From Mobula hypostoma (taxonomy: Eukaryota): a stretch of DNA of 64,000 bases. Positions 1 through 64,000 of this stretch are shown piece by piece (position 1 is the first letter of the stretch; every line of letters starts with the position of its first letter). The stretch lies in contig NC_086097.1 in the NCBI RefSeq assembly GCF_963921235.1, forward strand, positions 168,828,001-168,892,000, written 5' to 3'. The position numbers were made by a program, and so were the translations under genes. Under the pieces are notes generated by a model, which did no database searches, was not told the DNA's origin, and saw only the letters and a list, made by a program, of their open reading frames with translations.

Positions 1-400
1 AATTAGACAACATGAGCTACAAGGAGAGGCTGGACAAACTGGGGTTGTTTTCTCTGGAGTGTTGGATGATGAAAGGAGACTTGATAGGTTTTATACAATT
101 ATGAAAGGAATAAACAGTCTGAAGCTTTTTCCCCAGGATAGAAATGTCAAGTACTAAGAAACATGCATTTAAGGCGAGATAGGGAAGTTTAAAGGAAATA
201 TACAGGGTCTTTTTTCTTTCTTTTTACAAAGTGTGGTAGATGCCTGAAACAGGCTACCAGGAGTAGCATAGGAACCAAATGTGATAGAAGCATTTAAGAG
301 GCATTTAACATGAACATGCAGGAATGGAGGAATATTGCTCTTGGATGGGCAGCAGAGATTGCATTTAATTCAGCATTGTGTTCAGTGAAGACATTGTGGC
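1..400 (+). mobile_element. Degenerate CR1 LINE 3' end fragment (CEP76 intron 1)
   Basis: Similar to the RT C-terminus/3' UTR of the other CR1 copies in the window (…ERLDKLGLFSLE…); boundaries approximate. Confidence 0.7.
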
Positions 401-1724
401 CTGTTCTTTCTCTCAACTGCTTTCTGTTCTACACTCAGGGTCAAAATGTTTAATTACAGGTCAGTCATTCAAACACCAGTACAAGTCCTTCCTGGCTTAT
501 GAATGCCTGACTTATGAGCACCACATTCAAGTAAGCTTTTGGGGGAAATGGAATAATAGATGACAATAGATCCAAGGCACATTCTACCAGCTGGGAACAG
601 CACTTATTCATTGAGGCCAGCTGGTGGCAGCTCTTCCCCAGCCTGTTTGCTATACAGACATCCCACCTCTCTCCCGCATATCGATAGCAGCTCCCTATAA
701 CAATTGGTGCTGTGATCCTCTGCTACACACCGTTTATGTTCACTTCACTGAATAACAGAACCCGGTCATAACCTGGGGATTGCCTTTATTTGGTAAAATG
801 CAAGGAAAAAAAAGTTGGGTGCAACTTTAGAGTGTTGGCATCGTCTCATAATATTTTAGATGCAGCAGACATTCATGAGGTTAGTTCCAGAGATTATTAA
901 AGGTGCTGAGGTAGGGAAAACATTGGAGCACATGGTGCCTTAGGGTCTATGAAGTATACAACTGAAAAAAGGTGAAAAATTGCCTACTTAAGACAAATGC
1001 AGAGGAAAGCCTGCTCTCAGAGGGCTGTGGGCATTTTGAATTCTTTACCCCAGAGAGCTAGGGACAAAATAGGTTATCAAATATACTCAATATCACGACT
1101 GGCAAGCATTTAAGTTAAAAGGAAGTCAAGCAGTATGGAGAAGTGGAATTATGGCACTGCACTGCAGCTAATTTTGAGCAAACATTTCAAACATTCCTGC
1201 AGCAAGCACGATAGACCACTCATAATCCTGCTTCGTAATCACGCCAGAAATGCACACACCATTTGGATCAAAAACAGCTGCTGCACTTTTTGGTAAAATC
1301 GGATTACAAAGTGTTAGTGTTTAGAAGAGGCTGTAGGGACGTCACCACCGATGACAAAGACTACTTATGAGGGGAGAGTAGCTTTATTCGCCTCTGTCCG
1401 AAACAAATGCAATGACAACTCGTGAAACGCTGGACCCACTTCCCTTGGGCAACCGGGAAAGTTACAAACTCCCACCTGCGAGGAAAGGGGCCTGAAGCCC
1501 ACTGTCTGAGGGTGGTGGGCAAACACTCTCATACTTAAAATACCTAAGTTCACTGTCATAGGCATTGATGGGCACCTGGTGTCAGAGGACTGGGACGTGT
1601 TTCACTTGAGCCTCACTTAAGACTACCTGACAAACGCCAAAAGCCTCGGCAAGGGGTGGGAGCCGTTCGGAGACTTGGGGTGAGAATGGATCATTGCACT
1701 GCTCGGCTCACCATCGGAACTCAC

Positions 1725-1787
1725 CTGGGTCAGCTGGTTGCGAACGATTTGCCTCAGCTCGGAGGCTTTCTCCAGCGACAGCGACAT
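1725..1787 (-). CDS. CEP76: CEP76 (centrosomal protein 76) coding exon 1
   Basis: Minus-strand ATG at 1787 reads MSLSLEKASELRQIVRNQLTQ, followed by a GTGAGT donor (1724-1719). Resembles the vertebrate CEP76 N-terminus (human MSLPPEKASELKQLIHQQLSK, from memory); CEP76 is known to lie head-to-head with PSMG2. Exon 2 not seen in the window. Confidence 0.9.
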
Positions 1788-2255
1788 GCTCCCCGAGGCC
1801 CCAATCAATCCGGCCGACAGGCACCACCACTCGCTGACACCGCCTCTTTCATCGTCAGCAGTCCACCAATCGGGCCGTGGTAGCTGAGACCCCGCCCCCT
1901 CGCCAAATGTCACTCAATCCGACTTCCGCCTCGGCACGCCCCGGTCAGACCCCGCCCCTCCCAATGACTGTTCACACAGCACCAAGGGGCCTCCGAACGT
2001 TCAAAACCGCCGCCAAAACCGAGCGGGAATTTCCACCTGCCCATTACAAACGCCTGATCAACTTTATTTTAAATAAAGTCCAAACATCCCAAACTATAAT
2101 TCCCAGGCATTATATTTATTTATCAGCGAGGAAAAGTAATGGAGATGACATTCAAGGTGACGCAAGTGCCCCGAGACTGCCAGATCAAGTGAAGTCACGA
2201 GTGACGTCATTAGAAGACCAGCCGGTGGCGGCGACGAAGGCTTCGGGGACCCGGG
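1788..2255. promoter_or_regulatory. CpG-rich bidirectional promoter between CEP76 and PSMG2
   Basis: GC/CpG-rich segment between two divergent ATGs. Contains GC boxes (ccccgcccc at ~1890 and ~1950), CCAAT boxes (~1801, ~1866, ~1961), GGGAATTTCC (2025-2034) and a palindromic CRE TGACGTCA (2202-2209). Confidence 0.8.
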
Positions 2256-2321
2256 ATGACTCTGCTGTTCGTCTCAAGTGGGGCCGCGGCAGTCAGTCTC
2301 CGGGGCTACACTTTCATCATG
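2256..2321 (+). CDS. PSMG2: PSMG2 (proteasome assembly chaperone 2) coding exon 1
   Basis: MTLLFVSSGAAAVSLRGYTFIM then a GTCAGT donor (phase 0). Aligns by eye to the human N-terminus MFVPCGESAPDLAGFTLLM and splices in frame to exon 2. Confidence 0.85.
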
Positions 2322-2646
2322 GTCAGTAGCCACTTGCGTGCTTCTCGTTATCCGCTCCTGTTGCTCTGAAAAGATGACCACCGCCACTCACGTTTTCTAC
2401 CTGAGAAAGGAATGAGTCTGTGTTTCAGCGCACTGGCATAGTCCTCTGGCACATGAGATTATCACTTCCCCTGATTTTGTTTGGTGGAGAAAGACGTTAG
2501 TTAGGACAGTGGGAGCTTCTTCTCTTGGTGTCCCTGGGGAACAATAATATTGCAACAATCTGCTGCAAGTAAGTTTTTCATTGCACATGTGCATATGACA
2601 ATAGACCGTAGTATGTGTGTGTGTGTTGGAGTAGGATGTTTCTGGT

Positions 2647-2850
2647 CAAAATGCTCGACGAACTAAGCAAATCAGGCAGCATCTGTTGGGGGAAATGAAC
2701 AGTTGTCATTTCAGGCCCAAACTGTTTATCAGGGCTCGGGCTGAAACGTTGACTGTTCATTTCCCTCAATTGGTGCTACATGACCTGCTTAGTTCCATCA
2801 GCATTTTGTATATATTGCTCAAGATTTCTGGCATCTACAGATTCTCTTGT
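2647..2850. mobile_element. Old inverted-repeat remnant of a Penelope-like terminus
   Basis: Imperfect palindrome 2647-2808 (caaaatgct…agcattttg) made of PLE terminal sequence, with a decayed hammerhead-like gaaacgttgactg. Confidence 0.6.
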
Positions 2851-3021
2851 GTCACTGAGACAAGATGTAGAGTCTCACCAAGCCTAACATCAAGCATATC
2901 TTTACCACCTCTCTTTCTCCACTTTACGAAGAGATTGCTCCCTCTGTGATTCCCATGTCCATTTGTCCTCTCCCCCGCCGCACCCTACAAAGCGGCTAAA
3001 GTGTTACACCTGCTCATTCAC

Positions 3022-3151
3022 ATGATGAAAGTCTCGGTTGAAACGTCGACTGATTACTTTTTTCCATATACGGTGTCTGGTCTGATGAGTCCCACCAGCA
3101 TTTTGTGTGTGTTGCTTGGATTGCCAGCACCTGCAGATTTTTTCATGTTTG
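3022..3151 (+). mobile_element. Short PLE terminal insertion with 11-bp TSD
   Basis: tgctcattcac at 3011-3021 and 3152-3162; the insert starts at a degenerate hammerhead core (atgatga…gaaacgtcgactg). Confidence 0.75.
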
Positions 3152-3562
3152 TGCTCATTCACCTCCTCCCTCACCTCCACTGAGGGCCCCAAACTGTTAT
3201 GAATGCGTAATCAAAATCAATATATCAATATATATTGATGATACATACTCACAGGATTATTCAAATATTACATAAATATTAAATGCACAACATAAGCAGT
3301 AATTCCAGATGAAGCAACACTTCACCTGCAAATCTGCTGGGGTTGTCTCTTGAGTTTTGGTGCTCCTGAGGCTGTCCTCCTCTACACTGGTGAGATTCAT
3401 CGTAAATTTGGGGACCACTTTGTCAAGCACCTCCTCTCTATCTGCCAAAAGCAGAACTTCCCAGTGGCTAAACATTTTAATTCCCATTCCCGTTATGGCA
3501 TGTTAGTCCTCGGCCTCTTCTTGTGCCAAGATGAGGCCACTCTCGAGGTGGAGGAACAACAT

Positions 3563-5349
3563 TTTCCAGTCCCTATATACTTCCATCCCCCATCAGGAAG
3601 GTCTCAAAGCTCTACGCTTCTTTTTGGATTCCAGACCTAATCAGTTCCCCTCTACCACCACTCTGCTCCGTCTAGCAGAATTAGTCCTTACTCTTAATAA
3701 TTTCTCCTTTGGCTCCTCCCACTTCCTCCAAACTAAAGGTGTAGCTATGGGCACCCGTATGGGTCCTAGCTATGCCTGCCTCTTTGTTGGCTTTGTGGAA
3801 CAATCTATGTTCCGTGCCTATTCTGGTATCTGTCCCCCACTTTTCCTTCGCTACATCGACAACTGCGTTGGCGCTGCTTCCTGCACGCATGCAGAACTCG
3901 TTGACTTTATTAACTTTGCCTCCAACTTCCACCCTGCCCTCAAGTTTACCTGGTCCATTTCCAACACCTCCCTCCCCTTTCTAAATCTTTCTGTCTCTGT
4001 CTCTGGAGACAGCTTATCCACATGTCTACTATAAGCCTACTGACTCTCACAGTTATCTGGAATATTCCTCTTCTCACCCTGTCTCTTGCAAAAACGCCAT
4101 CCCCTTCTCGCAATTCCTCCGTCTCCGCCACATCTGCTCTCAGGATGAGGCTTTTCATTCTAGGACGAGGGAGATGTCTTCCTTTTTTAAAGAAAGGGGC
4201 TTCCCTTCCTCCACTATCAACTCTGCTCTTAAACGCATCTCCCCCATTTCACGTACATCTGCTCTCACTCCATCCTCCCACCACCCCACTAGGAATGGGT
4301 TTCCCCTGGTCCTCACCTACCACCCCACCAGCCTCCGGGTCCAACGTATTATTCTCCGTAACTTCCGCCACCTCCAACGGGATCCCACCACTAAGCACAT
4401 CTTTCTCTCCCTCCCCCCTCTGCATTCCACAGGGATCGCTCCCTACGCAACTCCCTTGTCCATTCGTCCCCCCCATCCCTCCCCACTGATCTCCCTCCTG
4501 GCACTTATCCGTGTAAGCGGAACAAGTGCTACACATGCCCTTACACTTCCTCCCTTACCACCATTCAGGGCCCCAAACAGTCCTTCCAGGTGAGGCAACA
4601 CTTCACCTGTGAGTCGGCTGGGGTGATATACTGCCTCCGGTGCTCCCGATGTGGCCTTTTATATATTGGCGAGACCCGACGCAGACTGGGAGACCGCTTT
4701 GCTGAACATCTACGCTCTGTCCGCCAGAGAAAGCAGGATCTCCCAGTGGCCACACATTTTAATTCCACATCCCATTCCCATTCTGACATGTCTATCCACA
4801 GCCTCCTCTACTGTAAAGATGAAGCCACACTCAGGTTGGAGGAGCAACACCTTATATTCCGTCTGGGTAGCCTCCAACCTGATGGCATGAACATCGACTT
4901 CTCTAACTTCCGCTAATGCCCCACCTCCCCCTCGTACCCCATCTGTTACTTATTTTTATACACACATTCTTTCTCTCACTCTCCTTTTTCTCCCTCTGTC
5001 TCTCTGAATATACCCCTTGCCCATCCTCTGGGTCCCCCCCCCCACTTCCTTGTCTTTCTTCCCGGACCTCCTGTCCCATGATCCTCTCGTATCCCTTTTG
5101 CCTATCACCTGTCCAGCTCTTGGCTCCATCCCTCCCCCTCCTGTCTTCTCTTATCATTTTGGATCTCCCCCTCCCCCTCCAACTTTCAAATCCCTTACTC
5201 ACTCTTCCTTCAGTTAGTCCTGACGAAGGGTCTCGGCCTGAAACGTCGACTGCACCTCTTCCTAGAGATGCTGCCTGGCCTGCTGCATTCACCAGCAACT
5301 TTTATGTGTGTTGCTTGAATTTCCAGCATCTGCAGAATTGCTGTTGTTT
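3563..5349 (+). mobile_element. Penelope-like retroelement, 5'-truncated (RT + GIY-YIG endonuclease), frameshifted
   Basis: RT motifs GVAMGTRMGPSYACLFVG and FLRYIDN (the expected DD is mutated); GIY-YIG motif VIYCLRCSRCGLLYIGETRRRL…EH (4590-4916); 9-bp TSD gaacaacat (3554-3562, 5350-5358). Confidence 0.92.
5216..5251 (+). ncRNA. Minimal type I hammerhead ribozyme motif in the PLE terminal region
   Basis: agtc-CTGACGA-agg gtctcgg cct-GAAAC-GTC-gact: stem I AGUC/GACU, stem II AGG/CCU, intact core boxes, predicted cleavage after C5247; stem III reduced to the palindrome ACGU. Confidence 0.75.
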
Positions 5350-5475
5350 GAACAACATCTTCTGTCTGGTTAGCCTCCAACCTGATGGCATGAATTTCTC
5401 CTGGTAAAATAATTTTTCCCTCCCCCCTCCCCTCTTCTGTTCCCTACTCTGGTCTCTCTCCTGTCTATCACCTTC

Positions 5476-5965
5476 CCGGGATCCTGAGGGTGGGCTCGTC
5501 TTGGCACAAGAGGAGGCCATGGACCGACATGTCAGAACAGGAATGGAAATCAGAAATACAACATTTGGCCAACAGGAAGTTCTACTTTTGGCAGATGAAG
5601 CGAAGGTGCTCGAGGAAGCCACCCCATGATTTACGACAGGTCTCACCAATGTAGAGGAGGCTCAATTGGGAGCACCAAATTCAATAGATGACCCCAGCAG
5701 ATTCACAGGTGAAGTGTTGCATCACCTAGAAGGACTGTTTGAGGCTCAATGGAGGTGAGAGAGGAGGTGAATGAGCAGGTCTAGTACTTGGGGTGCTTGC
5801 AGGGATAAGTGCCTGGAGGGATGAGTGGACAAAGGAATCACAGAGGCAGCAATCACCGCAGAAAGCAGAGGGGAGGATGGAGGTAAAGTTATGTTTTGTG
5901 GCAGATCTTTTTGGAGATGGCAGAAGTTGCGGATAATGATGTGTTGAATGCAGAGGCTCTTGAGG
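5476..5965 (-). mobile_element. Degenerate Penelope-like fragment, antisense
   Basis: Reverse-complement similarity to the GIY-YIG region at 4330-4840. Confidence 0.7.
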
Positions 5966-7105
5966 TAGTAATTAAGGATCTATGATTCTGAAGCTTCAGT
6001 GGGTCATTCTTGCTTTTACATTATTAAAAATATGTGCTACCATTGTACTTTCCTTCCTTGCTATATGCTTAATGTGCAAATTAACCTTAAGGGATGCCTG
6101 AATTAGAGCTTCCCAAGTCCCTCTGAATTCTGAATTCTCTCCCATTTAGAAAGCTGTCTATACCTTTAGTCTTCATACCAAAGTGCATAACTCTTAACTA
6201 TGCTGTATTCCATCTGCCACTTCTTTGCCCACTCTCCCAACCTGTCCAAATCCTGCATACTCTGCCTCCACAGCACTATCTCTCCCTCCACCTGTCTTTG
6301 TATCATCTCTGAACTTGGCCATGAAGCAATCAGTTCCTTCATCCAGATCATTAGCATATAAAGTGATAAGTTATGGTCCCAACAGTCGACCCTCATGGAA
6401 CTCCTGAAGAAAGACCCCTTTATCTGCAACCTCTGACTTATACCAGTCAATCTCCTGACAATGCTAGTACCTTGCCTCAGCCACCAATGTCTCTTACCTT
6501 GCTTAGCAGCCTCATGTGCAGCCCTTGTCAAAGGTCTTCTAAAAATCTTTTTTTTTATTATTTTATTTTTATTTGGATAAGGAGTTCACAATTATCATGT
6601 ACTTTTTTCACACATATAACCTTTTCCATTTTTTTATATGTGTAAAACTACAATTATTTATACATTCTTAAGTACACATTGAGATGATATAAAAGCAAAA
6701 TAAACATTTAAATAGATAATTATGTACTGTGGTAAATCTAACCTATTAGGCTAAGTAATGAAATTAGTTGTTAAGAAAAATGGTAATAATAGTTTCCATA
6801 CAACCCTTCTGGACCATTTCCACTGGTCCAAAATGTTGCATACAAGCCTATATACCAACCATTGTAGGTGTTTATATCCCAATTTGTTCGTGCGTGTTCC
6901 TGCCCGCAGACATAATTATCCAATCCCTATGTACTTATTTACTTAATTTTTTCATTTTTTTTTATCCCTTTCCCAAATCTTTCCCTTTACTTGTGTTAAT
7001 TCTCTATTTTCCAAAAAAAAACAACAACAAACATTTAGACTAGGGGTGCTTACGTTAGCAATATTACTGTGTTGATGAGAAGAGCAATATAAATCATTAG
7101 GAGAG

Positions 7106-10100
7106 TCATCTAAAGTCTGCTCGCATTGGGGTTATATATTCAATCCATTTATTCCAGATTCGATAAAATGTTTCTTTTTGAGTTCTCAGGGAGTAGGTCA
7201 ACTTTTCCATTTTAAATATTTCCAAGATAATTTCGTACCAATCTTCTAATGTAGGTGGTATTGGATTTAGCCATTTTCTAGTGATTGATTTCTTACTTGC
7301 CGCTAAGAGGGCCTGCAGCAACTTTATATCTTCCTTCTGTTCAAGGAACAATACATGCCCCAAATAGAGCGTCTCAAAGTTCAGAGGTATCTGGGACCTA
7401 AGTACCTTAACTAATGTTCTATGAATACCTTCCCAAAATAGACTTAATTTAGGGCAATCCCAGAAAATATGAAAATGATTTGCCTCCTTAGAGCCGCACC
7501 TTCTCCAACACATCACATTTGTATCTTTATATTTTTCCTGATATGGGGTCTTGAAGTATCTTATAATGTTTTTCCAACAATGTTCTCTCCAAGTGAAAGA
7601 ATTAGTCGAGGAAAGCTGCAGATTTTCCCCCAAGCCTCCTCTGAAAGTACCAACCCCGCTTCTTTCTCCCACTTCTCTTTAATATACAGTGTATTTACAT
7701 TTTTAGCATGGGAGAGTGCATTATATAGGCGAGAAACTGATTTACTAGGTATTGAACTGCAAGCCGAATTCAGAATCTTGAAAAATTCTAATTCTACTGT
7801 TGATAAGTCTGTATATCTACAACTCTGGTTAACATAGTTTCGTACTTGAAGGTACCTAAAAAAGTCATTATGTTCTAGGCCATGTTTGTCCTGCAGGATT
7901 TGGAAACGTTGTAATACTCTTTTATCTATAAATGAGAGGTAGGTTGTAAGACCTTTCTTTATCCATAGCTCAAATCTTTTATCTCCTCTGTTGGGAAGGA
8001 ATTCGGTATCATATGCACACCATCTAAAGAGTTTTAGCATGTTTTTAGTTCCACATGAATTAACCACCTTCTGCCATACTTTTAATGTAAGATTTATCCA
8101 AGCATTATTAAATTTTTCCAACTGGGCCATCAATCCTTTGTCAGCTATTGAGGCCTGAAGAGGAAAACTGTCAACTAATCCAAATTCTATTTCCTTCCAT
8201 CTAGCCTTATATTCCCTATTACACCAATATAACAGAGGGGTTATCTGTGAGGCATAAAAATAATTTCTCAGGCAAGGAAGAACCATACCTCCTCTTTCCT
8301 TCCCTAACTGTAAAGTGTTATATCGAATTCTAGGTTTCCTTCCTTGCCAAATGAAGCGGGAAATCCATTTGTCCCATTCCCTGAATTGATTATCATCCAC
8401 CTCCACTGGTAAAGTACGGAAAAGATATAATAACCGAGGAAGAATATTCATTTTTATAGTATTTATCCTTGAATTTAAACTTAAATAGGGGATAAGATTC
8501 CATCTATGCATATCTGCTTTTATCTCTGAGATTAATGGCCCATAATTTACCTGTGACAGTGTTGAAAGATCCTTCGGCAGGGTTATTCCTAAATATTTTA
8601 ATGATTTAGCTTCCCACTTAAGATCGTATGTATCCTGCAATTTTTTGGATGATGTATAATTTAGGGACATAACCTGCGTTTTCTTTACATTTATTTTATA
8701 ACCTGATATTTTCCCAAAGTCATCCAACAGTGTAAACAATCCTATAAATGATTTTTCTGGTTCACTCAGATAGACCAAAACATCATCTGCGAATAACGCC
8801 ACTTTCTGTTCAATCCCTGCCACCTTGATACCTTTTACGATTTCGCTCTGTCTTATTAGTTGGGCAAGTGGTTCAATATATAGCGCAAAAAGGAAGAGGA
8901 GAAATTGGGCATTCCTGTCTAGTGCCTCTCTCTAAAATGAAGGAGTCAGAGAGGTCCCCATTTATCTTAATTCGGGCTGTTGGGCTGTCATACAGAGTCT
9001 GAATTACTTTAATAAACCTTTCTTGAAAGCCGAATCTTCCTAACACTCTGTATAGGAATGCCCAACTAACCGAATCAAAAGCTTTCTCAGCGTCCAATCC
9101 TACTACCATTGTCTCTGTCTCGTTCTTATTAACCTGTTCTAATATGTGCAGAGTTCTCCTTATGTTGTCCTGTGTTTGTCTTTGTTGAATAAATCCAGTC
9201 TGGTCTAAATGGATTAGGCCAGGTAAAAGCTTTTCCAATCTGCGCACTAATATAAATGTAAATAGTTTGTAATCTAAATTAAGAACACTAATTGGCCGAT
9301 AATTGCCACATTCTAGTTTATCTTTACCCTCTTTAGGAATAACTGAAATAATCGCTTCTCTCCAGGAAGGTGGAGTTTCTCCTCTCGGCAAGATCCAATT
9401 AAAGGTGTTAAGTAGTAATGGGGCTAACTGTGTCTTCAGGGACTTGTACCACTCTGAGGTAAACCCATCAGAACCCGGGGACTTTCCAGCCTTTAACCTA
9501 GAGATGGCCACGTTCAGTTCTTTGACAGTTACTGGTTCTAATAAACTTTCATTTTGTAAATCTGTAAGTTTAGATAGATCTAAAAAATTCAATACACTGT
9601 CTATATAGGGCTCATTGGGGGCCCGGGGTTGGGAGTACAGCTCTTGATAATACGTTTCAAAACTCTCTTGAATTTTCCCTATTGTACTCTCCACAAGCTT
9701 TGTCTTTGGATTCTTTATTTTATGAATTGTATTGTCTGCTTGTTGTTTTCGTAATTTATATGCTAATAATCTAGCTGATTTACCTCCTACTTCATAATTC
9801 TTTTGTCTCAGGTAAAGAAAATTTCTTTGAGTTTCCAACGTATAAATATCATCAATTTCACTTTGCAATTTCCTAATTTCCTGTTTTCGATTTGAATTAC
9901 TTTTGTTGCTATCTCCAACTTGAAGTTGTTTTAATTTTCCTTGAAGGTCTGCTAATTTTTGTGCATTGATTTTTTTCCATGTGAGTAGTAATGGAGATAA
10001 TTTTCCCTCTCAGTACAGCTTTCAATGTATCCCATAAAATCACTGGTGATGTTTCTCCCGTGTCATTAAGGTCTAGATGTTCTTTGATTTCTCCCCTTAA

Positions 10101-10891
10101 TCTCTCCATTACTTTTGGGTTATTAAGTATATATGTGAGTTTAGCCTCCATAGTGTTTTCCTCATTTTCCTTTCCAGGATTAGAGACATAGAGATTGGGC
10201 TATGATCCAACAGATCAATTGTTGCAATATTACAGTTTTTTATCCTGAGTCTATCTGTATTAAAGATAAAGAAATAGTCTATCCTTGAATAGGCTGAATG
10301 AGGGAAAGAGTAATATGTATAATCTTTACTAGTAGGGTGTAATTCCCTCCAGACATCTATAATTCCCAACTCCTCCATCAATGAATTCACTTTCCGAGTC
10401 AGAGGTTTATTCTGAGTAACTATTCTTGAAGAATCTAATATAGGATTTAATCTAATATTAAAATCCCCTCCACAAATTACTACCCCTCGAGAACTGACCA
10501 TTAGGTCAAAAATGTGTCTGTAAAATGACCATTCACTACCTGGAGGAGCATAAACATTCAGCAATGTTATTTCTGTACCTTCTATTCTTCCTGTGATTTT
10601 TACAAACCGTCCTTCTTTGTCTCTAGTCTCTGAAATATGTTCATAATTAAGAGTACTTGATATTAAAGTAGCTACCCCTCTTTTGTGACTCAATTTATAT
10701 GATGAATAAAATACATGCTTAAAGCCCATTCTTTTTAATTTTCCATGTTCAGATTGGCTCATATGTGTTTCCTGGAGGAAAGCTATTTGTGCCCTCTCTT
10801 TTTTCAATTTTGACATAATCTTATTTCTTTTAATTGGATTCAAAACCCCATTAACATTATAGGAAATTATTTTTACCCATTCAGTTTGCAT
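7106..10891 (-). pseudogene. L1 ORF2 (APE endonuclease, RT, C-terminal Cys motif), broken by ~4 frameshifts
   Basis: SYNVNG, LQETH, GGDFN, SRIDYF; KSPGSDG, YRPISVLN, LDAEKAFD, FADD; CWRRCG…HIFWDC, spread over five ORF-track segments. Confidence 0.92.
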
Positions 10892-11253
10892 TTTTCTCTA
10901 GTAGAAAAAAAGCCCTCTCCTTTTCTAACCAAACAGTAAGCAATCCCTTCTCAACAGTAAACCAAGACATATAACCACACCCTAGACATTTCTGAACGTA
11001 TAACATTTGAAAATTTTCCCCGACTTCCCACAGTGAGGCCTGAGCACCGACCCGCCTCAGTTCAGAGGGATAACCTCTATCTTCACCCTGTGTTAGAGGG
11101 CCCTCAGCAGTTTGAATAATCATAGAGAATTTTCTCCTATTTATGTCTCGACCATATTGCTATCATTCAAGTTATTCCGCCTAGATTATTTTCAATTACC
11201 AGTTTTCATTTTACTTTTAAGTCCGATTTACTCTTTTCAGTCATTTCTCTTAA

Positions 11254-12240
11254 TTAATCTGTATTCTCTGTACATTCGCGTCTGAATATTTGCAGCTTTT
11301 CCTTGTAGTTTGACACTCTGTTTCGAGTGGAGCGTCCTCGCCCCACTAACTGCCACGACTTCTGCCGAATCCTCTCCAGTAGCGACTCCGGTTGGGTGAT
11401 AACTTTAATAGGTAGTCCCCGGTCCGCCAGGTCCGACGTTGCCTCCTCCACCGTAGCGTAAGTTTTTGTCCCTTCGTCGTAAAAGACTCTCAGCCGAGCT
11501 GGATACAGGGTCTGGAATCTGATGTTGTTTTCCTTCAGGACTCTCCGTGTTTCCATATATTCCTTCCGTCTGGCAAGAATCCCCGGTGCGTAGTCGTGGT
11601 CTAAACTGATTTTACAGTTGTTCCACATGAAACCTTTCTTTTGCCATGCTCTTTTAAGCACCTCTTCCTTCGTTCTGTAACTGAGAAATCTGACCAGAAT
11701 CGATCTGGGCTGGGCGCCTGCCGGAGGCTGTGGTGCCAACGCGCGGTGAGCCCTTTCTATCTGTAGGTCTTTTGCGGCCGGTATATCAAGGTTCTCTCTA
11801 AGCAGCTTCTCTATGAAGGGAATCATCAATCCGGGTTTACCTTCGGTTCCTTCGGGAACTCCGTAGATCCTCACATTTTCCCTTCTCGAGCGGCCTTCTT
11901 GATCTATTAGTTTCCACTGGAGTTGGTCTTGTAGCTTCAGTATTTCTGCTATCACCTCCTCTGCATTTTGTAGCTTCTCTTCAATTCCAACAATCCTCGC
12001 TTCGGCTTCATCTATCCGCGAGTTAGTTTTTACTATTTCTCCTTTAATATCTTCCAGCTGTTTGCTGTTATCTTGTCGGAACTCGCGAATCTCTCCGAGA
12101 ATCAAAGACAGAGTCACCGATTCCCCCTCATTATCTCCGTCCTGGCTTGCCGTGGGAGAGCTAGGCCCTTCGCCTTGCTGCATCTCTTTATGTTTATCAG
12201 CCTTCGAAGCGGACTTTTTATTCTTGTTCTTAGACATCAT
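11254..12240 (-). CDS. L1 ORF1p (coiled coil + RRM/CTD), open 328 aa
   Basis: Motifs EGRSRRENVRIYGVPE, IERAHR and LYPARLRV are typical of L1 ORF1. Confidence 0.9.
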   Translation of the reverse strand: MMSKNKNKKSASKADKHKEMQQGEGPSSPTASQDGDNEGESVTLSLILGEIREFRQDNSKQLEDIKGEIVKTNSRIDEAEARIVGIEEKLQNAEEVIAEILKLQDQLQWKLIDQEGRSRRENVRIYGVPEGTEGKPGLMIPFIEKLLRENLDIPAAKDLQIERAHRALAPQPPAGAQPRSILVRFLSYRTKEEVLKRAWQKKGFMWNNCKISLDHDYAPGILARRKEYMETRRVLKENNIRFQTLYPARLRVFYDEGTKTYATVEEATSDLADRGLPIKVITQPESLLERIRQKSWQLVGRGRSTRNRVSNYKEKLQIFRRECTENTD

Positions 12241-13752
12241 CCTTGCCCCTTTTATTAATATAGTTATGCAATATTAAGTATTTGTCTAAATTCGATTTTG
12301 GGGCAGTTTACCTTCTTTTTTGTCGAGAGACCTTTTCCTTACGCCGCCATTCCCTTGATGACCCGGAAGTCCCACCGGTCTTCTAAAAATCTAAGTAAAC
12401 GACATCCACTGACTGTTTTGTCGAAACTGTTACCTCAAAGAGTTTAACGGATTTGTCAGACAAGATTTCCCCTTAACAAAATCAACCTGAGTGTGTCATA
12501 TTTTATCGTGTACTTCCAAGTATTTTGAAGTTTCATCTTCAATAACAGACTTTGAAATCTTACCAATCATTGAAGTCAGGCTAACTAGCTATATTATATG
12601 GGATATATTTTATTATCTTTTTACCTCACTCTCTTAAACAGGTTTTACATTTGCAATTTTTCAGTGCTCTGGGATCCTTTCTGACTCCAGTGTTTCTTGA
12701 AATATTACTATAAGTGCTTCCATGATCTCTTCAGGTACCATTTTTGGAATTCTGAGATGTAGTCCATCTAGTCAAAGCGATTTATCCTCCTTCATACATT
12801 CTAGCTTCCCCAGCACCTTCAACTTAGTAATGGACACTTCAGTCGCTTCTGCCCTATGACACTTGAGAGAATTTCTGGCATGTTACTAGTACGTTCCAAT
12901 CTGAAGAATGATAGAAGGTTCTTACTTTCCCCATCGCTACTAGTACAGCATTATTTTCCTGTGTTTCAATGTCTACTCTTTCCTCTCTCTTACCATTTAA
13001 GTATCTAAATGTCACAGATAGACCGCCATCCTAATGCAGGGTGTTGAATTGAAGCGTCAGCATTTCCTTTCCCTCCATAGATACTGCTCAACCCATTAAG
13101 TTCCTCCAGCAGATTGTTTGTTGCTCCATATTCCAGCATCAGTAATATCCCATGTCTCCAGACATGGGACAGTGTGTCACCAGTACTGAGACTATGACTG
13201 TTGGTAAAAGTGAGGAAAGATATGATGCTGCATGTGATAAATGTTAGCGTTCAGATATTTGCAAAACAAGTTAGTAAATGTAAGGCTGTTTGTTACTGTG
13301 TGCATTTAAGTGCACACTTAGCCAGAAGCACTTGGTTTGAGCAGCGTTCCAGATGTTGAAGGGTGTGAGGGAAGAGAAGTGAGTGCAGTTACAAGAAGAA
13401 GGTGCTCAAAAAGCTGAAAAGCCCAAAGGTACCTGGACCAGATGAACTGCACCCTAGGGTTCTGAAAGGGGTAGCTTTAGTAATGATCTTTAAAAAAAAT
13501 CATTGGACTCTGCCATGGTGCCAGAGGACTGGAAAATTCCAAATCTCACTCCATTCTTTAAGAAAGAAGGAAGGTAGCAGAAAGGAAATTATAGACCAGT
13601 TAGCCTAACCTCAGTGGCTGGAAAGATGTTGGAGTCAGTTGTTAATGATGAGATTATGAAGTACTTGGTTACACAGGACAAGACAGAACAAAGGCAGCAT
13701 GGTTACTGACATGGGTAGAGCATTGGCTGATTGGTAGGAGGCAAAGAATGTG

Positions 13753-16700
13753 AGTGCTGCGCCAGGTGCACCGAGATGCAGCTCAGAGACTGTGTTAGGG
13801 ATCTGCAGCTGCAGCTTGATGACCTACTGCTTATCAGGGAAAGTGAAGAGGTGAAGTGAAGAAAGTGAAGTGAAGAGAGCTACAGGGAGGTAGTCATCCC
13901 TAGGCTACAGGAGTCAGAACACTGGGTCACTGTCAAGAGAGGGAAGGGAAATGCCCGGATAGTGGAGAGCACCCCTGTGATTGTCCCCCTCAGCAACAAA
14001 TATCTTGTTCTGGATGCTGTTGAGGGGGATGACCTGACGGGGGATGCCCACGGTGACTGGGTCTCTGGCACTGAGCCTGGCGCTGTTGTGCAGGAGAGAA
14101 GGAGGGTGAAGAGAAATGCGGTAGTCGTGGGGGATTCCATAGTCAGGGGAACAGACAGGAGATTCTGTGAGCCTGACAGAGATACCCGCATGGTGTGTTG
14201 CCTCCCAGGTGCCAGGGTACGGGATGTCTCGGATCAGGTCGTGAATATTCTAAAGGGGGAGGGTGAGCAGCCAGTTGTCTTGGTACATGTTGGTACCAAT
14301 GACATAGATAGGACAAAGGAGGAGGTCCTGAAGAGAGATTTCCAGGAGTTAGGAAGGAAGCTGAGAAGCAGGACCTCCAGGGTAGTAATCTCAGGATTGC
14401 TACCTGTGCCACGTGCTAGTGAGGGCAAGAGTAGTCGGATCAGGCAGATGAATGCGTGGCTGAGAGTCTGGTGTAGGGGGCAGGGCTTCAGATTCTTGGA
14501 TAATTGGGATCTCTTCTGGGGGAAGTATGACCTGTTCAAAAAGGACAGGTTACACCTGAACCCGAAGGGGACCAATATCCTGGCGGGAAAGTTTAATAGA
14601 GCTGTTAGGGAGGGTTTAAACTAATTAGACAGGGGAATGGGAACCGGAATGATAGAGCGGAGGAAGGGGAAAACAGAAATAAATCCAAGATAGCAGTAAA
14701 GATGTCAGGAAAGACAGGCAGGTGATGGGGCAAATGTGTAGCCATTGGAATGAGTTGCAGTGAAATCAAAGCAAAAAGTATCAAATACTGGTCTTAAGGT
14801 GTTGTACTTAAATGCACGCAGCATAAGAAATAAGGTGGATGATCTTGTTGTACAGCTACAGATTGGCAGGTATGATATTGTGGCCATCACTGAGACCTGG
14901 CTAAAGGATGCATGTCTCTGGGAGCTGAACGTCCAAGGATACACGGTGTATCGGAAGGATAGGAAGGTAGGCAGAGGGGGAGGCGTGGCTTTATTGGTAA
15001 GAAATGATATTAAATCATTAGAAAGAGGTGATATAGGATCGGAAGGTGCAGAATCTTTGTGGGTTGAGCTAAGGAATAGCAGGGGTAAAAGGACCCTGAT
15101 GGCAGTTATTTATAGGCCTCCAAACAGCTGCAGGGATGTGGACTACAAATTACAACTGGAAATAGAAAAGGCTTGTCAGAAGGGCAGTGTTATGATAATT
15201 GTGGGGGATTTTAACATGCGAGTAGATTGGAAAAATCAGGTCGGCACTGGATCTCAAGAGAGAGAATTTGTAGAATGTCTGCGAGATGGCTTTTTAGAAC
15301 AGCTTGTTGTTGAGCCCACTAGGGGATTGGCTGTACTGAATTGGGTATTGTGTAATGAACCGGAGGTGATTGGAGAGATTGAGGTGAAGGAACCCTTAGG
15401 AGGCAGTGATCATAACATGATTGAGTTCACTGTGAAATTAGAAAAAGAGAAGCCTAAATCTGATGTGTTGGTGTTTCAGTGGAGTAAAGGAAACTACAGT
15501 GGCATGAGAGAGGAACTGGCCAAAGTTGACTGGAAAGAGACACTGGCGGGAAAGACGGCAGAGCAGCAGTGGCTGGAGTTTATGCGAGAAATGAGGAATG
15601 TGCAAGACAGGTATATTCCAAAAAAGAAGAAATTTTCGAGTGGAAAAAGGATGCAACCGTGGTTGACAAGAGAAGTCAAAGCCAAAGTTAAAGCTAAGGA
15701 GAGGGCATACAAGGAAGCAAAAATTAGTGGGAAGACAGAGGATTGGGAAGTCTTTAAAACCTTACAAAAGGAAACCAAGAAGGTCATTAAGAGAGAAAAG
15801 ATTAACTATGAAAGGAAACTAGCAAATACTATCGAAGAGGATACTAAAAGCTTTTTCAAGTATATAAAGAGTAAAAGACAGGTGAGAGTAGATATAGGAC
15901 TGATAGAAAATGATACTGGAGAAATTGTAATGGGAGATGAGGAGATGGCAGAGGAACTGAACAAGTATTTTGCATCAGTCTTCACTGAGGAAGACAGCAG
16001 GATACCGGACACTCAGGGTGGCAGGGAAGAGAAGTGTGCGCAGTCACAATTACGACAGAGAAAGTACTCAGGAAGCTGAATAGGCTAAAGGTCGATAAAT
16101 CTCCCGGACCGGATGGAATGCACCCTCGTGTTCTGAAGGAAGTAGCTGTGGAGATTGCGGAGGCATTAGCGATGATCTTTCAAAAGTCGATAGATTCTGG
16201 CATGGTTCCGGAGGAATGGAAGATTGCAAATGTCACTCCGCTATTTAAGAAGGGGGCAAGGAAGCAAAAAGGAAATTATAGACCTGTTAGCTTGATGTCG
16301 GTGGTTGGGAAGTTGTTGGAGTCGATTGTCAAAGATGAGGTTACAGAGTCCTGGAGGCATATGACAAGATAGACAGAACTTAGCATGGATTCCTTAAAGG
16401 AAAATCCTGCCTGACAAACCTATTACAATTTTTTGAGGAAATTACCAGTAGGCTAGACAAGGGAGATGCAGTGGATGTTGTATATTTGGATTTTCAGAAG
16501 GCTTTTGACAAGGTGCCACACATGAGGCTGCTTAACAAGATAAGAGCCCATGGAATTACAGGAAAGTTACATACGTGGATAGACCGTTGGCTGATTGGCA
16601 GGAAACAGAGAGTGGGAATAAAGGGATCCTGTTCTGGTTGGCTGCCGGTTACCAGTTGTGTTCCACAGGGATCAGTGTTGGGGCCGCTTCTTTTTACATT

Positions 16701-17675
16701 GTACATCAACGATTTGGATTATGGAATAGAGGGCTTTGTGGCTAAGTTTGCTGACAATACGAAGATAGATGGAGGGGCCGGTAGTGCTGAGGAAACAGAG
16801 AGTCTGCAGAGAGACTTGGATAGATTGGAAGAATGGGCAGAGAAGTGGCAAATGAAGTACAATGTTGGAAAGTGTATGGTTATGCACTTTGGCAGAAAAA
16901 ATAAACGGGCAGACTATTATTTAAATGGGGAAAGAATTCAAAGTTCTGAGATGCAATGGGACTTGGGAGTCCTCGTACAGGATTCCCTTAAAGTTAACCT
17001 CCAGGTTGAGTCGGTAGTGAAGAAGGCGAATGCAATGTTGGCATTCATTTCTAGGGGAATAGAGTATAGGAGCAGGGATGTGATGTTGAGGCTTTATAAG
17101 GCGCTGGTGAGACCTCACTTGGAGTACTGTGGGCAGTTTTGGTCTCCTTAAGAAAGGATGTGCTGACGTTGGAGAGGGTACAGAGAAGATTCACTAGAAT
17201 GATTCCGGGAATGAGAGGGTTAACATATGAGGAACGTTTGTCCGCTTTTGGACTGTATTCCTTGGAGTTTAGAAGAATGAGGGGAGACCGCATGGAAACA
17301 TTTTGAATGTTAAAAGGCATGGACAGAGTGGATGTGGCAAAGTTGTTTCCCATGATGGGGGAGTCTAGTATGAGAGGGCATGACTTCAGGATTGAAGGGC
17401 GCCCTTTCAGAACAGAAATGGGGAAAAAATTTTTTAGTCAGAGGGTGGTGAATCTATGGAATTTGTTGCCACAGGCAGCAGTGGAGGCCAAGTCATTGGG
17501 TGTCTTTAAGGCAGAGATTGATAGGTATCTGAGTAGCCAGGGCATCAAAGGTTATGGTGAGAAGGCGGGGCAGTGGGACTAAATAGGATAAAATGGATCA
17601 GCTCATGATAAAATGGCGGAGCAGACTCGATGGGCCGAATGGCCTACTTCTGCTCCTTTGTCTTATGGTCTTATG
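13753..17675 (+). mobile_element. Near full-length CR1 LINE (ORF1 esterase + EN/RT ORF2, frameshifted)
   Basis: ORF2 motifs [45 protein letters not shown]; 3' tail (cttatggt)n. Confidence 0.92.
13962..14624 (+). CDS. CR1 ORF1 SGNH/GDSL esterase-like domain (partial ORF1)
   Basis: VVVGDSIVRG, CLPGA, VHVGTND and DRLHLN blocks; esterase domains in CR1 ORF1 are established. Confidence 0.85.
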   Translation: MESTPVIVPLSNKYLVLDAVEGDDLTGDAHGDWVSGTEPGAVVQERRRVKRNAVVVGDSIVRGTDRRFCEPDRDTRMVCCLPGARVRDVSDQVVNILKGEGEQPVVLVHVGTNDIDRTKEEVLKRDFQELGRKLRSRTSRVVISGLLPVPRASEGKSSRIRQMNAWLRVWCRGQGFRFLDNWDLFWGKYDLFKKDRLHLNPKGTNILAGKFNRAVREGLN

Positions 17676-17965
17676 TCTCAATAAAAGGATCCTTTTCGGT
17701 TGGCTGCCAGTAACTAATGGTGTTTTGGCAGGGTCAGTGTTGGGACCGCTTCTATGTGTGCTACATATCGTTGATTTAGATGATGGAATAGATGTCTTTG
17801 TTGCCAAGTTTGCAGATAATATGAGATTGGTGGAAGGTCAGGTCGTGTTGAGGAAACAGGTAGGCTGCAGAAGGACTTATAGACAGATTAGGAGAATGGG
17901 CAAGGAAATGGCAAATGAAATACAATGTTGGAAAATGCATGGTCATGCACTTTGGTAGTAGAAAT

Positions 17966-19954
17966 TTTTTTTAATTTCTAAATATACTTTATTCAAAAAT
18001 AAATATATACAATAAACCATTCAATAACTTTTCATCCTTTACATACGTTTCCATTATAGTCAGTACATATCCGTATTTATAGCCACCCACGTGGCACTCC
18101 AGTAGTTCAGCTTACCAAATCATTGTTGAGGGGTATCCTCCCCGCCCACCGACCCCTCCCACTCCCACGGGTGGAGAAACCTATACTGTGGGCCTTCCCC
18201 ACCGGGCCCTTGCGGTGACTGCACCGAGTTTCAGTGCGTCCCTCAGCACGTACTCCTGCAACCGAGAATGTGCCAGTCGGTAGCATTCTCCCACGGACAT
18301 CTCCATGTGCTGGTACATCATCAAGTTTCGGGCCGACCAAAGAGTGTCCTTCACCGAGTTGATGATCTGCCAGCAGCACCGGATGTTGGTCTCCGTGTGC
18401 GTTCCCAGGAACAGCCCGTAGATCAGAGAGTCCTCTGTTACGCAGCTGCTGGGGATAAAACGTGACACTAGCCCGTCCATCCTCCTCCACACCCTCTTTG
18501 CGAACTGGCAGTGTGCAAAGAGGTGGGTCACAGACTCCTCCTCACTGCAGTCCTCCCGTGGGCAGTGGGGTGCGGAGTCGACGTTCCGGGCGTACAGGGG
18601 GGCTCTGACTGGGAGGGCCCCTCTCACCGCCAGCCAGGCGAGGTCTTGGTGCCTGTTGGTGAGATCTGGCAATGAGGCATTTTGCCAGATGAACTGGACA
18701 GTCTGCTCAGGGAACCACCCCACTGTGTCCATCACGTCCTTCTCCTGCAGTACCTGCAGGACACTACGTGCCGACCACTGCCTGATGGCCCTGTGGTCAA
18801 AGGCGTTCTCCTGGAAGAACTTTGCTACGTAGGACAGGTATGCCGGCAACGACCAGCTGACTGGGGCGTTGTGCGGGAGTGGGGCCAGACCCATCCTTCG
18901 TAGCCAGGGCGACAGGTAGAACCTGGGCACATAGTGGTACTTGGTGCCCACATACCTGGGTTCTACACACAACCTGATGCAGCCACACATGAAGCTGACC
19001 ATCAGGGTGAGGGCGACATTGGGGACGTTCTTGCCCCCGTTGTCGAGGGACTTGAGCATGACGGTCTGTCTCACCCGCTCCATCTTGGATCCCCAGACGA
19101 ATCTGAAGACAGCCCGGGTGATTTCCGAGCTATAGGAGCGGGGGACGGGCCAGACCTGCGCCAAGTACAGCAGCCTTGAGAGCACCTCACACCTGATGAC
19201 CAGGTTCTTGCCCGTTATCGACAGGGAGCGCCCTCCCCACAGTCCCAGTTTCTGTTTCACCTTGGCAGTCCGCTCCTGCCAGTTCTTGTTGCATGCCTCA
19301 GCCCCTCCGAACCAGATCCCCAACACCCTCACGTGGTCAGACCTGATGGTGAAGGGGATGCTGGATCGGTCGGGCCAGTTGCCAAAGAGCATGGCTTCGC
19401 TCTTCGTGCGGTTGACCCTGGCCCCCGACGCTAGCTCGAACTGTTCGCAGGTGCCAATCAACCTGCGAATTGACCTTGCATCAGAGCAGAAGACGGTGAC
19501 GTCGTCCATGTACAGGGAGGTTTTCACTTGGGTCCCTCCACTGCCTGGCAGCGTCACCCCTCTTATGCCCTCATCCCTCCTGATGGCTTCCGCAAAGGGT
19601 TCTATGTAGCAGACAGACAAGACAGGGGAGAGGGGACAGCCCTGCCTGACTCCAGACCTGATGGGGAAGCTGTCTGTTTCCCACCCGTTGACCTGGACTG
19701 CACTACGGATGTCTGTGTAGAGCAGTCTAATCCAATTCCGGATTCCCTCCCCAAATCCCATTTTGGAGAGCACGTCCGCCATGTACGTGTGCGATATCCT
19801 GTCGAAGGCTTTCTCCTGGTCCAAGCTGACCAGGCAGGCGTCCACCCCCCTGTCCTGCACGTAGGCGATGGTGTCCCTCAGCAGCGCGAGGCTGTCTGAG
19901 ATCTTCTTGCCCGGTACAGCACAGGTTTGGTCTGGGTGAATCACCTGTCCTAGA
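17966..19954 (-). mobile_element. Tx1-clade (L1-like) non-LTR retrotransposon, 5'-truncated, open 587-aa RT-to-C-terminus frame (18181-19944)
   Basis: IHPDQTCAVPG, SLDQEKAFDR, GVRQGCPLSP, YMDD, CPREDC…HLFAHC; A-rich tail at 17966; flanked by a 154-bp direct repeat. Confidence 0.9.
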
Positions 19955-20198
19955 GCAGATAATATGAGATTGGTGGAAGGGCAGGTCGTGTTGAGGAAAC
20001 AGGTAGGCTGCAGAAGGACTTATAGACAGATTAGGAGAATGGGCAAGGAAATGCCAAATGAAATACAATGTTGGAAAATGCATGGTCATGCACTTTGGTA
20101 GTAGAAATAAATGTGCAGACTATTTTCTAAATGGGGAGAAAATCCAAAGATTTGAGATGCAAAGGGACTTGGTAGTCCTTGTGCAGAACACCCTAAAG

Positions 20199-22372
20199 TA
20201 GGGGTCACCAACCCGTCGATCGCAATCGTTGAGACTTCCCCAGTAGATCCCAAAGAAAAAACCAAAAATAAATACACAAGTACTATTGTAATGTGAGCAT
20301 TATAAAAGTAATGCTAATTAGGATATTGGTAATATAGCAATATTTTCGCTAAAAAGCTGCCATGCATCGCATTTTCAGCGTAGCCTGTGCTGCATCAAAG
20401 TGACCAATCAGGTTAGATGAGAGTACGGACTGTTGCAAACGTCGATATACGGCAGCGTCCCCAACCTCCGGGCCGCAAAGCATGCAGTGGTGCAGCGGTA
20501 GTCAGGATGCACACAGCACATCTTTAAGAAAAAAAGCCGAAATAAACCAGCTAATTAATTAGGTGCTGCCTGGCATGTAAATGTCGGCCCAGATCAGAGG
20601 CGACGCAATCGGCAATCGCTCGTGATACCCTGATAGCATAGTGGAGGCTCCACAAAAGAAGGCAAAAACATACAAATTCCATCCAGAATGGGAAGAGGAA
20701 TTTCTGTTTACCTTGGTGAAAGACAAGTGTGTATGTATGTTGTGCCACCAAACACAAGCACTGACTAAAAGGGGAATCTGGAGCAGCACCACAACACCAA
20801 CCACCAGGAATTTAAAGACACCTCCCCCCCCCCCCAAAGAGCGCAATTCGTACCTGGAAAGTTGAGCTGAAATCGGGGTTGAAGGTCCAGCAATCGTTTT
20901 GCACAAAACATGCTGCTCAAAATAAGGCTGCTGTTGAAGCATCATTTCGTGTAAGTCACCTTTTGGCTAAACACAAGAAGCCTTTTACAGATGGCGATTT
21001 ATTCAAGGAAGCAATGGTCATTACCGCAGAGACTGTTTTTAATTACTTTACAAACAAAAACAGCATCACAACTGCAATACATAATATACCGCTTGGCTCT
21101 GCAACAGTGACAAGGAGAGTAGAGTCACTGTCCGAGGACGTGAATATTTTTCACTACAGTTCGATGAATCCCTGGATGTAATGCAAACAGCTCAGCTTGT
21201 TGTATTTGTCAGAATGGCTTTCCAGGATTTTACAACAAAAGAGGACTTCCTCACTCTTTTGCAATTAAAGGAAAGAATGAGAGATGAGGATATTTACAAT
21301 GAGTTTAAAAAAATATGTCTGTGAAAATGACATCCCCATTCATTCATAAACTGGTGGCAATTACTACCGATGGGGCCCCAGCAATGCGCGGTGTGCACGT
21401 TGGTTTTATAGCACTAAAAGTCAGTGCCTACTTCGGGTCAACTTATCTGTGTGAAATTGCATTTTCACAGATGAAAATTATTAAATCTAAGTACAGGAGC
21501 TGACTTACTGACAGACACCTCACTAGGGTTGCCAACTTTCTCACTCCCAAATAAGGGACAGAAGTAGCAGTCAAATCCCGGGACATTTGTGTTTACCCCG
21601 AGAAAGGCTACCATGACCATGAAGTCTTGCGCAGGCACCTGTGTGCGCATGTGCGTACCGATTTTTTTTTACCCCACAAATCTGTTTTGGTTTAATCTTC
21701 ATTATTTCTACTTTATATAGGCTGTGTATATATCATCTCATTCCTGCTTTTAATATATATTAGTGTTATTTTAGGTTTTATGTGTTGTTTGGTATGATTT
21801 GGTAGGTTATTTTTTTGGGTCTGGGAACACTCAAAATTTTTTTCCATATAAATTGATGATAATTGCTTCTTCGGCGTAAACCATTTCGGCACGAAAGGTT
21901 TCATAGGAACACTCTACCTTAGTGGGCGAAATACGGGACAGTTGGCAACCCTACACCTCTCAGACTGTCTCAGACTGGCTGTCAGTACTTATGAGCCAAA
22001 TTTCAGGGAACTTGCAGAAAGTGTTCAGCCCCAGTCATCATACTGAGTGCAACAGTCAATTTTTATTCATTTATTTTTTGTCTTGAAATAAAATTAAATA
22101 ATGAAACTTAGAATTAAAGGTGTGAAGTATTGTAAGATTCTTAAAGAAAGACAGCTATGGCCTGTTTGATATGCTAGTTACAGTGTTTGAATTAATTTGA
22201 AAGTTTGACAAAAGTATCTTGTGTAATTCAAATACAATTCACCCAAATAAAAGGCCTCAAATTGGAAGTACAATCTGATCTGTTTTTTCTCTAAACGATT
22301 TAGTAGGTAGGTCTTGCCTTTCACTGAGGTCGAGGTAGGGGAGCTTTGGCTTAAAAAGGTTGGTGACCACTA
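20199..22372 (+). mobile_element. hAT (Charlie/Buster-type) DNA transposon, internally deleted and frameshifted transposase
   Basis: TIR taggggtcaccaacc / ggttggtgaccacta (14/15); 8-bp TSD ccctaaag (20191-20198, 22373-22380) with central TA; transposase remnants FHPEWEEEFLF…CVCMLC, AKHKKPFTDG, AITTDGAPAMRG, FGSTYLCE.AFSQMKIIKSKYRS. Confidence 0.92.
21524..21953. mobile_element. Non-autonomous hAT MITE nested in the Charlie-type element
   Basis: TIR tagggttgccaact / agttggcaacccta; 8-bp TSD cacctcac / cacctctc (7/8). Confidence 0.85.
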
Positions 22373-25300
22373 CCCTAAAGGTTAACTTGCAGTTAGAACT
22401 GGTGGTGAGGAAGGCAAATGCAATGTTAGCATTCATTTAAAGAGGTCTAGAATACAAGAGCAAGGATGTGATGCTGAGGCTTTATAAGGCACTGGTAAGG
22501 CCTCACCTTGAGAATTGTGAACAGTTTGGGGCTCCTCATCTAAGAAAAGATGTGCTGGCATTGGAGAGGGTTCAAAGGAGTTTCACAAGGATGATTCCAG
22601 GAATGAAAGAGTTATCATGTGAGTGTAATACCCTGGTTCATATTTTTTGCTGTTATGCTGTTCTGTATTTCATTTTGTGCTGTTCTGTGTGAGCTGCTTG
22701 CTTTCCGCTTATGTTTGGGTTACTGTTGAAGATAAGAGATAGGAGAATTTTGTGCCATCCAGTTAGGATGGTCAGATTAAGGGGAGGTTTCTCTGGTGAG
22801 GGACACTAAGATTGGGCTTGGGGCTTTTGTTAGTGAGAGATGAGGAGAGAAGAGGTTGCAGGATTTGACCCGGAGCAGAGCTGTGATTCAACAAAGGATC
22901 AGCGACAGGGAAACCGTGAGCTCTAACTGGTGCACGTTAGTCTGTTTAATTAAAATAGGCCCTTTTTTTTGTTCTTTCTTTCTCCTTTCATCAAATTAAG
23001 AATTATAAAGCTAAATCATTTAATTGTGTGCGATGTACTGTCTGTCATTTTGTGGCACTCATTTGTAACAGAGTAACGAATTACACAGCATCCACACAAA
23101 CAGGGTTTTTGGGTGGGCTCAGACCTCAGTCTCACAGGTTTGAACATAGAATACTACAGCACATTATAGGTCCTTCGGGCTACAATGTTGTGCTGACCCT
23201 CAAACCCTTCCACCCATATAACCCCCCACCTTAAATTCCTCCATATACCTGTCTAGTAGTCTCTTAAACTTCACGAGTGTATCTGCCTCCACCACTGACT
23301 CAGGCAGTGCATTCCACGCACCAACCACTCTCTGAGTAAAAATCCTTCCTCTAATATCCCCCTTGAACTTCCCACCCCTTACCTTAAAGCCATATCCTCT
23401 TGTATTGAGCAGTGGTGCCCTGGGGAAGAGGTGCTGGCTATCCACTCTATCTATTCCTCTTATTATCTTGTATACCTCTATCATGTCTCCTCTCATCCTC
23501 CTCCTCTCCAAAGAGTAAAGCCCTGGCTCCCTTAATCTCTGATCATAATGCATACTCTCTAAACCAGGCAGCATCCTGGTAAATCTCCTCTGTACCCTTT
23601 CCAATGCTTCCACATCCTTCCAATAGTGAGGTGACCAGAACTGGACACAGTACTCCAAGTGTGGCCTAACCAGAGTTTTATAGAGCTGCATCATTACCTC
23701 GCGACTCTTAAACTCTATCCCTCGACTTATGAAAGCTAACACCTCATAAGCTTTCTTAACTACCTTATCTACCTGTGAGGCAGCTTTCAGGGATCTGTGG
23801 ACATGTACCTCCAGATCCCTCTGTTCTTCCACACTACCAAGTATCCTGCCATTTACTTTGTACCCTGCCTTGGAGTTTGTCCTTCCAAAGTGTACCACCT
23901 CATACTTCTCCGGGTTGAGCTCCATCTGCCACTTAGCCCACTTAAGCATCTTATCAATGTCTCTCTGCAATCTTCGACAATCCTCTACACTATCTATAAC
24001 ACCACCAACCTTTGTGTCGTCTGCAAACTTGCCAACCCACCCTTCTACCCCCACATCCAGGTCGTTAATAAAAATCACGAAAAGTAGAGATCCTTGTGGG
24101 ACACCACTAGTCACAACCCTCCAATCTGAATGTACTCCCTCCACCACGACCCTCTGCCTTCTACAGGCAAGCCAATTCTGAATCCACCTGGTTAAACTTC
24201 CCTGGATCCCGTACCTTCTGACTTTCTGAATAAGCCTACCGTGTGGAACCTTGTCAAATGCCTTACTAAAATCCATGTAGATCACATCCACTGCACTATC
24301 CTCATCTATATGCCTGGTCACCTCCTCAAAGAACTCTATCAGGCTTGTTAGACACGATCTGCCCTTCACAAAGCCATGCTGACTGTCCCTGATCAGACCA
24401 TGATTCTCTGAATGCCCATAGATCCTATCTCTAAGAATGTTTTCCAACAGCTTTCCCACCACAGACGTAAGGCTCATGGTCTATAATTACTCGGACTATC
24501 CCTATTACCTTTTTTGAACAAGGCGACAACATTCGCCTCCCTCCAATCCTCCGGTACCATTCCCGTGGACAACGAGGACATAAAGATCCTAGCCAGAGGC
24601 TCAGCAATCTCTTCCCTTGCCTCGTGGAGCAGCCTGGGGAATATTCCGTCAGGCCCCGGGGACTTACCTATTCTATTGTATTTTAACAACTCCAACACCT
24701 CCTCTCCCATAATATCAACATGCTCCAGAACATCAACCTCACTCATATTGTCCTCACTGTCATCAAGTTCCCTCTCATTGGTGAATACTGAAGAGAAGTA
24801 TTCATTGAGGACCTCGCTCGCTTCCACAGCCTCCAGGCACATCATCCCACCTTTATCTCTAATCGGTCCTACCTTCACTCCTGTCATCCTTTTGTTCTTC
24901 ACATAATTGAAGAATGCCTTGGGGTTTTCCTTTACCCTACTTGCCAAGGCCTTTTCATGCCCCCTTCTTGCTCTTCTCAGCCCCTTCTTAAGCTCCTTTC
25001 TTGCTTCTCTATATTCTTCAGTAGACCCTTCTGATCCTTGCTTCCTAAACCTCATGTATGCTGCCTTCTTCCACCTGACTAGATTTTCCACCTCTCTTGT
25101 CACCCATGGTTCCTTCACCCTACCATTCTTTATCTTCCTCACCGGGACAAATTTATCCCTAACATCCTGCAAGAGATCTCTAAACATCGACCACATGTCC
25201 ATAGTACATTTCCCTGCAAAAACATCATCCCAATTCACACCCGCAAGTTCTAGCCTTATAGCCTCATAATTTGCCGTTCCCCAATTAAAAATTTTCCTGT

Positions 25301-25541
25301 CCTCTCTGATTCTGTCCTTTTCCATGATAATGCTAAAGGCCTGGGAGCTGTGGTCACTGTCCCCCAGATGCTCACCCACTGAGAGATCTGTGACCTGACC
25401 CAGTTCATTACCTAATACTAGATCTAGTATGGCATTCCCCCAGTCGGCCTGTCAACATACTGTGACAGGAATCCGTCCTGGACACACTTAACAAATTCTG
25501 CCCCGTCGAAACCCTTGGAACTAATGAGGTGCCAATCAATA

Positions 25542-28500
25542 CAGGCTTCCCCTGCCATCCGAAGGTAGAGTGTTCCTATGTAACAGTTTGTAAGCCAGAA
25601 TGTCGTAAAGCGAAGAAGCAATTACCATTTATTTATATGGGAAAAATTTGTGAGCATTCGCAAACCCAAAAATAACCTACCAAATCATGCCAAATAACAC
25701 ATAAAACCTAAAATAACAGTAACATATAGTAAAAGCAGGAATGATATGATAAATTCACAGCCTATATAAAGTAGAAATATTTCTCTACAATCATTGCTGC
25801 ACTGTTCTGCGTAGCGAAAATCTCACGCAAGTGCTCTCGGCAGAAACACTCTCTCCGGTAACCTTTAAGCTATGAAGCTGCCAAATCATACCAAATAACG
25901 CATAAAAATACACAGCCTATATAAAGTAGAAATAATGTATGTACAGTGTAGTATCACTTACTGGAATCAGGAAGACAGCGCCGAGCACACTGATGATGGT
26001 GTGTTAGGCTGAGTCGTCGGAGGTTGGGGTAGTGCAGTGGCCCCCACCCTCCAGGCCGCCGACCGATACCAATCCGCGAAGCATGCAGGGGTACAGCAGT
26101 AGCCAGGACGCACCCAACACATCTTTAAGAAAAAAGCCGAAATAAACAAGCTAATTAATTAGGTGCCGCCTGGCACGTAAATGTCGGCCCAGATATATCG
26201 GTCCGCGGCCTGGTGATTGGGGTGGTGGGACACTGGGGTGTCATCTCTTCAATCAGGGCAGGCAGGTCAAATTCTTCTATGTCTGCCTGCCTCAATGTCA
26301 AGGGTCAAGGTTCGTCGTCTGCTGTGGCTGATGTGGAAGGCTTGCTTGACTGCTTAGCCTCGCGCATTTTTCTATCATACAGTTCTTTGTAAGCACTCAA
26401 ACCATCTTGCAAATATGCCCTAAACCGACGTACCCTTTCAAAATTAAAGTCGTACTTTATCATTGCAGCAAAAATCTCACGCAGTTGCTTCACATTCAGT
26501 TCCTGGACGACTTCACTTTCGGTGCGTTCGCTACTGCATTCGGTTTCGATTGTTATCCTTTCCTCTTCCAATTGCATCAGCTCTTCATCTATCAGTTCTT
26601 GGTCATGGGATGCCAAAACCTTTTCAACATCAGCTTAGTAAACTTCCACAAGCCAAACTCACTTTGTCCTTACTTCATAGAATTTCATAGAATAGTACAG
26701 CACAGTACAGGCCCTTCGGCCCACAATGTTGTGCCGACCCTCAAACCCTGCCTCCCATATAACCCCCCCACCTTAAATTCCTCCATATACCTGTCTAGTA
26801 CTCTCTTCAACTTCACGAGTGTATCTGCCTCCACCACTGATTCAGGTAGTGCACTCCACGCACCAACCAGTCTCTGAGTAAAAAACCTTCCTCTGATATC
26901 CCCCTTGAACTTTCCACCCCTTACCTTAAATCCATGTCCTCTTGTATTGAGCAGTGGTGCCCTGGGGAAGAAGTGCTGGCTATCCACTCTATCTATTCCT
27001 CTTATTATCTTGTACACCTGTATCATGTCTCCTCTGATCCTCCTTCTCTCCAAAGAGTAAAGCCCTGGCTCCCTTAATCTCTGATCATAATGCATACTCT
27101 CTAAACCAGGCAGCATCCTGGTAAATCTCCTCTGTACCCTTTCCAATGCTTCCACATCCTTCCTATAGTGAGGCGACTAGTACTGGACACAGTACTCCAA
27201 GTGTGGCCTAACCAGAGTTTTATAGAGCTGCACCATTACATCGCGACTCTTAAACTCTATCCCTTGACTTATGAAAGCTAACACCCCATGAGGTTTCTTA
27301 ACTACCCTATCCACCTGTGAGGCAACTTTCAGGGATCTGTGGACATGTACCCCGAGATCCCTCTGCTCCTCCACACTACCAAGTATCCTGCCATTTACTT
27401 TGTACTCTGCCTTGGGGTTTGTCCTTCCAAAGTACCACCTCAGACTTCTCCAGGTTGAACTCCATCTGCCACTTCTCAGCCCACTTCTGCATCCCATCAA
27501 TGTCTCTCTGCAATCTTTGACAATCCCCTACACTATCTACAACACCACTAACCTTTGTGTTGTCTGCAAACTTGCCAACCCACCCTTCTATCCCCACACC
27601 CAGTTCCTTAATAAAAATCACGAAAAGTAGAGATCCTTGTGGGACACCACTAGTCACAATCCTCCAATCCGAATGCAGTCCCTCCACCACGACCCTCTGC
27701 CTTCTACAGGCAAGCCAATTCTGAATCCACCTGGCCAAACTTCCCTGGATCCCATGCCTTCTGACTTTCTGAATAAACCTACCGTGTGGAACCTTGTCAA
27801 ATGCCTTACTAAAATCCATATGGATCACTTCCACTGCACTACCCTCATCTATGTGCCTGGTCACCTCCTCAAAGAACTCTATCAGGCTTGTTAGACACGA
27901 TCTGCCCTTCACGAAGCCATGCTGACTGTCCCTGATCAGACCATGATTCTCTAAATACCCATAGATCCTATCTCTAAGAATCTTTTCCAACAGCTTTCCC
28001 ACCACAGACGTAAGGCTCATGGTCTATAATTACCTGGACTATCCCTACTACGTTTTTTGAACAAGGGGACAACATTTGCCTCCCGCTAATCCTCCGGTAC
28101 CATTCCCGTGGACAACGGGGACATAAAGATCCTAGCCAGAGGCTCAGCAATCTCTTCCCTTGTCTCGTGGAGCAGCCTGGGGAATATTCTGTCAGGCCCC
28201 AGGGACTTATCTGTCCTAATGTATTTTAACAACTCCAACACCTCCTCTCCCTTAATATCAACATGCTCCAGAACATCAACCTCACTCATATTGTCTTCAT
28301 CGTCATCAAGTTCCCTCTCATTGGTGAATACCGAAGAGATGTATTCATTGAGGACCTCGTTCATTTCCACAGCCTCCAGGCACATCTTCCCACCTTTATC
28401 TTCTTTCACCACGATCGAAACTCTTAATTATGTCTAGTTTTACACTAAGTGTAACACCCTTACGAGCTTTTCAGGCTTTTCCGATACCTTAGAACTCACC

Positions 28501-28699
28501 TTGCTAACGGCTGCTCACAGGCACATGTTTAAGCAATGCTGGCGAGAATGCAGTTCCGAATCCGTGAGTGGCTGCTCGGGGCGCACGCTGATTTTTTTCG
28601 TAACAGTGAAAACACCTTCTGTTAGCGAAAACAGGTAACTAATGTAGGTCTTTCGTAACAGTTTCATAAAGCGAACGTTCGAAAAGCGAGGGACACCTG
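25542..28699 (-). mobile_element. Non-autonomous Tc1/mariner-superfamily (Tigger/pogo-like) element, copy 1
   Basis: TA duplication on both sides; CAGG…CCTG termini; host CR1 rejoins as caatcaata|ttagg (compare 54161); acidic transposase C-terminal remnant SHDQELIDEELMQLEEE…YKELYDRK. Confidence 0.85.
26677..28399 (-). mobile_element. 5'-truncated CR1 nested in Tigger-like copy 1
   Basis: RT ORFs 26685-28400; absent from Tigger-like copy 2 at the homologous position (~41900). Confidence 0.9.
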
Positions 28700-30501
28700 T
28701 ATTAGGAAAGTTAAAGTCACCCATGATAACAACCCTGTTATTTTTTCACCTTTCCAAAATCTGCCTCCAATCTGCTCCTCTGTATCTCTGCTGCTACCGG
28801 GGGGGGGGCCTATAGAATACCCCCAATAGAGTAACTGCTCCCTTCCTGTTCCTGACTTCCACCCATACTGACTCAAAAGAGGATCCTGCTACATTACCCA
28901 CCCTTTCTGTAGCTGTAATACTATCCCTGACCAGTAATGCCACCCCTCCTCCCCTTCCCCCCCCCCATTCCTTTTAAAGCACTGAAATCCAGGAATATTG
29001 AAAATCCATTCCTGCCCTGGTGCCAGCCAAGTCTCTGTAATGGCCACTACATCATAATTCCATGTATGTATCCAAGCTCTCAGTTCATCACCTTTGTTCC
29101 TGATGCTTCTTGCATTGAGGTACACACACTTTAGCCCTTCTACCTTACTACCTTTACACCCTTTATTCTGCTTCTCTTTCCTCAAAGCCTCTCTATATGT
29201 TAGATCTGGCTTTACTCCATGCACTTCTTTCACTGCTCTATTGCTCCAGGTCCCATCCACCTTACAAATTAGTTTAAACCCTCCCAAACTATGCTAGCAA
29301 ACCTACCTCCAAGGATATTGCTCCCCTTCGAGTTCAGGTGCAACCCATCCAATCTGTACAGGTCCCACCTTCCCCAGAAGAGATCCCAATGATCCAAAAA
29401 TCTAAAACCCTGCCCCTGCACCAACTCCTCAGCCACACATTCAACTGCTATCTCCTCCAATTCTTACCATCATTGTCACTTAGCACTGGCAGCAATCCTG
29501 AGAATGCCACCCTTGAGGTCCTGTTCTTCAGCCTTCTGCCTAGTTCCCGAAACTCACACTTCAGGACCTCATCCTTCTTCCTGCCTGTGTCGTTGGTCCC
29601 AACATGCATCACGACTTCTGGTTGCTTTCCCTCGAGCCAGGATGTCATGCACCCGGTCAGAGATATCCCGGACCCTGGCACCCGGGAGGCAACAAACCAT
29701 GCGGGTGTCCTTCTCACGTCCACAAAATCTCCTGTCTGCTCCCTGACTATAGAACCTACAATGATGACAGCTCTCCTCTTCTCCGTCCCACCCTTCTGCA
29801 CCACAGAGTCAGACTTAGTGCCAGAGGCCCTGCCACCGTGGCTCACACCTAGTCGGTCGTTTGGTGGGGCCGGAGGTTGTCTTCCCTGGACTTACGCAGA
29901 CAAGGAAACCAGAGTGTTTCACAAGGAACCTTTGATGGCTCTGGGTCTGTACTTGCTGGAATTTAGAAGTATGAGGGGGGAATCTCATTGAAACCTTTCA
30001 AATGTTGAAAGACCTAGATAGAGTAGATGTGGAAAGGATGTTTCCCATGGTGAGGAAGTCTAGAACAAGAGGGAAGAGCCTCAGGATAGAGGGGTGTCCA
30101 TTTATAACAGATGCAGAGAAATTTCCTTAGCCAGAGGGTGGTGAATTTGTGGAACTTATTACCACAGACAGCCGTGAAGGTCAGGTCACTGGGTGTATTT
30201 AAGGTAGAGCTTGATAGTTTCTTGATTGGAAATGGCATGGAAGGTTACCGGGAGAAGGCTGGGGAGTGGGTTGAGGAGGGGAAAAAGGGATCAGCCATGA
30301 TTGAATGGCGGAGCAGACTCGTTGAGCCAAATGGCCTAATTCTGCTCCTATGTCTTATGGTCTGATATTTCATGATGACTGTAATATTGTCTGCTTTATA
30401 GCGAGGAGGAGGGTTGAATAGTTAGAATTTATTTCTAAGGCAGTAATGTTTTATAATTTGTACTTTTAACCATCTTTAATTAACATTGTTTTATGTTGCA
30501 G

Positions 30502-30673
30502 CCAGTTGTTTCTGTCGGCAATGTTGGCCAGTTAGCAGTAGATCTGATAATATCTACACTCAACCTGCCACGGGTTGGTTATATTCATACTGATTGCCTT
30601 GTTCCAGTGGTGGGAAACAATCCATATGCAACAACAATGGAAAATTCCTCAGAAATGTGCACCAGCTCTGAGG
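30502..30673 (+). CDS. PSMG2: PSMG2 exon 2
   Basis: ttgcag acceptor; PVVSVGNVGQLAVDLIISTLNLPRVGYIHTDCLVPVVGNNPYATTMENSSEMCTSSE; GTAAGT donor; 172 nt; PAC2-family signature SVGNVGQLA.DL. Confidence 0.96.
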
Positions 30674-31989
30674 GTAAGTGGCATCACTTTCTGCATTAAA
30701 AAAAAAGCAAGGAAGAGTATCTCCAGGAAACTTATGAATGAAAATTTTGAGTAATGTTTCTTTGGAAACAGGAAGTCCCAGATGATGGTGATGTTTCTAA
30801 ATTATCAAAGGGAAAATCAACATTTGGGCAAATTATTCACTGTGTCTTCTGCCCTTGCAGTGCGTATGTACAAAGCTATGTAGCGAGTTAAATGCCTTCT
30901 CAAAAATCACCCAAGACAGAAGCTTTCTTCAAGGTTTTTAATGAGATCTTACTTGGGAAATTGCAGAAAGTTAAGTACAGTATTGTTGCACGGCTGTATA
31001 TACTAATACTGTTGATTATTTCACGGTCGGTTTCAACCAAGGCAATACACATACACAGTACTCCATAACTATGCTGTGTAAATAAAAGTAAACTCGTGCA
31101 CAACTATTTATTAGTAACAGTAAACGTAATACTTCCTTCAAAATATATCTACTAAATATTTGCCAATATTAACAAAAACTTAAAGAATCACAGATGTTGT
31201 TGGAGTTTAGATGAGGTGTTAAAATGAGCCCTGGCTTCTCTTTTGGATTGATATAATGGTCTAGTGTCATCCTCTATCAAAGGCTCATGGTCACTTTTCT
31301 ATCTATCATTCCTCAACCAATGTCACTAAAATAGATTAATCATTTGTGTTAATGCTGGTTTTAGGACTAAAATGGTACACAGCATTGCATGCATCTAAAC
31401 CAACAATGATTAGACCAGAAGAATTTAATGGACAGTTAGCAAGTGTTGATGAAAACAAGGAGAAGTTGCGGGTGTTGGTGAATGATCTGTAAGTAATGAA
31501 CTGGGATTGAGGTCCATTTAGGCTGAAGGACCTGTTACTGTGCTGAATGACTCTAAAAGTTCAGTGTCAGGTAGTGTGAGGTCATCTTTTGCTTCATTGG
31601 TTCTTATTGGTTGAATGTGAGGATCAGAATATTTCTCAATGGCAAGAAATATGGAACCAAAGAGAAGCAGAGATTTACGGACTTGTATAGAAGTCACTTA
31701 AAAATTCTATGGGAGTTGTAGAAAGCTCTGTAAAGCCCACGTCTAGAGTTTTTATTCTGGGCACATTTTCTTAGAGGATATTTGGTACGGAAACCTTTGA
31801 TGTTACTGCATGCAAGTTTTGCACTGTATCTGTACCTCACTGTATTTGTGCACATGATAATAAACTCGACAGGAATGATACTGATGATACTTGATTCTTG
31901 AATGTTATCTATTTATAAAGAAGAATAATCAGGTATCAACTTCATTTGGGAATGAATTCCTGACGAATATTGAAAAGCCTAGATGGAGT

Positions 31990-32312
31990 GGATTTTTCAG
32001 TAGAGGGAGGGTCTATGATCATAGGACAAACCTCAAAATAGAATCTAGATCAGAGATGAGGAGGAATTCCTTTAGCCAGAGGGAGGTGAATCTGTGGAAT
32101 TCATTGCCACAGATAGCTGTGGAGGCTAAGACATTGGATGTATTTAAAATAAAGGTTGATTGATTCCTGATTAGTAAGGGTGTCAAACGTTACAGGGAGA
32201 AAGCAGGAGAATGGGGTGGAGAGGGAAAATAAGTCAGCCACGATCCAGTGGTGGAGCAGACATGATGGGCCAAATGGCCTACTTCTGCTCCTAGATCTTC
32301 TAGTCTTATGAC
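31990..32312 (+). mobile_element. CR1 3' fragment
   Basis: FSQREVNLWNSLP…VEA plus a 3' UTR like that at 17590-17675. Confidence 0.7.
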
Positions 32313-32384
32313 TAAACTGAAAATAGGTTGTCAAGATCGGGGAAGTATAAGCAGCTAAAATGTAATCTAATTGAATTTTGGATG

Positions 32385-33046
32385 ATTAGATTAGATTAGA
32401 TTATGAGGACACGCAGTCCTCTTTTATTGTCATTTAGTAATGCATGCATTAAGAAATGATACAATGTTCCTCCAGAATGATATCACAGAAACACAAGACA
32501 AACCAAGACTGCAAAACTGACAAAAACCACATAATTATAACATATAGTTACAACAGTACAAAGCAATACTGTAATTTGTTGAAGAACAGACCATGGGCAC
32601 GGTAAAAAAAAGTCTTGAAGTCTCTCGAAAGTCCCATCATCTCACGCAGACGGTAGAAGGAAGAAAAACTCTCCCTGCCATGAGCTTCCAGCACTGCAAA
32701 CTTGCCGATGCAGCACCCTGGAAGCACCCGACCACAGCCAACTCTTGAGTCTGTCCGAAAACTTCGAGCCTCTGATACCAAGCACCATTTCTGCCGAGCG
32801 CTTTGACCCCAGCCCTGGCAATAGGCAAAGCTGAGGATTTGGGGCCTTCCCCTCCGGAGATTCTCGATCGCACAGTAGCAGTGGCAGCGAAGCAGGCACT
32901 TCAGAAGTTTCTCCAGATGTTCCTCCGTGCTTCTCACGTCTGTCTCCATCAAATCAGGATTGTGCACGGTACCTACTTACAAATACGGTATCATTTCGGA
33001 GCGGCCGCGCGCGCTGCATTGCGCCGCCAACTTCTCTTCCCCTCCT
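32385..33046 (-). mobile_element. Non-coding retroposon-like element with (TAATC)n tail
   Basis: attagattagattagatt tail at the left end, CpG-rich 5' end at the right end, no coding motif; family not identified. Confidence 0.45.
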
Positions 33047-33705
33047 GGGCAATAGGTTAGAGAAAAGGTTAAAGTAGGCAATAGGTTAGGGAAAAACTCT
33101 TTCCTCTGGTAAGGGAAATCCAGAGCAAGTGGACATAACCATAAACTGTGAACATGTGATTCATAGGTAAAGACAGCAGGCTGCTTCACATAGGATTTTA
33201 TTTTTTCTCTCTGCTTATAGAATAGTACAGAAGAAGGCCATTCAGCCCATGCTGTTCATGCCATGTTTAATTGAGGCTAGTTAATTTAGGAATTTCAGGG
33301 CTGAGCTTGAGATGTTTGTTAGATAATGGCTAATGTATACTATTAGACATGTTCTAACTAGCTGGTGAAGTGGTTAGATGAGCAGCTCCTGTTTCTAAGA
33401 CGTGCGTAAATGCATGTTTTTCTTCCACACTCTCTTTGTGTGGTATTCATTAACATTTTCTTTTGTATGACTTTCAAAGATGTTCATTAGAACTACAGTT
33501 GTTTTGTAGCTATAATTACATGCAGCTAAAATGTAGTATCTTATTCTTACTTGTAGAGACCAGTCTGTGATATTTATTTTTTGGACACAAATGCAAGTTC
33601 ATTTCTTTTGAGGATATATAATGAAACTCTTATAATTGCAAAATCTCACTGGGGAACTTGTTACCTTCTTGTGTTTAATGTGTTGATTTTTCTCTATAAT
33701 TACAG

Positions 33706-33764
33706 TTTATGCTTCAGGAGAGCAGAAGTTGGCGGTCCTCCAGATTCGGTCACCAATTGTTCGG
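33706..33764 (+). CDS. PSMG2: PSMG2 exon 3
   Basis: tacag acceptor; (V)YASGEQKLAVLQIRSPIVR; GTACTA donor; 59 nt; phases fit exons 2 and 4. Confidence 0.9.
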
Positions 33765-34405
33765 GTACTACAGCTACAAATTGAGATTTGTTTCTATCTT
33801 TCGTGAATTAGATCTATTTAAATTTAAGTGCTTTCCACCAAATATGGCATGGGGCTATGGGATGACTTAATTCAACAAAAATTAGCTTTGATTTGGAAAA
33901 TATGAGGGATACATACCCTCTGCAAGAAGTAATTTCCTACATCTCTCTGTTTTAAATGATTTCCTCTTATATTAAAGTTATATCCCCTGTTTAAGATATT
34001 CTTGTTACTGGAAACATCTCAACATTTACCTTGTTTTCCCTTTTTATGACCTTGTATTGATCATATCCAAAAATACAGATCTAATTTAACTGCTCATGAT
34101 AGGACATCCCTATTATTCTAAGAATGAGCTTAGCAATTTTTTTGGACTGCTTCCAACAGTAGTAAATCCTTTTTAAATAAGGGGACCAATACAGTTTTTA
34201 TACTCTTAAGAGTGGTCTCACCAACACCCTCTACAATTGTTACAATACTTTTCCATTTCTAAACTCTAACCCTTTCGCAATAAAGACTAAAATACTATTT
34301 GCCTTCCTGGGAACTTGCTACACCTGTCTGCTATTTTTTTGTAATTCATGCATAGAACGCATAGATCGCTCTGTACTTCGCTCATTTCCAGTCCCTCTCC
34401 ATGTA

Positions 34406-34880
34406 CGGTACTGTGCAAAAGCCATAGGCGCATATATCTAGCTAGGGTGCCTAAGACTTTTGCACAGTACTGTAGTAATTTTATGTTTTGCACTGTACTG
34501 CTGCCGCAAAAAAAAACAAATTCCATGACGTGTGAGTGATGATATATCAATTGGATTCTGATCTAGGTCTCATTTGTGGACTAAGAGTGGAAAGAGGGCA
34601 GGGAGAGGGGAACCATAGTTGGGAAGAGGGGGAGGGAGTGGAAGCATCAGAGAGACATTCTATAGTGATTAATAAATCAATTGTTTGGAATCAAATTGCC
34701 TTGCCTGATGTCTCAGGGTTGGGTGTGTCTGTACCTGCGCTACTTCTTGCCCTGGCACTCCTTCTCTTCTACCTGTCCCACACCTCTCATGTGGCGTACC
34801 ACATTGACAAATCAAGTACTGTGCAAGAGTCTTAGGCACCCTAGCTGTATTTATGTGCCTAAGACTTTTGCACAGTATAG
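34406..34880. mobile_element. Composite Tc1-like non-autonomous element with palindromic ~67-bp ends
   Basis: Two gtactgtgcaa.ag…cttttgcacagta hairpins (34406-34472 and ~34814-34880) in inverted orientation; TA on both flanks; sits in an old minus-strand CR1 (~33900-35150). Confidence 0.65.
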
Positions 34881-36158
34881 TATATAATGGTCTTTCTTCT
34901 GATTACTCCATCAGATCGTATGACCTCAAGCTTTCCCACATTAAACTCCTTTTGCCAAGTGCTCTCATGCTCCTCAATTTTACCTATGGCCAGTTGCAGA
35001 TCCAACTGTTCCAACGTTTTTGGAGGCCCATTGGCAAAACTGAAAACCTTGTGTTCCACTCCCTCCTTCAGATCACTAATGTAAAGAACAAATAATTGAG
35101 GTCCAAGATTGATCCTTGGAGCACTCTACTAGTTGCACCATTCTGGCCTGAGAAAGATATATTTATTTTGTAAAAGAGTTTGATGGAATTCATTTACTGG
35201 GCTGCATGAAATCACTGGACCCAGAGAAATATACTTTTGACTTGCAGTTAGTGTAGTATAGATTCACTACTTTGATTCCAGAGATGATGGACTTGGCCCA
35301 TGAGATTAAGTTAAAGTTAGCCTCTTTTCATTTGAATTTAGTTAGTTTTGTTGAGACAGGTTTCTGAGAAGGAATAACAGGGTCAGACAGAGAGTCTAAA
35401 GCCAGGGCATGTAATCTCAGGACTGGAGTCTAGTCATTTAGGACTGAGAAAAATTAATTTCTTTATGAGGGGTTGTAAATCTAGGCATTCTGTACCTTAG
35501 GGATATGGATGCTCCTATGTTGAGTACACTCAAAGCTGAAATTATAGAAATTGGACTCTAAGGCAATCACAGCACGTGGAATCCGTTGGAGAAATGGATC
35601 AGGTACAGAGCTGACCAGAAATTGCTGAATGGTGGATCAGGCTTGAGCAGCTGCATAGTCTACTCCAGCCTTTCCATATGGTCTTGAAATGTTATGGTGC
35701 CGGGAGAGCTGTACGATGAACACTCTATCTGCAGTTTGTCCAATGAGTAAGAACGTTTTTAATTCTGTAGTCATATTTTCCAGTCACGTTTTATTTATAC
35801 AGCAGGTTTGTATTTTAACATGAGCAGATTTCAGAATGCTGGGAGAAATCCTGCATTCCACTGCTCTGTTGCTTGACCATTTCTGGATCATGCCTATTTA
35901 GGTTTTGGAAAAATTTGTACAGATAGAATTCACTGTTGTTCTGGATTCCACAGGGCAGAAATGCAGGGCAAATTGGAATCTTGCACAAGCAACTTGGGGA
36001 ATCTTGCACAAGCAACTTGCTGTTTTCTCATTATTTGCTGACTGCCTTTCATTGGAAGTTGATCGGGAAGGCTAATTTAGAGAATAAATTCCAGTGTAGA
36101 TCTCATGAGTCAGCTGACCTGTTCTCTTAAAATTTGGTGTTCCTTTTACTTTTTATAG

Positions 36159-36277
36159 GGAAAACAACGCACGTTTCGACAGCAGCTCCTTTCCTGGATT
36201 AAAGAAAGTGAATTCAGTAGGGTTATACTCTTGTCCAGCAGCTATGCACATCACCGTGTTGACCAGCAGCTCATTGG
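36159..36277 (+). CDS. PSMG2: PSMG2 exon 4
   Basis: tttatag acceptor; GKQRTFRQQLLSWIKESEFSRVILLSSSYAHHRVDQQLI(G); GTAAGT donor; 119 nt. Confidence 0.93.
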
Positions 36278-36689
36278 GTAAGTTTAGCCTCATACACTAT
36301 GCTAGCATTCTCAAGAGCCAAATGTCTTCAGGCATTCAGGTTGTAGGTACTGAGCCATGGAGCTCAGCGTTAATCGAAGCAAAGACTTCGCCACCTTTAT
36401 TACATTTGCCTCAGATCCTGAAGTAGAAGGGGAAAATAAATCAGCAGCTGACACTTACCCAAACTCCAAGGTGCTTCTGAGGTTCTGGACTGGAAACTGA
36501 ATGGAAAAGACAACTGTGGAACGACTCCTTAAATTTTAAGCTATTGTCTTGCTTGACTTGCTCTTGGAGATCATTTTTAACCCAGAGGGCTAAATTGACA
36601 ATACTCAATACCTGTTTTTGTATAATTTCTAATTTCTTTTCATTGATAAACAAGGTCTTTGTAAGTGGGGTACAAAATATACATTAGGA

Positions 36690-38050
36690 TCCAGAAGCCA
36701 TAGGAGCAGAATTAGGCCACTCGGCCCATCAAGTCTGCTCCACCATTCCATCAGAGCTGATCTATTCTCCCTCTCAACCCCATTCTCTTGCCTTCTCCCT
36801 GTGACCTTTGATGTTCTAATTAATCAAGAACCTATCAACCTCTGCTTTAAATATACCCAATGACTTGGCCTCCATAGCAATGAATTATACAGATTCACCA
36901 CCCTCTGGCTAGAGGAATTCCTTCTCATCTCTGTTCTAAATGGATATCCTTCTATTCTGAGGCTGTGCCCACTGTTTCTAGATACCCCTACTTTACTTTG
37001 CTTTCAAAGTAAAGCAAAAGTAAATTTTAAAATCAGAGTACATGCATGTTACCATATGCAACCCTGAGATTCATTTTCCTGCGAGCATACTCAGCCCGCA
37101 GGAAAATGAATAGTAACTATGACAGGATCAGTGAAAGATCAACCAAAGTTCAGAAGACAACAAACTGCAAATACAAACATAAATACTAAGGATGCTGTGC
37201 TGACGTTGGCCTACTTTATCATGTGCCTCTAAGTACCCTGAAGCCTCATCCTTAATAATCGACCCTGACGTAGAATGTAGAACATAGAAATCTACAGCAC
37301 ATTACAGGCCCTCCAGCCCACAATGTTGTACCGACCATGTTGTGCTATACAAATAACCAGCAAGCCCTCCCCCATTCATGTGATCACTTTGAGTACAGAA
37401 GCGGAGATATCAAATGCTCAAATATAAACCTTTTCACTTTGGAAATCTCTGGCCACTCTCCAAGGCCATCACATCTTTCCTTACATAGTAATATTGCTCA
37501 CAATAATCCAAATGCAGGCTCCACACAAAGCCACATCTTAGAATATAGAAGAGTACGGCATGGGAACAAGCCATTTGGCCCACAGTGTTGCACCAAACTA
37601 GCCAAAAAGCAAATCAAAAACACCCAAACATTAACCCCTCCTACCTGCACCATGTCCAAATCCCTCCAACTTTGTTACATGCATGTACCTATCCAAACAT
37701 CTCTGAAAATCTTGTAATGCATTTGCCTCTGCCTCCATACCAGACAGCGCATTCCAGGCATCTATGACTCCTGAGTAAAAATCTTATCCCTCACATCCTC
37801 CTTGCACCAACCCCCTTCACTTTCAGTGCATGCCCTCTCGTTTTAGACATTTTAACCCTGGGAAATTGATACTCTGTCCACTGTATCTATGCCTTTCATA
37901 ATCTTGTGAACCTCTATCAGATCTCCCCTTAGCTTCCGACTCTCCAGAGAAAACACCCCAAGTTTATCCAGAGTCTCGTGATAGCACATGCCCTCTAAAC
38001 CAGGCAGCATCCTGGTGAGCCTCTTCTGCACCCTCTCCAATGCCTCAACA
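36690..38050 (-). mobile_element. Cluster of CR1 3' fragments and LINE 3' UTR pieces
   Basis: Reverse-complement similarity to CR1 3' ends (36690-36985, 37540-38050; ALERVQKRLTRMLPGL). Confidence 0.7.
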
Positions 38051-38065
38051 TTCGGTACCCTGGAC

Positions 38066-39395
38066 AACACACACAAAATGCTGGAGGAACTCAGTAGGCC
38101 TGGCAGCATCTATGGAAAAGAGTACAGTCAACGTTTTGGGCCGAGACCCTTCAGCAGGACTGGAGAAAAAAAGCTGAGGAGAAGATTTAAAAGAGTGGGG
38201 AGGGCAGAGAGAAACACAAAGTGATACAGTCGGCCCTCCTTATCCGCAAGTTCCGCATGTGCGAATTCAACCAACCGCGAACCGAGAAAACTGGAAGTGC
38301 TCTTCCAGCACTTGTTGTTCGAACATGTACAGACTTTTTTTTCTTGTCATTATTCCCTAAACAATGTAGTATAACAACTATTTTACATGGCATTTATATT
38401 GTATTAGGTATTATAAGTAATCTGGAGATGATTTAAAGTATACGGGAGGATGTGTGTAGGTTATCGTGGATCGGGATCGAAAACAAAACCATAAGTTCTC
38501 TTACTAAGTAAGTCGGAACAGGTACATCCAGTATTATTTAGCGTCAGTTAGTCAAACATTTGTCTTAGTATATAGTATATACTTTACCTTTCTATGCATA
38601 TAAAACACTTAAGAAACGTATGTTTTTGCGCCGGGCTCGCGAACGGAAATTCCCGAGTTCGATCCAGTGACAGACCACTCTCGAGCGCGCTCTCCATCCG
38701 TGCCGGGTTGATGTGGAGGATCAAAAACCCAAAACCCAATAATTAAACCATTGCGTTGCTTAGTAATAATTGTAGCTTTAATCGGGGCAGGGATTTTCTC
38801 ACTTTATCCTTTAAAATTGTTCCGATCGTTGACCGACTGTAGGCTAACACTTTTCCAATGACCGATGGCATTTCACCTCTTTTCGATTGCTTTATTATTT
38901 CCACTTAATTTTAAATCACTATCGTGATTATTTTCGTGAGCAGAAACACTGCGGATTCAGAGCTTCGCTGCCGGGTCCTAATGTCCACTGCACTGAGACA
39001 GGTTAAGTAAGGTCCGGGGTTCTGCTGGGTCCTAAGGTCCACCGCATTTAGACAGGTTGAAGAAGGACTTGAGCTTCGTGTTTTTTGGTATCCGCGAGGG
39101 GTCCCGGAACCAATCCCTTGCAGATAAGGAGGGCCGGCTGTACAGGTGAAACCTGAAGGGGGAAGAGTGAAGTAAGAGCTGGGGAGTTGATAGGTGAGAT
39201 AAATACAAGGCTGGAGTAGAAGAGGACAGAAGGCCATGGAAGAAAGAAAAGGGGGGAAGAGCACCAGAGGGAGGTGATGGGCAGGCAGGGAGATAAGATG
39301 AGAGAGGATAAAAGGGATGGGAAATGGTGAAGGAGGTGGGCGGCGGGGCATTACCAGAAGTTCGAGAAATTGATGTTCATGACATCAGGTTAGAG
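38066..39395 (-). mobile_element. Penelope-like terminal fragment (decayed hammerhead 38125-38162) interrupted by the MER2-like element
   Basis: Minus strand cagtc-CTGCTGA-agggtctcggccc-AAAAC-GTT-gactg; PLE 3' region resumes at 39143. Confidence 0.75.
38227..39140 (-). mobile_element. Tigger-family non-autonomous DNA transposon, MER2-like
   Basis: 24-bp TIR cagtcggccctccttatccgcaag / cttgcagataaggagggccggctg (22/24); TA TSD; ends and 38321-38465 resemble the mammalian MER2 consensus as recalled. Confidence 0.85.
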
Positions 39396-40989
39396 GTCAC
39401 ACAGATCCAATACTCCAGATGTGGCCTAACCAGAGTTTTATAAAGTTGCAACATAACCTCCTGACCTTTGAACTCAATGCCTTGACTAATAAAAGCAAGC
39501 ATTCCATAAGCCTTCTTAACAACTTATCGACCTGTGTAGCCACCTTCAAGGAGCTGTGAACTTGGATCCCAAGATCTCTCTGCTTAGCAACACTGTTAAG
39601 GATCTTGCCCTTAACAGTGTATTGTCTTCTTACATCCGCCCTACCGAGGTGCAACACCTCACATTTGTCTGGGTTAAACTCCGTCTACCATTTCTCAGCC
39701 AATATCTGCAACTGATCTATATTGTGCTGTATTCTTTGTCAGTCTTCTACACTATCCGCAACGCCACCGATCTTGATATCATCCGCAAATTTACGAACCC
39801 ACCATCTGCTTTTTCGTCCAGGTCATTTATATACTGTACATCACAAGCAGCAGAGGTCCCAGAACAGATCCCTGCAGAACACCACTAATTACAGATCTAT
39901 TGCTCGATTAAGTCCCTTCAACCATTACTCTCTGTCTTCTATGCGCAAGCCAGCTCTGAATCCAAACAGCCGCTGATCCCATGTATCTTACAAACAGTTT
40001 ATTAAAATCCACGTAGACAACATCCACTGCCCTGCCCTCATCACTCTCTCATCGCCTTAATCCCACTTGCCAAGGACTTTCCGTGGCCCTGCCTGGTTTG
40101 TCTAATCCCCTTCTTTAGTTTTATCTGGCTTCATTGTACTCCTCGTGCTTTGTTTGATCCTGACTTCCAAATTTTATGTACTTTTCCTTTTTCTTGACTA
40201 AATTTGTCACACCTCTGGACAGCCAAGGTTCTCTTATCTTTCCATCTCTGTCCTTCCTTCTAACAGAACATGCCTTTACTGTACTCTGTGCCATTGATCT
40301 TTAGACACCCGCCACATGCTTTCCTTCTAACAAGAATCTACCTTTACTGTACTCTGTGCAATTGATCTTTAAACACCCGCCACATGTCTGATGTGGATTT
40401 GCCAGAGAAAAGGTGTTCCCAATTAGCGCTTTTTAATTTCTACCTACTGCCCTCATAATTTGCCTTACTCCTATTTAAAACTCTCCCGCAAGGACTATTC
40501 CTATCCTTATCTATAGCCATCCTGGAAGATAAGGAGTTGTGGTCACTCTTCCGTAACTGTTCACCCACTGAAAGGTCAGTCACCTAGCCAGGCTCATTAC
40601 CCAACAGCAGATCCAGTACGGCCCCTCTTCTTGTTGGACCATCCACATGTTGGTTTAAGAAACTTCCCTGTATACACTTATCAAATTCAGCCCCATATAA
40701 ACCCGTTGCACTATAAAGGTCCCAGTTTATATTAGGGAAGTTAAAATCCCCCATGACAACAGCCCTATTATCTTTACATGTTTCCTTAATCTGATTACAT
40801 ATCTGTTCCTCAATGTCCTGGTGGATATTAGGGGGTCTGTAGCACAATCCCATCAGTGTGATTGCACCCTTTCTATTCCTGAGTTCCACTCAAATGGACT
40901 CAATGTCTGACCCCTCAATTATGTCTCCAGAGTGCAGCTGTGATATTTTCCCCGATTAGCAGTGCAACTCCCCCACCCCCTTCCTCCTC

Positions 40990-43352
40990 TATATATATTC
41001 AGGTGTCTTGCCATTCAGTGTGGGCAATCATGTCTCTCTATCCATCACGGTCCGTGACCGTCCGAATTGTAGTTGTTGCCTCCCCTGTTTCTAACCATGA
41101 TGTTATTCCATCTATCATTTTCATTCTCTGTCTGCCTCTGCTTCTTTTTCCTTCCAGCTTTCCAGTTGTAACTAAATGTTCTAATGTCTCTCTTTGCATG
41201 ATGCGTCCAAAGAATTTTGATTGCTGTTTTCTGATTTTTTTTTAAGTAATGTACGTTTTCATTCTCTGTAGAACTTCTTCGTTGGTTATCCTGTCCGTAT
41301 ATGATATGCGTAGCATTCTTCGGAGGAGCCACATCTCTGCTGCATTGATTCTTTTTTCCATTGCATTTGTGATAGTCCATGACTCGCAGCCATACATCAA
41401 TATAGGAAGAATGTAGCAGCTGAGAGTTCTAAGGCGGATGTCAATTGCTATTTTCTTGTTCGTTAGGATGTTTCTCATTTCTGTAAATGCTGTTCTTGCC
41501 ATTGCTATTCTTGCTTTTATGTCTGTTTCGCATTTGCCATCAGATGTTACCCATGATCCAAGGTACTTGAAGTTGTGAACTTGTTTCAGGATTTCATTTT
41601 CCAATACAATCCTATAATTTGGGATATCAGGTTTCTTTGATATTACCATTACAGGTGCCCCCGCTTTTCGAACGTTCGCTTTACAAAAGCTCACTGTTAC
41701 GGAAAAAAAGCAGCGCGTGCCCCAAGCAGCCGCTCTCCCCCGGATTCGGAATGGCATTCTAGCCAGCATTGCTTAAACACGTGCCTGTGAGCAGCCGTTA
41801 GCAAGATGAGTTCTAAGGTATCGGAAAAGCCTAGAAGAGCTTGTAAGGGTGTTACACTTAGCGTAAAACTAGACATAATTAAGCGTTTTGATTGTGGTGA
41901 ACGAAGCAAGGACAAAGTGAGTTTGGCTTGTGGGAGCTGATGAAGATGATGTTGAAGACGTTTTGACATCCCATGACCAAGAACTGATAGATGAAGAGCT
42001 GATGCAATTGGAAGAAGAAAGGATAACAATTGAAAGCGAATGCAGTAGCAAACTGAATGTGAAGCAACTGCGTGATATTTTCACTGCAATAATAAAGTAT
42101 GACTTTAATTTTGAAAGGGTACGTAGGTTTAGGAGATACTTGCAGGATGGTTTGAGTCCTTACAAAGAACTGTACGATAGAAAAATGTGCGAGGCTCAGC
42201 AGTCAAGCAAGCCTTCCACATCAGCCACAGCAGACGACGAACCTCAACCTTCGACATCGAGGCAGGCAGTCACAGGAGAAGATGAGCTGCCTGCTCTAAT
42301 GGAAACAGACGACGAGATGACACCCCAGTGTCCCACCACCCCGCGATTCGCGGAGAATGCAGCAGTAGCTGGGAGGCACACAGCACATCTTTAAGAAAAA
42401 GGCCAAAATAAACATGCTAATTAATTAGGTGCCCCTCGACATGTAATTGTCGGCCCAGATCAGAGACGACGCAATCGGAAATCGGCACTGATCTGGGCCG
42501 ACAATTATGTGCCGGGCGGCACCTAATTAATTAGCATGTTTATTTTGGCTTTTTTCTTAAAGATGTACTGTGTGCCTCCCGGCTACCGCTGCACCCCTGC
42601 GTGCTTCGCTGATTGGTATCGGTCGCCTGGAGGGCGGGGGCCACTGCACCACCCAACCTGCGACGACTCAGTCTAACACACCATCATCAGTGTGCTCGGT
42701 GCTGAACCAATTCCGTTAAGTGATACTACACTGTACATACATTATTTCTACTTTATATAGGCTGTGTATTTTTACGTGTTATTTGGTATGATTTGGCAGC
42801 TTCATAGCTTAAAGGTTACTGGAGAGCGCTTGCGCCGTGTTTTTGCCAACGGCGCTTGCGTGAGATTTTCGCTACGGAGAACAGTGCAGTAATGATTGTG
42901 GAAAAGTATTTCTACTTTATATAGGCTGTGTATTTATCATATCATTCCTGCTTTTACTATATGTTACTGTTATTTTACGTTTTAAGTGTTATTTGACATG
43001 ATTTGGTAGGTTATTTTTGGGTCTGCGAACGCTCACAAATTTTTCCCATATAAATAAATGGTAATTGCTTCTTCGTTTTACAACATTTCGGCTTACGAAC
43101 CATTTCATAGGAACGCTCTACCTTCGGATGGCGGGGGAAACCTGTACTTCAGTTTTCTTTTTGTTTAAGGTTAGGCCAAGTCTTTCGCTGTCTGTGTTGA
43201 TGGTAGATACTAGTTTCTGTAAATTTACTCCACTGTTGGCTATCAGTACTATATCATCCACATTGCGGAGGTTGCTAATATTATATCCTCCTATACTTAT
43301 TCCAGGTAGGTCTTGTATGGTTCTCATGATGTTTTCACTAAGGATTTGCTTT
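40990..43352 (-). mobile_element. RTE-clade LINE, 5'-truncated, interrupted by Tigger-like copy 2
   Basis: ISNLRNVDD, LNKKKTEV|MVISKK across the insertion, FKYLGS, ILMYGCESWT, AAEMWLLRRMLRISYTDRITNEEVL. Confidence 0.85.
41652..43144 (+). mobile_element. Tigger/pogo-like non-autonomous element, copy 2 (~1.5 kb)
   Basis: TA TSD; caggtgcccccgcttttcgaacgtt … ccttcggatggcgggggaaacctg; homologous to 25542-28699 in the opposite orientation. Confidence 0.87.
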
Positions 43353-43524
43353 CATTTTTTTAACCCCCCCCCCCCAACCTACCTGCCTGTCCTTTCATTA
43401 CAATGTGTATCCTTGGATGTTAAGCTCCCAACTGTAATCTCTATTCAGCCATGGCTCAGTGAAGCTCACAATGTCATACCTGCCAATCCCTAACTGTGCT
43501 ACAAGATCATCTACCTTATTCCAT

Positions 43525-44856
43525 ATAGAACATAGAACATAAAATAGTACAGCACGTTACAGGCCCTTCGGTCCACAATGTTGTGCCGACCCTCAAACCC
43601 TGCCTCCCATATACCCTCCCCCACCTTAAGTTCCTCCATATACCTGTCTAGTAGTCTCTTAAACTTCACTAGTGTATCTGCCTCCACCACTGACTCAGGC
43701 AGTGCATTCCACGCACCAAACACTCTCTGAGTAAAAAACCTTCCTCGGATATCCCCCTTGAACTTCCCACCGCTTACCTTAAAGCCATGTTCTCTTGTAT
43801 TGAACAGTGGTGCCGTGGGGAAGAGGTGCTGGCTATCCACTCTATCTATTCCTCTTAATATCTTGTATACCTCTATCATGTCTCCTCTCATCCTCCTCCT
43901 CTCCAAAGAGTAAAGCCCTAGCTCCTTTAATCTCTGATCATAATGCATACTCTCTAAACCGGGCAGCATCCTGGTAAATCGCCTCTGTACCCTTTCCAAT
44001 GCTTCCACATCCTTCCTATAGTGAGGCGACCAGAACTGGACACAGTACTCCAGGTGTGGCCTAACCAGAGTTTTATAGAGCTGCATCATTACATCAAGAC
44101 TCTTAAACTCTGTCCCTCGACTTATGAAAGCTAACACCCCATAAGCTTTCTTAACTGCCCTATCTACCTGTGAGGCAACTTTCAGGGATCTGTGGACATG
44201 TACCCCCAGATCCCTCTGCTCCTCCACACTACCAAGTATCCTGCCATTTACTTTGTACTCTGCCTTGGAGTTTGTCCTTCCAAAGTGTACCACCTCACAC
44301 TTCCTCAGCCCACTTCTGCATCCTATCAATGTCTCTCTGCAATCTTCAACAATCCTCTACACTACCTACAACACCCCCAACCTTTGTGTCATCTGCAAAC
44401 TTGCCAACCCACCCTTCTACCCCCACATCCAGATCGTTAATAAAAATCACGAAAAGTAGAGGTCCCAGAACAGATCCTTGTGGGACACCACTAGTCACAA
44501 CCCTCCAATCCGAATGCAGTCCCTCCACCACGACCTTCTGCCTTCTGCAAGCAAGCCAATTCTGAATCCACCTGGCCAAACTTCCCTGGATCCCATGCCT
44601 TCTGACTTTCTGAATAAGCCTACCGTGTGGAACCTTGTCAAATGCCTTACTAAAATCCATGTAGCTCACATCCACTGCACTACCCTCATCTATATGCCTG
44701 GTTACCTCCTCAAAGAACTCTATCAGGCTTGTTAGACACGATCTGCCCTTTACAAAGCCATGTTGACTGTCCCTGATCAGACCGTGATTCTCTAAATGCC
44801 CATAAATCCTATCTCTAAGACTCTTTTCCAACAGCTTTCCCACCACAGACGTAAGA
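43525..44856 (-). mobile_element. 5'-truncated CR1 of the young family
   Basis: RT ORFs 43511-44329 and 44346-44856; (catagaa)n tail. Confidence 0.9.
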
Positions 44857-45130
44857 CTGCATGCATTCAAATGTAACAAATTCAACATGAAAATGTAAAA
44901 TGTAAAAATCTATATAGCGTCGTAGCATTGGTATTCATATCTTGAATTTTCTTGTAAAATTTCATTTTCATATGTAGTAGACATTGACCTAAGAATGTGT
45001 TGGTCATTAATCTTTGCATCGTTTTGTTTTCTGATTTTATTGATGCTTGAATAGGGCACATGCATAAATAAGCTAAACTTTTAACAAATACCTGTAGTTT
45101 ATTTAAGAACAGTAATAGGAGTATTATCAT

Positions 45131-46172
45131 GAACAAAAGAAAATCTGCAGATGCTGAAAATCAAGATTACACACGTACAATGCTGGAAGAACTCAGCAGG
45201 CAAAGCAGCATCTATGGGAAGGAGTAAACAGTCGTTGTTTCGGGCCAAGACCCTTGATTGGTGAAAGAAATAAAGGGCTGGAGAAAGGGGAACCTGATAG
45301 GAGAGGACAGAAGGCCATAGGAGAAAGGAGAAAGGGGAGGAGCACAAGAAGGAGGTGATGGGCAGGTAAGGAGATCCAGTGAGAGAGGGAAATGGGAATT
45401 GGGGGGGGGGGCTTCAATTATCGGAAGTTGGAGACATCAATGTTCATGCCATCAGATTGGAGGCTTCCCAGATGGAATATAAGGTATCTCTCCTCCAATC
45501 TGAGTGCGGCCTCATCACAGCTTTAGAGAACCATGGACTGACATATTGGAATGGGAAGTAGAATTGAAATGTGTAGCCACTGGGAGATCTCACTTCTTCT
45601 GGTGGACAGAGCATAGGTGCTCAGCAAAGCAGTCTCCCAATCTATGTCAGGTCTCACTGATAAACAGGAGGCCACATCAGGAGCACTGGATACAGTAGAT
45701 AACCCCAACTGACTCACAGGTAATTTTTGCCTCACCTGGAAGGTCTGCTTGGGACCCTGAATGGTAGTGAGGGAGGATGTGTAGGGGCAGGCGTGGAACT
45801 TGTTCTACTTGCAATGGTAAGTATCAGGAGGGCAATCAGTGAGGAATTGTGTGGAGAGCAATACTTGCGGAGAGCAGAAAGTGGAGGGTGATGTGCTTGG
45901 TGGTGGGATCCCGTTGGATATGATGGAAGTTACAGACAGTTATGTGCTGGGCGTGGCGGCTGGTGGGGTAGTAGGTGAATGCAAAAGGAACCCTATCTCT
46001 TGTGGCAGGCAGATGAGGTGAGTACAGATGCGCGTGAAATGGAAGAGATGTAGGTGATGGTGCAGGAAGGAAAGCCCCTTTCATTCAAGAAGGAGGACAT
46101 CTCATTAGTTCTGGAATGAAAAGCCTCATCCTGAGAGCAGATGTGGCAGAGATGGAGGAATTGAGAGGAGGG
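45131..46172 (-). mobile_element. Degenerate Penelope-like element
   Basis: Antisense similarity to 4110-5349, including the GIY-YIG region and terminal sequence. Confidence 0.8.
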
Positions 46173-46184
46173 AAATGCCATGTT

Positions 46185-46748
46185 TGCATTCATTTCAAGG
46201 TGATGCTGAGGCTTCATAAGGCACTGGTGAGGCCTCACCTTGAGTATTGTGAACAGTTTTGGGCCCCTCATCTTAGAAAAGATGTGCTGACATGGAGAGG
46301 GTCCAGAGGAGGTTCACAAGGATGATAGAATTGGGGGGGGGGGGGCGCGGGGAAATCTCATTGAAACCTTTTGAATGTTGAAAGGCCTAGGCAGAGTAGA
46401 TGTGGGAGGGATATTTCCCGTGGTGGGGGAGTCTAGGACAAGAGGGCACAGCCTCAGGACAGAGGTGCTCCCTTTCAAAGCAGAGATGCAGAGAAATTTC
46501 TTTACCCAAAGGGTAGTGAATTTATGGAATTTGTTGCCACATGCAGCTGTGGAGGCAAGGTCGCTGGGTGTATTTAAGGCAGAGATCGATAGGTTCTTGA
46601 TTGGACATGGCATTAAAGGTTATGGGGAGAAGGCGGGGAACTGGGGTTGAGGAGGAGATAGAAAAAAGAATCAGCCATGATTGAATGGCAGAGCAAACTC
46701 AATGGGCCAGATGGCCTAATTCTGCTCCTATGTCTTATGGTCTTATGG
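46185..46748 (+). mobile_element. CR1 3' fragment
   Basis: [16 protein letters not shown]…FFTQRVVNLWN; tail tgtcttatggtcttatgg. Confidence 0.8.
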
Positions 46749-46988
46749 CAACCAATGGAAGGTCCAACGGTCAAGAAGGTAGTCTCTGTAAGTGTCATGG
46801 AACGCATAGAGCAGGACAAGGCGCAGAAGATGTCCTGGGCATCCACTGTGCCTAGTCCCATCTCCAGTCGTCTCGACTCTCATCTTGCCACCGGATCCAG
46901 ATGCGAATTGGGAAGAGAGAGTGAGGCTGACACTGCGCAATTCTCCCTCACTTAAATCCAAATCGCACTAGTCTCGAAACTGTCAAAG

Positions 46989-47130
46989 CTGGCTGGTGAC
47001 TTAGTGGCATCAGCGCTGGACTTCCGGGTGAGAGGTCCTGAGTTTGAATCCAGCTGGCTCCCTTGCATGCTCTCCATCCGTGCTGGGTTGAGCATCGAGC
47101 CAGCAACTCGATCTCGTTAAAAAAAATACT
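46989..47130 (+). mobile_element. tRNA-derived SINE
   Basis: A-box-like tggtgacttagtgg, B-box-like gagtttgaatcc, A-rich end; a related fragment lies at ~38630-38715. Confidence 0.55.
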
Positions 47131-47405
47131 AATGGTGTCGGAGGTCTTCATCGATGACGATGGCCAAACCTTAGTTTAGGGTTTATAGGGTCTGTCGGGG
47201 GTTGCTGGGACGGTATGGCTGGAAGGGCATACTCCATACTGTATCACTAAATAAATAACGCCAGACTTGCCAATGTTTTGACTCTTTATTGCTTCCACAG
47301 TCAGGCGCATTAAGGGATGGATTATAATTGGTGACATTAAATGTTTGTTACATCATACTTGTTTGTGAGTGTTTGTTACATCATACTTGCTGTAACACTA
47401 CGATA

Positions 47406-48013
47406 AGATTCAAGATTCAAAATTGTTTAAATCCAGTGCCAGTAGACAAGTGAAAAGGAGATGAAATAATTGTTACTCTGGTTCCGATGCAGCACAAAAA
47501 ACCCCCCACTAAGATAAAGAACACAATAAAAAAGCACAATAAATATAAATATGTTATAAACATAGTTTATATACATTAATTGTACACTAATAAAGTGGCA
47601 CTAAGCACTGTAGTGTCTGGAGAAGGTGACTGACAGGAAATGATAAAGTGGTGGTTGGGGGTGTGGAGGGGTGTGTTACTGGTGTTGATTAGCCTTGCTG
47701 CTTGGGGAGATTAACTGGTGTTGAGTTTGGTGATTCTGGTGTGGAGGCTACCCTGAAAGGAGTGGGACAAGTAATTCCATGAGCAGGGTGGGATCCTTTG
47801 TGATGTTACTGGCTCTTTTCCAGCATCTTTGTCCTTGATGGTGGGCAGGCTTGTGCCAGTGATGCACTGGGCAGTTTTAATTACCCTTTGTAGAGCCATA
47901 CAGTCCTCCGCATTGCACTTTCCATATCATACAGTGATGCAGGATGCTCTCTATTGTGCAGATGTAGAATGACATGAATATTGATGTGCATAGTTCAGCT
48001 CTCTTCAGCCTTA
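47406..48013 (-). mobile_element. Rex1/Babar-like LINE 3' fragment
   Basis: FYICTIESIL…ALQRVIKTAQCITGTSLP; (caagatt)n tail. Confidence 0.6.
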
Positions 48014-48027
48014 ACAGACTAGCATTT

Positions 48028-48257
48028 AAGCAACATACATCAAAGTTGCTGGTGAGCGCAGCAGGCCAAGCAGCATCTATAGGAAGAGGCGCAGTCGACG
48101 TTTCAGGCCGAGACCCTTCGTCAGGTCCTGACGAAGGGTCTCGGCCTGAAACGTCGACAGCGCCTCTTCCTATAGATGCTGCTTGGCCTGCTGCGCTCAC
48201 CAGCAACTTTGATGTATGTTGCTTGAATTTCCAGCATCTGCAGAATTCCTGTTGTTT
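48028..48257. mobile_element. Palindromic PLE-derived mini-element with two hammerhead cores
   Basis: 98-bp arms 48028-48125 / 48127-48224 (1 mismatch, 1-nt spacer); 16-bp flanking direct repeat acagactagcatttaa / acaggctagcatttaa (48014-48029, 48258-48273). Confidence 0.9.
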
Positions 48258-48525
48258 ACAGGCTAGCATTTAATTGTTTTTTGTATTATATGAAAGATCA
48301 GTGTGGAATTTAAAATGCGATCAAGCATATTAAAACTGAAAATAATATTTTCATCATATGCAGTATTAAGTGTAAAAGCAAGAGTATATGTTTCCATTTG
48401 ATATTGGCAAAAGTTGGAACAAATTTTAACTTGTTCAAAAAGATAAGTGGAGCAGAAGAAAAAAAGAAAGGTCTATGACAAGGTGAAGAGAATCTAACAC
48501 TTAGGAAACTATTCTATCTTCACAG

Positions 48526-48699
48526 CACTCCACTACGATATTTGGCAACTCCTGCTCTGCAGAGCATTGTGGGAGACAAATTCCAGACCCTCAAATGGAA
48601 AGAAATGGAAAAGGTACCAGCTTTCCCAAGAATCAGTGAGGTGGAAATGGAGCTCTGTATCCCAGGAGGAGGAATAACAAAATCACTCTATGCTGACAG
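48526..48699 (+). CDS. PSMG2: PSMG2 exon 5
   Basis: cacag acceptor; TPLRYLATPALQSIVGDKFQTLKWKEMEKVPAFPRISEVEMELCIPGGGITKSLYAD(S); GTAAGT donor; 174 nt; conserved IPGGGITK motif. Confidence 0.95.
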
Positions 48700-49699
48700 G
48701 TAAGTTTGATAAGTTTATGGTGCTAGAACTTAGTCCTAGTAGTGTTCACTAAGGATCCAGTTTATATGTGTATCTGTTTAGATGTGATAATATTTGATAC
48801 CCTAAACCATGAGAACTGGTGGGACTGGATTTGAACTTAAATTTGTTTGCTGATCCAGATGCCCGAGATTGTGCAATAATTTGGATTGGTACAATACGCT
48901 GTCTTTGTTTCTGACTTGCAAAGCTTCTGCTATAAAATCATAAGTCACAGAAAATATTGCACATTAAGTTGCATTCTTGAGTTTTGGAAAGCTACAGTGT
49001 GTTCTGGCTGGCTAAGATTTTTTTACACAGAATTATTTACACAGAAGACCTTTTGAAGAAGAATGGGATCCTTACCAGGAGAGTTAGAAGAGATGAACAA
49101 CAGCTTAATTGAAGCATTGTATTTGCTGACATAGGGAGAGTTATAGTGAATTTAAAGGGCTAGTGTGACATTTCCAAATAGGACCAAAGGAACTTCAGGC
49201 TGTCTTGCAGAGAAAAACAGATAGTTGAAATACCAGTCGAGGTTGGAGGGCAAGGATGCCTCAGTGGGGCAAGCATATTTATAGATCTAATGAACAAATA
49301 CAGCAGTACAGTGAGGAGAGGTAAGAGAGGTCCAGTAAAGATCAGATTTGAATTAGTACGTGGTAGAGTTTGTGACACTGAAAAGAAACTTTAAAAGAGA
49401 GAAGTTTTTTTTGTAGAAATTTGTAATCCTGGTATGGGTATGATGTGTTTTTGGTTGAAGAGAGCACCAGGACAGGATGACCCGCTGCCTGAACCACTGT
49501 GTTCCTCCAGTATTTAGTGTTGCATCTGATTAGGGCACAGGAGTGAAACAGAAGTTTTTGTTGGGACATCGGCCATCTTCATCAATTGGCAGAGATTTTG
49601 GCTCATCTCTAAGAGACTGTTTTCATTAAGCTAAGTTTTAGGGAGAAAATACTTGTGTTGCTGGAAGGAATAATCCTCCTTTGTGAAAGAGAATAAAAC

Positions 49700-51700
49700 T
49701 ACACCTATGCAAATTCACAGAGCATCTGGTGACCCAGTACTCTCTGTCTCAGAGGCCAAATTTGAACTGCTTTCATGATGGTGAACCTTCGTACGGCGTC
49801 AGGCCCTGATGGTGTGTGGGCTTCCATACATCTCTCTGCAACTGGATTATTGACTTCCTCATCAGGGGACTATCAGGGAAATAGCATTTCCTCCTCAGTG
49901 ACAATCAACACTGGCCTGCTTCAAGGATGCGTGCTTAGCCCACTACTCTACTCTTTCTACTTTGGTAGAATTTCAGTTGGTGACGAGGAGGTATACAGGA
50001 GTGAGATTGATCAGCTGGTTGAGTGGTGATGCAGCAACAATCTTACACTCAACATCAGTAAGACCAAGGAATTAATTGTGGACTTCAGGAAGGGGAAGCC
50101 GATTGAATACACACCAGTCCTCACTGAGGGGTGAGCAGTTTGAAGTTCTGAGTGTCAACATCTCTGAACATCTATCCTGTGCCCAACATATTGGTGCGAT
50201 TACAAAGAAGGCACGACAGTGGCTATATTTCATTAGGAGTTTGAGGAAACTTGATATGTCACCCAAGACTCACAATTTTTTACAGATGTACCATGGAGAG
50301 CAATCTAACTGATTGCACCACTGTCTGGTACGGAGGGGCCATTGTACAGGATTGGAAAAAGCTGCAGGAAGTTTCAAACTCGGCCAACTCCATGATGGGA
50401 ACTAGCCTCCTCAGCATGGAGGACATCTTCAAAGGGCAATGCCTTAAAAAGGCAGCACCATCATTAAGGATCCCCGTCACACAGGACATGCCCTCTTCCC
50501 ATTGCTACCATCAAGGATGAGATACAAGAGCCTGAAGGCACACACTCAATGTCTTAGGAATAGCTTCTTCACCACTGCTATCAGATTTCACTTTTTGTTT
50601 CTTTTTTGCTTTCCTTTTGCACTACTTATTTTATATATGTATATAGTAATTTATAATTTTTGTCATGTATTACAATGTACTGCTGCTGAAAAACAACATA
50701 TTTCTGATTGAGAAGTTGCAGAACTTGGGCCTCTGTACCTCCGTCTGCAATTGGATCCTCGACTTCCTAACCGGAAGACCACAATCTGTGCAGACCAACA
50801 CTGCCGCACCTCAAGGGTGTGTGCTTAGCCCACTGCTCTACTCTCTGTATACACATGACTGTGTGGCTAGGCATAGCTCAAATACCAACTACAAATTTGC
50901 TGACGATGGAGGACATTGTTGGTAGAATCTCAGGTGGTGACGAGAGGGCGTACAGGAGTGAGATAAGCTAACTAGTGGAGTGGTGCCACAGCAACAACCT
51001 TGCACTCAACGTCAGTAAGACGAAAGAACTGATTGTGGACTTCAGGAAGGGTAAGACGAAGGAACACATACCAATCCTCATAGAGGGATCAGAAGTGGAG
51101 AGAGTGAGCAGCTTCCAAGTTCCTTTGTGTCAAGATCTCTGAGGATCTAACCTGGTCCCAACATATCGATGTAGTTATAAAGAAGACAAGACAGCAGCTA
51201 TACTTTATTAGGAGTTTGAAGAGATTTTGCTTGTCAACAAATACACTCAGAAGCTTCTATAGTTGTACCGGGGGAGCATTCTGACAGGCTGCATCACTGT
51301 CTGGTATGGAGGGGCTACTGCACTGGACTGAAAGGAGCTGCAGAAGGTTGTAAATTTAGTCGGCTCCATCTTGGGCACCCAGTACCCAGTACAAGGTACC
51401 CAGGACATCTTTAGGGAGTGGTAGTTCAGAAAGGTAGCGTCCATTATTAAGGTCCGCCAGCACCCAGCGCATGCCCTTTTCTCACTGTTACCATCAGGTA
51501 GGAGATACAGAAACCTGAAGGCACACATTCAGTGATTCAGGAACTGCTTCTTCCCCTCTGCCATCCAATTCCTAAATGGACATTGAGGCTTTGGACACTA
51601 CCTTACTTTTTTTAATATACATTGTTCCTGTTCTTTTGCACATTTTTAAAAATCTATTCAATATGTGTAATTGATTTGCTTGTTTATTTATTATTATGTT
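49700..51700 (+). mobile_element. Two tandem degenerate Rex1/Babar-like LINE fragments
   Basis: [20 protein letters not shown]…KFADD and [15 protein letters not shown], occurring twice. Confidence 0.75.
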
Positions 51701-51702
51701 TT

Positions 51703-54700
51703 AGAACATAGAATAGTACAGCACAGTACAGGCCCTTCGGCCCACAATGTTGTGCCGACCCTCAAACCCTGCCTCCCATATAAGCCCCCACCTTAGATTC
51801 CTCCATATACCTGTCTAGTAGTCTCTTAAACTTCACTAGTGTACCTGCCTCCACCACTGACTCAGGCAGTGCATTCCATGCACCAACCACTCTCTGAGTA
51901 AAAAACCTTCCTCTAATATCCCCCTTGAACTTCCCACCCCTTACCTTAAAGTCATGTCCTCTTGTATTGAGCAGTGGTGCCCTGGGGAAGAGGCGCTGGC
52001 TATCCACTCTATCTATTCCTCTTATTATCTTGTACACCTCGATGATGTCTCCTCTCATCCTCCTTCTCTCCAAAGAGTAAAGCCCTAGCTCCCTTAATCT
52101 CTGATCATAATCCATACTTTCTAAACCAGGCAGCATCCTGGTAAATCTCCTCTGTACCCTTTCCAATGCTTTCACATCCTTCCTATAGTGAGGTGACCAG
52201 AACTGGACACACTACTCCAAGTGTGGCCTAACCAGAGTTTTATGGAGCTGCATCATTACATCGCGACTCTTAAATTCTATCCCTCGACTTATGAAAGCTA
52301 ACACCCCATAAGCTTTCCTAACTACCCTATCCACCTGTGAGGCAACTTTCAGGGATCTGTGGACATGTACCCCGAGATCCCTCTGCTCATCCACACTACC
52401 AAGTATCCTGCCATTTACTTTGTGCTCTGCCTTGGAGTTTGTCCTTCCAAAGTGTACCACCTCACACTTCTCCGGGTTGAACTCCATCTGCCACTTCTCA
52501 GCCCACTTCTGCATCCTGTCAATGTCTCTCTGACAATCTTTGACAATCCTCTACACTATCTACAACACCACCAACCTTTGTGTCGTCTGCAAACTTGCCA
52601 ACCCACCCTTCTACCCCCATATCCAGGTCGTTAATAAAAATCACGAAAAGTAGGGGTCCCAGAACAGATCCTTGTGGGACACCACTAGTCACAATCCTCC
52701 AATCTGAATGTACTCCCTCCACCACCACCCTCTGCTTTCTGCAGGCAAGCCAATTCTGAATCCACCTGGCCAAATTTCCCTGGGTCCCATGCCTTCTAAC
52801 TTTCTGAATAAGCCTACCGTGTGGAACCTTGTCAAATGCCTTACTAAAATCCATATAGATCACATCCACTGCACTACCCTCATCTATATGCCTGGTCACC
52901 TCCTCAAAGAACTCTCAGGCTTGTTAGACACGATCTGCCCTTCACAAAGCCACGCTGACTGTCCCTGATCAGACCATGATTCTCTAAATGCCTATAGATC
53001 CTATCTCTAAGAATCTTTTCCAACAGCTTTCCCACCACAGATGTAAGGCTCACTGGTCTATAATTACCCGGACTATCCCTACTACCTTTTTTGAACAAGG
53101 GAACAACATTCGCCTTCCTCCAATCCTCCGGTACCATTCCCGTGGACAACGAGGACATAAAGATCCTAGCCAGAGGCTCAGCAATCTCTTCTCTCACCTC
53201 ATGGAGCAGCCTGGGGAATATTCCGTCAGGCCCTGGGGACTTATCTGTCCTAATGTATTTTAACAACTCCAACACCTCCTCTCCCTTAATATCAGCATGC
53301 TCCAAAACATCAACCTCACTCATATTGTCCTCACCATCATCAAGTTCCCTCTCATTGGTGAATACTAAAGAGAAGTATTCATTGAGGACCTCGCTCACTT
53401 CCACAGCCTCCAGGCACATCTTCCCACCTTTATCTCTAATCGGTCCTACCTTCACTCCTGTCATCCTTTTTTTCTTCACATAATTGAAGAATGCCTTGGG
53501 GTTTTCCTTTACCCTACTTGCCAAGGCCTTCTCATGCCCCCTTCTTGCTCTTCTCAGCCCCTTCTTAAGCTCCTTTCTTGCTTCTCTATATTCCTCAATA
53601 GACCCATCTGATCCTTGCTTCCTAAACCTCATGTATGCTGCCTTCTTCCTCCTGAGTAGATTTTCCACCTCACTTGTCACCCATGGTTCCTTCACCCTAC
53701 CATTCTTTATCTTCCTCACTGGGACAAATTTATCCCTTACATCCCGCAAGAGATCTCTAAACATCAACCACATGTCCATAGTACATTTGCCTGCCGCAAG
53801 AGATCTCTAAACATCAACCACATGTCCATAGTACATTTCCCTGCAAAAACATCATCCCAATTCACACCCGCAAGTTCTAGCCTTATAGCCTCATAATTTG
53901 CCTTTCCCCAATTAAAAATTTTCCTGTCCTCTTTGATTCTATCCTTTTCCATGATAATTATAAAGGCCAGGGAGCAGTGGTCGCTGTCCCCCAGATGCTC
54001 ACCCACTGAGAGATCTGTGACCTGACCCGGTTCATTACCTAGTACTAGATCTAGTATGGCATTCCCCCTGGTCGGCCTGTCCACATACTGTGACAGGAAT
54101 CCATCCTGGACACACTTAACAAATTCTGCCCCATCTAAACCCTTGGAACTAATCAGGTGCCAATCAATATTAGGGAAGTTAAAGTCACCCATGATAACAA
54201 CCCTATTATTTTTGCACCTTTCCAAAATCTGCCTCCCAATCTGCTCCTCTGTATCTCTGCTGCTACCAGGGGGCCTATAGAATACCCCCAGTAGAGTAAC
54301 TGCTCCCTTCCTGTTCCTGACTTCCACTCATATTGACTCAAAAGAGGATCCTGCTACATTACCCACCCCTTCTGTAGCTGTAATAGTATCCCTGACCAGT
54401 AATGCCACCCCTCCTCCCCTTTTTCCTCCCTCACTATCCCTTTTAAAGCACTGAAATCCAGGAATATTGAGAATCCATTCCTGCCCTGGTGCCAGCCAAG
54501 TCTCTGTAATGGCCACTACATCATAATTCCATGTATGTATCCAAGCTCTCAGTTCATCACTTTTGTTCCTGATGCTTCTTGCATTGAGGTACACACATTT
54601 CAGCCCTTCTACCTTACTGTCTTTACACTGTTTATTCTGCTTCTCTTTCCTCAAAGCCTCTCTGTATGTTAGATCTGGCTTTACTCCTTTCACTGCTCTA

Positions 54701-55083
54701 TCGCTCTGGGTCCCATCCCCCTCGCAATTTAGTTTAAACCCTCCCGAACCGTGCTAGCAAACCAACCTGCAAGGATATTGCTCCCTCTCGAGTTCAGGTG
54801 CAACCCATCCAATCTGTACAGGTCCCACCTTCCCCAGAAGAGATCCCAATGATCTAAAAATCTAAAACCCTGCTCCCTGCACCAACTCCTCAGCCACACA
54901 TTCAACTGCCATTTCCTCCAACTCTCACCATCTCTGTCATGTAGCACTGGCAGCAATCCTGAGAACGTCACCCTTGAGGTCCTGTTCTTCAGCCTTCTGC
55001 CTTGTTCCCGAAACTCACACTTCAGGACCTCATCCCTCTTCCTGCCTATGTCGTTGGTCCCAACATGTATCACGACTTCTGGT
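51703..55083 (-). mobile_element. Near full-length CR1 of the young family (partial esterase ORF1 54729-55073; ORF2 frameshifted)
   Basis: IHVGTND, DGLHLN; EN and RT motifs across ORFs 51762-54693. Confidence 0.92.
53744..53843. repeat. 50-bp tandem duplication inside CR1 ORF2
   Basis: ccgcaagagatctctaaacatcaaccacatgtccatagtacattt(g/c)cctg twice; a single copy at ~25165-25220. Confidence 0.9.
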
Positions 55084-55414
55084 TGATTAAATACATTTGA
55101 ACTTACGTTCTGGCTTGAGGGAATTGCTGATAATTAAAGCTGGTTCAAACTTCTGCTGTGAACTATCCAGCTGAGTTTTGGCGCTTCCTAGCTAGATCAC
55201 TAGAGGGGGTACTTTGTTACAAAACTACTTAAAAGAGTTCTATACTCAAAATCATGCATTGACCTGAATTCCAAATAGCTTCGTGTCTAGACCTGCTACT
55301 TCATGATATTAATGATGATTAAAGGACTGAATTTTTTTTTGTTAGATGGAATTAAGAAACCTACAAAATAGTGGTACAACTTCTTGTGCTGATTGTCTTG
55401 TTTTCTTCATGTAG

Positions 55415-55535
55415 TTGCACTGAAGGAGTTCCACTGGCAGTGTTGCTCATTTTCTGTTCTGAAGGGGATAATATTCCAGATGCTTTGAATCTTCTCAGCT
55501 TCCTGAATGAGTGGGTCCAGTTAATAGAAAAAACA
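55415..55535 (+). CDS. PSMG2: PSMG2 exon 6
   Basis: gtag acceptor; CTEGVPLAVLLIFCSEGDNIPDALNLLSFLNEWVQLIEKT; GTAAGT donor; 121 nt; conserved SEGDNIPDA motif. Confidence 0.95.
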
Positions 55536-55919
55536 GTAAGTAGTGTAACTGCAAGTTGTCATTCACAAGATTGCTTGAACATTGGCTGCAATCACAACAG
55601 TGTAGGTTGTTTGTTACCTTTGTGCAGAGAAATATCTAAATTTAAAGAATTCTATTAACAGGGCATCACACAAGTGACAGTGTGCATTTTTAAATAGTCT
55701 TCCAAGAACTTTTGTGCACAAGAGGAGATGAGACCAGGGGCAAATCAACCATTTAAAATGGTGGGATGGCATATTCCTGCTCTAACATTCGTGTGCTGGA
55801 TTATAGATATAATTTTGGCATCTGCCTATAACACAAAAGATTACACATTTATCCTCACTTGTAGCAGTCAAGGTCCCACAGGAACTAGAGATGTTATTAG
55901 CCAATGTTGTTCCTTTGTT

Positions 55920-56700
55920 TAAAGCTCAAGGTACATATATGTCACCATATACGACTGAAATTCATTTTCTTGAAGGTATGCTCAATAAATCCATAATAGA
56001 ATCACTGAAGGACAGCCCCAGCTGGGCATTCAATCAGTATGCAAAAGACAACAAACTGTGCAAATAGAAAAATAAAGAAATTGTGATAATAAATAAGCAA
56101 TAAATATTGAGAACATAAGATGAAAGTCCTTGAGAGTGAGTCTATAGTTTGTGGGAACATTTCAGTGATGGGGCAAGTGGAGTTGAGTAAAGTTATTTGT
56201 TTTGTTTCAAGAGCCTGATGGTTGAGCGGTAAAACTATTCCTGAACTTGGTGGTGTGAGTCCTGAGGCTCCTGTACCACCTTCCTGATTGCAGCAGCGAG
56301 AAGAGAGCAGGACTTGGGTGGTGGGTGTCACTGATGATGAATGCTGCTTTCCTATGACAACACTCCGTGTAGATGTGCTCAGTGGTGGGGAGGGCTTTAG
56401 CCATGATGGACTGGGCTGTATCCACTACTTTTTGAAGGATTTTCTATTAAAGGGCACTGGTGATTCCATACCAGGCTGTAATACAGCCTGTCAGTATATT
56501 CTCCACCACACATCTATGGAAATTTACCAACATTTTTGATGTTATGCCAAATATTCACAAACTGCTAAGGAAGTAAAGATGCTGCCTTGCTTTCTTCATA
56601 ATTGCACTTGCATACTTGGCCCAGGACAGGTCTTCTGAAATGATAACACCAAAGAATTTAAAGTTGCTGATTCTGTCCACCTCTGATCCTCTGAAGTAGA
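55920..56700 (-). mobile_element. Rex1/Babar-like LINE 3' fragment
   Basis: FKFFGVIISEDLSW…KKARQHLYFL; HPSPALFSLLQSGRWYRSL. Confidence 0.7.
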
Positions 56701-56989
56701 GAGGGTCAGCAAGAAGGGTAATAGGAATAATCCAGGAAATTGTGGGCAAATGAGCCTCACTTTAATTGTTGGAATAGAACAATGATTTCCAATGGGGGCG
56801 GTTACATGTCATCAGAGGATGTTCAAGATTCTTGGGCGGGTGGGGGGGGGCTGTAGGCAGCACTGTAATGAGGTACAAGACCTGACTGATCCTGACAACT
56901 TGCTGCTGTCATAAACATCTAATAGGCATTCCCAGTTTGTGTTAATTTTTTATTTTAATTTAGCCCCATTAATGATGACATGTCTCTAT

Positions 56990-57420
56990 GAGTCTGAAGG
57001 CGGTGAAGCCTTGAATTCTAATCCTGCTAAGAAACAGAAAGTGCCTAAGTACAATGTTAACTTGCGTATGGTTTTGCTCTGTTCCAGTCAGATCAGTGAC
57101 GCCCCATGTGCCTTATTTCTAATACTATACTGTCTAATGAAGCCATAAAACCATCCAGGTTGTAACAGCACTTCTGTGAAGACACCCTGAAAAGGTTACT
57201 TATGGTATTAGTCAGTTCCAGAAGATGAAAGAAACATTTGAAGAGCATTGCACGCTTGAGTCATTTGCCAAGAAACCTAAAAATGACCTTGATGGTAGTC
57301 TCTTTGCTTCTTTGAACATTTCCAAAATGATAGCAAAGTGTGGATAATCGCGTATGATTGGTGAAAGGTAAATCATGCCTGCTGCATCAGATGTGCTCAC
57401 CACTGTTCTCAAAATGGATA
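56990..57420 (+). mobile_element. Decayed hAT (Charlie-like) transposase fragment
   Basis: Broken motifs PAKKQKVPKYN, SNEAIKPSRL, IAKCG…MIGE…MPAA; no TIRs found. Confidence 0.5.
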
Positions 57421-57999
57421 CCAGTATTTATAATCAAATCTTGTGCAACAGATGGAACAATATGGTGGAAGTTCCAGATATCAGGGGTCATGAAGTTTTT
57501 GAAGTTACCATTAATAGGGAGAAGATTCATGAGAAACTGAAAGGTCTGAAGGTAGGTAAGTCACCTGGACCAGATGGCGTACACCCTAGGATTCTGAAAG
57601 AGGTGGCTGAAGAGAATGCGGTAATGATCTTTAAAGAATCACTCGATTCTGGAATGGTTGTGGAAGACTGGAAAATTGCAAATGTCACTCTATTCTTCAA
57701 GAACCAAGAGAGGCAGAAGGAAGGAAATTATAGGCCAGTTAGTCTGACCTCAGTGGTTAAGAAGATGTTGGAGTTGACTATTAAGGATATGGTTTCAGTG
57801 TACTTTGAGATAGATGATAAAATAGGCCATAGTCAGCGTGGTTTCCTCAAGGAAAAATCTTGCCTGACAAATCTGTTCGAATTCTTCGACCTTTCCCTAT
57901 AACTCAGGTCCTCAATCTCAGAACATCATTGTAAATTTTCTCTGTACTCTCTTAATATTATTGATATCTTTCCTGTAAGTAGGTGACCAGAACACTCAC

Positions 58000-60900
58000 G
58001 AGTATAGGAATAGAGTGAGGTGGAGGATAAATGTGTGGCTGAGGAATTGGAGCAGGGGGCAGGGATTCGGAATTTTGGATCACTGGGATATCTTTTGGGG
58101 CAGGTGTGATCTGTACAAAAAGGATGGGCTGCACTTGAATCCCAGGGGGACCAATATCCTGGCGGGGAGATTTGCTAAGGCTATTGAGGAGCATTTAAAC
58201 TAGGATTGCTGAGGGATGGGAACCAAACTGAAGAGACGGGGGAAGACGCGGTTGGCTCACAAATAGAGAAAGCTTGGAGACAATGCAAGAGGGAGGAGAG
58301 GCAGGTGATAGAGAAGGGACGCGCTCAGATCAATGGTTTAAGATGTGTCTATTTTAATGCAAGGAGTATTATGAACAAAGCAGATGAGCAAAGCAGGGAT
58401 TGCTGCCTGTGCCATGAGACAGAGAAGGTAGGAACAGGAAAGTATGGCAGATGAATGCATGGCTGAAGAGTTGGTGCAGGGGGCAGGAGTTCAGATTTCT
58501 GGATCATTGGGATCTCTTCTGGGGAAGGTCTGACCTGTACAAAAAGAACGGGCTGCACCTGAACTGGAAAGGGACCAATATCCTGGCGGGCAGGTTTGCT
58601 AGAGCTGTTGGGGAGGGTTTAATCTAGTTTGGCAGGGGGGTGGGAATCAGAATGCGAGTGCAGAGATTAGGGTAGAAGGACAAGGGCATGATGCTATGTG
58701 TTCTGAGTTGGTGAGGAAGGACAGGCAGGGGACAAAACATAAACGTAACCAGATAGAGGGGTTGAAATGTGTCTATTTCAACGCTAGGAGTATTAGGAAT
58801 GAAGTGAGAGCATGGATCAGTACGTGGAACTATGATGTTGTGGCCGTAACTGAAACTTGGCTGGAGGAAGGGCAGGGTTGGCTGATGCAGGTGCTGGGGT
58901 TTAGGTGTTTTTAAAGGAATAGGATGGGAGGTAGAAAAGGGTGGGGGGAGTAGCATCACTGGTCAGGGATAGTATCATGACTATAGAAGGGAGGACGCAG
59001 CAGAGGGAGTGTCCACTGAGTCGGTGTAGGTGGAAGTCAGAAATAGGAAGGGATCGATCACTGTGCTGGGAGTAGTCTATAGGCCCCCAAATAGCCCTCG
59101 GGACACCGAGGAGCAGATAAGCAGGCAGATTTTAGAATGGTGCAGGAAATACAGGGTTGTAGTTACGGATGATTTCAACTTCCCTCGTATTGACTGGCAC
59201 CTCCTAACTGCAAGGGGGATAGATGGGGCTGAATTTGTCAGGTGTGTTCAAGAAGGATTCCTGACACAGTATGTGGACTGGCTGACGAGAGGAGAGGCCA
59301 TACTGGATCTAGTTCTGGGTAATGGACCTGGTCAGGTGGCAGACCTCTTGGTGGGGGAGCATTTTGGTGAGAGTGACCACAACTCCTTTAGCTTCAGCAT
59401 AGCATGGAAAAGGATAAAAATAGACAAAATGGGAAAGTGCTTAACTAGGGAAGGGCTAACTATGAAGGGATGAGGCAGGAACTAGCGAGAGTAAATTGGA
59501 AACAGATGTTCAAGGGTGAAAGCATACAAGTAATGTGGAGGAAGTTTAGGACAACTTGTGCTGGGTTCAGGATAGGTTTGTCCCACTGAGACAATGAAAA
59601 AATGGCAGGAAATGGGAACTGTGGCTGATGAAACACGTGAGGCAACTTGTCAAGAGGGAGAAGGAAGCATATGTCAGATATAAGAAGCAGGAAGCAGGAG
59701 GGGCTCATGAGAAATATAGGGTAGCCAGGAAGGAGCTTAAGAAAGGATTTAGGAGAGCTCAAAGAAGACGATAAGGCCTTGGCATGTATGATTAAGGAGA
59801 ACCCCAAGGCATTCTATGTGGATGTGAAGAACAGAAGGATGACAAGAATGAAGGTGGGGCCGCTAAAGGATAAAGAAGGCAACATGTGCCTGGAGGCGGA
59901 GGAGGTTGGGGATTCCTAAATGAATACTTTGCTTCAGTATTCACAAGTGAAAAGGACCTTGATCAGGGTGAGGTCGAAATAGAACAAGCCTGTGTGCTGG
60001 ACAATGTGGAGATTAAGGAAGAAGTGTTGGATCTTCTTTAAAACATCAAGATTGATTACTCTCCAGGGCCGGATGTGATATACCCCAGATTGCTGTGGGA
60101 AGTGAGAGAAGAGATCGTTGGAGCAGTAGCTATGATCTTTGAATCCTCTTTGGCTGCAGGGGAGGTGCCGGAGGATTAGAGAATGGCAAATGTAGTTCCC
60201 TTGTTTAAAAAAGGTAATAGGGAGAATCCTGGGAACTACAAACCGGTGAGTTTTATGTCAATGGTCTGCAAACTATTGGAAAGGATTCTTAAGGATAGGA
60301 TCTACAAGCATTTGGAGAAGTACAGTCTACTCCAGGATAGTCAACATGGCTTTGTGAAGGGAAGGTTGTGCCTCATGAGCCTAATTGAGTTTTTTGAAGA
60401 GGTAACAAAAGAAATTGATGAGGGTAGGGCTGTAGATGTGGTCTACATGGATTTTAGCAAGGCATTTGACAAGGTTCCCCACTAGAGACTCATCCAGAAA
60501 GTCATGAGGCTTGGGATCAGTGGAACCTTGGCTGTTTGGATAAAAAATTGGCTTACAGGAAGAAAGCAGAGGGTAGTAGTGGAAGGAAAGTATTCTGCCT
60601 GGAGGTCGGTGACTAGTGGAGTGCTGCAAGGATCTGTCCTGGGACCCTTGCTCTTTGTGATTTTTATAAATGACCTGGATGAAGAGGCGGAAGGATGGGT
60701 GAGTAAGTTTGCGGATGACATGAAGATTGGAGGAGTTGTGGATGGAGCTGTAGGTTGTCGAAGGTTACAAGAGGATATGGACGGGATGCAGAGTTGGGCA
60801 GAAAAGTGGCAGATGGAATTCAATCTGGATGAATGTGAGGTGATGCATTTTGGAAGGACAATCCAGAAGGCTGAGTACAGGGTTAATGGTCAGTTACTTA

Positions 60901-63900
60901 AGAGTGTGGATGAACAGAGGGACCTTGGGATTCAAATCCATACGCACAGCTTGATAGGATAGTTAAGAAGGCCTATGGGATGCTAGGCTTCATTAATAAG
61001 GGGATTGCGGTCAAGAGTAGAGAGGTCATGTTGCAACTCTACAAATCTCTGGTGAGACCACACTTAAGAGTATTGTGTTCAGTTCTGGTCACCTCATTAT
61101 AGGAAGGATGTGGAAGCTATGGAGAGGGTGCAGTGGAGATTTATCAGGATGTTGCCTGGATTGGAAAACAAGTCTTATGAGGCAAGGTTAGCAGAGCTGG
61201 GACTTTCCTCTTTGGAGTGTAGAAGGATGAGAGGGGACTTGATAGAGGTTTACACGATTATGAGAGGCATAGATAGGGTGGATAGCCAGTACCTTTTTCC
61301 CAGGGCATGAATAGCAAACACCAGAGGGCATATATACAAAGTTAAAGGAAGGAGGTTTAGGGGAGACATCAGAGGTAAGTTTTTTACACAGAGGGTTGGG
61401 GGTACCTGGAATGACTTGCCAGGCATGGTGGTGGAGGCAAAAACATTGGGGTATTTAAGAGCCTCTTGGACAGGGACATAGATGAAAGAAAAACAGAGGG
61501 TTACGGGGTAGTGTGGGTTTAGCACATTTTTTACGGAATATATGGGTTGGCACAACATCGAGGGTTGAAGGGCCTGTACTGTACTGTAGTATTCTAGTGT
61601 CTAGTGTCTAGCTTAGAGCGTGGATCAGTACTTGGAGCTATGATGTTGTGGCCATTACAGAGACTTGGATGGCTCAGGGGCAGGAATGGTTACTTCACGT
61701 GCCAGGCTTTAGATGTTTCAGAAAGGACAGAGAAGGAGGCAAAAGAGGTGGGGGCGTGGCACTGTTGATCAGAGATAATGTCACAGCTGCAGAAAAGGAG
61801 GAAAACATGGAGGGATTGTCTACGGAGTCTCTGTGGGTGGAAGTTAGGAACAGGAAGGGGTCAATAACTCTACTGGGTGTTTTTTTTTTGACTACCCAAT
61901 AGTAACGAGGACATCGAGGAGAAGATAGGGAGACAGATTCTGGAAAGGTGTAATATTAACAGGGTTGTCATAGTGGGAGATTTTAATTTCCCAAATATCG
62001 ATTGGCATGTCCCTAGAGTGAGGGGTTTAGATGGGGTGGAGTTTGTTAGGTGTGTTCAAGAAAGTTTCTTGACACAATATGTAGATAAGCCTACAAGAGG
62101 AGAGGCTGTACTTGATCTGGTATTGCGAAATGAACCTGGTCAGGTGTTCTCAGGGAAATGTACGGAAGAAATGTGGCAGATGCTCAGGGGATATTTGCGT
62201 GGAGTTCTGCATAGGTACGTTCCAATGAGATGGGAAAGGATTGTAGTGTATAGGAACTGGGGTGTACAAAGGCTGTTTTAAATCTAGTCAAAAAGAAAAG
62301 AAGAGCTTATGGAAGGTTCGAAAAACTGGGTAATGATAGAGATCTAGAAGATTATAAGGCTAGCAGGAAGGAGCTTAAGAAGGAAATTAGGAGAGCCAGA
62401 AGGGGCCATGAGAAGGCCTTGGCAGACAGGATTAAGGAAAACCTCAAGGCATTCTACAAGTATGTGAAGGGCAAGAGGATAAGACGTGAGAGAATAGGAC
62501 CAGACAGTGGAAAAGTGTGTATGGAACTGGAGGAGATAGCAGAGGTACTTAATGAGTACTTTGCTTCAGTATTCACTATGGAAAAGGATCTTGGCGATTG
62601 TAGGGATGACTTACAGGGAACTGAAAAGCTTGAGCATGTAGATATTAAGAAAGAGGACGTGCTGGAGCTTTTGGAAAGCATCAAGTTGGATAAGATGATG
62701 AGATGTACCCCAGGCTACTGTGGGAGGCAAGGGAGGAGATTGCTGAGCCTCTGGTGATGATCTTTGCATCATCAATGGGGATGGGAGACATTCTGGAGGA
62801 TTGGAGGGTTGTAGATGTTGTTCCATTATTCAAGAAAGGGAGTAGAAATAGCCCAGGAAAGTATAGACCAGTGATTCTTACTGCAGTGATTGGTAAGTTG
62901 ATGGAGTAGATCCTGAGAGGCAGGATTTATGAACATTTGGAGAGGCATAATATGATTAGGAATAGTCAGCATGGCTTTGTGAAAGGCAGGTCGTGCCTTA
63001 CGAGCCTGATAGAATTTTTTGAGGATGTGACTAAATATATTGATGAAGGTAGAGCAGTAGATGTAGTGTATATGGATTTCAGCAAGGCATTTGACAAGGT
63101 ACCCCATGCAAGGCTTATCGAGTAAGTAAGGAGGCATGGGATCCAAGGGAACATTGCTTTGTGGATCCAGAACTGGCTTGCCCACAGAAGGCAAAGAGTG
63201 GTTGTAGACGGGTCATATTCTGCATGGAGGTCGGTCAGCAGTGGTGTGCCTCAGGGATCTGTTCTGGGACCGGTACTCTTCGTGATTTTTATAAATGACC
63301 TGGATGAGGAAGTGGACGGATGGGTTAGTAAGTTTGCTGATGACACAAAGATTGGGGGTGTTGTGGATAGTGTGGAGGGCTGTCAGAGGTTACAGCGGGA
63401 CATTGATAGAATGCAAAACTGGGCTGAGAAGTGGCAGATGGAGTTTAACCCAGATAATTGTGAAGTGGTTCATTTTGGTATGTCAAATATGATAACAGAA
63501 TATAGTATTAATGGTAAGACTCTTGGCCGTGTGGAAGATCAGAGGGATTTTGGGGGTCCCAGTCCGTAGGACACTCAAAGCTGCTGTGCGGGCTGACTCT
63601 GTGGTTAAGAAAGCATATGGTGCATTGGCCTTCATCAATCATGGGACTGAGTTTAAGAGCTGAGAGTTAATGTTGCAGCTATATAGGACCCTGGTCAGAC
63701 CTCACTTGGAGTACTGTGCTCAGTTCTGGTCACCTCACTACAGGAAGGATGTGGAAACTATAGAAAGGATGCAGAGATTTACAAGGATGTTGCCTGGATT
63801 GGGGAGCATGCCTTATGAGAATAGGTTGAGTGAACTCGGCCTTTTTTCCCTGGAGCGATGGAGGATGAGAGGTGACCTGATAGAGGTGTACAAGATGATG

Positions 63901-64000
63901 AGAGGCATTGATCGTGTGGATAGTTAAGAGACTTTTTCCCAGGGCTGTAATGGCTAACATGTGAGGGCAGAGTTTTGAGGTGCTTGGAAGTAGGTACAGA
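58000..64000 (+). mobile_element. Host CR1 (58000-58389, resuming at ~61610 and running to the window end)
   Basis: FNARSIMNKADE|LRAWISTW reads across the insertion; RT motifs to 63927. Confidence 0.85.
58390..61609 (+). mobile_element. Degenerate CR1 nested in a CR1
   Basis: ORF1 end, EN and RT remnants; tail tctagtgtctagtgtctag. Confidence 0.85.

Follow-up and report, generated by a model that had tools for sequence, protein, structure and literature searches.

The window, by which we mean the whole 64-kb stretch of DNA analysed here, contains at positions 38227–39140 an element of 914 bp with a TA dinucleotide at both of its edges. The element lies in the end of an older retroelement and is read on the minus strand, with its own 5' end at 39140. 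Its parts and the adjoining host sequence are the following:

38065–38224, minus strand: host, left part of the end of an older Penelope-like (GIY-YIG) retroelement; aligns to a paralog up to the TA
38225–38226, no strand: left TA target-site duplication
38227–39140, minus strand: whole element, a non-autonomous Tigger (pogo superfamily) of the internal-deletion type
38227–38250, plus strand: 3' terminal inverted repeat, 24 bp
38227–38276, minus strand: block at the 3' end, homologous to the corresponding end of a human element, 37 of 50 columns (74%), by eye
38322–38464, minus strand: inner AT-rich non-coding block homologous to the human element, 116 of 144 columns, or 116 of 133 ungapped (87%), by eye
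38466–38737, no strand: internal segment, in which no C-terminal remnant of a transposase was found
38738–38925, minus strand: decayed start of a Tigger transposase, ca residues 20–87 of its relatives, comprising the CENP-B N-terminal helix-turn-helix and the linker
38968–39066, no strand: two direct repeats of 45 nt upstream of the transposase remnant, starting at 38968 and 39022 (spacing 54) and 82% alike
39068–39140, minus strand: 5' end block homologous to the human 5' end, 50 of 74 columns (68%), by eye
39117–39140, minus strand: 5' terminal inverted repeat of 24 bp, which is complementary to the 3' repeat at 22 of 24 positions
39141–39142, no strand: right TA target-site duplication
39143–39412, minus strand: host, right part of the same Penelope-like retroelement; the alignment to the same paralog resumes here

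When the TAs are included, the two arms (38225–38250 and 39117–39142) are complementary at 24 of 26 positions (92%). The coordinates that an earlier note on this DNA had assigned to a TA-flanked element with 24-bp terminal inverted repeats hold, and the length of the repeats falls inside the range of 8–33 bp given for Tigger elements in the available text of PMC9219625. The whole window was also scanned for arm pairs of the TA-CAG type, and the element is one of the three pairs listed; no second copy of it was found in the 64 kb. The part from 38466 to 39140 has no Rfam match at E≤1. Two short inverted repeats that overlap each other are present at 38291–38314, within a spacer for which the human element has no aligning counterpart.

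The two flanks of the element were aligned separately, and both match one paralogous repeat at 4700–5420 in the window, colinearly across the insertion point. The left flank (38065–38226) matches this paralog up to the TA, and the right flank picks up 3 nt further on, from 39148. A second paralog, near 45130–45480, has the same flank order. Because the paralogs are 70–81% alike, the empty site can be restored to within 2 nt but no more precisely. The first paralog adjoins an ORF (4395–4913) that contains a GIY-YIG domain, and since this ORF lies behind frames resembling a reverse transcriptase (read by eye, with no Pfam match), the host can be assigned as a Penelope-like retroelement. The observed-to-expected CpG ratio is 1.09 for the element, compared to 0.37 for the window, and the two pieces of the host have ratios of 0.24–0.27, calculated from 2 and 3 CpGs only. 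The element is thus little depleted in CpG, and the ratios fit an arrival later than that of the retroelement in which it sits.

On the right-hand side (39141–39147) the TA is followed by CAG, which is the start of the motif of the terminal inverted repeat, and the flank is here 2 nt longer than the paralog. These features may have been left behind by an imprecise repair or by a previous excision. Elsewhere in the window, at 47877–48330, a terminal piece of a Penelope-like element occurs as an inverted pair in head-to-head arrangement, with the centre near 48125.

We now turn to the coding content of the element. Translation in six frames reveals a helix-turn-helix-like stretch at 38925–38797 of the minus strand. 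It has two stop codons at its start and continues after a frameshift at 38788–38738. In most relatives the two pieces sit 8 residues apart, and the remnant is therefore taken to correspond to the above-mentioned residues with a small deletion, namely a frameshifting loss of ca 8 codons near 38797–38788. It retains about 65 codons of the DNA-binding domain and has neither a start codon nor a catalytic domain; an intact ORF with a DD29-36D catalytic domain is absent from the element. The best tblastn value obtained in the internal segment with 70 proteins was E 0.03. The presence of a transposase remnant that lacks the C-terminal part argues that the element, read from 39140 downwards, is an internal-deletion derivative of a Tigger. 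The similarity to the human repeat had earlier been placed in non-coding sequence. The inner block is indeed non-coding, but the element is not so throughout, as the decayed transposase start is located at 38925–38738 (minus strand).

The assignment of the remnant relies on protein comparisons. Pfam gives a weak match to CENP-B_N (E 0.058). The top Pfam match, to ribosomal S13 (E 0.001, below the cut-off), was rejected given the Tigger matches obtained with phmmer and tblastn, and the sole PDB match, likewise to ribosomal S13 with an E value of 0.91, is due to chance. Using a 38-aa core without stops as the query, a phmmer search of 1.84 billion proteins (E≤0.001) resulted in 12 matches, nine of which contain CENP-B_N and/or HTH_Tnp_Tc5, while two have no Pfam domain and one is spurious. 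The named matches are TIGD1-like proteins of loris, galago, a frog, softshell turtle and beetle. The spurious match, P0005 (bacterial Ig repeats), and P0007, which is a helix-turn-helix repeat protein, were left out of the later comparisons and of the tree. Follow-up protein searches yielded further relatives from amphibians, lizards, a monotreme and crustaceans, and cluster members from a sea spider. A word-index protein search with the 49-aa remnant was also made, in which none of the five candidates passed, and no relatives of P0034 were found in viral contigs.

When Tigger proteins are compared with the window, E values down to 6e-17 are obtained at the remnant. Among the 70 proteins compared over the 58 non-stop residues, the best named match is the TIGD1-like protein of Geotrypetes seraphini (P0034) with 47 identical residues, followed by P0045 with 44, Engystomops with 43, and loris and galago with 42; the best 20 of the 70 range from 41 to 47. 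The TIGD1-like transposases of G. seraphini, of the JGI/Logan entries P0045, P0046 and P0073, and of frog, Pelodiscus, Anolis and loris/galago have the CENP-B N-terminal helix-turn-helix and the linker in common with the ray remnant. They differ from it in that the ray keeps only the first ca 65 codons, in broken form, and the comparison concerns the proteins and identifies none of these elements as the parent. Together with the TA and the short inverted repeats, this CENP-B-type transposase homology bears out the Tigger type that had been proposed from the DNA.

A second batoid copy of the remnant is found in the tail of the Hypanus sabinus protein XP_059819220.1 (P0072), with 68% over 50 aa and an E value of 4e-11. 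It is there joined to unrelated sequence that has no match in the window, and the leader common to the element and the stingray copy agrees at 6 of 16 residues only, compared to 4–5 for three others. The occurrence of the remnant in a stingray gene model points to a transposon family in rays. The gene model carries the name GTF2IRD2-like, and its Tigger tail is probably a nested insertion that was read through by the annotation.

Next, we consider the likeness to the human repeat. The ends of the element and the block 38321–38465 had been suggested to resemble the human MER2. For the comparison we used a TA-flanked human copy of ca 342 bases (our own count), which from its size and layout we take to be MER2, presumably a TcMar-Tigger family. 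The size of MER2 is ca 345 bp. The copy used is contained in a probe given in Table S2 of PMC6578592 for the human lncRNA ENST00000563647.1 (chr14:57,993,545–57,994,525); the name MER2 has no occurrence in that paper, and the human element is not named there. The alignment was made by eye between the minus strand of the ray element and this one decayed copy.

The three blocks listed above are colinear and in one orientation in the ray and human elements, and the similarity is hence not limited to the terminal inverted repeats but extends into the inner block, as had been suggested. Taken together, the blocks agree in 203 of 268 columns (76%), or 203 of 256 ungapped sites, and span 266 of the 914 bases of the ray element (29%) and ca 75% of the human copy, which is below the 80% identity over 80% of the length that defines a MER2 copy. 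For the inner block, the Jukes–Cantor distance is 0.14 substitutions per site, and the binomial tail for 116 matches at 133 sites with a match rate of 0.32 is 7e-40, uncorrected for gap placement. At several of the terminal mismatches, a CG of the window is replaced by TG or CA in the human sequence, a pattern that decay on the human side would produce. The identity to the family consensus would probably be higher than that to this decayed copy.

Two parts of the ray element do not align, namely a stretch of ca 45 nt that separates the inner block from the 3' end, and the insert of 600 bp. As to the latter, the earlier note was right that about 600 bp are extra relative to MER2: the human element has ca 30 unrelated nucleotides as a spacer in that place. 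The two elements have in common the TA flanks, the short terminal inverted repeats starting with CAG, the 5' end, the inner block and the 3' end, all in the same order. However, the human one contains no transposase remnant, whereas the ray element has both the remnant and the two 45-nt repeats. We regard the two as sister products, the ray element being neither a copy nor a member of MER2. Because the ray element keeps coding sequence that the short human-type MITE lacks, it cannot have been derived from such a MITE, and the ray and human elements would rather be deletion products of related autonomous parents. In the available part of PMC5753468, MER2 is placed in the Mariner/Tc1 class, following Repbase, and no parent is given.

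The identity of the inner block can be compared with what neutral evolution would leave. In PMC7070016, the chondrichthyan split is dated to 473 My by the time tree of the supplement, and a vertebrate synonymous rate of 3.1e-9 is given; according to the same source, as far as its text is available, DNA transposons evolve neutrally within genomes. At 473 My, the expected neutral identity is 0.26 at this rate, 0.46 at 1e-9, and 0.65 at 0.5e-9 in both lineages, where the latter two rates are assumed; the comparison is a rate-based one. On these rates, neutral descent of dead copies since the split of sharks and mammals is excluded. With an inner block at 87% identity, compared to the 26–46% expected (65% at the extreme slow rate), a horizontal transfer somewhere in the lineage is therefore likely, when indirect and direct routes are counted together. 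The three signs of horizontal transposon transfer named in the available text of PMC9219625 are a similarity higher than that of non-mobile sequence, an incongruent tree and a patchy distribution.

An alternative that avoids transfer altogether is that a Tigger lineage has been active since the gnathostome ancestor, with the ends and the 3' block kept under selection for transposition, and has given rise to separate derivatives in rays and in mammals. Related transposases are indeed widespread among vertebrates, with representatives from caecilians, frogs, turtle, lizards, platypus and also primates, the termini are 68–74% like those of the human copy, and cartilaginous fishes evolve slowly. 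However, an AT-rich non-coding block would then have been preserved at 87% or more over a summed branch length of ca 950 My, while the coding remnant has at most 81% amino-acid identity to any named relative. Furthermore, proteins of crab, prawn, sea spider and beetle fall in the same clades, and the neutral evolution of DNA transposons in the absence of transfer (PMC7070016, available text) also speaks against it. We consider this explanation unlikely.

Given a horizontal transfer, the question is between which hosts it took place. To this end, a tree was calculated for the remnant and 34 proteins chosen from 104, that is, 35 rows with 60 shared columns, using LG+G4. The placement of the remnant itself has a support of only 17–36%. 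Loris and galago fall in a clade with 96% support that also contains turtle, lizards and frogs, and the remnant is outside of it. The crab groups with frog and caecilian at 94%, and the beetle with Discoglossus at 96%, and the galago and turtle proteins are 81% identical over 228 aa. Since these groupings cut across the host phylogeny, the transposase clade looks mobile between hosts. At the same time, the remnant falls outside the primate clade and its own position has the low support just given, which argues that the protein provides no special link between ray and mammal. The loris/galago protein was considered as the mammalian partner and rejected, as it belongs to a separate clade (96%).

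The same loris/galago ORF (P0001/P0013/P0014) is annotated as a PRKRIP1 fusion in Nycticebus and as TIGD1-like in Otolemur. A separate transfer into strepsirrhine primates, or a domestication in them, is possible for this Tigger ORF.

In view of these results, a single event in which the autonomous parent passed directly, or nearly so, between a cartilaginous fish and an early eutherian is also improbable. It would account well for an inner block that is very near the human copy, and it has a precedent in the available text of PMC9219625, where Tigger elements are described as transferred between two shark species and a carnivore. The closest relative of the remnant is, however, not mammalian, and similar transposable elements in distant hosts are often the outcome of separate incoming transfers (PMC7070016, available text). 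A direct jump between ray and mammal is thus unsupported, and a third reservoir is more probable than such a jump. Of the horizontal transfer that had been suggested earlier, the part that stands is that the identity is too high for neutral vertical descent, but a ray–mammal transfer as such, and a transfer of the MITE itself, are not borne out.

Human contamination, a chimeric assembly or chance likeness in AT-rich DNA might be suspected from the single copy in the window and the AT-rich inner block, but is very improbable for an element of 914 bp that is CpG-rich, has a transposase remnant absent from the human element, sits with its TA duplication within a native retroelement, has another copy of its remnant in a stingray gene model, and for which the binomial tail given above makes a chance match improbable.

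Taken as a whole, the observations are probably best explained by a dead deletion derivative of a Tigger whose lineage reached rays and eutherians by separate horizontal invasions. In this history, an internal deletion would have removed the greater part of the transposase gene from an autonomous parent, with the ends, the upstream region and ca 65 codons being kept. The transposase of an intact relative would then have recognised the terminal inverted repeats, excised the element and pasted it into a TA of the old Penelope-like retroelement, whereby the TA target would have been duplicated. Both the mobilisation in trans and the origin by internal deletion with later decay are proposed by analogy with the established biology of Tc1/mariner–pogo elements. 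The ray element and the ca 342-bp human repeat would go back to parents of one lineage, the human repeat being the shorter of two deletion products that share these ends. The rate argument implies that one or more horizontal transfers would have taken place after the split of sharks and mammals, and separate invasions from a third host group seem most likely, rather than a transfer from ray to mammal or from mammal to ray. As an insertion the element is dead, and nothing in it points to a function for the host.

We know of no autonomous parent identified for MER2. One can speculate further that a missing link for the human MER2 is found in the ray element, in that it ties the MER2 ends to the transposase clade of the caecilian and the P0045/P0073 proteins and thereby points to the autonomous parent of MER2. 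A shared reservoir may then have been the source of one Cretaceous wave in which the lineage entered early eutherians, batoids and arthropods. Surveys based on coding sequence would have missed this wave, since none was retained on the mammalian side. This extended proposal is tentative, and we regard it as rather doubtful in its entirety. The origin of old human DNA-transposon families is mostly inferred and not traced, and what is gained here is a transposase fragment that is physically linked to MER2-type ends and can serve as a search handle for the parent element and the reservoir.

Tigger transfer between eutherians and sharks as such is already known: the available text of Diaby et al. 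2022 (PMC9219625) reports 13 events, which include transfers between two sharks and Eutheria. The chondrichthyan Tiggers described there are of the same family as the ray element and have the same TA target, terminal inverted repeats of ca 23 bp and the same pair of host groups, but the five chondrichthyan terminal motifs listed all differ from that of the ray element. That study is based on coding sequence, and its main text does not contain the name MER2. Another comparable case is that of Mariner_Tbel and Mariner1_BT, mammalian DNA-transposon families that, according to the available part of Oliveira et al. 2012 (PMC3517439), came from a distant, probably insect, source ca 100–69 My ago. 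These belong to mariner, however, and not to pogo/Tigger, and consensus identities of more than 95% are given for them, as compared to the one human copy aligned by eye here. A possible fish origin for part of MER6 is discussed in the available text of PMC6887750.

Transfers in which mammals take part have seldom been detected: in the survey of PMC7070016, as far as its text is available, 24 of 975 transfer events involve mammals or birds. The survey uses Ks of coding regions, with coding sequence needed on both sides, and two cartilaginous fishes, Callorhinchus and Rhincodon, are among the names searched; a non-coding human MITE matched to the ray element would therefore escape it. The consensus library or the hit table of that survey could hold the present Tigger family. 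No matching termini were found in the pogo/Tigger tables of PMC7386202, the supplement cells of which were covered to 400 characters, and the available texts of PMC10162687 and PMC3466250 contain nothing relevant. A link of MER2 to any non-mammalian genome was not found in the titles and starts of abstracts of the papers listed from the open literature. Four inner motifs have no matches in the published text searched; the terminal motifs match five papers, among them the one with the human copy and two with chance matches to primers.

Searches of other sequence collections gave no match of the element to phages or plasmids, and exact motif scans of viral contigs and GTDB genomes gave nothing. 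Two metagenome loci were rejected as chance, as they have only a motif of 20–21 nt in common with the element. In a search of sequencing runs, 20 of the 24 rows listed (9 studies, 10 organisms) contain 0.21–0.45 of the sampled words, and none contains half or more; at face value this corresponds to copies with 95–97.5% identity, and it is not used as evidence here.

The window contains several other repeats. A second, unrelated Tigger family is present in two copies that are 83–89% alike (25542–28700 and ca 41652–43144), with TA flanks, short terminal inverted repeats and remnants of both ends of a transposase. The first of these copies is split by a CR1-type LINE at ca 26677–28400, and further pieces of the family are found at 20473–20618 and 21703–21920. 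On the minus strand, there is a nearly complete L1-like LINE at 7106–12273, with ORF1 and a frameshifted ORF2, and at 18181–20019 a Tx1-like reverse-transcriptase frame of 612 aa with RVT_1 and zf-RVT, the clade labels of both being our own reading.
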